Assembly: GCA_964057225.1 (NCBI GenBank) | Contig: OZ059898.1 | Coordinates: 10,044,001-10,108,000, forward strand | DNA: 64,000 bases | Direction of reading: 5' to 3' | Source of the DNA: Auanema rhodensis | Taxonomy: Eukaryota; Animalia; Nematoda | Part shown: piece after piece, positions 1-64,000 of the stretch | Layout: the number at the start of each line of letters is the position of its first letter | Numbering within the stretch: position 1 is the first letter of the stretch | Notes under the pieces: model-generated | Seen by the model: the letters and a program-made list of their open reading frames with translations, nothing else | What the model was told of the DNA's origin: nothing | Databases searched by the model: none | Made by a program: the position numbers and the translations under genes

Positions 1-2110
1 TTAGAAAAGAATTAAAGTTCAGCGATCTCTACTATTAACTGATTATCGGCTAAAATAAGGTAACAGTTTTTATTGAAAGTTTCCATGATTAAGATTAAAC
101 AAAGAAAAAAAATCAAAGAGAAACACTTCTTGTTTACTTATTTGATTATAATACTTGAAATTCCAAAAACAGTAGAATAAAATAGAGAAAGCGACGAAAA
201 AAGTTGAACGATTTGAAGAGAATTGTAAGTTTTAGAAAAGAATTAAAGTTCAGCTATCTCTACTATTAACTGATTATCGGCTAAAATAAGGTAACAGTTT
301 TTATTGAAAGTTTCCATGATTAAGATTAAACAAAGAAAAAAATCAAAGAGAAACACTTCTTGTTTACTTACTTGATTATAATACTTGAAATTCCAAAAAC
401 AGTAAAATAAAATTGAAAAAGCGACAAAAACAGTTGAACGATTTGAAGACAATTGTAAGTTGAAGAATAAAATTAAAGTTTAGCAGTCTCTACTATTAAC
501 TGAATGTCGGCTAAAATATGGTAACAGTTTTTATTAAAAGTTTCCATGATTAAGATTAAACAAAGAAAAAAAATCAAAGAGAAACACTTCTTGTTTACTT
601 ATTTGATTATAATACTTGAAATTCCAAAAACAGTAGAATAAAATAGAGAAAGCGACGAAAAAAGTTGAACGATTTGAAGAGAATTGTAAGTTTTAGAAAA
701 GAATTAAAGTTCAGCTATCTCTACTATTAACTGATTATCGGCTAAAATAAGGTAACAGTTTTTATTGAAAGTTTCCATGATTAAGATTAAACAAAGAAAA
801 AAATCAAAGAGAAACACTTCTTGTTTACTTACTTGATTATAATACTTGAAATTCCAAAAACAGTAAAATAAAATTGAAAAAGCGACAAAAACAGTTGAAC
901 GATTTGAAGACAATTGTAAGTTGAAGAATAAAATTAAAGTTTAGCAGTCTCTACTATTAACTGAATGTCGGCTAAAATATGGTAACAGTTTTTATTAAAA
1001 GTTTCCATGATTAAGATTAAACAAAGAAAAAAAATCAAAGAGAAACACTTCTTGTTTACTTATTTGATTATAATACTTGAAATTCCAAAAACAGTAGAAT
1101 AAAATAGAGAAAGAGACGAAAAAAGTTGAACGATTTGAAGAGAATTGTGAGTTTTAGAAAAGAATTAAAGTTTAGCTTTGTCTACTATTAACTGATTATC
1201 GGCTGAAATATGGTGACAGTTTTTTTTTAAAAGTTTCCATGATTAAGATTAATCAAAGAAAAAAAAATCAAAGAGAAACACTTCTTGTTCACTTATTTGA
1301 TTATAATACTTGAAATTCCGAAAACAGTAGAATAAAATAAAGAAAGCGACAAAAACAGTTGAACGATTTGAAGAGAATTGTAGGTTTAAGAAAAGATTTA
1401 AAGTTTAGCTTTGTCTACTATTAACTGATTATCGGCTGAAATATGGTGACAGTTTTTCATTAAAAGTTTCCATGATTAAGATTAAACAAAGAAAAAAAAA
1501 TCAAAGAGAAACACTTCTTGTTTACTTACTTGATTATAATACTTGAAATTCCAAAAACAGTAAAATAAAACTGTTAAAGCGAGTAAAACTGTTGAACGAT
1601 TTGAAGACAATTGTAAGTTGAAGAAAAAAATTAAAGTTTAGCTCTCTCTACTATTTAATGATTGTCGGCTAAAATATGGTAACAGTTTTTATTAAAAGTT
1701 TCCATGATTAAGATTGAACAAAGAAAAAAAAATCAAAGAGAAACACTTCTTGTTTACTTACTTGATTATAATACTTGAAATTCCAAAAACAGTAAAATAA
1801 AACTGTTAAAGCGAGTAAAACTGTTGAACGATTTGAAGACAATTGTAAGTTGAAGAAAAAAATTAAAGTTTAGCTCTCTCTACTATTTAATGATTGTCGG
1901 CTAAAATATGGTAACAGTTTTTATTAAAAGTTTCCATGATTAAGATTGAACAAAGAAAAAAAAATCAAAGAGAAACACTTCTTGTTTACTAATTTGATTA
2001 TAACACTTGAAAATCCAACAAAAGTAAAATAAAACTGTAAAAGCGAGTAAAACTGTTGAACTAAAACAGTCTTTATAAAATATAAATGATATTTTTTATA
2101 AAAGTGAAGT

Positions 2111-2181
2111 TGCATCGGCCGGGAATCGAACCCGGGTCGCCCGCGTGGCAGGCGAGCATTCTACCACTGAACCACCGATGC
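2111..2181 (-). tRNA. tRNA-Gly: tRNA-Gly(GCC)
   Basis: Minus strand GCATCGGTGGTTCAGTGGTAGAATGCTCGCCTGCCACGCGGGCGACCCGGGTTCGATTCCCGGCCGATGCA: full cloverleaf, A and B boxes, GCC anticodon, T4-5 run just downstream. Confidence 0.97.
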
Positions 2182-4132
2182 TTCGAAAATGTTAGATTGT
2201 TTCCGAAAAATCATGAAAAGTCAAGTTCTACTGATTTGAAGAAAATTGTAAGTTTTAGAAAATAATTAAAAATAAGTTCTCTCTACTATTAACTGATTGT
2301 CGGCTAAAATATGGTAACAGTTTTTATGAAAAGTTTCCATGATTAGGATTAAACAAAAAAAAGAATTAAAAAGAAACACTTCTTGTTTACTTATTTGATT
2401 ATAATACTTGAAATTCCAAAAACAGTAGAATAAAATAGAGAAAGAGACGAAAAAAGTTGAACGATTTGAAGAGAATTGTGAGTTTTAGAAAAGAATTAAA
2501 GTTTAGCTTTGTCTACTATTAACTGATTATCGGCTGAAATATGGTGACAGTTTTTTTTTAAAAGTTTCCATGATTAAGATTAATCAAAGAAAAAAAAATC
2601 AAAGAGAAACACTTCTTGTTTACTAATTTGATTATAACACTTGAAATTCCAACAAAAGTAAAGTAAAACTGTTAAAGCGAGTAAAACTGTTGAACAATTT
2701 GAAGACAATTGTAAGTTGAAGAATAAAATTAAAGTTTAGCTCTCTCTACTATTAACTGAATGTCGGCTAAAATATGGTAACAGTTTTTATTAAAAGTTTC
2801 CATGATTAAGATTAAACAAAGAAAAAAAATCAAAGAGAAAAACTTCTTGTTTACTAATTTGATTATAACACTTGAAATTCCAACAAAAGTAAAATAAAAC
2901 TGTGAAAGCGGGTAAAACTGTTGAACAATTTGAAGACAATTGTAACTTGAAGAATAAAATTAAAGTTTAGCTCTCTCTACTATTAACTGAATGTCGGCTA
3001 AAATATGGTAACAGTTTTTATTAAAAGTTTCCATGATTAAGATTAAACAAAGAAAAAAATCAAAGAGAAACACTTCTTGTTTACTTACTTGATTATAATA
3101 CTTGAAATTCCAAAAACAGTAAAATAAAATTGAAAAAGCGACAAAAACAGTTGAACGATTTGAAGACAATTGTAAGTTGAAGAATAAAATTAAAGTTTAG
3201 CTCTCTCTACTATTAACTGAATGTCGGCTAAAATATGGTAACAGTTTTTATTAAAAGTTTCCATGATTAAGATTAAACAAAGAAAAAAAATCAAAGAGAA
3301 ACACTTCTTGTTTACTTATTTGATTATAATACTTGAAATTCCAAAAACAGTAGAATAAAATAGAGAAAGAGACGAAAAAAGTTGAACGATTTGAAGAGAA
3401 TTGTGAGTTTTAGAAAAGAATTAAAGTTTAGCTTTGTCTACTATTAACTGATTATCGGCTGAAATATGGTGACAGTTTTTTTTCAAAAGTTTCCATGATT
3501 AAGATTAATCAAAGAAAAAAAAATCAAAGAGAAACACTTCTTGTTTACTAATTTGATTATAACACTTGAAATTCCAACAAAAGTAAAGTAAAACTGTTAA
3601 AGCGAGTAAAACTGTTGAACAATTTGAAGACAATTGTAAGTTGAAGAATAAAATTAAAGTTTAGCTATCTCTACTATTAACTGAATGTCGGCTAAAATAT
3701 GGTAACAGTTTTTATTAAAAGTTTCCATGATTAAGATTAAACAAAGAAAAAAAATCAAAGAGAAAAACTTCTTGTTTACTAATTTGATTATAACACTTGA
3801 AATTCCAACAAAAGTAAAATAAAACTGTGAAAGCGGGTAAAACTGTTGAACAATTTGAAGACAATTGTAAGTTGAAGAAAAAAATTAAAGTTTAGCTCTC
3901 TCTACTATTAACTGAATGTCGGCTAAAATATGGTAACAGTTTTTATTAAAAGTTTCCATGATTAAGATTAAACAAAGAAAAAAAATCAAAGAGAAACACT
4001 TCTTGTTTACTAATTTGATTATAACACTTGAAAATCCAACAAAAGTAAAATAAAACTGTAAAAGCGAGTAAAACTGTTGAAATAAAACAGTTTTTATTTT
4101 ATATAAATGATATTTTTTTATAAAAATGAAGT

Positions 4133-4203
4133 TGCATCGGCCGGGAATCGAACCCGGGTCGCCCGCGTGGCAGGCGAGCATTCTACCACTGAACCACCGA
4201 TGC
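4133..4203 (-). tRNA. tRNA-Gly: tRNA-Gly(GCC)
   Basis: Same 71-nt gene. Confidence 0.97.
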
Positions 4204-6391
4204 TTCGAAAATGTTAGATTGTTTCCGAAAAATCATGAAAAGTCAAGTTCTACTGATTTGAAGAAAATTGTAAGTTTTAGAAAATAATTAAAAATAAGTT
4301 CTCTCTACTATTAACTGATTGTCGGCTAAAATATGGTAACAGTTTTTATGAAAAGTTTCCATGATTAGGATTAAACAAAAAAAAGAATTAAAAAGAAACA
4401 CTTCTTGTTTACTTACTTGATTATACTACTTGAAATTCGAAAAAAAGTAAAAAACAATTGAGAAAGCGACATAAACAGTTGAACGATTTGAAGAGAATTG
4501 TAAGTTTAAGAAAAGATTTAAAGTTTAGCTTTGTCTACTATTAACTGATTATCGGCTGAAATATGGTGACAGTTTTTTATTAAAAGTTTCCATGATTAAG
4601 ATTAAACAAAGAAAAAAAAATCAAAGAGAAACACTTCTTGTTTACTTATTTGATTATAACACTTGAAATTCCAACAAAAGTAAAGTAAAACTGTTAAAGC
4701 GAGTAAAACTGTTGAACGATTTGAAGACAATTGTAAGTTGAAGAAAAAAATTAAAGTTTAGCTCTCTCTACTATTAACTGAATGTCGGCTGAAATGAGGT
4801 AACAGTTTTTATTAAAAGTTTCCATGATTTAGATTAAACAAAGAAAAAAATCAAAGAGAAACACTTCTTGTTTACTTATTTGATTATAATACTTGAAATT
4901 CCAAAAACAGAAGAATAAAATAGAGAAAGAGACGAAAAAAGTTGAACGATTTGAAGAGAATTGTGAGTTTTAGAAAAGAATTAAAGTTTAGCTTTGTCTA
5001 CTATTAACTGATTATCGGCTGAAATATGGTGACAGTTTTTTTTAAAAAGTTTCCATGATTAAGATTAATCAAAGAAAAAAAAATCAAAGAGAAACACTTC
5101 TTGTTTACTAATTTGATTATAACACTTGAAATTCCAACAAAAGTAAAGTAAAACTGTTAAAGCGAGTAAAACTGTTGAACAATTTGAAGACAATTGTAAG
5201 TTGAAGAATAAAATTAAAGTTTAGCTCTCTCTACTATTAACTGAATGTCGGCTAAAATATGGTAACAGTTTTTATTAAAAGTTTCCATGATTAAGATTGA
5301 ACAAAGAAAAAAAAATCAAAGAGAAACACTTCTTGTTTACTAATTCGATTATAACACTTGAAAATCCAACAAAAGTAAAATAAAACTGTAGAAGCGAGTA
5401 AAACTGTTGAACGATTTGAAGAGAATTGTGAGTTTTAGAAAAGAATTAAAGTTTAGCTTTGTCTACTATTAACTGATTATCGGCTGAAATATGGTGACAG
5501 TTTTTTTTTAAAAGTTTCCATGATTAAGATTAATCAAAGAAAAAAAAATCAAAGAGAAACACTTCTTGTTCACTTATTTGATTATAATACTTGAAATTCC
5601 GAAAACAGTAGAATAAAATAAAGAAAGCGACAAAAACAGTTGAACGATTTGAAGAGAATTGTAAGTTTAAGAAAAGATTTAAAGTTTAGCTTTGTCTACT
5701 ATTAACTGATTATCGGCTGAAATATGGTGACAGTTTTTCATTAAAAGTTTCCATGATTAAGATTAAACAAAGAAAAAAAAATCAAAGAGAAACACTTCTT
5801 GTTTACTTACTTGATTATAATACTTGAAATTCCAAAAACAGTAAAATAAAACTGTTAAAGCGAGTAAAACTGTTGAACGATTTGAAGACAATTGTAAGTT
5901 GAAGCAAAAAATTAAAGTTTAGCTCTCTCTACTATTTAATGATTGTCGGCTAAAATATGGTAACAGTTTTTATTAAAAGTTTCCATGATTAAGATTGAAC
6001 AAAGAAAAAAAAATCAAAGAGAAACACTTCTTGTTTACTTACTTGATTATAATACTTGAAATTCCAAAAACAGTAAAATAAAACTGTTAAAGCGAGTAAA
6101 ACTGTTGAACGATTTGAAGACAATTGTAAGTTGAAGAAAAAAATTAAAGTTTAGCTCTCTCTACTATTTAATGATTGTCGGCTAAAATATGGTAACAGTT
6201 TTTATTAAAAGTTTCCATGATTAAGATTGAACAAAGAAAAAAAAATCAAAGAGAAACACTTCTTGTTTACTAATTTGATTATAACACTTGAAAATCCAAC
6301 AAAAGTAAAATAAAACTGTAAAAGCGAGTAAAACTGTTGAACTAAAACAGTCTTTATAAAATATAAATGATATTTTTTATAAAAGTGAAGT

Positions 6392-6462
6392 TGCATCGGC
6401 CGGGAATCGAACCCGGGTCGCCCGCGTGGCAGGCGAGCATTCTACCACTGAACCACCGATGC
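6392..6462 (-). tRNA. tRNA-Gly: tRNA-Gly(GCC)
   Basis: Same 71-nt gene. Confidence 0.97.
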
Positions 6463-7949
6463 TTCGAAAATGTTAGATTGTTTCCGAAAAATCATGAAAA
6501 GTCAAGTTCTACTGATTTGAAGAAAATTGTAAGTTTTAGAAAATAATTAAAAATAAGTTCTCTCTACTATTAACTGATTGTCGGCTAAAATATGGTAACA
6601 GTTTTTATGAAAAGTTTCCATGATTAGGATTAAACAAAAAAAAGAATTAAAAAGAAACACTTCTTGTTTACTTATTTGATTATAATACTTGAAATTCCAA
6701 AAACAGTAGAATAAAATAGAGAAAGAGACGAAAAAAGTTGAACGATTTGAAGAGAATTGTGAGTTTTAGAAAAGAATTAAAGTTTAGCTTTGTCTACTAT
6801 TAACTGATTATCGGCTGAAATATGGTGACAGTTTTTTTTTAAAAGTTTCCATGATTAAGATTAATCAAAGAAAAAAAAATCAAAGAGAAACACTTCTTGT
6901 TTACTAATTTGATTATAACACTTGAAATTCCAACAAAAGTAAAGTAAAACTGTTAAAGCGAGTAAAACTGTTGAACAATTTGAAGACAATTGTAAGTTGA
7001 AGAATAAAATTAAAGTTTAGCTCTCTCTACTATTAACTGAATGTCGGCTAAAATATGGTAACAGTTTTTATTAAAAGTTTCCATGATTAAGATTAAACAA
7101 AGAAAAAAAATCAAAGAGAAAAACTTCTTGTTTACTAATTTGATTATAACACTTGAAATTCCAACAAAAGTAAAATAAAACTGTGAAAGCGGGTAAAACT
7201 GTTGAACAATTTGAAGACAATTGTAACTTGAAGAATAAAATTAAAGTTTAGCTCTCTCTACTATTAACTGAATGTCGGCTAAAATATGGTAACAGTTTTT
7301 ATTAAAAGTTTCCATGATTAAGATTAAACAAAGAAAAAAATCAAAGAGAAACACTTCTTGTTTACTTACTTGATTATAATACTTGAAATTCCAAAAACAG
7401 TAAAATAAAATTGAAAAAGCGACAAAAACAGTTGAACGATTTGAAGACAATTGTAAGTTGAAGAATAAAATTAAAGTTTAGCTCTCTCTACTATTAACTG
7501 AATGTCGGCTAAAATATGGTAACAGTTTTTATTAAAAGTTTCCATGATTAAGATTAAACAAAGAAAAAAAATCAAAGAGAAAAACTTCTTGTTTACTAAT
7601 TTGATTATAACACTTGAAATTCCAACAAAAGTAAAATAAAACTGTGAAAGCGGGTAAAACTGTTGAACAATTTGAAGACAATTGTAAGTTGAAGAAAAAA
7701 ATTAAAGTTTAGCTCTCTCTACTATTAACTGAATGTCGGCTAAAATATGGTAACAGTTTTTATTAAAAGTTTCCATGATTAAGATTAAACAAAGAAAAAA
7801 AATCAAAGAGAAACACTTCTTGTTTACTAATTTGATTATAACACTTGAAAATCCAACAAAAGTAAAATAAAACTGTAAAAGCGAGTAAAACTGTTGAAAT
7901 AAAACAGTTTTTATTTTATATAAATGATATTTTTTTATAAAAATGAAGT

Positions 7950-8020
7950 TGCATCGGCCGGGAATCGAACCCGGGTCGCCCGCGTGGCAGGCGAGCATTC
8001 TACCACTGAACCACCGATGC
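7950..8020 (-). tRNA. tRNA-Gly: tRNA-Gly(GCC)
   Basis: Same 71-nt gene. Confidence 0.97.
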
Positions 8021-9509
8021 TTCGAAAATGTTAGATTGTTTCCGAAAAATCATGAAAAGTCAAGTTCTACTGATTTGAAGAAAATTGTAAGTTTTAGAAA
8101 ATAATTAAAAATAAGTTCTCTCTACTATTAACTGATTGTCGGCTAAAATATGGTAACAGTTTTTATGAAAAGTTTCCATGATTAGGATTAAACAAAAAAA
8201 AGAATTAAAAAGAAACACTTCTTGTTTACTTACTTGATTATACTACTTGAAATTCGAAAAAAAGTAAAAAACAATTGAGAAAGCGACATAAACAGTTGAA
8301 CGATTTGAAGAGAATTGTAAGTTTAAGAAAAGATTTAAAGTTTAGCTTTGTCTACTATTAACTGATTATCGGCTGAAATATGGTGACAGTTTTTTATTAA
8401 AAGTTTCCATGATTAAGATTAAACAAAGAAAAAAAAATCAAAGAGAAACACTTCTTGTTTACTTATTTGATTATAACACTTGAAATTCCAACAAAAGTAA
8501 AGTAAAACTGTTAAAGCGAGTAAAACTGTTGAACGATTTGAAGACAATTGTAAGTTGAAGAAAAAAATTAAAGTTTAGCTCTCTCTACTATTAACTGAAT
8601 GTCGGCTGAAATGAGGTAACAGTTTTTATTAAAAGTTTCCATGATTTAGATTAAACAAAGAAAAAAATCAAAGAGAAACACTTCTTGTTTACTTATTTGA
8701 TTATAATACTTGAAATTCCAAAAACAGAAGAATAAAATAGAGAAAGAGACGAAAAAAGTTGAACGATTTGAAGAGAATTGTGAGTTTTAGAAAAGAATTA
8801 AAGTTTAGCTTTGTCTACTATTAACTGATTATCGGCTGAAATATGGTGACAGTTTTTTTTAAAAAGTTTCCATGATTAAGATTAATCAAAGAAAAAAAAA
8901 TCAAAGAGAAACACTTCTTGTTTACTAATTTGATTATAACACTTGAAATTCCAACAAAAGTAAAGTAAAACTGTTAAAGCGAGTAAAACTGTTGAACAAT
9001 TTGAAGACAATTGTAAGTTGAAGAATAAAATTAAAGTTTAGCTCTCTCTACTATTAACTGAATGTCGGCTAAAATATGGTAACAGTTTTTATTAAAAGTT
9101 TCCATGATTAAGATTAAACAAAGAAAAAAAATCAAAGAGAAAAACTTCTTGTTTACTAATTTGATTATAACACTTGAAATTCCAACAAAAGTAAAATAAA
9201 ACTGTGAAAGCGGGTAAAACTGTTGAACAATTTGAAGACAATTGTAAGTTGAAGAATAAAATTAAAGTTTAGCTCTCTCTACTATTAACTGAATGTCGGC
9301 TAAAATATGGTAACAGTTTTTATTAAAAGTTTCCATGATTAAGATTAAACAAAGAAAAAAAATCAAAGAGAAACACTTCTTGTTTACTAATTTGATTATA
9401 ACACTTGAAAATCCAACAAAAGTAAAATAAAACTGTAAAAGCGAGTAAAACTGTTGAAATAAAACAGTTTTTATTTTATATAAATGATATTTTTTTATAA
9501 AAATGAAGT

Positions 9510-9580
9510 TGCATCGGCCGGGAATCGAACCCGGGTCGCCCGCGTGGCAGGCGAGCATTCTACCACTGAACCACCGATGC
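9510..9580 (-). tRNA. tRNA-Gly: tRNA-Gly(GCC); element 1 is inserted 62 bp upstream
   Basis: Same 71-nt gene. Confidence 0.97.
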
Positions 9581-9642
9581 TTCGAAAATGTTAGATTGTT
9601 TCCGAAAAATCATGAAAAGTCAAGTTCTACTGATTTGAAGAA

Positions 9643-10055
9643 TGTTCCATACGTGTCCTATAAGTAGAGCGATTGACAACGTCAATCGCTTATAAAACGG
9701 AACATTATAAAAACAAATAGCTGACGCTACATTTGAGAAACAGGAATTCAATGCAACAATGAACGAACACTTTTTCATATTAAGTTTAATTAAAGAAAGC
9801 CCAATTCAAGCGGAACCAAGTTCCGCGGACCTGATATAACCACTTTTTATGCTCGTAAGGAATACTATATAAGGTTTCCTTACGAATCCTTTGGGCTGCG
9901 ACTAGGAATCATTATGTAACTTTTATTATTGTAATTTGTATACTTTATCATGAATAAACCTTTCTCTCTATACTCTTTATCATTTATATTTGGAAGAAAA
10001 GAAAGTAATTCCATGTGGTTACCCAGCCGGAACCCTGGGGAACCACCATGGAACG
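9643..10055 (+). repeat. 5' LTR of element 1 (TGTTCCAT...ATGGAACG)
   Basis: Identical by eye to 21479-21891; TATATAA at 9866-9872; AATAAA at 9953-9958. Confidence 0.96.
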
Positions 10056-10073
10056 TGGAGGTTCCGCCGAGAT
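10056..10073 (+). promoter_or_regulatory. Primer-binding site, tRNA-Gln
   Basis: TGGAGGTTCCGCCGAGAT directly after the LTR; complementary, with one G:U, to the metazoan tRNA-Gln 3' end ATCTCGGTGGAACCT-CCA (recalled, not searched). Confidence 0.85.
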
Positions 10074-10111
10074 TCGTCTATAACCGACGAATCTCTAAGA
10101 ACCATATTTCG

Positions 10112-10470
10112 CTACATAAATTTAATTTTGTTGTCTTTCATACATCTAATTAAAGAATTATATTTCGATTATGCTATATGAATTTAATTTGAAATCTTTC
10201 TCTTCTTTATTTCATTCATTCAAAGAACTTTATTTTGATTTTGATTCATAAATTAATTTTGAAATCTTATATACATTTATTTAAAAAGATATATTTTGAA
10301 ACAACTTAATTTTGAAATTTTATATTCATTCATTTAAAAGAAACATTTCGATTTTTATCCATATTCTAAGATCTTTCATTCATTTTTGAGGAAAAACTTT
10401 GTTTATAACTATCATAAATTAATTTGAAATTCTTTTATATTTATTCATTTAAAGAAAGGTATTTCGATAT
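10112..10470 (+). repeat. Degenerate ~60-75-bp AT-rich tandem repeat in element 1 leader
   Basis: Recurring aattaattttgaaatc...attcatttaaagaa...atttcgat, about 5-6 copies. Confidence 0.55.
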
Positions 10471-10671
10471 TTTTTTTTTCTGTCAATCTTTTCTTTTTCT
10501 GTTTTTTTTAATCAAAATCTATTCTATCTCTTATAAATTTTTGTTATAAAGTTTCAAACAATTTTTGAATCAAAAATGAATTAATTTCTTTTATGAATCA
10601 TCACAAAATTCATTGTTTTATATATATTAAAATCCATTAATTTCTATTCTATCCTTTAAAATGTATTACTC

Positions 10672-10674
<3 letters not shown>

Positions 10675-10716
<42 letters not shown>
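10675..10716. repeat. (TA)n microsatellite, about 21 units
   Basis: Directly visible. Confidence 0.95.
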
Positions 10717-10721
<5 letters not shown>

Positions 10722-11500
10722 GTACAAAACTATTCTATACTAGTACTATATTCCTACTATATTCCTACTATATTCCTATTTTATTTTTCTTTTATCTTCT
10801 TTTAAATTTTATCTTTTTCCCTCTCTTATTACTATTATTTTTTCTCTTCTTCCTAATATAACCCAGAAAACAGTCAAATAATTTTGAAATTTTTTTTTTA
10901 TCTGAATCCCGAAACTAAGATTTATAATTTTGCATTTTGATCCTAAAAGTAGCCCGTGAGAAGCAATACCAGACTGTCTCGAGAACTGAGCGGAGGCAAC
11001 CACTATTTTTGATATAAGACGTACGCATTCCTGATTTTGAAGATCCCTTTTTGGTCCTATTTTTGCAAATTTGAAAATTACGACAGAATTAGTCGAGAAT
11101 GAAAGTGTTAGAGTGGTCTCACCATGAAAATCAGGGGAGCAGAATTTCGTTAAGGGAGCGATTTCTGTGAATTTTCATAGGCAAGAGAAGTCTGGGAAAG
11201 TGAATGTACGAGGCCTGAGCACCTAATCTTGTCGAAAGACTGAAAGGGAATACTGCTTAGATCACCGTCGTATATTTCACGCCTATTCGAGAGATGGGAA
11301 CTTGATCCTAGAAAGGGCGCACCGGTCACAGGCCCGTGTATGTACCCGATTGAGCAATTCTCCGTTAGAAGATTCGCTGCAGGCTGGCCCCCTAGCAAGC
11401 GTCACGCATACAACCCCATATTGCCTCTCACGTTGTATATATATTTTTATAAGTTTCGCATCGTTGGTATAATAATTTCCTTTCCAGGAAAACCAACAAG

Positions 11501-14500
11501 ATGACGGACTCGAAGAGTAAAAATCCTCCGCAGGATAAAACAAATCCACAGAGCGCAGCCCCCGGTAATGATACGCACGTCGAGCCAGTACTCGAGCGGA
11601 ATCAAAGAAAAAGAGGACCTCCAAATGTTTATGAGCCGGACACGAAGCGCCGACCTACTGCTGCAAAGAAACCACCCGCTATACCGGGTACCCCCGCGAA
11701 GAAAATAGGCACAACAGCTATTAAAACTTCTCGCCACGCTATTACTCTAAGTAAAATTAAAGCGTCTATTAGCAAACAAACTCCAAAACGCACTTCTAAT
11801 GTTATCAAAAGCTCTAGTAATGTTAGCACAAATACTTCCCCTTGTAAAGATTATTCTCAAATTTTATCTTCATACCCAAATACTGCTATTCTTTCTTCTC
11901 CTCTTCCTCGAAATTCTCCCTCTTCATCCGATCAATCATTACATGGGCAATCTTCTTCTCCTGTATCTTCTCCGTCGGAAGTAACCACCAATTTCAATTT
12001 GAATGTTGCAGAGAAGAGAAAAATCGCTCAGATGACTGACCGGATGGATGACCACCCAAACTCCAATGATCAAACCCAAAACAACTCTAATTTCCGCATG
12101 CTACCCACGAACACTGTTTCTATTCGCCACCATAAACCCACCTTGTATGATGGAGCAGTACCTTTTAACCTCTACATGAGGAGATTGGAAGGTTATTTTG
12201 ACGCGTTGCAAGTACCTATGGCGGAGCGTCTGTCGCACCTCTATCTATTGTTGGGGACGGACAAAGCAGCCGATGCTTTACGTTGCATAACTCCGGACGA
12301 AATACGTCAAGGATGGAATAACGTAAAGCGCATTTTGTCTCTCAAACTTCAACCTCAAGAGAAACGAGATGCCGCGTTCACCAGACTCACTCACATGAAG
12401 CAAGGAGAGAGTGAAACTGTCAACCATTTTGCACAACGCTGTCGAAATCTGGCTTATGAAGCAAGCGATATGAACACCGATGCTGATGAACGTATATTAC
12501 GTGTAGCTTTCCTCGGTGGATTACGGAAACAACTACGTACGCACGTCAATAATCGAAGCCCAACCACCTTTGAATCAGCCGTCACTATCGCTGAAACCGT
12601 TGAAGCAGATGAGGACCCCTCTTCCTTCATCAACAACTTAACCGATGGACTAGATGATTTGAATATCAATAACGAGCACATCAATCACATGAGAGCTCCA
12701 CAGCGTGATAAAATTCATAGAGGACCGGCACCACATCTATCATCCAGGCCACACGACAATTCCTCACATCCACAAAGACCTCAAGAACCATGGCACCAAA
12801 GACGAGGAGGATACCGTCATAACGATGAAAGAAGAACAGGAAGATACCACCAATACAACGACAGGAACAGGAACAACAGACCACGTTCAAGAGGACCAAT
12901 CAACTACCGTAGCCCACACAGAAATAATAGGTATAACGACCGTTATGATAACAGATACAACAACAACTATCATCGCGGAAACCAGTACGATCGAAGATAC
13001 CAGAACAGAGATCACCATGAATCATATGGACCTAATTCGCGCTACAGAAATCGCACAAGTAGCCCATCAGTACGATTCCATGTTAACCAAGTTAACAATG
13101 AAACACCCCGCACGAGCAACAAGAAACTTCCATTCACACCTCTCTTCCTTTCCATCATGGCACTGACAATACTTCCTTGTCACGCAGACAACACCTACCA
13201 TCTATGCACCGGAACACGAGGAGGCATCTTTCTCGAACCCCCTCGGCCAACTTTATGCTCAGAAAACATACACAAGGATGGAGTTCAAATTACTAACGTC
13301 GAATTATTTGCAGAAAACATGCATTACAAGGAATGGGAGGCTTGGAAATGCTCCAAAGAAATCTACAGAACATGTGCTCACGATAGACTGTTCATTAGAG
13401 AAAACAATATCACTCTACTTTACGTCGAAGCCGCAACTCTCAAGGAATGTAAGGAAGCTATACAAGAAAGAAGACATATGGATACGAATCTTGTACGTAC
13501 AGCCCCAGGACTATTTAAGGCACCTTTACCTTTAAACAATCAGTCTTATTCATTTTGGTCTACATCGTGCACCTCAACTCCAAGATTAACGTTAGAAAGA
13601 GGAATGATGACTTGTCTACATGACGATATCATCATATCAGACCTTTTTCTCAACACGGAAGGATGTGCAAAGAAAGCAGGAACTTGTACAACGCACAATG
13701 CCATAATCGTTTGGACACCACCTCACGACCATCACGAATGTGACTTCAGCTCCTTAGGAAACTTCTCAGCACTTGTCAACAACGACACTGTCCTAATCTC
13801 GGAGATACAGAGCGCATTTATCCTCCAAGACCAGAAACCGGATAACATAGCAACTCGATGTTTAGGAAAGGATATACATGCAACGAATAGTGGTACATAC
13901 ATTCATATACCACCTAAAGAGACTCCAAGACGACAGAAAAGGAAAGCGCCACAAGAATACCCTACACGCTTTTTCAATATCACCATATATCCATCGTTAC
14001 GTCTTACGGACAGCTCTACAGGAATTATTCCAATGTATCAGAAGTATCGCAACCGGAAAAGATTGGATAATTCTTACAGTCTTATAGACTATCTGAAAAC
14101 TTCCAGTATTCACGTAGGACTTACAAAATTCCTCAAGTTAGACGCAATCGCGATCAAGGAAACACTATTATGGTACAACTACAACGACACTAATATCGCC
14201 ATTCTACATGCGCTGGCAAAAGCAGAAATTCTCCTAGCAACAGAAATTGCTATCGCGCATCTCCTACCATCTGAGCTCACAGAAAAACTGAGTAAACAAA
14301 TCACGATTAAGGAGTTCGCCGATAAGTTGGAAAAACGCACAGGAGACTACTTAGAGCGAGCGAGAGACATTGCATTTGAAATCGCACAAACTCCCGCAGT
14401 ATTAGCAACAGGAGAAACGATTCCTTCATTAGAAGAATATTTATTTCAACTATACCCACCTAGGATGTCGAGAAGAACAACTCCTAGAATGGACACTTCG

Positions 14501-17308
14501 TTTTACACACAAATCGACGAAGTATTAAACTTTATTGACTATATAGCATCACATAATCGTCTGCTACATATATCAACAGAAGAACGCGAAAAAGAGAGCA
14601 GAAAGTGGAATAAATTGGAAGAGGAATCAACTAGTCCAAGGATTATTTTTCCTAATTACGCAATCATCTTTAAAGGACTAGCTCAGAACTTTGGACTGCC
14701 ACGTGGTACACCAACGACTAAAACTATTTCACAGGAAGAAAGCGAGAGATTTCAACGAACATATCTTGAATTAATCGACTCCCTCACGTATTCAACAACA
14801 ACGACTACGACTACCACGACTTCCGCAAGCACTACAAGCTCTACTACGCCCGCGACTACAACAACGACTTTTCGAACTACTCCCAAACCTTTCCACACTC
14901 CCAGAACATTATCACCAAGCTCTACAACTACTCCAAGAAGATATCACTACTATCAAGCTACGACAACGCCATTCTCATTACCAAAACAGCTTGTAACGCG
15001 AACAGAAATTCCGCAAATCTCTTCAACAGTGATAGAGCCAAGGACAACAACCAAACGAGCCGCCACAACACCTCAACAAGCAAGAGAAGTCCAATCTCAC
15101 ATAGGACAGCAAGCACACGCTAATTTTCTTCGTACAAGACATGATATCATCCAGAAATATGATGAACAATTACGTCAACTGGATACACAATCGCATCTAC
15201 AATATTCAACCTCGCAACTAGAAGAAGAAATTTTGAAGGCGTTTCAAAAAACGAAAAAGGACATCTGTAGGATGCAAAACAAACAACTCCTTACGTGGTG
15301 GGCCATTCTACAAATCAACCCAACTATTGGTATCCGCACAATGCTTAGACGTCAGGATATATCAGCTAAATTCGTTGCTGAACACCTTATCTACGTAATG
15401 CCTTGCACACCTATCCACGTAACAAAAATCTACTCGGATCACAAAAGAAACGGAACATGTTACATGGAAACACCAGTAGATACAGAACATCATGGAGAAC
15501 TGTTTTTAATACCTGGAACACGCGATATTTCACCAATGGGCAGACGAATCGACTGCATGATGGCTACAACGGATCCATATAAATTAGACGACCAATGGAT
15601 GAAGGAAAACACAACATTAAATGTGACGAACCTATCATTTGCGGACGAACTCACTTCGATCAAAATCGATCACATAAAATTCAACAACTCCAACATATAT
15701 GCCAACCTCACGGAATCTTCATTCCCGTTTGAACTCGCTATTTCATACGGATCCAGCCTAGCGTCTCTACAAGCCACCTTGCCAGGAAGATTGAAACCTA
15801 TATTTAACAACAAGAAAGGAATCAGTCTGAATCCACTCAACATTCTTGAAAATGCCATAACAATTCCTATCGTAGTGGGAGACATCGTCGGAAACACGGC
15901 AAACGAAGGAATTTCCAGCTTCTTCGCTTTTATTGGAGAAACTTTCAAGGCCTGGCTATTAAGAACACTTGCCACAATCGGCGCAATCATCGTGATAATA
16001 GGACTCATCACCGCGCTGATTTACGGAATCAAAATATACGCACGTGTCACAAGAATTCCCATCAATTATATCGAAGAAGATGATGAAGAAAGAAGAGAAC
16101 ATCCAGCCCAAGAGACCGAACTGCAGCCGTTAAGAAGAGCGACACAAGACAACTACCATGCTCCACTTTCACGCTATGATCCCGATGCACCATTAACAGA
16201 TAGCGATCTGCTAACCTATCTGCCCAGGTACGCTATTAAAGAATCAAAGATAAACTACATTGGGGGATCCCGATTACCATTCGTACCCATATCAATTTAC
16301 AACCAAGTTTTTACTGCACTATGGGATACAGGTGCATCAATTTCATATATGAAAGAGAGCACTTTCAATCAATTACCGGCAGCAAAAATGGTCGCTGAGA
16401 AAACTACAGCTGTTGTAGCAAACAAGTCTCGATTTTCCTTCCTAGGATATACAAGACTGCCAATAATAATTGGAAAGACCGAAATTGACCACAAAATATT
16501 GATATCTTCCGACAATCATTGCCCAGCACCAATATTGCTTGGAATAGATTTTATTGAAGCACTCAACAGAGAAGGAATCCTCACATCCTTACGCCCTCTG
16601 CAAAATTCATTGCTGATTGGAGATACCACGGTACCTCTAGCGCAAAACTACAATGCATGGACAGAAAAACACACAATTACACACGTTGTTAGTCTGGAAA
16701 CTAAACAATTTTACCCCGGAGAAACAAGATCTCTAACTTTGGAAGTAAATGATCCCGCCTCATTCGAACAAGCTTTTATTAGAAGCTCACAACGAGCAGG
16801 AAAAATGAGTTTTGCGCCTACAACTTTCACCCCAACAGGATATGGAGTCCAGATATTTGCTACAAATATCTCTTCGGATACAATCGAAGTCCAGACAAAC
16901 CAAGGCATTGGAACAGCTTATGCTATCCCCAAAAACACGGAGGAGCAAAAAGGACAATATGTACCACCAGAAGCAAGATGGGAAGATCAACTACCATTCT
17001 TCCCAGATGATTTCATAAAAGATCTAGATGTCTCAAATTCCATCTTCACTCAATTAGAAAGACAACAATTAAAGAAAATAGTACTTAGAAATAAGGAAGC
17101 TTTCTTGAACGAGGATCGAAATATCGGACTTTTCAAAGGACCAGTGGAACATAGCATCCCGATCATCGAAGGAAAAGTTCCATCTTTCAAGATCACGTAC
17201 AGAATACCTCTATCACAACAAGAAGAAGTAGAAAAACAAGTGGAGGAAATGTTAGAACAAGGAATAATTGAGCCATCTTTTTCTATGACTACCAGTCCCG
17301 TAATATAG
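11501..17308 (+). CDS. gag: Gag - class III envelope glycoprotein - aspartic protease - RT N-terminus polyprotein, ended by in-frame TAG
   Basis: Capsid motifs YDG...MKQGESETVNHF...FLGGL; R/N/Y-rich NC-like region without CCHC; signal peptide; Cys-rich ectodomain; TM; ALWDTGAS; RT start ...QGIIEPS..SPVI*. Confidence 0.92.
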   Translation: MTDSKSKNPPQDKTNPQSAAPGNDTHVEPVLERNQRKRGPPNVYEPDTKRRPTAAKKPPAIPGTPAKKIGTTAIKTSRHAITLSKIKASISKQTPKRTSNVIKSSSNVSTNTSPCKDYSQILSSYPNTAILSSPLPRNSPSSSDQSLHGQSSSPVSSPSEVTTNFNLNVAEKRKIAQMTDRMDDHPNSNDQTQNNSNFRMLPTNTVSIRHHKPTLYDGAVPFNLYMRRLEGYFDALQVPMAERLSHLYLLLGTDKAADALRCITPDEIRQGWNNVKRILSLKLQPQEKRDAAFTRLTHMKQGESETVNHFAQRCRNLAYEASDMNTDADERILRVAFLGGLRKQLRTHVNNRSPTTFESAVTIAETVEADEDPSSFINNLTDGLDDLNINNEHINHMRAPQRDKIHRGPAPHLSSRPHDNSSHPQRPQEPWHQRRGGYRHNDERRTGRYHQYNDRNRNNRPRSRGPINYRSPHRNNRYNDRYDNRYNNNYHRGNQYDRRYQNRDHHESYGPNSRYRNRTSSPSVRFHVNQVNNETPRTSNKKLPFTPLFLSIMALTILPCHADNTYHLCTGTRGGIFLEPPRPTLCSENIHKDGVQITNVELFAENMHYKEWEAWKCSKEIYRTCAHDRLFIRENNITLLYVEAATLKECKEAIQERRHMDTNLVRTAPGLFKAPLPLNNQSYSFWSTSCTSTPRLTLERGMMTCLHDDIIISDLFLNTEGCAKKAGTCTTHNAIIVWTPPHDHHECDFSSLGNFSALVNNDTVLISEIQSAFILQDQKPDNIATRCLGKDIHATNSGTYIHIPPKETPRRQKRKAPQEYPTRFFNITIYPSLRLTDSSTGIIPMYQKYRNRKRLDNSYSLIDYLKTSSIHVGLTKFLKLDAIAIKETLLWYNYNDTNIAILHALAKAEILLATEIAIAHLLPSELTEKLSKQITIKEFADKLEKRTGDYLERARDIAFEIAQTPAVLATGETIPSLEEYLFQLYPPRMSRRTTPRMDTSFYTQIDEVLNFIDYIASHNRLLHISTEEREKESRKWNKLEEESTSPRIIFPNYAIIFKGLAQNFGLPRGTPTTKTISQEESERFQRTYLELIDSLTYSTTTTTTTTTSASTTSSTTPATTTTTFRTTPKPFHTPRTLSPSSTTTPRRYHYYQATTTPFSLPKQLVTRTEIPQISSTVIEPRTTTKRAATTPQQAREVQSHIGQQAHANFLRTRHDIIQKYDEQLRQLDTQSHLQYSTSQLEEEILKAFQKTKKDICRMQNKQLLTWWAILQINPTIGIRTMLRRQDISAKFVAEHLIYVMPCTPIHVTKIYSDHKRNGTCYMETPVDTEHHGELFLIPGTRDISPMGRRIDCMMATTDPYKLDDQWMKENTTLNVTNLSFADELTSIKIDHIKFNNSNIYANLTESSFPFELAISYGSSLASLQATLPGRLKPIFNNKKGISLNPLNILENAITIPIVVGDIVGNTANEGISSFFAFIGETFKAWLLRTLATIGAIIVIIGLITALIYGIKIYARVTRIPINYIEEDDEERREHPAQETELQPLRRATQDNYHAPLSRYDPDAPLTDSDLLTYLPRYAIKESKINYIGGSRLPFVPISIYNQVFTALWDTGASISYMKESTFNQLPAAKMVAEKTTAVVANKSRFSFLGYTRLPIIIGKTEIDHKILISSDNHCPAPILLGIDFIEALNREGILTSLRPLQNSLLIGDTTVPLAQNYNAWTEKHTITHVVSLETKQFYPGETRSLTLEVNDPASFEQAFIRSSQRAGKMSFAPTTFTPTGYGVQIFATNISSDTIEVQTNQGIGTAYAIPKNTEEQKGQYVPPEARWEDQLPFFPDDFIKDLDVSNSIFTQLERQQLKKIVLRNKEAFLNEDRNIGLFKGPVEHSIPIIEGKVPSFKITYRIPLSQQEEVEKQVEEMLEQGIIEPSFSMTTSPVI
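13121..16030 (+). other. env: Env-like class III fusion glycoprotein domain inside polyprotein 1
   Basis: Signal KKLPFTPLFLSIMALTILPCHA (13121-13186); N-glycosylation sequons; furin site RRQKR (13928-13942); Thr-rich tract; gB-like ICRMQN..W..INP..CTPI..CY..PV..P.TR..IDC (15263-15556); TM 15953-16030. Confidence 0.82.
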
Positions 17309-20308
17309 GTCAAGAAAAAGGATAAAACATATAGATTTGTGACTGATTTTCGAGCACTTAACGCAATAACGCAAAAACAAATCTACGTTATATCTAACAT
17401 TCAAGATATCTTGGACCTAGCAGCCGGAGCACGTATCTTCAGTAACTTTGATCTAGTATCTGGATTCTTTCAAATCCCTCTTAGATCAGAAGATAGACAC
17501 CTCACCGCATTCACTACTACGAGCGGAACTTATCAATACTGCAGAATGCCGATGGGACTCTGCGGAGCTCCACACACATTCCAAAATGCAGTACGATATT
17601 TACAACAACACGTACGATGCAAGCTCTTCGTCTATCTCGACGATCTACTTCTCATATCGGAATCAACGACAAAACATTTACAAGATATCGACGAAGTACT
17701 GAACGCATCAGCAGAGCTAGGATTAAAAATCAAGCGTAAGAAATGTACCTTTGGACAACAAGAAGTCAAATTCCTAGGATTCATTGTTGGACACGAAGGA
17801 ATAAAACCAGACCCTCAGAAAGTAAAAGCAATCCAAGATTATCCAAGACCAAAATCAATCACAGGAGTTCGAGCATTCATGGGAGTTGTAAACTACTTCC
17901 GGAGATTCATTAGGAATGCCGCAGGCATTGCATCACCGCTTTATGACCTCACAAAAAAGGATAAAACCTTCACATGGGGAGACAAAGAAGAAAAATCTTT
18001 TCAACACCTAAAGAAAGCACTTTGCGAAGCACCAGTCCTCCAAGCGCCTAGAGCAAAACGGCCATATGTAGTCGAAAGCGACGGAAGCATTATTGCAGTA
18101 GGAGCAGTTTTATTGCAATCCGCGGACGACCGAGAACCACTACACCCAATAGCTTTCGCTAGCCGTAAACTGAACAGAGCAGAAAGGAACTATCCTCCCA
18201 TTGAGATTGAAGCCTTAGCTCTAACTTTTGCGGTTCACCAATTTCGTACCTACATCCTAGGGGCACCGATCAAAATTATTACCGATCATAGACCCTTAAC
18301 CAGTCTTATGACGAGGAAAGATCTTATTGGAAGATTAGCCAAATTTCAAATAGTACTCCAAGAGTATGACATTGAAATTATCTATCGCCCAGGACGCCTT
18401 AATAGCGTTTGCGACGCTTTATCAAGGTACTTTGAGGACGAAATTAACGAAGCAAAAGAAAGGAAAAAGAAGCCGACAATAAAGACAACATCTCATCAAG
18501 TTTCGACAATCTCAACTGTAACGGACCTAAGGACCATTCAAAACGACACAGAATGGATCAAAGAAACTAAAGAGAAGCTGTCAAATAACAACGCTGGGAC
18601 ACAACTAACGGATAGATACATCGTTTTGAATGATGTTCTATACGCTAAACCCAAATCAGCTCTACAAACTCCACGAGCTATTCTGCCAAGTGACTCATCA
18701 ATTACCACACCAATTATCGAGAAATTCCACAAAGACCCCATTCTCGGAGCACATCTTGGAATCAATAAGACTCAAGACTCCATTTTGCGACGGTACACTT
18801 GGACAGGAATACAGGATGATATCACAAGATATGTGAACAGATGTCTCGACTGTGCAAAGAGGAAAAATAACCCACATGAAGCCACAGTCGAACCAATGAG
18901 AAACTTCCCAACAGTGACACATCCATGGGAACGAGTTCACATGGACATACTAGGACCATTACCTAGAACTGCAAAGGATAATAGATACATTTTATCTATA
19001 CAGGACGCATTTTCCAAATGGATTATAGCGATACCATTAATTCGTCAGACATCAGAAGAAATAGTATCAGCTATTATGACACACTTATTCTATGTCTTCG
19101 GACCCCCAAAGAAAATCATCACAGACAATGGATCAAACTTTGTCTCACACGAATTCAAAAGCATGTGCGATAACCTTGGATCGGAACATCACACTACTAT
19201 GCCATACTACAAGAACGCAAATGGTCAAGTAGAACGACTACATAGAACGCTGGAAGAAGCATTAACTTCTTACGTTAATGCCGATCAAGATAATTGGGAC
19301 ATTATTTTACCCAAAATTGTCTTTACGATCAACCGACTACCAAACGCCACAACTCGCACACCACCCTACGATTGTCTATTTGGACAAACAGCTCGTCTAC
19401 CAATGGATAAGGACCTAGAAACACCAGAAGCCACAATCAAGAACGCCCCAGATTTACATAAGAAGATTCAGAATAGAATTGAATTAAGTAATGAAAGGAT
19501 GAAAAAGAAATATGACGAGAAACACAGAACCGAAGAAAGAGAGATCTACGTAGAAGATAGGGCATTGGTCAAACGAGCAAAACCAACGAACAAATTGCAA
19601 AAGACGAGCGATGGACCATATATCATCAAGAAGATAATTGGAAATAATGTTACGTTAGCAGATAGGGAAGGAAAAACGATGAAGGCTCACAAAAATAACA
19701 TCAGATTTTTCCCTCCGGATGACAACCCAACGGAAGAAATTACACTGATGACCAGAACTCATTTATCTGATTCGGACAGTGAAGAAGAAACGTTCTATCA
19801 AAACGAACAACCATTTACACGAAACAGCCCGTCGACAACAAATATCAACGAAAATACTTTGGAAACAGACATAGAACTTGCGGAAAGTTCACAAATCAGT
19901 CCAAATCAGGACGCACCAATACCAGGAATCACAGAAGAAACGTCAACAACAGAGTCTAGAGAACAAAACCAGACGATCAAGGCTTTTCAAAAACTATCAG
20001 AGGAAATAGAAGAAAACGCAAGAAAAGAATTATATGAGGAACGGAAGAAGGAGCCACCCACAATTAAGAAATGGAGTTCAGCACTTAAATTGGCATTGGG
20101 ATTAGAAGATAATTCCCCTACAACGCCAGCAAAACCTTATCATGTGCCGATAAGGTATCACAGCACCATACCAGTAACAGAGCCGAAGAAGAGAGTTTCG
20201 AAGAGTCAGATCCCGGACCCAAACTTCGTGGCACCAACAGTACCAGTCATCCATAAAAAAAGACCATCAACAGTTATTGGGACTACAAGTAAGAAGCTAG
20301 AACAATAG
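17309..20308 (+). CDS. pol: Pol: RT, RNase H, integrase; same frame as the upstream ORF, resuming right after the TAG
   Basis: VKKKD..RFVTDFR, MPMGL, YLDD (17633-17644), ESDGS/ITDHRPL/DALSR, H-H-C-C, D-D-E (MDILGP, TDNGSNF, VERLHRTL), GPY. Confidence 0.95.
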   Translation, partial: VKKKDKTYRFVTDFRALNAITQKQIYVISNIQDILDLAAGARIFSNFDLVSGFFQIPLRSEDRHLTAFTTTSGTYQYCRMPMGLCGAPHTFQNAVRYLQQHVRCKLFVYLDDLLLISESTTKHLQDIDEVLNASAELGLKIKRKKCTFGQQEVKFLGFIVGHEGIKPDPQKVKAIQDYPRPKSITGVRAFMGVVNYFRRFIRNAAGIASPLYDLTKKDKTFTWGDKEEKSFQHLKKALCEAPVLQAPRAKRPYVVESDGSIIAVGAVLLQSADDREPLHPIAFASRKLNRAERNYPPIEIEALALTFAVHQFRTYILGAPIKIITDHRPLTSLMTRKDLIGRLAKFQIVLQEYDIEIIYRPGRLNSVCDALSRYFEDEINEAKERKKKPTIKTTSHQVSTISTVTDLRTIQNDTEWIKETKEKLSNNNAGTQLTDRYIVLNDVLYAKPKSALQTPRAILPSDSSITTPIIEKFHKDPILGAHLGINKTQDSILRRYTWTGIQDDITRYVNRCLDCAKRKNNPHEATVEPMRNFPTVTHPWERVHMDILGPLPRTAKDNRYILSIQDAFSKWIIAIPLIRQTSEEIVSAIMTHLFYVFGPPKKIITDNGSNFVSHEFKSMCDNLGSEHHTTMPYYKNANGQVERLHRTLEEALTSYVNADQDNWDIILPKIVFTINRLPNATTRTPPYDCLFGQTARLPMDKDLETPEATIKNAPDLHKKIQNRIELSNERMKKKYDEKHRTEEREIYVEDRALVKRAKPTNKLQKTSDGPYIIKKIIGNNVTLADREGKTMKAHKNNIRFFPPDDNPTEEITLMTRTHLSDSDSEEETFYQNEQPFTRNSPSTTNINENTLETDIELAESSQISPNQDAPIPGITEETSTTESREQNQTIKAFQKLSEEIEENARKELYEERKKEPPTIKKWSSALKLALGLEDNSPTTPAKPYHVPIRYHSTIPVTEPKKRVSKSQIPDPNFVAPTVPVIHKKRPSTVIGTTSKKLEQ

Positions 20309-20671
20309 TAAAAATCCATAATTTCTACATAAAAATCACAAAAAGTATAATACCATTTTCATAATTTTCATCTAAACTTGAAACCTATATATAATTTTTT
20401 TTTCTCATTTAAGTAATACATAAAATTCTACACAAATTATTGTACATTTTTATTTTTCACTCTCATAAAAATATTGTATTAATAACCAAAAATTTCAAAA
20501 TAAAATTATACATCATACTTGGAATCTTTCAAAAATCACTGCAAAGTTTTAATCAACAATCTTCATCACTTTTTCACCTAACTGGTCAAAAAGGAGGCGA
20601 CAAAAAGGAAGGAACAGACCGACCTAGTTTTAAAAAGGATAAAAGGACAGAAAACAGTAACAAAGATAACA

Positions 20672-21274
20672 ATGTCCACCCAACTTCCTGAAGCCGTCGA
20701 AATTCCCCTCATGATGGCCAAAAAGAGATGGCTTTCAATTCAACTATTAGTAAGAGAATTGAAGCAGCTAGGCGCCAATACCATCGCCAACCGCCCCAGG
20801 AAAGAGAAGATCCTGAAAGAGTTAGTTCAAGGACTAACAAGAGCGAACACCAGTACTGAAACGCTCAAAATCCTATGTTACCAATACGACAAGGATCAAC
20901 TGTCGGAGGTTGACCACTGCATAGGACCATGGACCAACATAGCAGGAGTCATCCGAGATGCCATTGCTGAACTAAGGGACCAACTAGGTTATTCACCTAG
21001 TTGCGATTCACCAGAACAGCAGACACCAAACTGGATTATTGCCGAGACCCATTCGGCCTATCAAGAATGGAGCCTGCAACATTGCAGCGAACTGCCATCC
21101 ACAGAGGCAAGAAAAAGCATTATAAATGCTCTACAAATATTTCTGGCATCACCAGCAACCACCAAGGAAGAAATGGAAAGAAAAACGGATTTATGCAACA
21201 AGACTATGGATCTTCTCCACGACCTAGGATCATCACCATTACCAGAGATACACCAGTATTATGAAGAAGACTAA
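20672..21274 (+). CDS. Accessory ORF of element 1, 200 aa, unknown function
   Basis: ATG with A at -3 (acaATG), composition like pol, set between AT-rich spacers, no TM or recognisable motif. Confidence 0.7.
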   Translation: MSTQLPEAVEIPLMMAKKRWLSIQLLVRELKQLGANTIANRPRKEKILKELVQGLTRANTSTETLKILCYQYDKDQLSEVDHCIGPWTNIAGVIRDAIAELRDQLGYSPSCDSPEQQTPNWIIAETHSAYQEWSLQHCSELPSTEARKSIINALQIFLASPATTKEEMERKTDLCNKTMDLLHDLGSSPLPEIHQYYEED

Positions 21275-21478
21275 AAAGGAACTTTTGAAAGATTCCCAGT
21301 ATGATATATGATATATTATTTTGTAATTACATTGTTTTCCTTTATTTTTTTCTCATAAAATTGTTCTGTATTATCAGTATTCTTTTATTTTTTGAAACAT
21401 TTCATACAACTTTCACATTTGCATGGAATTTCACTTTCTCGATGTAGCTGAGGTCAGCTACTTTTTCGATATTAGGCA

Positions 21479-21891
21479 TGTTCCATACGTGTCCTATAAG
21501 TAGAGCGATTGACAACGTCAATCGCTTATAAAACGGAACATTATAAAAACAAATAGCTGACGCTACATTTGAGAAACAGGAATTCAATGCAACAATGAAC
21601 GAACACTTTTTCATATTAAGTTTAATTAAAGAAAGCCCAATTCAAGCGGAACCAAGTTCCGCGGACCTGATATAACCACTTTTTATGCTCGTAAGGAATA
21701 CTATATAAGGTTTCCTTACGAATCCTTTGGGCTGCGACTAGGAATCATTATGTAACTTTTATTATTGTAATTTGTATACTTTATCATGAATAAACCTTTC
21801 TCTCTATACTCTTTATCATTTATATTTGGAAGAAAAGAAAGTAATTCCATGTGGTTACCCAGCCGGAACCCTGGGGAACCACCATGGAACG
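21479..21891 (+). repeat. 3' LTR of element 1
   Basis: Direct repeat of 9643-10055. Confidence 0.96.
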
Positions 21892-23324
21892 AGAAAATTG
21901 TAAGTTTCAGAAAATAATTAAAAATAAGTTCTCTCTACTATTAACTGATTGTCGGCTAAAATATGGTAACAGTTTTTATGAAAAGTTTCCATGATTAGGA
22001 TTAAACAAAAAAAAGAATTAAAAAGAAACACTTCTTGTTTACTTACTTGATTATACTACTTGAAATTCGAAAAAAAGTAAAAAACAATTGAGAAAGCGAC
22101 ATAAACAGTTGAACGATTTGAAGAGAATTGTAAGTTTAAGAAAAGATTTAAAGTTTAGCTTTGTCTACTATTAACTGATTATCGGCTGAAATATGGTGAC
22201 AGTTTTTTATTAAAAGTTTCCATGATTAAGATTAAACAAAGAAAAAAAAATCAAAGAGAAACACTTCTTGTTTACTTATTTGATTATAACACTTGAAATT
22301 CCAACAAAAGTAAAGTAAAACTGTTAAAGCGAGTAAAACTGTTGAACGATTTGAAGACAATTGTAAGTTGAAGAAAAAAATTAAAGTTTAGCTCTCTCTA
22401 CTATTAACTGAATGTCGGCTGAAATAAGGTAACAGTTTTTATGAAAAGTTTCCATGATTAGGATTAAACAAAGAAAAAAGAATCAAAGAGAAACACTTCT
22501 TGTTTACTTATTTGATTATAATACTTGAAATTCCAAAAACAGAAGAATAAAATAGAGAAAGAGACGAAAAAAGTTGAACGATTTGAAGAGAATTGTGAGT
22601 TTTAGAAAAGAATTAAAGTTTAGCTTTGTCTACTATTAACTGATTATCGGCTGAAATATGGTGACAGTTTTTTTTTAAAAGTTTCCATGATTAAGATTAA
22701 TCAAAGAAAAAAAAATCAAAGAGAAACACTTCTTGTTTACTAATTTGATTATAACACTTGAAATTCCAACAAAAGTAAAGTAAAACTGTTAAAGCGAGTA
22801 AAACTGTTGAACAATTTGAAGACAATTGTAAGTTGAAGAATAAAATTAAAGTTTAGCTCTCTCTACTATTAACTGAATGTCGGCTAAAATATGGTAACAG
22901 TTTTTATTAAAAGTTTCCATGATTAGGATTAAACAAAGAAAAAAAATCAAAGAGAAAAACTTCTTGTTTACTAATTTGATTATAACACTTGAAATTCCAA
23001 CAAAAGTAAAATAAAACTGTGAAAGCGGGTAAAACTGTTGAACAATTTGAAGACAATTGTAAGTTGAAGAATAAAATTAAAGTTTAGCTCTCTCTACTAT
23101 TAACTGAATGTCGGCTAAAATATGGTAACAGTTTTTATTAAAAGTTTCCATGATTAAGATTAAACAAAGAAAAAAAATCAAAGAGAAACACTTCTTGTTT
23201 ACTAATTTGATTATAACACTTGAAATTCCAACAAAAGTAAAATAAAACTGTGAAAGCGGGTAAAACTGTTGAACTAAAACAGTCTTTATAAAATATAAAT
23301 GATATTTTTTTATAAAAGTGAAGT

Positions 23325-23395
23325 TGCATAGGCCGGGAATCGAACCCGGGTCGCCCGCGTGGCAGGCGAGCATTCTACCACTGAACCACCGATGC
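23325..23395 (-). tRNA. tRNA-Gly: tRNA-Gly(GCC), G68U acceptor-stem variant
   Basis: Plus strand tgcatAggcc instead of tgcatCggcc. Confidence 0.9.
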
Positions 23396-24190
23396 TTCGA
23401 AAATGTTAGATTGTTTCCGAAAAATTATGAAAAGTCAAGTTCTACTGATTTGAAGAAAATTGTAAGTTTTAGAAAATAATTAAAAATAAGTTCAGTCTAC
23501 TATTAACTGATTGTCGGCTAAAATATGGTAACAGTTTTTATGAAAAGTTTCCATGATTAGGATTAAACAAAAAAAAGAATTAAAAAAAAACACTTCTTGT
23601 TTACTTACTTGATTATACTACTTGAAATTCGAAAAAAAGTAAAAAACAATTGAGAAAGCGACATAAACAGTTGAACGATTTGAAGAGAATTGTAAGTTTA
23701 AGAAAAGATTTAAAGTTTAGCTTCGTCTACTATTAACTGATTATCGGCTGAAATATGGTGACAGTTTTTTATTAAAAGTTTCCATGATTAAGATTAAACA
23801 AAGAAAAAAAAATCAAAGAGAAACACTTCTTGTTTACTTATTTGATTATAACACTTGAAATTCCAACAAAAGTAAAGTAAAACTGTTAAAGCGAGTAAAA
23901 CTGTTGAACGATTTGAAGACAATTGTAAGTTGAAGAAAAAAATTAAAGTTTAGCTCTCTCTACTATTAACTGAATGTCGGCTGAAATGAGGTAACAGTTT
24001 TTATTAAAAGTTTCCATGATTTAGATTAAACAAAGAAAAAAAATCAAAGAGAAACACTTCTTGTTTACTAATTTGATTATAACACTTGAAAATCCAACAA
24101 AAGTAAAATAAAACTGTGAAAGCGGGTAAAACTGTTGAACTAAAACAGTCTTTATAAAATATAAATGATATATTTTTATAAAAGTGAAGT

Positions 24191-24261
24191 TGCATCGGCC
24201 GGGAATCGAACCCGGGTCGCCCGCGTGGCAGGCGAGCATTCTACCACTGAACCACCGATGC
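24191..24261 (-). tRNA. tRNA-Gly: tRNA-Gly(GCC)
   Basis: Same 71-nt gene. Confidence 0.97.
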
Positions 24262-25751
24262 TTCGAAAATGTTAGATTGTTTCCGAAAAATTATGAAAAG
24301 TCAAGTTCTACTGATTTGAAGAAAATTGTAAGTTTTAGAAAATAATTAAAAATTAGTTCTCTCTACTATTAACTGATTGTCGGCTAAAATATGGTAACAG
24401 TTTTTATGAAAAGTTTCCATGATTAGGATTAAACAAAAAAAAGAATTAAAAAGAAACACTTCTTGTTTACTTACTTGATTATACTACTTGAAATTCGAAA
24501 AAAAGTAAAAAACAATTGAGAAAGCGACATAAACAGTTGAACGATTTGAAGAGAATTGTAAGTTTAAGAAAAGATTTAAAGTTTAGCTTTGTCTACTATT
24601 AACTGATTATCGGCTGAAATATGGTGACAGTTTTTTATTAAAAGTTTCCATGATTAAGATTAAACAAAGAAAAAAAAATCAAAGAGAAACACTTCTTGTT
24701 TACTTATTTGATTATAACACTTGAAATTCCAACAAAAGTAAAGTAAAACTGTTAAAGCGAGTAAAACTGTTGAACGATTTGAAGACAATTGTAAGTTGAA
24801 GAAAAAAATTAAAGTTTAGCTCTCTCTACTATTAACTGAATGTCGGCTGAAATAAGGTAACAGTTTTTATGAAAAGTTTCCATGATTAGGATTAAACAAA
24901 GAAAAAAGAATCAAAGAGAAACACTTCTTGTTTACTTATTTGATTATAATACTTGAAATTCCAAAAACAGAAGAATAAATAGAGAAAGAGACGAAAAAAG
25001 TTGAACGATTTGAAGAGAATTGTGAGTTTTAGAAAAGAATTAAAGTTTAGCTTTGTCTACTATTAACTGATTATCGGCTGAAATATGGTGACAGTTTTTT
25101 TTTAAAAGTTTCCATGATTAAGATTAATCAAAGAAAAAAAAATCAAAGAGAAACACTTCTTGTTTACTAATTTGATTATAACACTTGAAATTCCAACAAA
25201 AGTAAAGTAAAACTGTTAAAGCGAGTAAAACTGTTGAACAATTTGAAGACAATTGTAAGTTGAAGAATAAAATTAAAGTTTAGCTCTCTCTACTATTAAC
25301 TGAATGTCGGCTAAAATATGGTAACAGTTTTTATTAAAAGTTTCCATGATTAAGATTAAACAAAGAAAAAAAATCAAAGAGAAAAACTTCTTGTTTACTA
25401 ATTTGATTATAACACTTGAAATTCCAACAAAAGTAAAATAAAACTGTGAAAGCGGGTAAAACTGTTGAACAATTTGAAGACAATTGTAAGTTGAAGAATA
25501 AAATTAAAGTTTAGCTCTCTCTACTATTAACTGAATGTCGGCTAAAATATGGTAACAGTTTTTATTAAAAGTTTCCATGATTAAGATTAAACAAAGAAAA
25601 AAAATCAAAGAGAAACACTTCTTGTTTACTAATTTGATTATAACACTTGAAATTCCAACAAAAGTAAAATAAAACTGTGAAAGCGGGTAAAACTGTTGAA
25701 CTAAAACAGTCTTTATAAAATATAAATGATATTTTTTTATAAAAGTGAAGT

Positions 25752-25822
25752 TGCATAGGCCGGGAATCGAACCCGGGTCGCCCGCGTGGCAGGCGAGCAT
25801 TCTACCACTGAACCACCGATGC
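25752..25822 (-). tRNA. tRNA-Gly: tRNA-Gly(GCC), G68U acceptor-stem variant
   Basis: Plus strand tgcatAggcc. Confidence 0.9.
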
Positions 25823-26386
25823 TTCGAAAATGTTAGATTGTTTCCGAAAAATTATGAAAAGTCAAGTTCTACTGATTTGAAGAAAATTGTAAGTTTTAGA
25901 AAATAATTAAAAATAAGTTCAGTCTACTATTAACTGATTGTCGGCTAAAATATGGTAACAGTTTTTATGAAAAGTTTCCATGATTAGGATTAAACAAAAA
26001 AAAGAATTAAAAAAAAACACTTCTTGTTTACTTACTTGATTATACTACTTGAAATTCGAAAAAAAGTAAAAAACAATTGAGAAAGCGACATAAACAGTTG
26101 AACGATTTGAAGAGAATTGTAAGTTTAAGAAAAGATTTAAAGTTTAGCTTCGTCTACTATTAACTGATTATCGGCTGAAATATGGTGACAGTTTTTTATT
26201 AAAAGTTTCCATGATTAAGATTAAGCAAAGAAAAAAAAATCAAAGAGAAACACTTCTTGTTTACTTATTTGATTATAACACTTGAAATTCCAACAAAAGT
26301 AAAATAAAACTGTGAAAGCGGGTAAAACTGTTGAACTAAAACAGTCTTTATAAAATATAAATGATATATTTTTATAAAAGTGAAGT

Positions 26387-26457
26387 TGCATCGGCCGGGA
26401 ATCGAACCCGGGTCGCCCGCGTGGCAGGCGAGCATTCTACCACTGAACCACCGATGC
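26387..26457 (-). tRNA. tRNA-Gly: tRNA-Gly(GCC)
   Basis: Same 71-nt gene. Confidence 0.97.
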
Positions 26458-27482
26458 TTCGAAAATGTTAGATTGTTTCCGAAAAATTATGAAAAGTCAA
26501 GTTCTACTGATTTGAAGAAAATTGTAAGTTTTAGAAAATAATTAAAAATTAGTTCTCTCTACTATTAACTGATTGTCGGCTAAAATATGGTAACAGTTTT
26601 TATAAAAAGTTTCCATGATTAGGATGAAACAAAAAAAAGAATTAAAGAGAAACACTTTTTGTTTACTTATTTGATTATAATACTTGAAATTCCAAAAACA
26701 GTAGAATAAAATTGAGAAATCGACAAAAACAGTTGAACGATTTGAAGAGAATCGTAAGTTTTAGAAAAGAATTAAAGTTCAGCTATCTCTACTATTAACT
26801 GACTATCGGCTAGAATAAGGTAACAGTTTTTATTGAAAGTTTCCATGATTAAGATTGAACAAAAAAAAAATTAGAGAGAAACACTTCTTGTTTACTTACT
26901 TGATTATAATACTTGAAATTCCAAAAACAGTAAAATAAAATTGAGAAAGCGACAAAAACAGTTGAACGATTTGAAGACAATTGTAAGTTTAAGAAAAGAA
27001 TTAAAGTTTAGCTTTGTCTACTATTAACTGATTATCGGCTGAAATATGGTGACAGTTTTTTTTAAAAAGTTTCTATGATTAAGATTAAACAAAGAAAAAA
27101 AAATCAAAGAGAAACACTTCTTGTTTACTAATTTGATTATAACACTTGAAATTCCAACAAAAGTAAAGTAAAACTGTTAAAGCGAGTAAAACTGTTGAAC
27201 AATTTGAAGACAATTGTAAGTTGAAAAAAAAAATTAAAGTTTAGCTCTCTCTACTATTAACTGAATGTCGGCTAAAATATGATAACAGTTTTTATTAAAA
27301 GTTTTCATGATTAAGATTAAACAAAGAAAAAAAAATCAAAGAGAAACACTTCTTGTTTACTAATTTGATTATAACACTTGAAATTCCAACAAAAGTAAAA
27401 TAAAACTGTGAAAGCGGGTAAAACTGTTAAACTAAAACAGTCTTTATAAAATATAAATGATATTTTTTTATAAAAGTGAAGT

Positions 27483-27553
27483 TGCATCGGCCGGGAATCG
27501 AACCCGGGTCGCCCGCGTGGCAGGCGAGCATTCTACCACTGAACCACCGATGC
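27483..27553 (-). tRNA. tRNA-Gly: tRNA-Gly(GCC)
   Basis: Same 71-nt gene. Confidence 0.97.
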
Positions 27554-29268
27554 TTCGAAAATGTTAGATTGTTTCCGAAAAATTATGAAAAGTCAAGTTC
27601 TACTGATTTGAAGAGAATTGTAAGTTTTAGAAAATAATTAAAAATAAGTTCTCTCTACTATTAACTGATTGTCGGCTAAAATGAGGTAACAGTTTTTATT
27701 GAAAGTTTCCATGATTAGGATTAAACAAAAAAAAGAATTAAAAAGAAACACTTCTTGTTTACTTACTTGATTATACTACTTGAAATTCGAAAAAATGTAA
27801 AAAACAATTGAGAAAGCGACATAAACAGTTGAACGATTTGAAGAGAATTGTAAGTTTAAGAAAAGAATTAAAGTTTAGCTTTGTCTACTATTAACTGATT
27901 ATCGGCTGAAATATGGTGACAGTTTTTTATTAAAAGTTTCCATGATTAAGATTAAACAAAGAAGAAAAAATCAAAGAGAGACACTTCTTGTTTAGTTATT
28001 TGATTATAATACTTGAAATTCCAAAAACAGTAGAATAAAATAGAGAAAGCGACGAAAAAAGTTGAACGATTTGAAGAGAATTGTAAGTTTTAGAAAAGAA
28101 TTAAAGTTCAGCTATCTCTACTATTAACTGAATGTCGGCTGAAATATGATAACAGTTTTTTTGAAAAGTTTCCATGATTAAGATTAAAGAAAGAAAAAAA
28201 ATCAAAGAGAAACACTTCTTGTTTACTTATTTGATTATAATACTTGAAATTCCAAAAACAGTAGAATAAAATAGAGAAAGCGACGAAAAAAGTTGAACGA
28301 TTTGAAGAGAATTGTAAGTTTTAGAAAATAATTAAAAATAAGTTCTCTCTACTATTAACTGATTGTCGGCTAAAATATGGTAACAGTTTTTATAAAAAGT
28401 TTCCATGATTAGGATTAAACAAAAAAAAGAATTAAAGAGAAACACTTTTTGTTTACTTATTTGATAATAATACTTGAAATTCCAAAAACAGTAGAATAAA
28501 ATTGAGAAAGAGACGAAAAAAGTTGAACGATTTGAAGACAATTGTAAGTTTAAGAAAAGAATTAAAGTTTAGCTTTGTCTACTATTAACTGATTATCGGC
28601 TAGAATAAGGTAACAGTTTTTATTGAAAGTTTCCATGATTAAGATTGAACAAAAAAAAATTAGAGAGAAACACTTCTTGTTTACTTACTTGATTATAATA
28701 CTTGAAATTCCAAAAACAGTAAAATAAAATTGAGAAAGCGACAAAAACAGTTGAACGATTTGAAGACAATTGTAAGTTTAAGAAAAGAATTAAAGTTTAG
28801 CTTTGTCTACTATTAACTGATTATCGGCTGAAATATGGTGACAGTTTTTTTTTAAAAGTTTCCATGATTAAGATTAAACAAAGAAAAAAAATCAAAGAGA
28901 AACACTTCTTGTTTACTAATTTGATTATAACACTTGAAATTCCAACAAAAGTAAAATAAAACTGTGAAAGCGGGTAAAACTGTTGAACAATTTGAAGACA
29001 ATTGTAACTTGAAGAATAAAATTAAAGTTTAGCTCTCTCTACTATTAACTGAATGTCGGCTAAAATATGGTAACAGTTTTTATTAAAAGTTTCCATGATT
29101 AAGATTAAACAAAGAAAAAAATCAAAGAGAAACACTTCTTGTTTACTAATTTGATTATAACACTTGAAAATCCAACAAAAGTAAAATAAAACTGTAAAAG
29201 CGAGTAAAACTGTTGCAATAAAACAGTTTTTATTTTATATAAATGATATTTTTTTATAAAAATGAAGT

Positions 29269-29339
29269 TGCATCGGCCGGGAATCGAACCCGGGTCGCCC
29301 GCGTGGCAGGCGAGCATTCTACCACTGAACCACCGATGC
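29269..29339 (-). tRNA. tRNA-Gly: tRNA-Gly(GCC)
   Basis: Same 71-nt gene. Confidence 0.97.
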
Positions 29340-30828
29340 TTCGAAAATGTTAGATTGTTTCCGAAAAATCATGAAAAGTCAAGTTCTACTGATTTGAAGA
29401 AAATTGTAAGTTTTAGAAAATAATTAAAAATAAGTTCTCTCTACTATTAACTGATTGTCGGCTAAAATATGGTAACAGTTTTTATGAAAAGTTTCCATGA
29501 TTAGGATTAAACAAAAAAAAGAATTAAAAAGAAACACTTCTTGTTTACTTACTTGATTATACTACTTGAAATTCGAAAAAAAGTAAAAAACAATTGAGAA
29601 AGCGACATAAACAGTTGAACGATTTGAAGAGAATTGTAAGTTTAAGAAAAGATTTAAAGTTTAGCTTTGTCTACTATTAACTGATTATCGGCTGAAATAT
29701 GGTGACAGTTTTTTATTAAAAGTTTCCATGATTAAGATTAAACAAAGAAAAAAAAATCAAAGAGAAACACTTCTTGTTTACTTATTTGATTATAACACTT
29801 GAAATTCCAACAAAAGTAAAGTAAAACTGTTAAAGCGAGTAAAACTGTTGAACGATTTGAAGACAATTGTAAGTTGAAAAAAAAAATTAAAGTTTAGCTC
29901 TCTCTACTATTAACTGAATGTCGGCTGAAATGAGGTAACAGTTTTTATTAAAAGTTTCCATGATTTAGATTAAACAAAGAAAAAAATCAAAGAGAAACAC
30001 TTCTTGTTTACTTATTTGATTATAATACTTGAAATTCCAAAAACAGAAGAATAAAATAGAGAAAGAGACGAAAAAAGTTGAACGATTTGAAGAGAATTGT
30101 GAGTTTTAGAAAAGAATTAAAGTTTAGCTTTGTCTACTATTAACTGATTATCGGCTGAAATATGGTGACAGTTTTTTTTCAAAAGTTTCCATGATTAAGA
30201 TTAATCAAAGAAAAAAAAATCAAAGAGAAACACTTCTTGTTTACTAATTTGATTATAACACTTGAAATTCCAACAAAAGTAAAGTAAAACTGTTAAAGCG
30301 AGTAAAACTGTTGAACAATTTGAAGACAATTGTAAGTTGAAGAATAAAATTAAAGTTTAGCTCTCTCTACTATTAACTGAATGTCGACTAAAATATGGTA
30401 ACAGTTTTTATTAAAAGTTTCCATGATTAAGATTAAACAAAGAAAAAAAATCAAAGAGAAAAACTTCTTGTTTACTAATTTGATTATAACACTTGAAATT
30501 CCAACAAAAGTAAAATAAAACTGTGAAAGCGGGTAAAACTGTTGAACAATTTGAAGACAATTGTAAGTTGAAGAATAAAATTAAAGTTTAGCTCTCTCTA
30601 CTATTAACTGAATGTCGGCTAAAATATGGTAACAGTTTTTATTAAAAGTTTCCATGATTAAGATTAAACAAAGAAAAAAAATCAAAGAGAAACACTTCTT
30701 GTTTACTAATTTGATTATAACACTTGAAATTCCAACAAAAGTAAAATAAAACTGTGAAAGCGGGTAAAACTGTTGAACTAAAACAGTCTTTATAAAATAT
30801 AAATGATATTTTTTTATAAAAGTGAAGT

Positions 30829-30899
30829 TGCATCGGCCGGGAATCGAACCCGGGTCGCCCGCGTGGCAGGCGAGCATTCTACCACTGAACCACCGATGC
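30829..30899 (-). tRNA. tRNA-Gly: tRNA-Gly(GCC)
   Basis: Same 71-nt gene. Confidence 0.97.
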
Positions 30900-31694
30900 T
30901 TCGAAAATGTTAGATTGTTTCCGAAAAATTATGAAAAGTCAAGTTCTACTGATTTGAAGAAAATTGTAAGTTTTAGAAAATAATTAAAAATAAGTTCTCT
31001 CTACTATTAACTGATTGTCGGCTAAAATATGGTAACAGTTTTTATGAAAAGTTTCCATGATTAGGATTAAACAAAAAAAAGAATTAAAAAAAAACACTTC
31101 TTGTTTACTTACTTGATTATACTACTTGAAATTCGAAAAAAAGTAAAAAACAATTGAGAAAGCGACATAAACAGTTGAACGATTTGAAGAGAATTGTAAG
31201 TTTAAGAAAAGATTTAAAGTTTAGCTTCGTCTACTATTAACTGATTATCGGCTGAAATATGGTGACAGTTTTTTATTAAAAGTTTCCATGATTAAGATTA
31301 AACAAAGAAAAAAAAATCAAAGAGAAACACTTCTTGTTTACTTATTTGATTATAACACTTGAAATTCCAACAAAAGTAAAGTAAAACTGTTAAAGCGAGT
31401 AAAACTGTTGAACGATTTGAAGACAATTGTAAGTTGAAGAAAAAAATTAAAGTTTAGCTCTCTCTACTATTAACTGAATGTCGGCTGAAATGAGGTAACA
31501 GTTTTTATTAAAAGTTTCCATGATTTAGATTAAACAAAGAAAAAAAATCAAAGAGAAACACTTCTTGTTTACTAATTTGATTATAACACTTGAAAATCCA
31601 ACAAAAGTAGAATAAAACTGTGAAAGCGGGTAAAACTGTTGAACTAAAACAGTCTTTATAAAATATAAATGATATATTTTTATAAAAGTGAAGT

Positions 31695-31765
31695 TGCATC
31701 GGCCGGGAATCGAACCTGGGTCGCCCGCGTGGCAGGCGAGCATTCTACCACTGAACCACCGATGC
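31695..31765 (-). tRNA. tRNA-Gly: tRNA-Gly(GCC), G51A T-stem variant
   Basis: Plus strand gaaccTggg instead of gaaccCggg. Confidence 0.9.
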
Positions 31766-32788
31766 TTCGAAAATGTTAAATTGTTTCCGAAAAATTATGA
31801 AAAGTCAAGTTCTACTGATTTGAAGAAAATTGTAAGTTTTAGAAAATAATTAAAAATTAGTTCTGTCTACTATTAACTGATTGTCGGCTAAAATATGGTA
31901 ACAGTTTTTATAAAAAGTTTCCATGATTAGGATGAAACAAAAAAAAGAATTAAAGAGAAACACTTTTTGTTTACTTATTTGATTATAATACTTGAAATTC
32001 CAAAAACAGTAGAATAAAATTGAGAAATCGACAAAAACAGTTGAACGATTTGAAGAGAATCGTAAGTTTTAGAAAAGAATTAAAGTTCAGCTATCTCTAC
32101 TATTAACTGACTATCGGCTAGAATAAGGTAACAGTTTTTATTGAAAGTTTCCATGATTAAGATTGAACAAAAAAAAAATTAGAGAGAAACACTTCTTGTT
32201 TACTTACTTGATTATAATACTTGAAATTCCAAAAACAGTAAAATAAAATTGAGAAAGCGACAAAAACAGTTGAACGATTTGAAGACAATTGTAAGTTTAA
32301 GAAAAGAATTAAAGTTTAGCTTTGTCTACTATTAACTGATTATCGGCTGAAATATGGTGACAGTTTTTTTTAAAAAGTTTCTATGATTAAGATTAAACAA
32401 AGAAAAAAAAATCAAAGAAAAACACTTCTTGTTTACTAATTTGATTATAACACTTGAAATTCCAACAAAAGTAAAGTAAAACTGTTAAAGCGAGTAAAAC
32501 TGTTGAACAATTTGAAGACAATTGTAAGTTGAAAAAAAAAATTAAAGTTTAGCTCTCTCTACTATTAACTGAATGTCGGCTAAAATATGATAACAGTTTT
32601 TATTAAAAGTTTTCATGATTAAGATTAAACAAAGAAAAAAATCAAAGAGAAACACTTCTTGTTTACTAATTTGATTATAACACTTGAAATTCCAACAAAA
32701 GTAAAATAAAACTGTGAAAGCGGGTAAAACTGTTGAACTAAAACAGTCTTTATAAAATATAAATGATATTTTTTTATAAAAGTGAAGT

Positions 32789-32859
32789 TGCATCGGCCGG
32801 GAATCGAACCCGGGTCGCCCGCGTGGCAGGCGAGCATTCTACCACTGAACCACCGATGC
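32789..32859 (-). tRNA. tRNA-Gly: tRNA-Gly(GCC)
   Basis: Same 71-nt gene. Confidence 0.97.
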
Positions 32860-34576
32860 TTCGAAAATGTTAGATTGTTTCCGAAAAATTATGAAAAGTC
32901 AAGTTCTACTGATTTGAAGAGAATTGTAAGTTTTAGAAAATAATTAAAAATAAGTTCTCTCTACTATTAACTGATTGTCGGCTAAAATGAGGTAACAGTT
33001 TTTATTGAAAGTTTCCATGATTAGGAGTAAACAAAAAAAAGAATTAAAAAGAAACACTTCTTGTTTACTTACTTGATTATACTACTTGAAATTCGAAAAA
33101 ATGTAAAAAACAATTGAGAAAGCGACATAAACAGTTGAACGATTTGAAGAGAATTGTAAGTTTAAGAAAAGAATTAAAGTTTAGCTTTGTCTACTATTAA
33201 CTGATTATCGGCTGAAATATGGTGACAGTTTTTTATTAAAAGTTTCCATGATTAAGATTAAACAAAGAAGAAAAAATCAAAGAGAGACACTTCTTGTTTA
33301 GTTATTTGATTATAATACTTGAAATTCCAAAAACAGTAGAATAAAATAGAGAAAGCGACGAAAAAAGTTGAACGATTTGAAGAGAATTGTAAGTTTTAGA
33401 AAAGAATTAAAGTTCAGCTATCTCTACTATTAACTGAATGTCGGCTGAAATATGATAACAGTTTTTTTTAAAAGTTTCCATGATTAAGATTAAACAAAGA
33501 AAAAAAATCAAAAAGAAACACTTCTTGTTTACTTATTTGATTATAATACTTGAAATTCCAAAAACAGTAGAATAAAATAGAGAAAGCGACGAAAAAAGTT
33601 GAACGATTTGAAGAGAATTGTAAGTTTTAGAAAATAATTAAAAATAAGTTCTCTCTACTATTAACTGATTGTCGGCTAAAATATGGTAACAGTTTTTATA
33701 AAAAGTTTCCATGATTAGGATTAAACAAAAAAAAGAACTAAAGAGAAACACTTTTTGTTTACTTATTTGATTATAATACTTGAAATTCCAAAAACAGTAG
33801 AATAAAATTGAGAAAGAGACGAAAAAAGTTGAACGATTTGAAGACAATTGTAAGTTTAAGAAAAGAATTAAAGTTTAGCTTTGTCTACTATTAACTGATT
33901 ATCGGCTAGAATAAGGTAACAGTTTTTATTGAAAGTTTCCATGATTAAGATTGAACAAAAAAAAATTAGAGAGAAACACTTCTTGTTTACTTACTTGATT
34001 ATAATACTTGAAATTCCAAAAACAGTAAAATAAAATTGAGAAAGCGACAAAAACAGTTGAACGATTTGAAGACAATTGTAAGTTTAAGAAAAGAATTAAA
34101 GTTTAGCTTTGTCTACTATTAACTGATTATCGGCTGAAATATGGTGACAGTTTTTTTTTAAAAGTTTCCATGATTAAGATTAAACAAAGAAAAAAAAATC
34201 AAAGAGAAACACTTCTTGTTTACTAATTTGATTATAACACTTGAAATTCCAACAAAAGTAAAGTACAACTGTTAAAGCGAGTAAAACTGTTGAACAATTT
34301 GAAGACAATTGTAAGTTGAAAAAAAAAATTAAAGTTTAGCTCTCTCTACTATTAACTGAATGTCGGCTAAAATATAGTAACAGTTTTTATTAAAAGTTCC
34401 CATGATTAAGATTAAACAAAGAAAAAAAATCAAAGAGAAACACTTCTTGTTTACTAATTTGATTATAACACTTGAAATTCCAACAAAAGTAAAATAAAAC
34501 TGTGAAAGCGGGTAAAACTGTTGAACTAAAACAGTCTTTATAAAATATAAATGATATTTTTTTATAAAAGTGAAGT

Positions 34577-34647
34577 TGCATCGGCCGGGAATCGAACCCG
34601 GGTCGCCCGCGTGGCAGGCGAGCATTCTACCACTGAACCACCGATGC
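34577..34647 (-). tRNA. tRNA-Gly: tRNA-Gly(GCC)
   Basis: Same 71-nt gene. Confidence 0.97.
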
Positions 34648-35441
34648 TTCGAAAATGTTAGATTGTTTCCGAAAAATTATGAAAAGTCAAGTTCTACTGA
34701 TTTGAAGAGAATTGTAAGTTTTAGAAAAGAATTAAAGTTCAGCTATCTCTACTATTAACTGACTATCGGCTAGAATAAGGTAACAGTTTTTATTGAAAGT
34801 TTCCATGATTAAGATTGAACAAAAAAAAAATTAGAGAGAAACACTTCTTGTTTACTTACTTGATTATAATACTTGAAATTCCAAAAACAGTAAAATAAAA
34901 TTGAGAAAGCGACAAAAACAGTTGAACGATTTGAAGACAATTGTAAGTTTAAGAAAAGAATTAAAGTTTAGCTTTGTCTACTATTAACTGATTATCGGCT
35001 GAAATATGGTGACAGTTTTTTTTTAAAAGTTTCCATGATTAAGATTAAACAAAGAAAAAAAAATCAAAGAGAAACACTTCTTGTTTACTAATTTGATTAT
35101 AACACTTGAAATTCCAACAAAAGTAAAGTAAAACTGTTAAAGCGAGTAAAACTGTTGAACAATTTGAAGACAATTGTAAGTTTAAGAAAAAAATTAAAGT
35201 TTAGCTCTCTCTACTATTAACTGAATGTCGGCTAAAATATAGTAACAGTTTTTATTAAAAGTTTCCATGATTAAGATTAAACAAAGAAAAAAAACCAAAG
35301 AGAAACACTTCTTGTTTACTAATTTGATTATAACACTTGAAATTCCAACAAAAGTAAAATAAAACTGTGAAAGCGGGTAAAACTGTTGAACTAAAACAGT
35401 CTTTATAAAATATAAATGATATTTTTTTATAAAAGTGAAGT

Positions 35442-35512
35442 TGCATCGGCCGGGAATCGAACCCGGGTCGCCCGCGTGGCAGGCGAGCATTCTACCACTG
35501 AACCACCGATGC
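35442..35512 (-). tRNA. tRNA-Gly: tRNA-Gly(GCC)
   Basis: Same 71-nt gene. Confidence 0.97.
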
Positions 35513-36491
35513 TTCGAAAATGTTAGATTGTTTCCGAAAAATTATGAAAAGTCAAGTTCTACTGATTTGAAGAGAATTGTAAGTTTTAGAAAAGAATTAA
35601 AAATAAGTTCTCTCTACTATTAACTGATTGTCGGCTAAAATATGGTAACAGTTTTTTTAAAAAGTTTCCATGATTAGGATTAAACAAAAAAAAGAATTAA
35701 AAAGAAACACTTCTTGTTTACTTACTTGATTATACTACTTGAAATTCGAAAAAAAGTAAAAAACAATTGAGAAAGCGACATAAACAGTTGAACGATTTGA
35801 AGAGAATTGTAAGTTTAAGAAAAGAATTAAAGTTTAGCTTTGTCTACTATTAACTGATTATCGGCTGAAATATGGTGACAGTTTTTTATTAAAAGTTTCC
35901 ATGATTAAGATTGAACAAAGAAGAAAAAATCAAAGAGAGACACTTCTTGTTTACTTATTTGATTATAATACTTGAAATTCCAAAAACAGTAGAATAAAAT
36001 AGAGAAAGAGACGAAAAAAGTTGAACGATTTGAAGAGAATTGTAAGTTTTAGAAAAGAATTAAAGTTTAGCTTTGTCTACTATTAACTGATTATCGGCTG
36101 AAATATGGTGACAGTTTTTTATTAAAAGTTTCCAAGATTAAGATTAAACAAAGAAAAAAAATCAAAGAGAAACACTTCTTGTTTACTTATTTGATTATAA
36201 TACTTGAAATTCCAAAAACAGTAGAATAAAATAGAGAAAGAGACCAAAAAAGTTGAACGATTTGAAGAGAATTGTAAGTTTTAGAAAAGAATTAAAGTTC
36301 AGCTATCTCTACTATTAACTGATTATCGGCTGAAATATGGTGACAGTTTTTTATTAAAAGTTTCCATGATTAAGATTAAACAAAGAAAAAAAAACCAAAG
36401 AGAAACACTTCTTGTTTACTTATTTGATTATAATACTTGAAATTCCGAAAACAGTAGAATAAAATAAAGAAAGCGACAAAAACAGTTGAAC

Positions 36492-36619
36492 GATTTGAAG
36501 AGAATCGGCTAAAATAAGGTAACAGTTTTTATTAAAGCGAGTAAAACTGTTGAACGATTTGAAGACAATCGGCTAAAATAAGGTAACAGTTTTTATTAAA
36601 GCGAGTAAAACTGTTGAAC
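36492..36619. repeat. Tandem dimer of a 64-bp internally deleted satellite monomer (also 39281-39408 and 49732-49859)
   Basis: gatttgaagaNaatcggctaaaataaggtaacagtttttattaaagcgagtaaaactgttgaac x2. Confidence 0.9.
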
Positions 36620-37365
36620 GATTTGAAGAAAATTGTAAGTTTTAGAAAATAATTAAAAATAAGTTCTCTCTACTATTAACTGATTGTCGGCTAAAATATG
36701 GTAACAGTTTTTTTGAAAAGTTTCCATGATTAGGATTAAACAAAGAAAAAAGAATCAAAGAGAAACACTTCTTGTTTACTTATTTGATTATAATACTTGA
36801 AATTCCGAAAACAGTAGAATAAAATAAAGAAAGCGACAAAAACAGTTGAACGATTTGAAGACAATTGTAAGTTTAAGAAAAGAATTAAAGTTTAGCTTTG
36901 TCTACTATTAACTGATTATCGGCTGAAATATGGTGACAGTTTTTTTTTAAAAGTTTCCATGATTAAGATTAAACAAAGAAAAAAAAATCAAAGAGAAACA
37001 CTTCTTGTTTACTAATTTGATTATAACACTTGAAATTCCAACAAAAGTAAAGTACAACTGTTAAAGCGAGTAAAACTGTTGAACAATTTGAAGACAATTG
37101 TAAGTTGAAAAAAAAAATTAAAGTTTAGCTCTCTCTACTATTAACTGAATGTCGGCTAAAATATAGTAACAGTTTTTATTAAAAGTTCCCATGATTAAGA
37201 TTAAACAAAGAAAAAAAATCAAAGAGAAACACTTCTTGTTTACTAATTTGATTATAACACTTGAAATTCCAACAAAAGTAAAATAAAACTGTGAAAGCGG
37301 GTAAAACTGTTGAACTAAAACAGTCTTTATAAAATATAAATGATATTTTTTTATAAAAGTGAAGT

Positions 37366-37436
37366 TGCATCGGCCGGGAATCGAACCCGGGTCGCCCGCG
37401 TGGCAGGCGAGCATTCTACCACTGAACCACCGATGC
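37366..37436 (-). tRNA. tRNA-Gly: tRNA-Gly(GCC)
   Basis: Same 71-nt gene. Confidence 0.97.
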
Positions 37437-38230
37437 TTCGAAAATGTTAGATTGTTTCCGAAAAATTATGAAAAGTCAAGTTCTACTGATTTGAAGAGAA
37501 TTGTAAGTTTTAGAAAAGAATTAAAGTTCAGCTATCTCTACTATTAACTGACTATCGGCTAGAATAAGGTAACAGTTTTTATTGAAAGTTTCCATGATTA
37601 AGATTGAACAAAAAAAAAATTAGAGAGAAACACTTCTTGTTTACTTACTTGATTATAATACTTGAAATTCCAAAAACAGTAAAATAAAATTGAGAAAGCG
37701 ACAAAAACAGTTGAACGATTTGAAGACAATTGTAAGTTTAAGAAAAGAATTAAAGTTTAGCTTTGTCTACTATTAACTGATTATCGGCTGAAATATGGTG
37801 ACAGTTTTTTTTTAAAAGTTTCCATGATTAAGATTAAACAAAGAAAAAAAAATCAAAGAGAAACACTTCTTGTTTACTAATTTGATTATAACACTTGAAA
37901 TTCCAACAAAAGTAAAGTAAAACTGTTAAAGCGAGTAAAACTGTTGAACAATTTGAAGACAATTGTAAGTTTAAGAAAAAAATTAAAGTTTAGCTCTCTC
38001 TACTATTAACTGAATGTCGGCTAAAATATAGTAACAGTTTTTATTAAAAGTTTCCATGATTAAGATTAAACAAAGAAAAAAAACCAAAGAGAAACACTTC
38101 TTGTTTACTAATTTGATTATAACACTTGAAATTCCAACAAAAGTAAAATAAAACTGTGAAAGCGGGTAAAACTGTTGAACTAAAACAGTCTTTATAAAAT
38201 ATAAATGATATTTTTTTATAAAAGTGAAGT

Positions 38231-38301
38231 TGCATCGGCCGGGAATCGAACCCGGGTCGCCCGCGTGGCAGGCGAGCATTCTACCACTGAACCACCGATG
38301 C
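38231..38301 (-). tRNA. tRNA-Gly: tRNA-Gly(GCC)
   Basis: Same 71-nt gene. Confidence 0.97.
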
Positions 38302-39923
38302 TTCGAAAATGTTAGATTGTTTCCGAAAAATTATGAAAAGTCAAGTTCTACTGATTTGAAGAGAATTGTAAGTTTTAGAAAAGAATTAAAAATAAGTTCT
38401 CTCTACTATTAACTGATTGTCGGCTAAAATATGGTAACAGTTTTTTTAAAAAGTTTCCATGATTAGGATTAAACAAAAAAAAGAATTAAAAAGAAACACT
38501 TCTTGTTTACTTACTTGATTATACTACTTGAAATTCGAAAAAAAGTAAAAAACAATTGAGAAAGCGACATAAACAGTTGAACGATTTGAAGAGAATTGTA
38601 AGTTTAAGAAAAGAATTAAAGTTTAGCTTTGTCTACTATTAACTGATTATCGGCTGAAATATGGTGACAGTTTTTTATTAAAAGTTTCCATGATTAAGAT
38701 TGAACAAAGAAGAAAAAATCAAAGAGAGACACTTCTTGTTTACTTATTTGATTATAATACTTGAAATTCCAAAAACAGTAGAATAAAATAGAGAAAGAGA
38801 CGAAAAAAGTTGAACGATTTGAAGAGAATTGTAAGTTTTAGAAAAGAATTAAAGTTTAGCTTTGTCTACTATTAACTGATTATCGGCTGAAATATGGTGA
38901 CAGTTTTTTATTAAAAGTTTCCAAGATTAAGATTAAACAAAGAAAAAAAATCAAAGAGAAACACTTCTTGTTTACTTATTTGATTATAATACTTGAAATT
39001 CCAAAAACAGTAGAATAAAATAGAGAAAGAGACCAAAAAAGTTGAACGATTTGAAGAGAATTGTAAGTTTTAGAAAAGAATTAAAGTTCAGCTATCTCTA
39101 CTATTAACTGATTATCGGCTGAAATATGGTGACAGTTTTTTATTAAAAGTTTCCATGATTAAGATTAAACAAAGAAAAAAAAACCAAAGAGAAACACTTC
39201 TTGTTTACTTATTTGATTATAATACTTGAAATTCCGAAAACAGTAGAATAAAATAAAGAAAGCGACAAAAACAGTTGAACGATTTGAAGAGAATCGGCTA
39301 AAATAAGGTAACAGTTTTTATTAAAGCGAGTAAAACTGTTGAACGATTTGAAGACAATCGGCTAAAATAAGGTAACAGTTTTTATTAAAGCGAGTAAAAC
39401 TGTTGAACGATTTGAAGAAAATTGTAAGTTTTAGAAAATAATTAAAAATAAGTTCTCTCTACTATTAACTGATTGTCGGCTAAAATATGGTAACAGTTTT
39501 TTTGAAAAGTTTCCATGATTAGGATTAAACAAAGAAAAAAGAATCAAAGAGAAACACTTCTTGTTTACTTATTTGATTATAATACTTGAAATTCCGAAAA
39601 CAGTAGAATAAAATAAAGAAAGCGACAAAAACAGTTGAACGATTTGAAGAGAATTGTAAGTTTAAGAAAAGATTTAAAGTTTAGCTTTGTCTATTATTAA
39701 CTGATTATCGGCTGAAATATGGTGACAGTTTTTTATTAAAAGTTTCCATGATTAAGATTAAACAAAGAAAAAAAAATCAAAGAGAAACACTTCTTGTTTA
39801 CTAATTTGATTATAACACTTGAAAATCCAACAAAAGTAAAATAAAACTGTGAAAGCGGGTAAAACTGTTGAACTAAAACAGTCTTTATAAAATATAAATG
39901 ATATATTTTTATAAAAGAGAAGT

Positions 39924-39994
39924 TGCATCGGCCGGGAATCGAACCCGGGTCGCCCGCGTGGCAGGCGAGCATTCTACCACTGAACCACCGATGC
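39924..39994 (-). tRNA. tRNA-Gly: tRNA-Gly(GCC)
   Basis: Same 71-nt gene. Confidence 0.97.
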
Positions 39995-40556
39995 TTCGAA
40001 AATGTTAGATTGTTTCCGAAAAATTATGAAAAGTCGAGTTCTACTGATTTGAAGAGAATTTTAAGTTTTAGAAAAGAATTAAAAATAAGTTCTCTCTACT
40101 ATTAACTGATTGTCGGCTAAAATATGGTAACAGTTTTTTTAAAAAGTTTCCATGATTAGGATTAAACAAAAAAAAGAATTAAAAAGAAACACTTCTTGTT
40201 TACTTACTTGATTATACTACTTGAAATTCGAAAAAAAGTAAAAAACAATTGAGAAAGCGACATAAACAGTTGAACGATTTGAAGACAATTGTAAGTTGAA
40301 AAAAAAAATTAAAGTTTAGCTCTCTCTACTATTAACTGAATGTCGGCTAAAATATGATAACAGTTTTTATTAAAAGTTTTCATGATTGAGATTAAACAAA
40401 GAAAAAAAATCAAAGAGAAACACTTCTTGTTTACTAATTTGATTATAACACTTGAAAATCCAACAAAAGTAAAATAAAACTGTGAAAGCGGGTAAAACTG
40501 TTGAACTAAAACAGTCTTTATAAAATATAAATGATATTTTTTTATAAAAGTGAAGT

Positions 40557-40627
40557 TGCATCGGCCGGGAATCGAACCCGGGTCGCCCGCGTGGCAGGCG
40601 AGCATTCTACCACTGAACCACCGATGC
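40557..40627 (-). tRNA. tRNA-Gly: tRNA-Gly(GCC)
   Basis: Same 71-nt gene. Confidence 0.97.
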
Positions 40628-41420
40628 TTCGAAAATGTTAGATTGTTTCCGAAAAATTATGAAAAGTCAAGTTCTACTGATTTGAAGAGAATTGTAAGTT
40701 TTAGAAAATAATTAAAAATTAGTTCTCTCTACTATTAACTGATTGTCGGCTAAAATATGGTAACAGTTTTTATTGAAAGTTTCCATGATTAAGATTAAAC
40801 AAAGAAAAAAAATCAAAGAGAAACACTTCTTGTTTACTTATTTGATTATAATACTTGAAATTCCAAAAACAGTAGAATAAAATAGAGAAAGCGACGAAAA
40901 AAGTTGAACGATTTGAAGAGAATTGTAAGTTTTAGAAAAGAATTAAAGTTCAGCTATCTCTACTATTAACTGATTATCGGCTAAAATAAGGTAACAGTTT
41001 TTATTGAAAGTTTCCATGATTAAGATTAAACAAAGAAAAAAATCAAAGAGAAACACTTCTTGTTTACTTACTTGATTATAATACTTGAAATTCCAAAAAC
41101 AGTAAAATAAAATTGAAAAAGCGACAAAAACAGTTGAACGATTTGAAGACAATTGTAAGTTGAAAAAAAAAATTAAAGTTTAGCTCTCTCTACTATTAAC
41201 TGAATGTCGGCTAAAATATGATAACAGTTTTTATTAAAAGTTTTCATGATTAAGATTAAACAAAGAAAAAAAATCAAAGAGAAACACTTCTTGTTTACTA
41301 ATTTGATTATAACACTTGAAATTCCAACAAAAGTAAAATAAAACTGTGAAAGCGGGTAAAACTGTTGAACTAAAACAGTCTTTATAAAATATAAATGATA
41401 TATTTTTATAAAAGTGAAGT

Positions 41421-41491
41421 TGCATCGGCCGGGAATCGAACCTGGGTCGCCCGCGTGGCAGGCGAGCATTCTACCACTGAACCACCGATGC
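41421..41491 (-). tRNA. tRNA-Gly: tRNA-Gly(GCC), G51A T-stem variant
   Basis: Plus strand gaaccTggg. Confidence 0.9.
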
Positions 41492-42515
41492 TTCGAAAAT
41501 GTTAAATTGTTTCCGAAAAATTATGAAAAGTCAAGTTCTACTGATTTGAAGAAAATTGTAAGTTTTAGAAAATAATTAAAAATTAGTTCTCTCTACTATT
41601 AACTGATTGTCGGCTAAAATATGGTAACAGTTTTTTATAAAAAGTTTCCATGATTAGGATGAAACAAAAAAAAGAATTAAAGAGAAACACTTTTTGTTTA
41701 CTTATTTGATTATAATACTTGAAATTCCAAAAACAGTAGAATAAAATTGAGAAATCGACAAAAACAGTTGAACGATTTGAAGAGAATCGTAAGTTTTAGA
41801 AAAGAATTAAAGTTCAGCTATCTCTACTATTAACTGACTATCGGCTAGAATAAGGTAACAGTTTTTATTGAAAGTTTCCATGATTAAGATTGAACAAAAA
41901 AAAAATTAGAGAGAAACACTTCTTGTTTACTTACTTGATTATAATACTTGAAATTCCAAAAACAGTAAAATAAAATTGAGAAAGCGACAAAAACAGTTGA
42001 ACGATTTGAAGACAATTGTAAGTTTAAGAAAAGAATTAAAGTTTAGCTTTGTCTACTATTAACTGATTATCGGCTGAAATATGGTGACAGTTTTTTTTAA
42101 AAAGTTTCTATGATTAAGATTAAACAAAGAAAAAAAAATCAAAGAAAAACACTTCTTGTTTACTAATTTGATTATAACACTTGAAATTCCAACAAAAGTA
42201 AAGTAAAACTGTTAAAGCGAGTAAAACTGTTGAACAATTTGAAGACAATTGTAAGTTGAAAAAAAAAATTAAAGTTTAGCTCTCTCTACTATTAACTGAA
42301 TGTCGGCTAAAATATGATAACAGTTTTTATTAAAAGTTTTCATGATTAAAATTAAACAAAGAAAAAAATCAAAGAGAAACACTTCTTGTTTACTAATTTG
42401 ATTATAACACTTGAAATTCCAACAAAAGTAAAATAAAACTGTGAAAGCGGGTAAAACTGTTGAACTAAAACAGTCTTTATAAAATATAAATGATATTTTT
42501 TTATAAAAGTGAAGT

Positions 42516-42586
42516 TGCATCGGCCGGGAATCGAACCCGGGTCGCCCGCGTGGCAGGCGAGCATTCTACCACTGAACCACCGATGC
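42516..42586 (-). tRNA. tRNA-Gly: tRNA-Gly(GCC)
   Basis: Same 71-nt gene. Confidence 0.97.
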
Positions 42587-44070
42587 TTCGAAAATGTTAG
42601 ATTGTTTCCGAAAAATTATGAAAAGTCAAGTTCTACTGATTTGAAGAGAATTGTAAGTTTTAGAAAATAATTAAAAATAAGTTCTCTCTACTATTAACTG
42701 ATTGTCGGCTAAAATGAGGTAACAGTTTTTATTGAAAGTTTCCATGATTAGGAGTAAACAAAAAAAAGAATTAAAAAGAAACACTTCTTGTTTACTTACT
42801 TGATTATACTACTTGAAATTCGAAAAAATGTAAAAAACAATTGAGAAAGCGACATAAACAGTTGAACGATTTGAAGAGAATTGTAAGTTTAAGAAAAGAA
42901 TTAAAGTTTAGCTTTGTCTACTATTAACTGATTATCGGCTGAAATATGGTGACAGTTTTTTATTAAAAGTTTCCATGATTAAGATTAAACAAAGAAGAAA
43001 AAATCAAAGAGAGACACTTCTTGTTTAGTTATTTGATTATAATACTTGAAATTCCAAAAACAGTAGAATAAAATAGAGAAAGCGACGAAAAAAGTTGAAC
43101 GATTTGAAGAGAATTGTAAGTTTTAGAAAAGAATTAAAGTTCAGCTATCTCTACTATTAACTGAATGTCGGCTGAAATATGATAACAGTTTTTTTTAAAA
43201 GTTTCCATGATTAAGATTAAACAAAGAAAAAAAATCAAAGAGAAACACTTCTTGTTTACTTATTTGATTATAATACTTGAAATTCCAAAAACAGTAGAAT
43301 AAAATAGAGAAAGCGACGAAAAAAGTTGAACGATTTGAAGAGAATTGTAAGTTTTAGAAAATAATTAAAAATAAGTTCTCTCTACTATTAACTGATTGTC
43401 GGCTAAAATATGGTAACAGTTTTTATAAAAAGTTTCCATGATTAGGATTAAACAAAAAAAAGAACTAAAGAGAAACACTTTTTGTTTACTTATTTGATTA
43501 TAATACTTGAAATTCCAAAAACAGTAGAATAAAATTGAGAAAGAGACGAAAAAAGTTGAACGATTTGAAGACAATTGTAAGTTTAAGAAAAGAATTAAAG
43601 TTTAGCTTTGTCTACTATTAACTGATTATCGGCTAGAATAAGGTAACAGTTTTTATTGAAAGTTTCCATGATTAAGATTGAACAAAAAAAAATTAGAGAG
43701 AAACACTTCTTGTTTACTTACTTGATTATAATACTTGAAATTCCAAAAACAGTAAAATAAAATTGAGAAAGCGACAAAAACAGTTGAACGATTTGAAGAC
43801 AATTGTAAGTTGAAAAAAAAAATTAAAGTTTAGCTCTCTCTACTATTAACTGAATGTCGGCTAAAATATGATAACAGTTTTTATTAAAAGTTTTCATGAT
43901 TAAGATTAAACAAAGAAAAAAAATCAAAGAGAAACACTTCTTGTTTACTAATTTGATTATAACACTTGAAATTCCAACAAAAGTAAAATAAAACTGTGAA
44001 AGCGGGTAAAACTGTTGAACTAAAACAGTCTTTATAAAATATAAATGATATATTTTTATAAAAGTGAAGT

Positions 44071-44141
44071 TGCATCGGCCGGGAATCGAACCTGGGTCGC
44101 CCGCGTGGCAGGCGAGCATTCTACCACTGAACCACCGATGC
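44071..44141 (-). tRNA. tRNA-Gly: tRNA-Gly(GCC), G51A T-stem variant
   Basis: Plus strand gaaccTggg. Confidence 0.9.
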
Positions 44142-45165
44142 TTCGAAAATGTTAAATTGTTTCCGAAAAATTATGAAAAGTCAAGTTCTACTGATTTGAA
44201 GAAAATTGTAAGTTTTAGAAAATAATTAAAAATTAGTTCTCTCTACTATTAACTGATTGTCGGCTAAAATATGGTAACAGTTTTTTATAAAAAGTTTCCA
44301 TGATTAGGATGAAACAAAAAAAAGAATTAAAGAGAAACACTTTTTGTTTACTTATTTGATTATAATACTTGAAATTCCAAAAACAGTAGAATAAAATTGA
44401 GAAATCGACAAAAACAGTTGAACGATTTGAAGAGAATCGTAAGTTTTAGAAAAGAATTAAAGTTCAGCTATCTCTACTATTAACTGACTATCGGCTAGAA
44501 TAAGGTAACAGTTTTTATTGAAAGTTTCCATGATTAAGATTGAACAAAAAAAAAATTAGAGAGAAACACTTCTTGTTTACTTACTTGATTATAATACTTG
44601 AAATTCCAAAAACAGTAAAATAAAATTGAGAAAGCGACAAAAACAGTTGAACGATTTGAAGACAATTGTAAGTTTAAGAAAAGAATTAAAGTTTAGCTTT
44701 GTCTACTATTAACTGATTATCGGCTGAAATATGGTGACAGTTTTTTTTAAAAAGTTTCTATGATTAAGATTAAACAAAGAAAAAAAAATCAAAGAAAAAC
44801 ACTTCTTGTTTACTAATTTGATTATAACACTTGAAATTCCAACAAAAGTAAAGTAAAACTGTTAAAGCGAGTAAAACTGTTGAACAATTTGAAGACAATT
44901 GTAAGTTGAAAAAAAAAATTAAAGTTTAGCTCTCTCTACTATTAACTGAATGTCGGCTAAAATATGATAACAGTTTTTATTAAAAGTTTTCATGATTAAA
45001 ATTAAACAAAGAAAAAAATCAAAGAGAAACACTTCTTGTTTACTAATTTGATTATAACACTTGAAATTCCAACAAAAGTAAAATAAAACTGTGAAAGCGG
45101 GTAAAACTGTTGAACTAAAACAGTCTTTATAAAATATAAATGATATTTTTTTATAAAAGTGAAGT

Positions 45166-45236
45166 TGCATCGGCCGGGAATCGAACCCGGGTCGCCCGCG
45201 TGGCAGGCGAGCATTCTACCACTGAACCACCGATGC
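45166..45236 (-). tRNA. tRNA-Gly: tRNA-Gly(GCC)
   Basis: Same 71-nt gene. Confidence 0.97.
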
Positions 45237-46953
45237 TTCGAAAATGTTAGATTGTTTCCGAAAAATTATGAAAAGTCAAGTTCTACTGATTTGAAGAGAA
45301 TTGTAAGTTTTAGAAAATAATTAAAAATAAGTTCTCTCTACTATTAACTGATTGTCGGCTAAAATGAGGTAACAGTTTTTATTGAAAGTTTCCATGATTA
45401 GGAGTAAACAAAAAAAAGAATTAAAAAGAAACACTTCTTGTTTACTTACTTGATTATACTACTTGAAATTCGAAAAAATGTAAAAAACAATTGAGAAAGC
45501 GACATAAACAGTTGAACGATTTGAAGAGAATTGTAAGTTTAAGAAAAGAATTAAAGTTTAGCTTTGTCTACTATTAACTGATTATCGGCTGAAATATGGT
45601 GACAGTTTTTTATTAAAAGTTTCCATGATTAAGATTAAACAAAGAAGAAAAAATCAAAGAGAGACACTTCTTGTTTAGTTATTTGATTATAATACTTGAA
45701 ATTCCAAAAACAGTAGAATAAAATAGAGAAAGCGACGAAAAAAGTTGAACGATTTGAAGAGAATTGTAAGTTTTAGAAAAGAATTAAAGTTCAGCTATCT
45801 CTACTATTAACTGAATGTCGGCTGAAATATGATAACAGTTTTTTTTAAAAGTTTCCATGATTAAGATTAAACAAAGAAAAAAAATCAAAGAGAAACACTT
45901 CTTGTTTACTTATTTGATTATAATACTTGAAATTCCAAAAACAGTAGAATAAAATAGAGAAAGCGACGAAAAAAGTTGAACGATTTGAAGAGAATTGTAA
46001 GTTTTAGAAAATAATTAAAAATAAGTTCTCTCTACTATTAACTGATTGTCGGCTAAAATATGGTAACAGTTTTTATAAAAAGTTTCCATGATTAGGATTA
46101 AACAAAAAAAAGAACTAAAGAGAAACACTTTTTGTTTACTTATTTGATTATAATACTTGAAATTCCAAAAACAGTAGAATAAAATTGAGAAAGAGACGAA
46201 AAAAGTTGAACGATTTGAAGACAATTGTAAGTTTAAGAAAAGAATTAAAGTTTAGCTTTGTCTACTATTAACTGATTATCGGCTAGAATAAGGTAACAGT
46301 TTTTATTGAAAGTTTCCATGATTAAGATTGAACAAAAAAAAATTAGAGAGAAACACTTCTTGTTTACTTACTTGATTATAATACTTGAAATTCCAAAAAC
46401 AGTAAAATAAAATTGAGAAAGCGACAAAAACAGTTGAACGATTTGAAGACAATTGTAAGTTTAAGAAAAGAATTAAAGTTTAGCTTTGTCTACTATTAAC
46501 TGATTATCGGCTGAAATATGGTGACAGTTTTTTTTTAAAAGTTTCCATGATTAAGATTAAACAAAGAAAAAAAAATCAAAGAGAAACACTTCTTGTTTAC
46601 TAATTTGATTATAACACTTGAAATTCCAACAAAAGTAAAGTACAACTGTTAAAGCGAGTAAAACTGTTGAACAATTTGAAGACAATTGTAAGTTGAAAAA
46701 AAAAATTAAAGTTTAGCTCTCTCTACTATTAACTGAATGTCGGCTAAAATATAGTAACAGTTTTTATTAAAAGTTTCCATGATTAAGATTAAACAAAGAA
46801 AAAAAATCAAAGAGAAACACTTCTTGTTTACTAATTTGATTATAACACTTGAAATTCCAACAAAAGTAAAATAAAACTGTGAAAGCGGGTAAAACTGTTG
46901 AACTAAAACAGTCTTTATAAAATATAAATGATATTTTTTTATAAAAGTGAAGT

Positions 46954-47024
46954 TGCATCGGCCGGGAATCGAACCCGGGTCGCCCGCGTGGCAGGCGAGC
47001 ATTCTACCACTGAACCACCGATGC
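46954..47024 (-). tRNA. tRNA-Gly: tRNA-Gly(GCC)
   Basis: Same 71-nt gene. Confidence 0.97.
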
Positions 47025-47587
47025 TTCGAAAATGTTAGATTGTTTCCGAAAAATTATGAAAAGTCAAGTTCTACTGATTTGAAGAGAATTGTAAGTTTTA
47101 GAAAAGAATTAAAGTTCAGCTATCTCTACTATTAACTGACTATCGGCTAGAATAAGGTAACAGTTTTTATTGAAAGTTTCCATGATTAAGATTGAACAAA
47201 AAAAAAATTAGAGAGAAACACTTCTTGTTTACTTACTTGATTATAATACTTGAAATTCCAAAAACAGTAAAATAAAATTGAGAAAGCGACAAAAACAGTT
47301 GAACGATTTGAAGACAATTGTAAGTTTAAGAAAAGAATTAAAGTTTAGCTTTGTCTACTATTAACTGATTATCGGCTGAAATATGGTGACAGTTTTTTTT
47401 TAAAAGTTTCCATGATTAAGATTAAACAAAGAAAAAAAAATCAAAGAGAAACACTTCTTGTTTACTAATTTGATTATAACACTTGAAATTCCAACAAAAG
47501 TAAAATAAAACTGTGAAAGCGGGTAAAACTGTTGAACTAAAACAGTCTTTATAAAATATAAATGATATATTTTTATAAAAGTGAAGT

Positions 47588-47658
47588 TGCATCGGCCGGG
47601 AATCGAACCTGGGTCGCCCGCGTGGCAGGCGAGCATTCTACCACTGAACCACCGATGC
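47588..47658 (-). tRNA. tRNA-Gly: tRNA-Gly(GCC), G51A T-stem variant
   Basis: Plus strand gaaccTggg. Confidence 0.9.
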
Positions 47659-48681
47659 TTCGAAAATGTTAAATTGTTTCCGAAAAATTATGAAAAGTCA
47701 AGTTCTACTGATTTGAAGAAAATTGTAAGTTTTAGAAAATAATTAAAAATTAGTTCTCTCTACTATTAACTGATTGTCGGCTAAAATATGGTAACAGTTT
47801 TTATAAAAAGTTTCCATGATTAGGATGAAACAAAAAAAAGAATTAAAGAGAAACACTTTTTGTTTACTTATTTGATTATAATACTTGAAATTCCAAAAAC
47901 AGTAGAATAAAATTGAGAAATCGACAAAAACAGTTGAACGATTTGAAGAGAATCGTAAGTTTTAGAAAAGAATTAAAGTTCAGCTATCTCTACTATTAAC
48001 TGACTATCGGCTAGAATAAGGTAACAGTTTTTATTGAAAGTTTCCATGATTAAGATTGAACAAAAAAAAAATTAGAGAGAAACACTTCTTGTTTACTTAC
48101 TTGATTATAATACTTGAAATTCCAAAAACAGTAAAATAAAATTGAGAAAGCGACAAAAACAGTTGAACGATTTGAAGACAATTGTAAGTTTAAGAAAAGA
48201 ATTAAAGTTTAGCTTTGTCTACTATTAACTGATTATCGGCTGAAATATGGTGACAGTTTTTTTTAAAAAGTTTCTATGATTAAGATTAAACAAAGAAAAA
48301 AAAATCAAAGAAAAACACTTCTTGTTTACTAATTTGATTATAACACTTGAAATTCCAACAAAAGTAAAGTAAAACTGTTAAAGCGAGTAAAACTGTTGAA
48401 CAATTTGAAGACAATTGTAAGTTGAAAAAAAAAATTAAAGTTTAGCTCTCTCTACTATTAACTGAATGTCGGCTAAAATATGATAACAGTTTTTATTAAA
48501 AGTTTTCATGATTAAGATTAAACAAAGAAAAAAATCAAAGAGAAACACTTCTTGTTTACTAATTTGATTATAACACTTGAAATTCCAACAAAAGTAAAAT
48601 AAAACTGTGAAAGCGGGTAAAACTGTTGAACTAAAACAGTCTTTATAAAATATAAATGATATTTTTTTATAAAAGTGAAGT

Positions 48682-48752
48682 TGCATCGGCCGGGAATCGA
48701 ACCCGGGTCGCCCGCGTGGCAGGCGAGCATTCTACCACTGAACCACTGATGC
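48682..48752 (-). tRNA. tRNA-Gly: tRNA-Gly(GCC), G6A acceptor-stem variant
   Basis: Plus strand accacTgatgc instead of accacCgatgc. Confidence 0.9.
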
Positions 48753-50374
48753 TTCGAAAATGTTAGATTGTTTCCGAAAAATTATGAAAAGTCAAGTTCT
48801 ACTGATTTGAAGAGAATTGTAAGTTTTAGAAAATAATTAAAAATAAGTTCTCTCTACTATTAACTGATTGTCGGCTAAAATGAGGTAACAGTTTTTATTG
48901 AAAGTTTCCATGATTAGGAGTAAACAAAAAAAAGAATTAAAAAGAAACACTTCTTGTTTACTTACTTGATTATACTACTTGAAATTCGAAAAAATGTAAA
49001 AAACAATTGAGAAAGCGACATAAACAGTTGAACGATTTGAAGAGAATTGTAAGTTTAAGAAAAGATTTAAAGTTTAGCTTTGTCTACTATTAACTGATTA
49101 TCGGCTGAAATATGGTGACAGTTTTTTATTAAAAGTTTCCATGATTAAGATTGAACAAAGAAGAAAAAATCAAAGAGAGACACTTCTTGTTTACTTATTT
49201 GATTATAATACTTGAAATTCCAAAAACAGTAGAATAAAATAGAGAAAGAGACGAAAAAAGTTGAACGATTTGAAGAGAATTGTAAGTTTTAGAAAAGAAT
49301 TAAAGTTTAGCTTTGTCTACTATTAACTGATTATCGGCTGAAATATGGTGACAGTTTTTTATTAAAAGTTTCCAAGATTAAGATTAAACAAAGAAAAAAA
49401 ATCAAAGAGAAACACTTCTTGTTTACTTATTTGATTATAATACTTGAAATTCCAAAAACAGTAGAATAAAATAGAGAAAGAGACCAAAAAAGTTGAACGA
49501 TTTGAAGAGAATTGTAAGTTTTAGAAAAGAATTAAAGTTCAGCTATCTCTACTATTAACTGATTATCGGCTGAAATATGGTGACAGTTTTTTATTAAAAG
49601 TTTCCATGATTAAGATTAAACAAAGAAAAAAAAACCAAAGAGAAACACTTCTTGTTTACTTATTTGATTATAATACTTGAAATTCCGAAAACAGTAGAAT
49701 AAAATAAAGAAAGCGACAAAAACAGTTGAACGATTTGAAGAGAATCGGCTAAAATAAGGTAACAGTTTTTATTAAAGCGAGTAAAACTGTTGAACGATTT
49801 GAAGACAATCGGCTAAAATAAGGTAACAGTTTTTATTAAAGCGAGTAAAACTGTTGAACGATTTGAAGAAAATTGTAAGTTTTAGAAAATAATTAAAAAT
49901 AAGTTCTCTCTACTATTAACTGATTGTCGGCTAAAATATGGTAACAGTTTTTTTGAAAAGTTTCCATGATTAGGATTAAACAAAGAAAAAAGAATCAAAG
50001 AGAAACACTTCTTGTTTACTTATTTGATTATAATACTTGAAATTCCGAAAACAGTAGAATAAAATAAAGAAAGCGACAAAAACAGTTGAACGATTTGAAG
50101 AGAATTGTAAGTTTAAGAAAAGATTTAAAGTTTAGCTTTGTCTATTATTAACTGATTATCGGCTGAAATATGGTGACAGTTTTTTATTAAAAGTTTCCAT
50201 GATTAAGATTAAACAAAGAAAAAAAAATCAAAGAGAAACACTTCTTGTTTACTAATTTGATTATAACACTTGAAAATCCAACAAAAGTAAAATAAAACTG
50301 TGAAAGCGGGTAAAACTGTTGAACTAAAACAGTCTTTATAAAATATAAATGATATATTTTTATAAAAGAGAAGT

Positions 50375-50445
50375 TGCATCGGCCGGGAATCGAACCCGGG
50401 TCGCCCGCGTGGCAGGCGAGCATTCTACCACTGAACCACCGATGC
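50375..50445 (-). tRNA. tRNA-Gly: tRNA-Gly(GCC)
   Basis: Same 71-nt gene. Confidence 0.97.
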
Positions 50446-51007
50446 TTCGAAAATGTTAGATTGTTTCCGAAAAATTATGAAAAGTCAAGTTCTACTGATT
50501 TGAAGAGAATTTTAAGTTTTAGAAAAGAATTAAAAATAAGTTCTCTCTACTATTAACTGATTGTCGGCTAAAATATGGTAACAGTTTTTTTAAAAAGTTT
50601 CCATGATTAGGATTAAACAAAAAAAAGAATTAAAAAGAAACACTTCTTGTTTACTTACTTGATTATACTACTTGAAATTCGAAAAAAAGTAAAAAACAAT
50701 TGAGAAAGCGACATAAACAGTTGAACGATTTGAAGACAATTGTAAGTTGAAAAAAAAAATTAAAGTTTAGCTCTCTCTACTATTAACTGAATGTCGGCTA
50801 AAATATGATAACAGTTTTTATTAAAAGTTTTCATGATTGAGATTAAACAAAGAAAAAAAATCAAAGAGAAACACTTCTTGTTTACTAATTTGATTATAAC
50901 ACTTGAAAATCCAACAAAAGTAAAATAAAACTGTGAAAGCGGGTAAAACTGTTGAACTAAAACAGTCTTTATAAAATATAAATGATATTTTTTTATAAAA
51001 GTGAAGT

Positions 51008-51078
51008 TGCATCGGCCGGGAATCGAACCCGGGTCGCCCGCGTGGCAGGCGAGCATTCTACCACTGAACCACCGATGC
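51008..51078 (-). tRNA. tRNA-Gly: tRNA-Gly(GCC)
   Basis: Same 71-nt gene. Confidence 0.97.
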
Positions 51079-51871
51079 TTCGAAAATGTTAGATTGTTTC
51101 CGAAAAATTATGAAAAGTCAAGTTCTACTGATTTGAAGAGAATTGTAAGTTTTAGAAAATAATTAAAAATTAGTTCTCTCTACTATTAACTGATTGTCGG
51201 CTAAAATATGGTAACAGTTTTTATTGAAAGTTTCCATGATTAAGATTAAACAAAGAAAAAAAATCAAAGAGAAACACTTCTTGTTTACTTATTTGATTAT
51301 AATACTTGAAATTCCAAAAACAGTAGAATAAAATAGAGAAAGCGACGAAAAAAGTTGAACGATTTGAAGAGAATTGTAAGTTTTAGAAAAGAATTAAAGT
51401 TCAGCTATCTCTACTATTAACTGATTATCGGCTAAAATAAGGTAACAGTTTTTATTGAAAGTTTCCATGATTAAGATTAAACAAAGAAAAAAATCAAAGA
51501 GAAACACTTCTTGTTTACTTACTTGATTATAATACTTGAAATTCCAAAAACAGTAAAATAAAATTGAAAAAGCGACAAAAACAGTTGAACGATTTGAAGA
51601 CAATTGTAAGTTGAAAAAAAAAATTAAAGTTTAGCTCTCTCTACTATTAACTGAATGTCGGCTAAAATATGATAACAGTTTTTATTAAAAGTTTTCATGA
51701 TTAAGATTAAACAAAGAAAAAAAATCAAAGAGAAACACTTCTTGTTTACTAATTTGATTATAACACTTGAAATTCCAACAAAAGTAAAATAAAACTGTGA
51801 AAGCGGGTAAAACTGTTGAACTAAAACAGTCTTTATAAAATATAAATGATATTTTTTTATAAAAGTGAAGT

Positions 51872-51942
51872 TGCATCGGCCGGGAATCGAACCCGGGTCG
51901 CCCGCGTGGCAGGCGAGCATTCTACCACTGAACCACCGATGC
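51872..51942 (-). tRNA. tRNA-Gly: tRNA-Gly(GCC)
   Basis: Same 71-nt gene. Confidence 0.97.
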
Positions 51943-52737
51943 TTCGAAAATGTTAGATTGTTTCCGAAAAATTATGAAAAGTCAAGTTCTACTGATTTGA
52001 AGAGAATTGTAAGTTTTAGAAAATAATTAAAAATAAGTTCTCTCTACTATTAACTGACTATCGGCTAGAATAAGGTAACAGTTTTTATGAAAAGTTTCCA
52101 TGATTAGGATTAAACAAAAAAAAGAATTAAAAAGAAACACTTCTTGTTTACTTACTTGATTATACTACTTGAAATTCGAAAAAAAGTAAAAAACAATTGA
52201 GAAAGCGACATAAACAGTTGAACGATTTGAAGAGAATTGTAAGTTTAAGAAAAGATTTAAAGTTTAGCTTTGTCTACTATTAACTGATTATCGGCTGAAA
52301 TATGGTGACAGTTTTTTATTAAAAGTTTCCATGATTAAGATTAAACAAAGAAAAAAAAATCAAAGAGAAACACTTCTTGTTTACTTATTTGATTATAACA
52401 CTTGAAATTCCAACAAAAGTAAAGTAAAACTGTTAAAGCGAGTAAAACTGTTGAACGATTTGAAGACAATTGTAAGTTTAAGAAAAGAAATAAAGTTTAG
52501 CTTTGTCTACTATTAACTGATTGTCGGCTAAAATATGGTAACAGTTTTTATGAAAAGTTTCCATGATTTAGATTAAACAAAGAAAAAAAATCAAAGAGAA
52601 ACACTTCTTGTTTACTAATTTGATTATAACACTTGAAAATCCAACAAAAGTAAAATAAAACTGTGAAAGCGGGTAAAACTGTTGAACTAAAACAGTCTTT
52701 ATAAAATATAAATGATATATTTTTATAAAAGTGAAGT

Positions 52738-52808
52738 TGCATCGGCCGGGAATCGAACCCGGGTCGCCCGCGTGGCAGGCGAGCATTCTACCACTGAACC
52801 ACCGATGC
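52738..52808 (-). tRNA. tRNA-Gly: tRNA-Gly(GCC); element 2 is inserted 62 bp upstream
   Basis: Same 71-nt gene. Confidence 0.97.
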
Positions 52809-52870
52809 TTCGAAAATGTTAGATTGTTTCCGAAAAATTATGAAAAGTCAAGTTCTACTGATTTGAAGAG

Positions 52871-53214
52871 CGTTCCGTTATGCTCCTGCGTCGATAATAT
52901 AAACCATTGTAGTTTATACCATGACGCGAATAGTATTCCTTGGTGTAGCGGTAGGAATACAGAGCATAAGGTCAATCATAAGATAAAATAGAGAAAGATT
53001 TATTAGCATGAAACTACAACAATAATATACAAAGATAAAGATACAATACAATAAGATAAATATAAGTATAAAGACTAAACTACAAGCCGTCCATGAGCTT
53101 GCTAAGAGGCGAACTCCCGACCCAGGGAACGAGGCAAGGCGGAGCCATTCCTCGGTCCTCTGGTCGTCTGGCTCTAACCCTTCAGCTACATATATGGGGA
53201 GTCCGAATGGAACG
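52871..53214 (-). repeat. Inferred 3' LTR of element 2 (344 bp, CGTTCC...GGAACG)
   Basis: Inverted termini; sense strand preceded by purine tract plus GGCA as in element 1; AATAAA (52999-53004) in a context (catg..aataaa.ctttctct) shared with the element 1 LTR; partner LTR not visible. Confidence 0.78.
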
Positions 53215-53225
53215 TGCCCTTTTTC
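53215..53225 (-). promoter_or_regulatory. Polypurine tract of element 2
   Basis: Sense GAAAAAGGGCA abutting the inferred LTR start. Confidence 0.65.
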
Positions 53226-53909
53226 AAAGATTTTTCGCGTCCGCGCGATATAAAGAGTTTTTAGTGTATATGTAGCTGAGTTTTAGAGTCTAGGAGTCTA
53301 CAAATAAATTTAAAAGTTTCAAAATCTACATGTAGAAAGATATATAAATAGTTTTAATAGGTTTATTTATGGTATTAAGATAGAATTTGAATACAATAAT
53401 AGGTTTTATGTTATTTTGTAACGGAGGATTAGAAAATAAATTTAGTCATTGTAGTACTGTAATAAAAAAAAATTTCTTTGTTTCATGAATGTGTGATTTA
53501 TGTGAGACAATAAGGAATTATTAAACATTTCGGTTACATGGTTACTCGTATCCTAATGATGATGGGGATAATTTTAGTTAATAATTTACTCGTCTCCATA
53601 TGTCTCTCTAAATGAATCCTTGAGTACTAATGGAGGCTACCACTCAGATGGGGTGTGGCTTAGGCGCCTGCCAATGTTCGTCTCTTCTTGGAGATACATA
53701 TGGAGCTCAGTTTAGCGCAAAATATTATCTCTATCGGTCGTATAGGATTACGGTAACCATTTATTTCTATTATATTCTCACTTATTCCTTAGTTTTGGTT
53801 GTTTACTCACTTAATCTCTCATCAAAAAGTTTTCTAATTCACCGTTACTTTCATTTTACAATTTACAGAAAAGAAAAGAATGTATATAAAGTTATTTCTT
53901 GTCGTCTTT

Positions 53910-56900
53910 TCATGCTTTCTCTTTTTGATTTTTCATCCGTGGTAACCATAATTCATCTCCATCTTCGTTCTCTGATTCCGGTTCGCTATCGGTGTTATCT
54001 TGCTCGTTTCTTTTGATCACTCTTAGTATCTCTATATCGCTGTCCTCTTCTTCTTCTTCGTGATTGTTGCGTGTATTAGAGCGGGTATTGTGAGTGATAT
54101 TTTGAGTCGCGTTTGAGAAGAGTTTGAGATTATCCTTGTGGATATCTTGTATCTTTCCTGATGAATTCCTTATCTGCACCTTGGATCCTTGTACGTTAAT
54201 AACTTCGTAAGGTCCGTCATAGCTTTTCCTCAGTTTCTGACCAATTTTATGTGACTTTATTGTTGTCATCACCATGTCGCCGGGTTGAATGTTCCTTTCG
54301 TGCGTTCTTTGTGTTCTATCCTTCTTCTTTCTGGCGTTTTCTTGGTTTTGGGCGATACGTTCACGTATTATTTGGTCTATTTTCATCATTTGAGGTCTTC
54401 TCGTGAGTAATTCTTCCGAAATCTCTTTGATTTTTGTTATGGTTCCCGGTAATTCGGCATCAATTTTCATTCTGCATTCTTTTCCAAAAAGTGCTACGTA
54501 TGGGGCTATGCCTGTTGTAGCATGCTGAATATTATTGATAGCGAATGTAATTTTTGGCAATACGCTATCCCAGTCGCTTAGATCTTCCTTCAAGTAGTGT
54601 GTTAATCCTTCCTCAAGAGTTCTGTGTAGTCTTTCGACTTGTCCGTTTGAGTTCTTTTGGTGAGGAAGGGTGGGTTCATGTTGAATTCCCAGTTTTGTAC
54701 ACATTTCTTCAAACTTTTGAGATACAAAATTAGATCCTCTATCGGTGATCAGTCGATGAGGCGGTCCGTATATGTATACAAAGTTGCGTAGAAATCTGTC
54801 AATTGTTATTTCTGTCGTAATTTGCGGTACTGCTATCGTGGTTGACCATTTAGTAAAAGCATCCTGGATGGTAATAACGTAAGTACAATTCCTTTTTGAC
54901 GGGGGAAAAGGTCCCATTACATCCATATGAACCCGTTCAAAAGGCTTGGTCGGTATTTCAAATTGACCTATTGGCTGTACTGTCATAGAATGTGGGTCCT
55001 TCTTCCTTTGTGCGCATTTAATGCAGTTTTTGATATATATCATGATATCATTTTGCATGTTGGTCCAATAAAATCTCCGTAGGATGGCTTCTTTAGTTTT
55101 ATTAATTCCTTGATGCGCTGCGATTGTAGGATCTTCGTGAAATAATTCTATTATCTCGTCCTTGATTGGATGATCTTGTGGCACAACGATTGCAGGATGT
55201 GGTTTCTTGTCTGTTGGTTTTGTGTAGAGTAATCCATTTATAACGCAATATCTATCGTTAGAGACCATTTTCTTTTGCGTTCTATATTCGATGTCCGCGA
55301 TTGTTTTCTTTATCCATAGAGTATTTTGTTGAATTTCTTTTATAGCAGGTGTATCAATAGTATTTATTCTGATCGATTCTGCGTTTTTCTTTTTCTTCTT
55401 TTCCGGCTTTGCATCATTTGCTTCATCGCCTATATAACGTGACAATGCATCACATACTTTATTGAGCTGGCCCTCTCTGTACCTTATCTCAATGTCGTAT
55501 TCTTGTATTACTAACTGAAATTTAGCAAGACGACCAAATAGGTCTCTGCGAGTTAGTAAACTTGTGAGAGGGCGATGGTCAGTGATACATATAGTATGCG
55601 TTCCCAGTATGTATGTGCGAAATTGATTCAGTGCATATACTAACCCTAAGGCTTCAATTTCGATTGGTGCGTAATTGCGTTCCGCTTTTACCAGTTTTCT
55701 GCTGGCAAATGCGATAGGATGAAGATGCTTCAATGGTTGCGTTTGATCTTCTGGTTGCAATAATACTGCGCCCACTGCTATGTTGCTGCCGTCACTCTCG
55801 ATAATGAATAATCGATCAGATTTTGGTGGACTTAATACAGGCGCTTGGGTGAGACTTCTTTTTAATCGATCTACAGCTTCCTGATGTTGCTTTTCCCAAG
55901 CGAATTCGGTATCCGTCTTTGTCAAATCGTACAATGGGCTTGCGATACTTGCAAAATCTTTAATGAATTTGCGAAAAAATCCAACCATTCCTAAGAATGC
56001 GCGAACGCCTGTTGCGTTCTTTGGTGCCGGATATTCTTGTATCGCAGCCACTTTTTGAGGGTCCGGTTTTATTCCTTCTCTTCCAATTATTAATCCAAGA
56101 AATTTTACTTCTGGTTGAGCAAAGGCACATTTCTTTAACTTAATTTTCATTCCCAAACTTTCGACCGCATGTAATAATTCGTCGATATCTTCAAGGTGTT
56201 GCTTTCTTGTATCAGAGATTATCAGCAGATCGTCCAAGTATACAAATAATTTGCAAGAGCATTTACTTTGCAAATATCTTACTGCTGTTTGAAAAGTATG
56301 AGGGGCTCCGCAGAGACCCATAGGCATTCTTTTATATTGATACGTGCCTGATGTTGTTGTAAATGCTGTTAAATGACGATCAGATTTACGTAGTGATATT
56401 TGAAAAAATCCTGATACTAAATCGAAGTTTGAGAAGAATTGAGCTCCAGCTGCCATGTCAACTATATCCGATATGCTTGGTATAACGTATGTTTGTTTAC
56501 GCGTGACACTATTGAGGGCTCGAAAATCTGTCACGAACCTATATGTCTCATCCTTCTTCTTCACTAGCACAGCAGGGCTATTGAAGAGGGATGTAGAGGG
56601 TTCGATTATGCCTTGCTCTAGCATTTCTTTTACTTGCTTTTCCACTTCTTCCTGTTTACCAAGTGGAATCCTCGTTATTCTTGACCTTGGCATGTCCATA
56701 TCCGATCTTAGTGGAATTGTATGCTCAATGGGTCCTTTAAATAGACCTATCTTCCTATCTTCATTAAGAAAGGCCTCACGATGGTTCTTAACTATGTTTG
56801 TGAGCTCGTGCTTGTCTTCATTATTCAAATCTGCTTTATCCAGATTAAGGTCATTCATAAAATTTCTTGGAAAGTGGGGTAATTTATTCTCCCAATCTGC

Positions 56901-59900
56901 TTCTGGAGGAATATATGGTTGCATAGGGTCTTCTTGTATTGTTTGCCAACTTGGTACTTCTCCTATTGTTGCCTGCCCTATGACTGAATTAGCTTCCATA
57001 GCTAATGTTTTGTCCGTATTGTTACGGAAAACTACATATACTCCACTTGTCTCACGGAAAGCTGTTGGATAACTTGAAGCTAATGCATTTCCGTTGTCTC
57101 CTAAGATTACCACTTCGTTTGATTTAAGTGGTCTATCAGCTTTGATTGGAATAGTGGACTCTTCATCGGGTTGTATGATTCTTTTCTTCAAATTGATGAT
57201 ATTTACTGTTATTGCCGTTTGTTTAATGGGGGGGGGGAGTGCGTAATTTCCGATCTCTAGCATCTTTTTCGATGGTTTTAAACTGACATCAATGTTTTCA
57301 CTGTCGAGCGTGCTCATAAAGTCCATCCCAATAAGAGCAGGGGCTGGGCAATCACAGTCATTTGAGACCAAAAAGGTATGTTCTATCTCATAGCCAGCAA
57401 TTTCGATGTTTAAATTTATTTTTCCGTATAATGTAAACGTTGTTTTGTTTGCTGCCATTGCCACTAATCGTCGCTTTTTGACGTGTTGAGCCATGTTCAG
57501 GTATTTTAATGTCGATAGCCTGACATATGAGACTGACGAGCCTGAATCCCATAAAGCTAATATCAGCTTATCTTCTACTGATATATAGATAAGTGGTAGC
57601 TTTGTTTCTTTTGATTTAATAGAAGCAATAAATGGTATTGCTAGTGGAATGAATGTTACGAGCGCCGGGTAATACTGCTTCATTATATTTTCTGGCATTG
57701 GTTGGTCTGGGCGGCTAACGAGTTCTAATGTTTCCTCGTAGCCTGGGGGCTCGTTGTCTGCTCTTTGAATATGCATGACTGGTAGTGGCATTGCTTTGAA
57801 AAAGTAAAATTTTCCGGCAAAGATGGTAATTATGATTGCTGCAATGATTAGAACAGTAGATCCTATTAATATTAAGGTTCTTTCAATTGTCCCCATTAAG
57901 AATTGTTTTATGCTATTCCAGGCTGTAGTTGTGAACTCAGTTGCTTTCGAAATATAATCGCTGCCCTTTTTCAAAAGAATAAAGGCTGACGTTATCTTTG
58001 GGTCGTTGTGAATCGTATTTAGTACGTGATTTTGTCGTATTGAAGCTAAACTAGCTCCATACGCTATTGCGGTAGTCATTGAATAGACTCTTGATGAAAG
58101 ATTAGTATAAAGATGAGCACCTGTAAATTTTAAAGGCGTAACTTTATGTTGGTGAGCTCCATCAAAAAGTGTGATGGGATTGACTTCCGCAGACCCATTA
58201 ATGTTCATCCATTCCCCGTTTTTCTCATAAATATCAGTTGGTACGTGTTCGCAGTCGATTTCTTTCCCGTACGAGAGTAAATCTCTTGATCCCGGTGCTG
58301 CGAAATATAATTTGTTGTCTTCGGTTGTTACTGGTGTCTCTAAGTAACATGTTTCATTGATTTTATGAGAGTGGTGAACGGTTTTAGGCTCTATTGGTAG
58401 GCATATATGAACATGAACTATTTCGCTGCCCACGAAACGCGCTGCTATGTCTTCTCTGCCGAGGATTGTTCTCATTGCTATGGTTGGCTCTATTTGGAGA
58501 ATTGAACGCCACAATTCGAGATATCTATTTTGTATCTCGCATATGGATTCGTAAGATTCCATAAAATGCTTTTGCAATTCTTCCTGTATAAGAGTGGTTG
58601 CATATTGTAGATGATCTTGCGCTATTCTCTGAGATATATTCTGTTTATATTGTATCTCGTTGTTTACTTTAAAGCCTATATAATGTGCTTGCGCTTGTAC
58701 TGCTTTCGTTTCAATCTCCAAAGGTGGTGATGACGTTCTCTGCTTTCTTTGCGATCTTAAAGACATATCTGTGACCGTTGCAAACGTAGTAATAGGCTGT
58801 TCTTTGTGAACACCATATATTAATGTAACCGTTGTTGGGGCGCGCGTGGATGTTATGGTTTGAGTTATATCGATCTCTGGCGTTGTTTGAGGGTCCTGGA
58901 TTAGCTTTGTTACTTCCGTTGTTGTCGTTATATATTCCGTTTTGTCTGTCAGGCGTCTGGTTGAGTAGGGAGGTGTTCTTTTATCCTCTAGTAGCGGTAG
59001 AAAGGTTTGAATGAGAAGATTTCGTGTATATTTGTTAGGACTTTTTGTTTGTTGATGGGGCCCAACAGGTATACCAAAATTATTCTCCATATCTCGATAT
59101 AATTTCTCTATATGTGGCAGGATAATAGTTGGTACAGGCAGATGTCGAAATCTTTCATCGTCTGCTCTGGCCGCTGTTTGATTGGGTTTTATTGTACGTA
59201 GTTTGAGGACTTGGTGATATAGGTCAATTGTTTCTTTAATAATCAGTTGTTCCTTTTCGTTATTAGTTGATAATACGGGCCTGATTGGCGGCATGTTTAC
59301 AAATGCTTTCAAAACTTCTTGTTTTGATGGCACCGACATGTTATTTTGAGCGAAAATGGTCGGTGTAAATGCCAACTCGAGCGCTATACTTTCGGTTCGC
59401 TCTCGATAACTTCCTTCTTTTGTGAGTATTTTTTCGTCAAATTCTTCTGCTGTTAATCTGTCGCCTATCTGCTCTAAAAGTTGCAGGGAGGTGAGGTATT
59501 TAACGGCTCCTCTTGTGGTAGCTGCCAGTTCTTTTTGGGCGAAGAATTGAAGCATTGCTTCTTCCGGGTCGTAGAATTCATATATTTTTAAGAATCTTTC
59601 TATTGATCTATCCGAAGTAGTGCTTCGTAGGAAGAATTTGAACTGCTCGGGATGTGCTGAGATCCACTTAACGATAGAATATGTTGGATCTATTGTCCGT
59701 CTGGCTCGAATTATAGGAATTATTTGTGATATCCCAGGGTTACTCATTACTGGACGTAAAAATAGGTATGGGCATATGTTCAATGTTAAAGTTTCGTAGT
59801 CTTCTTGTTCTTTTATCCAGCTTTCGTCCAATTGCAGTGCGCATTGCGCTATAGCCCTTTTTTGACGCTTAGCTGGCAACTTTTTATATTCTCTTTCAAT

Positions 59901-62831
59901 TAAGTTGTGTATATTACTGTCATTTGGATATTTGGGAAAGAGTATATAATTGCCCGTGGTTGATTGAAATATAGGTTGCGAAAAACATGATGTAATCTGT
60001 TTTGGAATTTGTTTATTGTCGATAACAAGGGCTGACTGCGTATTGGGAATCAGTATTATGCTGTCTCCAATGATGGCATCATATTCGCTCATGTCTATAT
60101 AGTTGCATCTCTGTTCGTATGATTGGATTTCCCAGATGATCATTGAAGTATTGGATGCGCATTGGCCATGATGTGCAAGACAGCCTTCCGTATTGAGTAA
60201 TAGATTTGTCAATATGGTGTCGTCTGGCATCCTGGTCATAACGCCTCTTTCCAAAACCAGTCGTTCTTTTTCTTCGCATTGTTCGTAATTGAATGAGCGC
60301 GCTGGAGAGAATGTAGGTTCGGTTGTCGCGTATGTCAAGCTATCCAATTTAATCAGGTCTTCTGATTTCCATTTACGGTCGCGGACAGCCAGTCTACATT
60401 CGTTTTCTGTTGTTGGCTCAATTCGAACAATGGAGGAGTTATGATCTCTTAAAAATAGCAAATCCCTGATGCATATTTTATGTATTTCTTTTGAACATCG
60501 CCATGAATCCCATTCGTGAGCCGTCTGGTTTCTTGTATACAGATGTATGTTTGTGCGGAGGACATGTTTGGTAGGTGGTATTGTGCATTTCCTCAGGGGT
60601 GGGGGTATAAGGAGGGCTCCACCTGTAGCTTTAGTGCACATCTGATAAGCATCAGTTATAGTGATTAGTGATAAGATCACTGATAAAGCTACTGCTAGTG
60701 TTAAGGGGGATATCAAGGTCAAATTATTGACTCTTGAGCCTCTTCCTCTACCTCTATTATTGTTGTTTCCCCTGAAGGGATTATTGCCGCGTTGACGGTT
60801 ATCACTCTCCTGATTACGTGATAAGTTGTTATTTCTTTGATACCAATTTGGATTTGAGAGATTTCTACCGCGATTACCAAGATTGCGGTTTCTTGCGAAA
60901 GAATTTTGCAAATTTTGTGGTTTCTGATTATTTGATGAATTTTGATAACTTTGATAATTTTGATAATTTTGATAGTTTCTATTGTTAAATGATTGATAGC
61001 CTCTACCGATTCCTCGCCTTCCGGTGTCGCGCCTGGGAGGGAATGTTCTATCGATTGCGTTAACCAGTAGCGCCTGAGGGTCGGCTACTTGGTTAGCAAT
61101 TGATTCCTCCCATCTGGCATTATCAATTGCCTCGGCAAACGTTTTTGGTTTAGCTCTGATTACCCCCGGGCGTATTGTGTTTTTGAGACCGCGTAGAAAG
61201 GTGGATCTAAGAATGTGGTCCTTGTGTGGGTCTGTATGTGAGAAAGCGTTTAAGCTTAGGCTTCGTAAAGTTTGTGCGAATCCATCCACTGATAGCTCGC
61301 CTTGGGTGGAATTCTGTAGCGTTATCAGCGCCGGATCTTGATTATACTCTGGGCATAGCCTAGAGGTAAGTTCTTCGATGAGTGTATTCCACGAGCCAGA
61401 TGTCTTGATAGTATCGCTAAGCTGTGTATAAGCTTCTTCAGCTCGTTCGTTTTTGAGAAGTAATGGTAAGATTGTTAATCTTTCGGGCATAACTAAGCCT
61501 AAGGCGTTTGCAAAGGTGTTAAACTTGGCCACGAAGTCTCTAAAGTTGCGACTTCCGTCGTATATAGGGCAATATGGGGAGCTTAATGCCTGAGCAATGG
61601 TAGATTTACCCGCTCCTGGAAGCCGTGATGTTTCGGTCATTTCGGATGAGATGCCCTCAGGGTATGTGATAGGTGATATTATCACTTCGCTCCTTGTTGG
61701 ATCTTGATGAGTGTTTTCTATTGCCTTAGGGTTTCTGCTAGAGGAGCCTATTATAGGTGTAGTTGTTGCGAAACGGGCTCTTGGAACCTGGATGACTTTA
61801 CCAGATGCCTGAGGCGATGTTCTATCAGTTGATCGTGAGCTAGGGATCGCACTATCTGATCTGTTAAGATAAGGATTATGTGAAGAAAACCGGGGTTTTG
61901 CTGTTCCGCCGGGTGTTGTTTTATCGCCTGGGGATAAGTTTAAAATCTTTATCAGTCGATTTGTTAAAGATCTTTTGTTTTTAAACTTATCAGTTGTTAA
62001 TGATAAGGGTGAAGCTTCTTGTATGCCTTCGAGGCTGGCTTCTACTGACAAAGTTTCTGTTGCGCGCTTACTGGGTGTTTTTGTCTTCCGCTTATTAGGG
62101 ATATTCTTTTTGATCTTATCAGTGATTTTTGATAAGGTTGAAGGGTTGTCACTAAGTTGGGTGGGTTCTAAAGTTAGCGAATGTGGTTGATTAATAGGCG
62201 TGGAAGACGCTTGCGGGCTTTGTGTTAACCCGAGGGATGGGGAAGGTGCGTTATCAGTGATAACTGATAAGTTCGACGCGTTTGGGTCTGAGGTTACCGG
62301 TGAGGCAGATGCGGTTGTCGGCTTTTTCTTTTGAATTTTTCGCAAATTTTTATTAGTATCAACTGAGCGTACCTTGGGATTTGTAGTTGGAGTTTGAGTG
62401 CTGTCGTCGGCTATGATGAAGTCCGGGTCTTCGTCGGTGTCGTCAGAAGGTGAATATGTACCTTCTCGGGGAGTATAGAACTTGTCGACTTGCGGCTTCG
62501 GCTTCTCGTCTGGTTGGTGCGGTTCTTCTATTTGAACACTGAGAAGTCGGGTGCGGCTTCGGGTACGACTTGCGACAGTAGCGTCACTGTTGATATCGGA
62601 CGGGTAAAGGGCTAGGAAAGCCGATGAGAATCTTTTGGCCACCTTTGTAGGACTTTTGGTTTGGAAAAACCGAAAATGGTGAGCTACGTGTGGGATGTTG
62701 ATGTAAGGTGCGTAAGATTCTTTTAGATGTGTGTTGGGAGAGAGAGAGATTCGGGAGCAATAGGATAGTCGTGCTTCGCTGGGCGATGCGGAGGGTAAAT
62801 GAGAGGGAGTTTTCCAAATCGTGGCCACCAA
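53910..62831 (-). CDS. gag-pol: Intact Gag-Env-PR-RT-RH-IN single polyprotein (start uncertain; first ATG at 61640)
   Basis: YDGS capsid, QGELSVDGF, RG/N-rich NC, signal peptide, gB-like ectodomain, TM, LWDSGSS, YLDD (56229-56240), RNase H, HHCC, DDE, GPY. Confidence 0.95.
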   Translation of the reverse strand: MVATIWKTPSHLPSASPSEARLSYCSRISLSPNTHLKESYAPYINIPHVAHHFRFFQTKSPTKVAKRFSSAFLALYPSDINSDATVASRTRSRTRLLSVQIEEPHQPDEKPKPQVDKFYTPREGTYSPSDDTDEDPDFIIADDSTQTPTTNPKVRSVDTNKNLRKIQKKKPTTASASPVTSDPNASNLSVITDNAPSPSLGLTQSPQASSTPINQPHSLTLEPTQLSDNPSTLSKITDKIKKNIPNKRKTKTPSKRATETLSVEASLEGIQEASPLSLTTDKFKNKRSLTNRLIKILNLSPGDKTTPGGTAKPRFSSHNPYLNRSDSAIPSSRSTDRTSPQASGKVIQVPRARFATTTPIIGSSSRNPKAIENTHQDPTRSEVIISPITYPEGISSEMTETSRLPGAGKSTIAQALSSPYCPIYDGSRNFRDFVAKFNTFANALGLVMPERLTILPLLLKNERAEEAYTQLSDTIKTSGSWNTLIEELTSRLCPEYNQDPALITLQNSTQGELSVDGFAQTLRSLSLNAFSHTDPHKDHILRSTFLRGLKNTIRPGVIRAKPKTFAEAIDNARWEESIANQVADPQALLVNAIDRTFPPRRDTGRRGIGRGYQSFNNRNYQNYQNYQSYQNSSNNQKPQNLQNSFARNRNLGNRGRNLSNPNWYQRNNNLSRNQESDNRQRGNNPFRGNNNNRGRGRGSRVNNLTLISPLTLAVALSVILSLITITDAYQMCTKATGGALLIPPPLRKCTIPPTKHVLRTNIHLYTRNQTAHEWDSWRCSKEIHKICIRDLLFLRDHNSSIVRIEPTTENECRLAVRDRKWKSEDLIKLDSLTYATTEPTFSPARSFNYEQCEEKERLVLERGVMTRMPDDTILTNLLLNTEGCLAHHGQCASNTSMIIWEIQSYEQRCNYIDMSEYDAIIGDSIILIPNTQSALVIDNKQIPKQITSCFSQPIFQSTTGNYILFPKYPNDSNIHNLIEREYKKLPAKRQKRAIAQCALQLDESWIKEQEDYETLTLNICPYLFLRPVMSNPGISQIIPIIRARRTIDPTYSIVKWISAHPEQFKFFLRSTTSDRSIERFLKIYEFYDPEEAMLQFFAQKELAATTRGAVKYLTSLQLLEQIGDRLTAEEFDEKILTKEGSYRERTESIALELAFTPTIFAQNNMSVPSKQEVLKAFVNMPPIRPVLSTNNEKEQLIIKETIDLYHQVLKLRTIKPNQTAARADDERFRHLPVPTIILPHIEKLYRDMENNFGIPVGPHQQTKSPNKYTRNLLIQTFLPLLEDKRTPPYSTRRLTDKTEYITTTTEVTKLIQDPQTTPEIDITQTITSTRAPTTVTLIYGVHKEQPITTFATVTDMSLRSQRKQRTSSPPLEIETKAVQAQAHYIGFKVNNEIQYKQNISQRIAQDHLQYATTLIQEELQKHFMESYESICEIQNRYLELWRSILQIEPTIAMRTILGREDIAARFVGSEIVHVHICLPIEPKTVHHSHKINETCYLETPVTTEDNKLYFAAPGSRDLLSYGKEIDCEHVPTDIYEKNGEWMNINGSAEVNPITLFDGAHQHKVTPLKFTGAHLYTNLSSRVYSMTTAIAYGASLASIRQNHVLNTIHNDPKITSAFILLKKGSDYISKATEFTTTAWNSIKQFLMGTIERTLILIGSTVLIIAAIIITIFAGKFYFFKAMPLPVMHIQRADNEPPGYEETLELVSRPDQPMPENIMKQYYPALVTFIPLAIPFIASIKSKETKLPLIYISVEDKLILALWDSGSSVSYVRLSTLKYLNMAQHVKKRRLVAMAANKTTFTLYGKINLNIEIAGYEIEHTFLVSNDCDCPAPALIGMDFMSTLDSENIDVSLKPSKKMLEIGNYALPPPIKQTAITVNIINLKKRIIQPDEESTIPIKADRPLKSNEVVILGDNGNALASSYPTAFRETSGVYVVFRNNTDKTLAMEANSVIGQATIGEVPSWQTIQEDPMQPYIPPEADWENKLPHFPRNFMNDLNLDKADLNNEDKHELTNIVKNHREAFLNEDRKIGLFKGPIEHTIPLRSDMDMPRSRITRIPLGKQEEVEKQVKEMLEQGIIEPSTSLFNSPAVLVKKKDETYRFVTDFRALNSVTRKQTYVIPSISDIVDMAAGAQFFSNFDLVSGFFQISLRKSDRHLTAFTTTSGTYQYKRMPMGLCGAPHTFQTAVRYLQSKCSCKLFVYLDDLLIISDTRKQHLEDIDELLHAVESLGMKIKLKKCAFAQPEVKFLGLIIGREGIKPDPQKVAAIQEYPAPKNATGVRAFLGMVGFFRKFIKDFASIASPLYDLTKTDTEFAWEKQHQEAVDRLKRSLTQAPVLSPPKSDRLFIIESDGSNIAVGAVLLQPEDQTQPLKHLHPIAFASRKLVKAERNYAPIEIEALGLVYALNQFRTYILGTHTICITDHRPLTSLLTRRDLFGRLAKFQLVIQEYDIEIRYREGQLNKVCDALSRYIGDEANDAKPEKKKKKNAESIRINTIDTPAIKEIQQNTLWIKKTIADIEYRTQKKMVSNDRYCVINGLLYTKPTDKKPHPAIVVPQDHPIKDEIIELFHEDPTIAAHQGINKTKEAILRRFYWTNMQNDIMIYIKNCIKCAQRKKDPHSMTVQPIGQFEIPTKPFERVHMDVMGPFPPSKRNCTYVITIQDAFTKWSTTIAVPQITTEITIDRFLRNFVYIYGPPHRLITDRGSNFVSQKFEEMCTKLGIQHEPTLPHQKNSNGQVERLHRTLEEGLTHYLKEDLSDWDSVLPKITFAINNIQHATTGIAPYVALFGKECRMKIDAELPGTITKIKEISEELLTRRPQMMKIDQIIRERIAQNQENARKKKDRTQRTHERNIQPGDMVMTTIKSHKIGQKLRKSYDGPYEVINVQGSKVQIRNSSGKIQDIHKDNLKLFSNATQNITHNTRSNTRNNHEEEEEDSDIEILRVIKRNEQDNTDSEPESENEDGDELWLPRMKNQKEKA
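57810..60722 (-). other. env: Env-like class III fusion glycoprotein domain inside polyprotein 2
   Basis: Signal LTLAVALSVILSLITITDA|YQMC; KRQKR (59856-59870); Thr-rich tract; ICEIQN..W..IEP..CLPI..CY..PV..P.SR..IDC; TM TLILIGSTVLIIAAIIITIFAG. Confidence 0.82.
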
Positions 62832-64000
62832 TCTGACTCCGCCTATCTACCGTAAGCTTATTATAGTTAATGATGTTTATCTCTTCTCAAAAACTATTTT
62901 AATCCGCTCTTGCACTTTCCTCTAATTTTGTTTTCTTACTGCTCTAGAATCTTCAAAAAAAAAACTTTATTCATGTCGTCCCCTTTGTACTTTTGCGGCC
63001 TTTGGACATTTATTTTAAGGTTAGAAACAAAAGAAAAGAAAAGAAAGAAAGAAAAAAAATGGATTTCCAACGTTATAATCCCACTGGCATGACTTATGTC
63101 CTGTGGAAATTATACGAATCCATCGTTGAATACGATGGAGAAGGAGTTTTGGCTTATAGGCCACATCCTGATATAATTTTGATGGTTTGTGTATCTCCAT
63201 TTTATGTTTGATTATTTGATTACTTTAGTTTATCGAAGATCTCCAAATGTATTATTTGGGGCAGGGCCATATAAACTTTGCCACCTTCGTAGATGTAGCT
63301 CCCGAAGTGGAGCTTGTTGGTCGAAGGTGCTTAGTTGATCTATGCGCTCATGTATATAATGGTAGGGCCGGTTTATTAACCGTACGTCCTTGGGCCTGGT
63401 ACCGGGAAAAGAGTCATTTTTATTATTATTTATTATATAGATTATTGTTTAAAATCTATATTGTTTATGATGACTCATTATTTGGTTTGGAACTTAGGGT
63501 TTCGCGAGGTTTAGAATATAGTGAAGATTTAATTGCGAGCGAAACTCCTATGTTTCTTGCCTCTGAGTTTCGAACTCGGTTGCAAATCAAATATGGGTAT
63601 TGACTGAATAAAGTTTGTACTCTGTGTTTTTATTTTTGTGCACTTTGCTCTGTTTTCGTCAAGAAAATGGACTTATGTTTGCAATCTTTTCCTCATTCCT
63701 TTTCCCTTAAATAGCATGTTTTGCTCAAAATGTTTTCGACATTGTGCATGCTAATGAGGTTTGAGGAGAGTTATTGAAAAGGCTGTCCTTTTTCTTGATC
63801 AAAATAAGCAAAAGTGCGTTTTCCTAAGCGAATTTCTTTTTAAAATGAGAAAAATACGTCTATTTTTAAACATTTCCAATTTACTTAGGATTACTGTAGG
63901 AGATAAGGGGTATCTTATGAGTTGAAACAACGAAATGATTTGAGGAAGGTGACATAATCTACGGGGATAAAATCCGTAGCAGTTATGCTTCCGCCAACTT

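What the first reader, a model, noticed from the sequence alone, without database searches (positions are those of the whole stretch)
9581..9643. Both retroelements integrate exactly 62 bp upstream of a tRNA-Gly gene
Seen: tRNA +1 at 9580 with LTR start 9643; tRNA +1 at 52808 with LTR start 52871. Both gaps are 62 bp (..ttctactgatttgaagaa| and ..ttctactgatttgaagag|), for different families in opposite orientations. The gatttgaagaNaattg motif occurs in roughly 150 monomers here but only 31 neighbour a tRNA, so position relative to the Pol III gene explains it better than the motif alone. Known: Ty3, Ty1 and Dictyostelium DGLT-A/TRE5 target tRNA genes through Pol III machinery. A fixed -59..-62 site, near the upstream edge of the TFIIIB footprint, in an env-bearing animal Gypsy clade would be a separate case. 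Only two events are visible.
Basis: partly seen in the sequence, partly recalled or inferred. Interest (0 to 1): 0.9.

Follow-up and report, generated by a model that had tools for sequence, protein, structure and literature searches.

The report
Same-site retroelement insertions upstream of tRNA-Gly
Two different nematode-type retrovirus-like elements are inserted at exactly the same nucleotide, 62 bp upstream of two tRNA-Gly genes in a satellite array; this shows site-specific integration, but two events cannot show whether the tRNA gene or the repeated satellite motif is the target.

Summary
Thirty-one tRNA-Gly(GCC) genes, all on the minus strand, lie in a ~231-bp AT-rich satellite. Element A (9643-21891, + strand) and element B (52871 to beyond 64000, - strand) each abut the 62nd base upstream of a tRNA +1. 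A is a clean, very young insertion: its 413-bp LTRs are 100% identical, it has a 4-bp duplication (AGAA), and its flanks match intact units 62/62 and 199/200. The two elements are distinct families (54% identity in pol). Both belong to the known nematode gag-env-pol Ty3/gypsy group with a herpesvirus-gB-like fusion protein.

Random insertion is excluded (about 8e-4 for the second hit). The same 18-bp core also occurs in 78 monomers with no tRNA. A "motif only" null gives p = 0.04 to 0.19 for both hits being next to a tRNA. That favours a role for the tRNA gene only weakly.

Four relatives with resolved ends, from Caenorhabditis and Cylicocyclus, have other duplications (ATAT, AAAA, GTTG) and no Pol III gene nearby. 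Any tRNA targeting would therefore be specific to this lineage. Other copies from the source genome could not be obtained.

A precedent exists in amoebae: Dictyostelium lacteum DGLT-A inserts 63-64 bp upstream of tRNAs. The held literature showed none in animals.

Verdict: site-specific integration is shown; anchoring to Pol III is plausible (about 0.5) but unproven.

The parts
1..9642 (-). Left part of the host array: 5 tRNA-Gly(GCC) genes interleaved with 6-9 copies of a ~231-bp AT-rich satellite monomer
9510..9580 (-). tRNA-Gly(GCC) gene next to element A; canonical variant, identical to 23 others; T-run terminator downstream
9581..9642 (.). 62-bp spacer between tRNA +1 and element A: 51 bp of tRNA-cassette 5' flank plus the first 11 bp of the satellite motif GATTTGAAGAN
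   Evidence: 62/62 identical to intact units
9639..9642 (+). Left copy of A's 4-bp target-site duplication, AGAA (positions -59 to -62 from the tRNA)
9643..21891 (+). Element A: complete LTR retroelement, 12,249 bp, nematode gag-env-pol Ty3/gypsy type
9643..10055 (+). A 5' LTR, 413 bp, starts TGTTCC and ends GGAACG
   Evidence: 100% identical to the 3' LTR
10056..10073 (+). A primer-binding site (TGGAGGTTCCGCC..); not complementary to the neighbouring tRNA-Gly; same type as in the relatives L001, L002, L005 and L006
11501..20308 (+). A polyprotein reading frame: gag, gB-like class III fusion glycoprotein, protease, RT, RNase H, integrase. One frame throughout, interrupted by one in-frame stop (programmed read-through or a single nonsense change; not decided). 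No frameshift.
   Evidence: PF03732, PF24664 E=3e-15, PF13975, PF00078, PF17919, PF17921, PF00665
20672..21274 (+). A extra 200-aa ORF just upstream of the 3' LTR; no Pfam match and no homologue found
21479..21891 (+). A 3' LTR, 413 bp
21892..21895 (+). Right copy of A's target-site duplication, AGAA, followed by the rest of a tRNA-adjacent-type monomer
   Evidence: 199/200 to an intact unit
21892..52870 (-). Central part of the host array: 26 tRNA-Gly genes spaced 633-1924 bp apart, satellite monomers, and higher-order duplications
52738..52808 (-). tRNA-Gly(GCC) gene next to element B; canonical variant
52809..52870 (.). 62-bp spacer between tRNA +1 and element B. Its last 4 bp, AGAG (52867-52870), are the presumed tRNA-side duplication copy.
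   Evidence: 62/62 identical to intact units
52871..64000 (-). Element B: a second family of the same group, cut by the end of the window (5' LTR and far flank not in the window)
52871..53214 (-). B 3' LTR, 344 bp, inverted ends CGTTCC...GGAACG, preceded by a purine tract
53910..62831 (-). B single uninterrupted 2973-aa ORF: Ser/Thr/Pro-rich N-terminal region, gag, gB-like fusion glycoprotein, protease, RT, RNase H, integrase

Best explanation
Two distinct but related nematode gag-env-pol Ty3/gypsy elements integrated independently. In both, the integrase made the same 4-bp staggered cut at -59 to -62 upstream of a tRNA-Gly gene. This step is shown.

The most likely reason for the shared site is that the tRNA gene itself helps choose it. 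The intasome would be positioned at a fixed distance from the Pol III transcription complex, near the expected upstream edge of TFIIIB. It would then be free to insert in either orientation. Local sequence (the AGAR step in GATTTGA|AGAR|AATTG) may fine-tune the exact bond. This step is inferred.

In a satellite-rich array, tRNA genes would also be the accessible and harmless landing sites. This last point is speculation.
For: - Both junctions are exactly 62 bp from tRNA +1.
- A is a clean insertion with a 4-bp duplication and identical LTRs.
- The elements are independent: 54% pol identity and opposite orientation.
- 2 of 31 tRNA-adjacent sites are occupied against 0 of about 120 equivalent sites without a tRNA, of which 78 are identical over the 18-bp core. 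This gives p = 0.042 at best.
- A tetranucleotide preference alone cannot explain the coincidence: AGAA and AGAG occur about 1,440 times in the host DNA on both strands.
- Both neighbouring tRNAs are the canonical variant, with intact A and B boxes and a T-run terminator.
- The primer-binding site is not complementary to tRNA-Gly, so homology does not explain the association.
- Precedent: fixed-distance targeting upstream of tRNA genes arose at least six times in dictyostelids, including LTR elements at 63-64 and 55-65 bp (PMC5006619).
Against: - There are only two events, at one tRNA isotype and in one array.
- The insertion point lies inside the repeated satellite motif, 7 bp beyond the tRNA cassette, so motif and tRNA distance are confounded.
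- Relatives with the same PBS type and 4-bp duplications (L001, L005, L006, plus L002 without a clean duplication) have no tRNA or other Rfam Pol III gene within about 2-9 kb.
- No recognisable targeting domain was found in the integrase C-terminal tails.
- No animal precedent turned up.
- It is unknown whether the arrayed tRNA genes are transcribed.
Confidence: 0.5

Rival explanations
1. Satellite-motif targeting. The integrases, or a host protein or phased nucleosome bound to every 231-bp monomer, recognise the monomer-start motif GATTTGAAGANAATTG. Any monomer can be hit. That both hits adjoin a tRNA is coincidence, helped by the fact that AGAA-type sites are almost all tRNA-adjacent.
For: - The insertion point lies within the motif shared by all monomers.
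- The 18-bp core is identical in 78 monomers without a tRNA.
- 15 of 18 AGAA sites are tRNA-adjacent, so A's position is nearly forced if it needs AGAA. The joint probability is then up to 0.19.
- Relatives show no tRNA association.
- One relative in C. remanei lies beside a 184-bp satellite.
- Host-factor-guided, motif-linked integration is known for Tf1 with Sap1 (my own knowledge).
Against: - 0 of about 120 motif sites without a tRNA are occupied, against 2 of 31 with one (p = 0.042 if sites are equivalent).
- The relatives' duplications (ATAT, AAAA, GTTG) show no shared sequence specificity in the clade.
- I know of no precedent for an LTR-element integrase recognising a site of 16 bp or more.
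Confidence: 0.35
2. Retention bias. Insertions occur at the motif in any monomer. Copies inside long homogeneous monomer runs are lost faster through unequal exchange or array homogenisation, so survivors sit next to tRNA cassettes.
For: The array is clearly dynamic: tRNA spacing varies from 633 to 2259 bp and blocks are duplicated.
Against: - Element A is essentially new (LTRs 100% identical), which leaves little time for differential loss.
- tRNA-containing higher-order units are themselves repeated, so they are no safer from unequal exchange.
- No solo LTRs or element fragments occur elsewhere in the window.
Confidence: 0.07
3. There is no real specificity: the coincidence is chance or an assembly artefact in a repetitive region.
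For: The region is highly repetitive and only two events are seen.
Against: - The uniform-insertion probability is about 8e-4.
- Both junction flanks match intact units base for base, and A has a proper 4-bp duplication.
- The two junctions involve different elements and opposite LTR ends, which a collapse or duplication artefact would not produce.
Confidence: 0.03

Closest known systems
Dictyostelium lacteum DGLT-A.1 and DGLT-A.2 (Ty3/gypsy LTR retrotransposons; Spaller et al. 2016, PMC5006619)
   Same: These are LTR elements of the Ty3/gypsy group without a chromodomain. They are found at a narrow, fixed distance upstream of tRNA genes: 63-64 bp (4 copies) and 55-65 bp (2 copies). That is nearly the same distance as here.
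   Different: The hosts are amoebozoans with compact genomes. The elements carry no env gene and target many tRNA isotypes at dispersed genes. Here there is one isotype in a satellite array and a repeated sequence motif at the site. Their mechanism is also unknown.
Saccharomyces cerevisiae Ty3
   Same: It is a Ty3/gypsy element. Its integrase is positioned by the Pol III pre-initiation complex (TFIIIB), and it inserts in either orientation with nucleotide precision (PMC5006619; cryo-EM preprint 10.1101/2021.07.27.453949 listed).
   Different: Ty3 inserts 1-4 bp from the transcription start, about 15 bp upstream of the mature 5' end. That is the opposite edge of TFIIIB. By my own knowledge its duplication is 5 bp. 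It has no env gene.
Dictyostelium TRE5-A (non-LTR)
   Same: It inserts about 50 bp upstream of tRNA genes, close to the presumed upstream edge of the Pol III complex.
   Different: It is a non-LTR element using target-primed reverse transcription with an endonuclease, not an integrase.
Non-canonical nematode endogenous retroviruses, gag-env-pol with gB-type env (Sacco et al. 2022, J Gen Virol, as cited in PMC13524379); Cer1 clade
   Same: The architecture is the same: LTRs, gag, a herpesvirus-gB-like class III fusion protein placed before pol, then PR-RT-RH-IN. The best protein matches are rhabditid nematodes.
   Different: The eLife paper does not mention an integration-site preference for this group (0 occurrences of 'integration site' or 'target site'). 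I could not read Sacco et al. itself.
Schizosaccharomyces pombe Tf1 guided by Sap1 (my own knowledge, not tested here)
   Same: It is the model for the rival explanation: a host DNA-binding protein at a sequence motif fixes the insertion point of an LTR element a set distance away.
   Different: Tf1 targets Pol II promoters. No satellite-binding factor is known here.

Membership tests
Ty3/gypsy (Metaviridae) LTR retroelement, nematode gag-env-pol group | Two LTRs, a PBS beginning TGG next to the 5' LTR, a purine tract before the 3' LTR, and a short target-site duplication | tested here: met
   A has 413-bp identical LTRs, the PBS TGGAGGTTCCGCC, and a 4-bp duplication AGAA. For B, only the 3' LTR and purine tract are visible.
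Ty3/gypsy (Metaviridae) LTR retroelement, nematode gag-env-pol group | Domain order PR-RT-RNase H-IN (integrase last) | tested here: met
   Pfam hits lie in this order in both elements.
Ty3/gypsy (Metaviridae) LTR retroelement, nematode gag-env-pol group | A gB-type (class III) fusion glycoprotein placed between gag and pol | tested here: met
   PF24664 scores E=3e-15 (A) and 7.5e-17 (B), with PF00606 weaker. There are weak matches to solved herpesvirus gB chains, E about 1e-3. The arrangement is described for nematodes in PMC13524379.
Pol III-gene (tRNA)-targeting retrotransposon | Most genomic copies, including solo LTRs, lie in a narrow distance window from tRNA genes | tested here: inconclusive
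   2 of 2 visible copies lie at -62, but there are only two copies in one array. Other copies from the source genome were not obtainable.
Pol III-gene (tRNA)-targeting retrotransposon | Targeting is independent of flanking sequence and of tRNA isotype | tested here: inconclusive
   Both events are at tRNA-Gly(GCC) and inside the same satellite motif. The motif-only null gives p = 0.04-0.19.
Pol III-gene (tRNA)-targeting retrotransposon | Physical contact of the integrase with TFIIIB, TFIIIC or Pol III subunits | not testable with these tools
   No known targeting domain was found in the integrase tails. Absence of a Pfam hit says little.
Pol III-gene (tRNA)-targeting retrotransposon | The trait is shared by close relatives | tested here: not met
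   L001, L002, L005 and L006 (38-63% identical pol, same PBS type) have no tRNA or other Rfam RNA gene within about 2-9 kb of either end. These are distant relatives from other genera, so the test bears on the clade and not on families A and B.
Sequence-specific satellite-targeting element | Insertions at the same position in monomers regardless of neighbouring genes | tested here: inconclusive
   Both insertions are at the same position in the motif, but 0 of about 120 monomers without a tRNA are occupied.

The most novel reading that the evidence does not exclude
A lineage of env-bearing nematode retrovirus-like elements has independently evolved Pol III-complex-guided integration at a fixed site 59-62 bp upstream of tRNA genes. 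This would be the first such case in an animal. The very large tRNA/satellite arrays of its host, possibly germline-restricted DNA as described for Auanema, would serve as a harmless landing zone.
Probability: 0.4. Interest if true: 0.8.

Novelty: new variant of a known kind. Interest (0 to 1): 0.6.

Why it matters
Targeted integration is how retroelements persist without killing their host, and it is the natural model for engineering safe insertion. Guidance by Pol III complexes is known only from yeasts and social amoebae. An animal example in an element that also carries a viral fusion protein would extend this convergent solution to metazoans. It would also give a second integrase group that uses the upstream rather than the downstream edge of the Pol III complex.

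If the target is instead the satellite motif, that is also unusual. It would be an LTR element with nucleotide-exact specificity for a tandem repeat, something known mainly from non-LTR elements.

Either way the array records site-specific integration by two families. The question can be settled by a simple census of the source genome.

Tried and rejected
- **Other copies in the same genome.** An exact look-up of A's 200-aa ORF found nothing. Protein searches with the RT-IN piece, the 200-aa ORF and the gag-env-PR piece gave no hit closer than 68% identity, none at all, and one distant hit respectively. The source genome is therefore not in the protein collection.
- **Metagenome and viral contig scans.** These gave only 28-33% relatives or nothing.
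- **Closest relatives on contigs.** Those from Auanema sp. JU1783, C. auriculariae and Logan runs (L003, L004, L012) lie on contigs too short to show flanks.
- **Solo LTRs or fragments of A or B elsewhere in the window.** None found.
- **B's second LTR.** Not in the window.
- **Homology between the PBS and the neighbouring tRNA-Gly.** Rejected as an explanation.
- **A simple tetranucleotide preference.** Rejected as sufficient, because there are about 1,440 such sites.
- **A chromodomain or other targeting domain in the integrase tails.** None found.
- **Sacco et al. 2022 and the eLife supplementary tables.** Not held.
- **Human sequence.** The window is not human. It is nematode-like by its best protein matches.

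Full report
**Observation**

ARAGORN finds 31 tRNA-Gly(GCC) genes, all on the minus strand. Rfam's tRNA model confirms all 31 at the same coordinates. The genes at 9510-9580 and 52738-52808 have their +1 at 9580 and 52808.

Reading the sequence, host DNA identical to that upstream of every other tRNA copy runs to 9642 (..gatttgaagaa) and to 52870 (..gatttgaagag). Foreign sequence starts at 9643 and 52871.

**The host array**

Outside the two elements, the window is one array. A ~231-bp monomer with about 26% G+C is repeated 2-9 times between tRNA cassettes, and the tRNA genes are 633-2259 bp apart. Each tRNA cassette sits exactly at a monomer boundary, so the monomer-start motif GATTTGAAGANAATTGTAAG begins at -52 of every tRNA.

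Twenty-four tRNA copies are identical and canonical. Seven carry one substitution each. All are followed by a T-run. Both tRNAs next to the elements are canonical copies.

The best protein matches of the elements are rhabditid nematodes: Auanema sp. JU1783 at 68%, Heterorhabditis bacteriophora at 55%, and Caenorhabditis at about 40-49%. A 2026 preprint reports 19,554 tRNA loci in Auanema rhodense, with tRNA arrays among its germline-restricted tandem repeats (10.64898/2026.08.27.747507). That the window comes from such a genome is my inference and is not shown. It is not human.

**The elements**

Element A spans 9643-21891.
- Its 413-bp LTRs are 100% identical. They start TGTTCC and end GGAACG.
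- The PBS is TGGAGGTTCCGCC.
- A 4-bp duplication AGAA lies on both sides.
- The left flank matches an intact unit 62/62. The right flank matches a tRNA-adjacent-type monomer 199/200.

It is therefore a simple and very recent insertion.

A's coding region is one reading frame carrying gag, a gB-like class III fusion glycoprotein (PF24664, E=3e-15), protease, RT, RNase H and integrase. One in-frame stop interrupts it and there is no frameshift. Whether that stop is read through or is a defect cannot be told from sequence. A 200-aa ORF without relatives follows.

Element B runs from 52871 to the window end on the minus strand.
- Its 344-bp 3' LTR ends against the tRNA side and has the inverted ends CGTTCC...GGAACG.
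- A single 2973-aa ORF carries the same domain order.
- Its env part weakly matches solved herpesvirus gB chains.
- Its 5' LTR and far flank lie beyond the window, so its duplication is presumed (AGAG) and not shown.

A and B are 54% identical in pol. They are different families of one group. The gag-env-pol arrangement with a gB-type env is already described for nematodes (Sacco et al. 2022, cited in PMC13524379).

**Is it more than chance?**

With uniform insertion into 40,621 bp of host DNA, the second element hits the same offset from a tRNA with probability 31/40621, about 8e-4. A bare preference for AGAA or AGAG does not help, since there are about 1,440 such tetranucleotides. Integration is therefore site-specific. 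This is the solid part of the finding.

**tRNA gene or motif?**

The cut lies inside the satellite motif, 7 bp beyond the tRNA-cassette sequence. With at most 3 mismatches there are 149 intact motif sites plus the 2 occupied ones, and 31 of these 151 adjoin a tRNA. Over the 18-bp core (7 + 4 + 7), 78 sites without a tRNA are identical to used-type sites.

| Motif-only null | P(both hits tRNA-adjacent) |
|---|---|
| All 151 motif sites equal | (31/151)^2 = 0.042 |
| Only AGAA/AGAG sites usable | 0.13 |
| Each element needs its own tetranucleotide | 15/18 x 16/69 = 0.19 |

The third row matters because AGAA sites are almost all tRNA-adjacent.

The data therefore favour involvement of the tRNA gene by a likelihood ratio of only about 5 to 24. 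tRNA-adjacent monomers are also a distinct sequence variant from 8 bp to the left and 12 bp to the right of the cut. Recognition of a longer, variant-specific sequence cannot be excluded.

**Relatives**

I could not obtain other copies from the same genome. Relatives with visible flanks were fetched from other nematodes:

| Locus | Species | Duplication |
|---|---|---|
| L001 | C. brenneri | AAAA |
| L005 | C. brenneri | ATAT (LTRs identical) |
| L006 | Cylicocyclus nassatus | GTTG |
| L002 | C. auriculariae | none clean |

All have the same PBS type, TGGAGGTTCC... None has a tRNA near either end by ARAGORN, and Rfam finds no RNA gene at all in these loci. A C. remanei relative (L007) is followed by a 184-bp satellite.

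Neither tRNA targeting nor a shared target sequence is therefore a trait of the wider clade. Whatever A and B do is specific to their lineage.

**Mechanism**

Shown: two independent integrations with the same 4-bp staggered cut at -59 to -62, in both orientations.

Inferred, and my best explanation at about 0.5: the Pol III complex on the tRNA gene positions the intasome at its upstream edge, with local sequence possibly fixing the exact bond.

| Rival | Confidence |
|---|---|
| Motif, satellite-bound factor or phased nucleosome; tRNA adjacency coincidental | 0.35 |
| Retention bias | 0.07 |
| Chance or artefact | 0.03 |

The PBS is not complementary to tRNA-Gly. The integrase tails carry no known targeting domain.

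**Comparison with known systems**

The nearest functional parallel is not Ty3, which inserts at about -15. It is the D. lacteum DGLT-A elements, at 63-64 and 55-65 bp upstream of tRNAs, and the non-LTR TRE5-A at about 50 bp (PMC5006619). A site near -60 therefore has precedent.

An animal host and an env-bearing element do not. The 2018 review of Pol III targeting contains no mention of animals, and three literature searches found no animal case.

As elements, A and B are ordinary new members of the known nematode gag-env-pol group. As a targeting behaviour, membership in the class of tRNA-targeting retrotransposons is untested on its defining features (many copies, several isotypes, independence of flanking sequence).

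**Verdict**

Site-specific integration is established. The Pol III interpretation is plausible but under-determined by two confounded events.

A census of LTR junctions in the source genome would settle it. The direct experimental test lies outside what this report may propose.

Noticed in passing
window 11501-20308 (+) and 53910-62831 (-): Both elements carry a herpesvirus-gB / Monjiviricetes-type class III fusion glycoprotein domain between gag and protease, inside the same reading frame as pol. In B everything is one 2973-aa ORF. This matches the 'non-canonical' nematode gag-env-pol ERVs in the literature. How an envelope protein would be released from the middle of a polyprotein is not obvious.
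   Followed up: partly
window 1-9642 and 21892-52870: 31 tRNA-Gly(GCC) genes lie in about 40 kb. Each sits in a ~176-bp cassette placed exactly at a boundary of the 231-bp satellite monomer. Multi-kb blocks are duplicated (for example 35564-36633, 38353-39422 and 48804-49873). This resembles the tRNA-bearing tandem arrays reported for Auanema rhodense germline-restricted DNA.
   Followed up: partly
window tRNAs with +1 at 23395, 25822, 31765, 41491, 44141, 47658, 48752: Seven of the 31 tRNA copies carry one substitution each (three variant types in stems or near the B box) and score 61 instead of 66.6 bits. The other 24 are identical.
   Followed up: yes
window 36470-36633, 39259-39422, 49710-49873: Short 64-bp tandem units are made of a monomer start fused to the middle of the monomer (an internally deleted monomer), repeated 2.6 times and present in three duplicated blocks.
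   Followed up: no
window 10056-11500: Element A has an unusually long (~1.4 kb), very AT-rich leader between the PBS and gag (23.5% G+C over 10001-11000). It contains ~70-bp tandem repeats, a (TA)23 run and 11/22-bp repeats.
   Followed up: no
window 20672-21274 (+): A 200-aa ORF lies between integrase and the 3' LTR of element A. It has no Pfam match and no homologue in the protein collection. No comparable ORF exists in the corresponding part of B.
   Followed up: partly
window 9643-10055, 52871-53214; L001: The LTR ends are non-canonical. A is TG...CG and B is CG...CG (6-bp inverted ends CGTTCC/GGAACG) instead of TG...CA. The C. brenneri relative L001 also ends ..TTACG.
   Followed up: partly
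window 61400-62831 (-): The first ~460 residues of B's polyprotein, upstream of gag, are Ser/Thr/Pro/Lys-rich and of low complexity, with no family match.
   Followed up: no
L007:3635-10869: A C. remanei relative (42% identical pol) is followed within about 360 bp of its pol stop by more than 7 kb of a 184-bp satellite. This may be another element of this clade sitting in, or carrying, a tandem repeat.
   Followed up: no
L005:1-1773: The C. brenneri locus also holds part of a Pao-type element with a phlebovirus-G2-like env (PF07245). This is a second, unrelated env-bearing retroelement type in nematodes.
   Followed up: no

Follow-up and report, generated by a model that had tools for sequence, protein, structure and literature searches.

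A recently inserted, reverse transcriptase-defective GAG-ENV-POL Ty3/gypsy element beside a tRNA-Gly gene in the nematode Auanema rhodensis

Introduction

Non-canonical endogenous retroviruses of nematodes, as described by Sacco et al. in 2022 (J Gen Virol, doi 10.1099/jgv.0.001739), are said to have gag-env-pro-pol as one continuous ORF, together with a nyamivirus-like env and one more, small ORF. According to the eLife survey of Chary & Hayashi (PMC13524379), the flipped env order was first reported by Sacco et al. 2022, and the sections of the survey cited here describe Ty3/gypsy 'errantiviruses' of Nematoda, Bryozoa and Platyhelminthes that carry an HSV/gB-type ENV in the order GAG-ENV-POL. 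The ectodomain of these elements may be flanked by two membrane segments, a tRNA-Gln primer site is given for 8 of 36 nematode rows in supplement 1, and the mechanism by which the elements are transmitted is, in the words of the survey's cited sections, still unknown (PMC13524379).

A second body of work concerns retroelements that insert beside tRNA genes. In Table 1 of PMC5911963, which covers fungi and amoebae only, these are Ty3, Tj1 and Tca8 of yeasts, DGLT-A and TRE5 of Dictyostelium, and NLTR-B of P. pallidum, and safe-site targeting next to tRNA genes is documented for hosts of both kinds in the part of that paper drawn on here. Among open-access titles and abstract openings, we found no metazoan LTR element that targets tRNA genes.

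Here we describe two related elements in a 64,000-nucleotide stretch of the A. rhodensis genome (contig OZ059898.1, positions 10,044,001 to 10,108,000), hereafter the window. A sequence-only reading of the first of them had presented its gag-env-pol plan as unusual, on the premise that env is placed 3' of integrase; this premise misses the published GAG-ENV-POL elements, and the claim of novelty does not hold, the order having been published for nematode Ty3/gypsy elements (PMC13524379). That reading also went without the likely protease sites beside both membrane anchors, the stop codon in the reverse transcriptase (RT) and the insertion point that the two elements have in common on the tRNA side, to which much of the present text is devoted.

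Results

The features of the window are collected in Table 1. A satellite array of AT-rich, ~231-bp units (151 unit anchors counted) spans positions 1-9459 and 21892-52870, and is broken by non-satellite blocks at 9459-21891 and 52688-64000. The identical LTRs of element 1 and the AGAA repeat that flanks them indicate that the copy is young, and element 1 is thus a recently inserted but, as assembled, RT-defective element. The LTRs of both elements end in GGAACG instead of CA and have short inverted termini. The bases upstream of the 3' LTR are not purine-rich in element 1, and their counterpart in element 2 is.

Table 1. Positions of elements 1 and 2, their parts and their flanking genes, counted from the first base of the window
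Feature	Position	Strand	Remarks
5' LTR	9643..10055	+	413 bp; termini TG...CG, short inverted ends; 100% identical to 3' LTR
3' LTR	21479..21891	+	413 bp; 100% identical to 5' LTR
Target-site duplication AGAA, 4 bp	9639..9642	+	Second copy 21892-21895; un-inserted flank visible at 29 empty sites
Primer-binding site	10056..10067	+	1 mismatch against tRNA-Gln 3' ends of Caenorhabditis GAG-ENV-POL elements, as given in supplement 1 of PMC13524379
Gag	11501..13120	+	Low-complexity N-terminus, capsid-like domain 12257-12526, R/N-rich NC-like region without CCHC
Predicted viral-protease site VNQV, directly ahead of signal	13082..13093	+	Candidate, from motif
Internal signal sequence, predicted cleavage after aa 562	13121..13186	+	Hydropathy and motif only
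Class III (gB/nyamivirus-G-like) ectodomain	13187..15952	+	15 Cys; Pfam, model, Foldseek
Furin-type RQKR (aa 811) in ectodomain	13931-13942	+	Motif
Env insert, ~400 aa: helical domain and Thr-rich stalk	13943..15100	+	Helical part without clear known fold
Transmembrane helix	15953..16030	+	Hydropathy
Cytosolic linker with two predicted INYI protease sites (16061-16072, 16250-16261)	16061..16261	+	Putative
Aspartic protease, LWDTGA	16277..16564	+	Pfam, motif
In-frame TAG within N-terminal part of RT	17306..17308	+	Disrupts element 1 copy
Remaining RT (YLDD 17633-17644), RNase H, integrase, C-terminal tail	17309..20308	+	Pfam
Integrase Zn finger; integrase core	18695-18868; 18917-19210	+	Pfam
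Extra 200-aa ORF between pol and 3' LTR	20672..21274	+	No family found
Host tRNA-Gly(GCC) gene	9510..9580	-	Its 5' end is 62 nt away from the start of element 1
Host tRNA-Gly(GCC) gene	52738..52808	-	Its 5' end is 62 nt away from the end of element 2
Element 2	52871..62846	-	gag-env-pol frame 53910-62846 uninterrupted
Element 2 3' LTR	52871 to about 53214	-	Start placed from inverted terminus; 5' LTR outside window

Pfam and hydropathy bear out both the order gag-signal-env-TM-PR-RT-RH-IN and the positions that had been proposed for it. In the polyprotein of element 1, Retrotrans_gag falls at aa 253-342, Monjiviricetes_fusion at aa 1229-1374 (E 3e-15), herpesvirus Glycoprotein_B at aa 1231-1311 (E 6.7e-6, below the curated cut-off) and an aspartyl protease at aa 1593-1688 (below cut-offs), while RVT_1, RNase H, the integrase Zn finger and rve all lie in the frame of gag and env. 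No CCHC knuckle was found in the NC-like region, and the extra 3' ORF gave neither a Pfam nor an Atlas match. The pol order PR-RT-RH-IN is of the Ty3/gypsy type, with env placed between gag and pol. A BEL/Pao identity (Atlas, Cer7/13 type) was rejected, as the env is of class III and upstream of PR rather than of class II and 3' of integrase, and as the nearest relatives of the RT are env-before-pol nematode proteins. A chance order or an assembly chimera was likewise rejected, the same order being found in element 2 and in many database proteins. The two elements follow one plan, and are 38% identical over 2,629 aligned residues.

The earlier statement that one frame runs from gag to integrase stands as far as the frame is concerned, but not as an uninterrupted reading: from the ATG at 11501 there are 1935 codons to the TAG at 17306-17308, followed by 999 in-frame codons to 20308, with no further break across the 2,935 codons. 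Because of this stop the copy cannot make RT or integrase without read-through. We read the stop as damage at the level of this copy, element 2 and the relatives being continuous. The alternative is a competent copy, the stop being either an error of sequencing or assembly or a codon that is read through. This view draws on the fully identical LTRs, on the solitary break, and on contigs from public runs that cross the codon without a stop in 4 of 4 runs. Those contigs, however, derive from a sibling ~5% diverged (about 30 differences per 500-700 nt) and not from the element 1 copy, so that they do not separate a private mutation from an assembly error, and programmed read-through is made improbable by the protein records of relatives, which lack a stop at that place; we consider a competent copy unlikely. 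In the public runs a high-depth 3' end, beginning at 19991, joins other upstream sequence (in three runs the high-depth part continues into it), and a divergent patch at 16998-17125 precedes RT. Judging from this junction and this patch, the window copy of element 1 may be a recombinant mosaic.

To place the lineage, the RT-IN region of element 1 was used as a query and matched 112 long proteins. An env match was present in 26 of the 115 proteins examined, with env before pol in 21 (both window elements included) and after it in 5. A HMMER scan with the ectodomain returned 247 representatives at E<=0.001, and the 147 new ectodomain matches comprised 47 proteins with env before pol, 11 with env after pol and 89 with no pol domain; hence env preceded pol in 47 of 58 held-out proteins having both, and gag, env and pol followed one another in a single chain in 22. 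The env query alone, run against longer proteins, had given no match, a weak negative that the RT-IN and HMMER surveys overturned.

The sequence-only reading had looked to an RT phylogeny, and in our RT-RNase H tree (FastTree, midpoint root, 72 of 109 usable rows after 37 non-env rows were dropped, the published elements' own sequences not being among the rows) element 1 indeed groups with nematode env-before-pol proteins. Both window elements belong to a 17-row clade (support 0.997) in which env precedes pol throughout; its other 15 members, all from the database, bear names that assign them to Auanema, Caenorhabditis, Diploscapter or Ancylostoma. Element 1 has an Auanema protein as its sister, the two being 70% identical over RT-IN. 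Five env-before-pol polyproteins (P0022, P0026, P0041, P0045 and P0061) stand outside the nematode clade, consistent with the published non-monophyly, and one of these, P0022, also carries C2H2 fingers and extra protease domains.

The Env ectodomain of element 1, judged by its sequence matches and its predicted fold, is a class III fusogen. A PDB sequence search with the ectodomain gave 5 sequences, all of them herpesvirus gB (best E 0.0034). The AlphaFold2 model, built from 17 sequences, is of low overall confidence (pLDDT 59, pTM 0.34), but its N- and C-terminal parts, both rich in beta structure, are confidently predicted, and it has a long central helix of 69 residues. When this model was compared by Foldseek with the PDB, herpesvirus gB occupied all 38 rows listed (best E 1.3e-8), and against BFVD the best matches were the G proteins of Beihai rhabdo-like virus 3 (E 9.6e-16) and Midway nyavirus (4.2e-12). 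The TM-scores were low (0.13-0.23), as is to be expected from the large insert and the uncertain domain packing. These gB and nyamivirus-like G matches agree with the earlier proposal that the ectodomain resembles a viral fusogen. Of its 15 cysteines, 14 are kept in at least 10 of 17 aligned rows.

The spacer between ENVn and ENVc is 400 aa in element 1 and 427 aa in element 2, versus 59-365 aa in the others measured. The helical part of the insert is common to element 2 and to 3 of 261 other proteins tested, all three from Auanema. The insert (model pLDDT 59) has no Pfam family and no BFVD match at E<=0.001. Two candidate identities were rejected: a death domain, for which the best match (VIA Z 5.7, rmsd 3.2 over 62 residues) lay within the chance level, and a CD-NTase-like helical domain, for which the Atlas matches (<0.9, few shared features) were too weak.

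In 4 of 4 public runs, contig depth had its minimum over env and its maximum over the LTR; in run X1, for example, it was 19 over env, 207 over RT, about 650-1,180 over the 3' end and about 1,350-1,950 over the LTR, depth here not being copy number. This pattern suggests many siblings or derivatives with a common 3' end, with the same proviso that depth is not copy number. One might instead read the scarcity of env relative to RT, 3' end and LTR to mean that Env no longer serves cell-to-cell spread, being a membrane scaffold, or that the family moves mainly as env-less derivatives. Against this, rows with no more than 17-32% identity to element 1 still keep the cysteines and the C-terminal core, the furin-type site is common to both elements, and the high-depth RT contigs are diverged siblings that possibly carry other env genes. 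We regard either of these readings as very unlikely.

How such a frame would be translated is a separate matter. A scan for slippery sites returned eight heptamers in gag-env and no sign that a frameshift is needed. Expression might nonetheless be governed by splicing or an alternative start, with Gag, Env and Gag-Pol made from subgenomic RNAs and the through-frame product minor. The nematode splice-acceptor consensus resembles TTCCAG, and this acceptor-like sequence is found at 11482 (13 nt ahead of the ATG), 14101 and 15913. The first of these (11482-11487) follows a long AT-rich 5' leader. Element 2, moreover, has 402 open Met-free codons ahead of its first ATG (61641-62846, minus strand), a stretch likely to need a spliced leader exon or a non-AUG start, and Cer1, a single-frame gag-pol element, uses splicing according to the section of PMC10309623 cited here. 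On the other hand, the 22 held-out single-chain proteins keep gag, env and pol together, and the predicted protease sites by both anchors make sense only where Gag-Env and Env-Pol are translated as fusions. Splicing or an alternative start as the main route is in our view improbable; since equal Gag:Env:Pol would be odd for the building of a capsid, splicing or turnover may adjust the ratio.

The topology that had been put forward, with Gag in the cytosol, Env in the lumen and Pol in the cytosol, is supported by hydropathy and the Pfam order. A 20-residue uncharged run (aa 542-561), preceded by Lys-Lys, terminates in C-H-A at aa 562. Hydrophobicity is strongest in the polyprotein at aa 1481-1517 (peak 2.61). 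In 11 of 11 proteins examined, env was preceded by an uncharged run 14-30 aa in length, and a TM was found 61-102 aa ahead of PR.

A [VI]N-x-[VIL] motif recurs ahead of the signal, after the TM and ahead of PR, the last being where self-cleavage is expected. The motif was picked by eye on a first set of proteins and scored within a 30-residue segment (one protein without a protease motif was skipped). The strict form turned up in 8 of 11 proteins ahead of the signal (0.8 expected), in 9 of 16 past the TM (1.1 expected) and in 6 of 16 ahead of PR (1.1 expected), and was not enriched ahead of IN (0 of 14), where the segment may be misplaced. With the rules for motif and segment fixed, a held-out set of 147 proteins, whose members as relatives are not independent, gave 14 of 59 ahead of the signal (3.3 expected), 8 of 31 after the TM (1.9) and 9 of 35 ahead of PR (2.2), an excess of about 4-fold; control segments gave 0 of 59 and 1 of 31. 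Most held-out proteins lack the motif in the scored segment (45/59, 23/31 and 26/35, respectively). Mapped Ty1 protease sites have V or I at P2 and P2' and hydrophilic residues at P1/P1', in the part of PMC6952103 cited here, Ty1 being a copia-type element whose site preference is only an analogy for that of element 1. From the motif counts and this analogy, the motifs are likely viral-protease sites that would free membrane-anchored Gag and Pol.

The satellite array carries 31 near-identical tRNA-Gly(GCC) genes, all on the minus strand and 24 of them identical, each in a ~173-bp cassette. Both window insertions (2 of 2) lie exactly 62 nt upstream of such a gene, in opposite orientations, and the flank of the other 29 tRNA-Gly genes is empty. 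The array has 1,304 bases for each tRNA gene, so that uniform insertion would place a second element at this offset with a chance of about 1 in 1,300; insertion is thus site-specific. From these two events, it is likely that the integrase of the elements selects one defined position upstream of the array's tRNA-Gly genes.

What fixes the common point may instead be the sequence at the satellite junction, and not the tRNA gene or the Pol III machinery. The near-identical junction motif is present at 88 intact sites, of which 29 are beside a tRNA gene, so that both insertions would lie beside tRNAs by chance with a probability of about 0.12; a base-exact coincidence also suits sequence recognition, and, among the junctions listed, another LTR junction (run X7) runs into AT-rich DNA of unknown kind. 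What speaks against it is that both window insertions (2 of 2) hit units with a tRNA gene, and that among the same junctions one from run X5 enters a tRNA-like 5' arm ~5 nt past the LTR end, in a flank unrelated to the satellite. Read by eye, this arm may be that of a different, tRNA-Pro-like gene. Guidance by the junction sequence is on this evidence a serious possibility, somewhat less likely than not.

A broader reading would place the elements in an enveloped Ty3/gypsy lineage of animals with Pol III genes as its target, in which 38%-identical families insert at the same base, a third copy lies by another tRNA, and Gag and Pol are doubly anchored to the membrane and released by protease. 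We hold this to be tentative and rather doubtful; if true, it would mean that an LTR element targets tRNA genes in a metazoan. Relatives in metagenome contigs (79 loci) were distant (26-43% in the best segment) and had no env match, and a tRNA gene was found in none of the 79 although it was found in the window control, a result that is uninformative on targeting. A scan of viral contigs found no relative of element 1.

Discussion

Taken together, these findings point to a scheme for how one gag-env-pol polyprotein could build an enveloped particle without a frameshift or a matrix domain. A single frame encodes Gag-signal-Env-TM-PR-RT-RH-IN. The internal signal would open translocation, and the class III Env would be released by signal peptidase, with a possible furin cut at RQKR. 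The signal stub would then anchor Gag and the Env tail would anchor Pol, so that all parts gather on one membrane, an arrangement that would replace both matrix domain and frameshift. As the motif statistics suggest, cuts by the protease would fall ahead of the signal, past the TM and at the N-terminus of the protease itself, and Gag and Pol would enter the budding particle. By analogy, trimers of Env would bring about fusion between the particle and a target cell, e.g. of the germline. The insertion of two families at the same base is observed, and an integrase preference would lie behind it. The element 1 copy would itself need Pol in trans or read-through.

We consider it probable that this account holds as a whole: a recent, RT-defective copy of a nematode GAG-ENV-POL element, whose polyprotein would span the ER membrane two times and be processed by signal peptidase and its own protease, and which inserted at a fixed site upstream of tRNA-Gly. 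If fixed insertion on the tRNA side holds genome-wide in this nematode, it would extend a convergent safe-site strategy to animals and to env-bearing elements.

It is instructive to compare element 1 with several known systems. The structural polyproteins of flaviviruses and alphaviruses begin with a capsid followed by an internal signal and are processed by host signalase and viral protease, their fusogens being of class II and their replication through RNA; the likeness to element 1 is one of topology only, with no homology implied. With the class III fusogens (herpesvirus gB, nyamivirus and chu-like G) the ectodomain shares Pfam, PDB sequence and Foldseek matches and the long central helix. 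In contrast to these, the Env of element 1 is within a retroelement polyprotein and has a large helical and Thr-rich insert.

The tRNA-targeting retroelements resemble elements 1 and 2 in their fixed distance upstream of a tRNA gene and in their insertion in either orientation, as for DGLT-A, and the 62 nt seen here are within the 39-64 bp of NLTR-B, in the part of PMC5911963 cited above. They differ in that the present host is a nematode, that env is present, and that two insertion events only are at hand.

The closest resemblance is to the nematode GAG-ENV-POL elements. The main text of the eLife survey does not contain the terms 'polyprotein', 'frameshift', 'tRNA gene' or 'insertion site', and in the part of that text cited here protease-site processing and tRNA-adjacent insertion are absent from the discussion (PMC13524379). 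Element 1 differs from these elements by its RT stop and, together with element 2, by having the longest ENVn-ENVc spacer among those measured. It shares with them the gene order, a gB-type env, a Ty3/gypsy pol, a tRNA-Gln primer site and a length of about 12 kb, and C. remanei, C. nigoni and C. brenneri proteins are found in its RT clade. Element 1 is a defective new member of the known nematode GAG-ENV-POL Ty3/gypsy lineage.

Follow-up and report, generated by a model that had tools for sequence, protein, structure and literature searches.

Nematode elements of the GAG-ENV-POL type, in which gag, env and pol share one continuous frame, were reportedly first described as "NERVs" by Sacco et al. 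2022 (J Gen Virol). According to passages of a later survey by Chary and Hayashi (eLife, PMC13524379), which credits the arrangement to Sacco et al. 2022, the elements of nematodes, bryozoans and flatworms carry an env of the gB type only and are arranged GAG-ENV-POL; 36 nematode elements are included, eight of them with a Gln primer site. Within the same host phylum, Cer1 of C. elegans is a Ty3/gypsy element with a long polyprotein, whose extra region, once proposed to be an env, is now regarded as the RNA-export protein CERV in the sections of PMC10309623 concerned with it, and which has no gB-type env between gag and pol.

With regard to target sites, a review of Pol III-gene targeting (PMC5911963) lists in its Table 1 Ty3 (S. 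cerevisiae), Tj1, DGLT-A and Skipper-2 as well as the non-LTR elements TRE5 and NLTR-B as inserting at a fixed distance from tRNA genes. The sections in question cover fungal and amoebal elements only, and the two gene layouts described there contain no env. In animals, according to parts of PMC8869645, the elements that target tRNA genes are DNA transposons and non-LTR elements. For A. rhodense, passages of a recent preprint (bioRxiv 10.64898/2026.08.27.747507) describe repeat blocks confined to the germline that contain tRNA arrays and TE-derived genes, and are silent on insertion sites.

Here, we analyzed a window of 64,000 nucleotides of the Auanema rhodensis genome (the whole stretch of DNA under study), in which two envelope-bearing elements, referred to as elements 1 and 2, interrupt a tRNA-bearing satellite array (Table 1). 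The analysis focused on element 2. Its reading frame had originally been predicted as 2973 unbroken codons, and indeed no internal stop was found from TTG 62831 onward; the open frame stands, but a protein of this length is unproven, as there is no AUG upstream of codon 398. Based on Pfam domains and hydropathy, the frame encodes, in this order, a Gag capsid, a hydrophobic signal, a gB-like class III Env, a transmembrane helix, protease, reverse transcriptase (RT), RNase H and integrase. Element 2 thus shows the pol order of Ty3/gypsy elements (Metaviridae), the NERV-type position of env between gag and pol, all three genes within one continuous frame, and a gB-type class III env enclosed by a signal/transmembrane segment and a transmembrane anchor (Pfam, hydropathy and structure model). 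A Ty3/gypsy pol, an env between gag and pol and a gB-type env bounded by hydrophobic segments are likewise features of the nematode GAG-ENV-POL errantiviruses in the published passages (PMC13524379). Element 2 is very probably a nematode Ty3/gypsy LTR retrotransposon with Gag, a gB-like class III Env and Pol in a single frame, and, like element 1, it likely integrates at a favored position shortly ahead of tRNA genes within the repeat array.

Table 1. Positions of elements 1 and 2, of their parts and of the surrounding array in the window (aa numbering from TTG 62831).
Feature	Position	Strand	Evidence or remark
Element 2, single Gag-Env-Pol open frame	53910..62846	-	2978 aa from stop to stop; 2973 aa from TTG 62831
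N-terminal 397 codons, Ser/Thr/Pro/Lys-rich, open, without AUG	61641..62831	-	sequence
Gag capsid region, aa 421-575	61107..61571	-	Pfam Retrotrans_gag at 463-550; z 27 vs element 1
Arg/Asn/Gly-rich stretch at nucleocapsid position	60732..61106	-	sequence
Internal hydrophobic signal ahead of Env, about aa 701-730	60648..60731 (aa 701-728)	-	hydropathy peak 2.29
Env ectodomain, class III (gB / Monjiviricetes type), aa 729-1644	57900..60647	-	Pfam PF24664; structure model
Furin-type motif RQKR, aa 989-992	59856..59867	-	sequence; also present in element 1
Mostly helical insert of ~300 aa within Env, followed by Thr-rich stretch	58962..59849	-	z 32 vs element 1; structure models
Env transmembrane helix, aa 1645-1681	57789..57899	-	hydropathy peak 2.92
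Aspartic protease, LWDSG at aa 1760	57312..57581	-	Pfam and sequence motif
Reverse transcriptase, YLDD at aa 2198	56052..56714	-	RVT_1, E 4e-31
RNase H	55497..55898	-	RT_RNaseH_2, E 8e-29
Integrase, H2C2 finger and DDE core	54432..55169	-	Pfam
Purine-rich tract ahead of 3' LTR of element 2	53215..53225	-	sequence; GGCA ending as in element 1
3' LTR of element 2, 344 nt, ends CGTTCCAT...ACGGAACG	52871..53214	-	outer end: loose ends at 52871 in 4/4 runs; inner end by analogy with element 1
Visible half of presumed 4-bp target duplication of element 2	52867..52870		+59 to +62 upstream of tRNA gene; other half beyond window
tRNA-Gly(GCC) gene next to element 2	52738..52808	-	one of 31 tRNA genes in window
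Satellite array of 151 detected units (~231 nt each), tRNA-Gly(GCC) cassettes scattered among them	21892..52870, continuing at 1-9638		sequence
Element 1	9643..21891	+	413-nt LTRs, 0 mismatches; tRNA-Gln-type primer site; Gag-Env-Pol
Target duplication of element 1, AGAA	9639..9642, repeated 21892-21895		+59 to +62 upstream of tRNA-Gly gene 9510-9580
Stop codon of element 1, early in RT	17306-17308	+	sole break of its Gag-Env-Pol frame
Extra 230-aa frame of element 1 after pol	20582-21274	+	open reading frame

The order Gag-Env-Pol itself, which the original prediction had implied to be novel, has already been published for nematode elements (passages of PMC13524379), and elements 1 and 2 are two additions to this described class. 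Auanema elements are absent from the master table of that study, although two Auanema assemblies screened there gave ENV-POL matches. Moreover, its relevant passages contain no mention of insertion sites, a 300-aa Env insert or an AUG-free 5' frame. In one Env row of its supplement, the Cys pattern is similar to that of element 2 as judged by eye.

Within Gag, the Retrotrans_gag match of element 2 (E 8e-4) is below the Pfam curated cut-off. A CCHC finger was not found in element 2; its place is occupied by the Arg/Asn/Gly-rich stretch, which may serve in RNA binding. The first AUG of the frame is codon 398, at position 61640, and many relatives start 30-60 residues ahead of the capsid match, a position equivalent to this AUG. 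Upstream of it, ATG is absent from all minus-strand frames over 1333 nt (62973 to 61641). A lack of ATG over 1206 nt occurred in only 1/2000 Markov simulations and 2/5000 codon shuffles, and comparison windows taken from the body of the element 2 ORF contained 14-25 ATGs each. At the same time, the 402 codons upstream of AUG 398 are free of stops, which was achieved in none of 2000 simulations. In composition, this N-terminal stretch resembles the N-terminus of element 1 (Ser 15%, Pro 11%, Thr 10-11%); likeness between the two sequences was not found in comparison to shuffles (z 0.4). As far as can be judged from sequence, the ATG gap together with the open frame would fit a non-AUG or spliced start combined with scanning to AUG 398. 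Two products may accordingly be expected: AUG 398 would yield a chain of 2576 aa, and the non-AUG or spliced start a longer chain. An acceptor-like TTCTCAG ends at 62539 in element 2. Element 1 has TTTCCAG 14 nt upstream of its AUG and shows no comparable ATG gap.

The Env ectodomain of element 2 comprises 16 Cys residues and 10 N-glycosylation sequons. PF24664, the Monjiviricetes fusion glycoprotein, matches above cut-off at aa 1357-1548 (E 7.5e-17), and a herpesvirus gB match overlaps it. When the structure model of aa 729-1644 (45-row alignment; mean pLDDT 74.6) was compared to solved structures using Foldseek, the best matches were all herpesvirus gB (HSV gB, E 1e-11). Among predicted viral structures, the best matches were glycoproteins of rhabdo-like, nyami- and chu-like viruses and of herpesviruses (E 2e-14 onward). 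Because the TM-scores of these matches are low (0.16-0.25) and the pTM of the model is 0.49, the gB-type fold assignment holds at the level of domains and does not represent a whole-chain match. Atlas virus belongs to the Bel/Pao lineage and has a class II fusogen. Like element 2, this element of Ancylostoma is an envelope-bearing nematode retroelement, but its envelope is phlebovirus-like (Gn/Gc) in the published passages on it.

Cleavage would be expected just before YQMC, directed by the internal signal, and furin may cut at RQKR. The insert that follows the furin motif is a candidate attachment domain and was recognised in 7/152 relatives. A Foldseek comparison of its fold to BFVD at E 0.001 was negative, a usable Atlas match was not obtained, and the best VIA Z among 48,161 chains was 4.5, with none reaching at least 5. 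This lack of matches proves neither a new fold nor an absence of relatives.

Next, we asked how the internal env relates to the rest of the element. It had been proposed to be an old, maintained trait of the clade and neither a nested insertion nor a chimera, based on the order and the Cys motifs common to elements 2 and 1. The pairs YQMC/YHLC (aa 729), WRCSKEI/WKCSKEI (aa 777) and LERGVMT/LERGMMT (aa 860) were all found, and the matching Cys spacing was recovered in the alignment, where 14/16 Env-region cysteines of element 2 align with cysteines of element 1. The pair at aa 879 is present as well, but its spacing had been given too short and actually reads LNTEGC-x4-G-x-C-x6-IIW/IVW. In local alignments of the two elements against 60 shuffles, the N-terminal part of Env reached a z of 65, the C-terminal part 93 and the insert 32, and three low-complexity regions remained at about 0. 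Raw percent identity misleads here, since these three unrelated blocks reach 25-31% in global alignment.

At the nucleotide level, pS was 0.71-0.77 and pN 0.42-0.50 in three Env ectodomain blocks. Across all 13 blocks pS ranged from 0.70 to 0.95, and the Jukes-Cantor dS was infinite in 10/13. Because dS is saturated, there is no reliable dN/dS between elements 1 and 2; of the per-domain comparison foreseen in the original prediction, the pairwise alignment succeeded, with Env far above shuffles, but a dN/dS figure was unobtainable.

The same order is widespread among relatives: in 53/152, env precedes pol in one chain (18 of those with Gag recognised in front), pol precedes env in three, and no pol domain is visible in 96. 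Both named protein matches stem from rhabditid nematodes and share the order. P0002 (Auanema sp. JU1783), a partial record of 1666 aa, is 57% identical to element 2 over the N-terminal part of Env; P0003 (Caenorhabditis auriculariae) is 30% identical over this part and has a spacer of 255 aa between the Env halves, compared to about 385 here. Trees of RT-RNase H and of Env were built from 18/154 proteins, namely those with enough RT, RNase H and Env. Elements 1 and 2 are joined in both (support 97/95 for RT-RNase H and 93 for Env), with P0003 and P0014 coming next (100/99 and 98), placing P0003 within the clade of the elements in both trees. RT and Env trees concur in four small clades; the Env tree is a quick, unrooted version with long branches flagged, and neither tree includes published nematode elements or an outgroup.

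Could the internal env nevertheless be a recent nested insertion, a chimera or dead cargo? Identity between the elements is lower in Env (30-39%) than in RT (73%; integrase, 49%), and relatives differ widely in the length of the spacer separating the Env halves (8 to 527 aa), as might be expected of such an origin. However, the frame is open across both Env borders, and the cysteines, furin motif and anchor have been retained despite saturated synonymous sites. With the four concurring clades and an order that recurs in relatives and in the literature, this explanation is extremely improbable. We conclude that the internal env was inherited and is not a nested insert, because 14/16 Env cysteines are shared, the LTRs are unrelated except for their ends, and both trees pair elements 1 and 2. 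The proposal of an old, maintained clade trait is thus borne out by Env scores above shuffles, saturated synonymous sites, the agreement of the RT and Env trees and the order among relatives.

The LTRs of the two elements had been described as largely unrelated, and this was confirmed by a global alignment score of 90 against 76 +/- 12 for shuffles (max 108, n = 200), with only the terminal 6-8 bases alike. The LTR ends differ from the usual TG...CA, being TG...CG in element 1 (9643-10055) and CG...CG in element 2, with 7/8 terminal bases inverted. Two LTRs, primer site, purine tract and target duplication are complete in element 1. Element 2 shows its 3' LTR and purine tract in the window, and its 5' LTR, primer site and far junction lie beyond position 64000. 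The idea that TGGTGGCC at 62830 might be a primer site immediately following a 5' LTR was rejected, as the window contains the sequence of the 3' LTR only once. In three of four DNA runs, the LTR loose ends of other copies correspond to tRNA-Gln-class primer sites like that of element 1, a type also present in the eight nematode elements mentioned above (PMC13524379, in part). Judging from these ends, reverse transcription of element 2 is likely primed by tRNA-Gln.

Element 1 carries the stop in RT although its LTRs are identical. Its extra 230-aa frame has no Pfam match, and at the corresponding place of element 2 there is no frame of at least 150 aa.

The four DNA runs, taken from 11 in which the sequence occurs, originate from three studies, and one of them is possibly the source of the window itself; they cover all 30 bins of 52866-62900. 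None of the datasets listed with the sequence was an RNA run, which speaks neither for nor against expression. They contain 120 differences; among the 40 listed, 26 fall in the ORF, of which 23 were classified and three at an indel were dropped. Seventeen of the classified differences are synonymous and six are not, none creates a stop, and only four are located in Env. The one ORF indel among the differences listed is 12 nt long. The frame and the catalytic motifs of element 2 are intact, and, given these differences and the identical LTRs of element 1, its family looks young and under constraint. These features characterize the family and fall short of proving the replication competence originally suggested for this copy. 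In 3/4 runs, we further detected the joint of an internally deleted form lacking 53897-62401, almost the whole ORF. GACGACA stands at both ends of the deleted segment in the window, as template switching predicts, and the deleted form is likely a non-autonomous derivative retaining the packaging region. Contig depth over the LTR was about ten times that over the ORF body in X1, X6 and X9; this ratio is not usable as a copy number, and hints at many solo or deleted copies.

The array surrounding the elements spans 40,617 bases (40.6 kb) and forms a higher-order repeat with 31 tRNA-Gly(GCC) genes on one strand, of which 24 are identical and 25 have a common 15-nt downstream sequence including a T run. 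Elements 1 and 2 are its only interruptions of at least 40 nt. The two are oppositely oriented, and the junction of each (2/2) lies upstream of a tRNA-Gly(GCC) gene, at +59 to +62; for the duplication of element 1, a 3-bp reading is also possible owing to an A run. The chance of such a shared offset is 7.6e-4 if the second insertion is taken as uniform over the array, a value computed after the pattern had been noticed. On balance, we consider it probable that the two elements share an insertion target.

Three explanations of the common position have to be weighed. It could be secondary, element 2 having landed at the terminus of a pre-existing element or undergone recombination with it, or it could have come about by chance or through the assembly of a repeat array. 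In favor of such an origin, the window does not include the far end of element 2, GGAACG terminates both LTRs and is a possible recombination point, and arrays homogenise. Such an origin appears rather unlikely given the low uniform chance, the difference between the two 420-nt left flanks (399 identical positions) and the sharp LTR end of element 2, on which the loose ends of all four runs agree.

The elements could also prefer the sequence or chromatin of the satellite unit boundary independently of the tRNA gene. The site coincides with a monomer boundary, and its 16-nt junction context occurs at 78 empty array sites, 27 of them tRNA-adjacent and 51 away from tRNA genes. Furthermore, the terminal LTR bases are common to both elements, and the integrases may share preferences. 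Strict target sequences at the level of single bases are, however, unusual for Ty3/gypsy integrases, and both insertions belong to the tRNA-adjacent minority of sites. A boundary preference of this kind is a doubtful, if possible, explanation.

Finally, the RNA polymerase III machinery could tether the integrase, with insertion some 60 bp ahead of tRNA genes, as is the case, each at its own distance, for yeast Ty3 and for DGLT-A and TRE5 of Dictyostelium. In favor of targeting of this type, the offset is the same for two elements in opposite orientations whose integrases are only 49% identical. Both occupy tRNA-adjacent units, for which the chance is about 0.04 if the homologous position is counted in 149 places (three mismatches allowed; 29 tRNA-adjacent) but about 0.13 on the exact 16-nt context (29/80 sites including the two filled ones). 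One further LTR flank, in run X6, resembles the A box or start of a tRNA gene; this weak indication comes from two records (agreement 0.8) among the loose ends listed, with 44 others outside them, and the stretch lies far closer than 60 bp. The distance itself falls into the range of 39-64 bp upstream given for amoebal non-LTR elements (PMC5911963, Table 1). The known Ty3/gypsy targeters of that table, in contrast, insert 1-33 bp upstream or 8-23 bp downstream, so that its LTR elements stay within 33 bp of the tRNA gene, and their fixed distance is demonstrated, whereas for elements 1 and 2 it is only suggested, by n = 2. A published case of tRNA-directed LTR insertion in nematodes or other animals was not found in the openly accessible literature searched. 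Tethering to tRNA genes is thus a tentative reading, and at two insertions, tRNA-directed and sequence-directed site choice are about equal and inseparable.

How might such an element work? Under the arrangement observed, one polyprotein would be threaded twice through the ER membrane, leaving Gag cytosolic, Env lumenal and Pol cytosolic. The internal signal (aa 701-728) would target Env to the lumen; at the Env anchor (aa 1645-1681), the chain would cross back, so that protease, RT, RNase H and integrase come to lie in the cytosol. The parts could then be released by signal peptidase, furin and the viral protease. Gag, Env and Pol would in this way be tied to one translation event, without frameshift or splicing of env. 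Env, in turn, would enable the passage of particles between cells, probably from soma to germline. Cell-to-cell passage via Env is argued for errantiviruses generally in section 11 of PMC13524379, a passage in which the entry mechanism of the gB type is called unknown.

What looks new is that element 2 and a distant relative lie upstream of tRNA genes with exactly identical spacing. As a cautious proposal that we would not yet favor over its alternatives, the nematode env-bearing Ty3/gypsy clade could have evolved Ty3-like targeting, with two families whose synonymous sites are saturated integrating 59-62 bp upstream of tRNA genes and using the tRNA-satellite array as a safe haven. If true, an animal would possess an LTR retroelement that targets Pol III genes and, in addition, bears an envelope. 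The sections cited (PMC5911963) document LTR elements of yeasts and amoebae that choose targets beside Pol III genes, and an animal case would mean that the strategy has arisen again. If the array is germline-restricted, like the A. rhodense repeat blocks described in the preprint passages (bioRxiv 10.64898/2026.08.27.747507), the elements would sit in DNA that is discarded by the soma, with implications for the site of Env expression. Targeting, if confirmed, would explain the persistence of envelope-bearing elements in gene-dense worm genomes.
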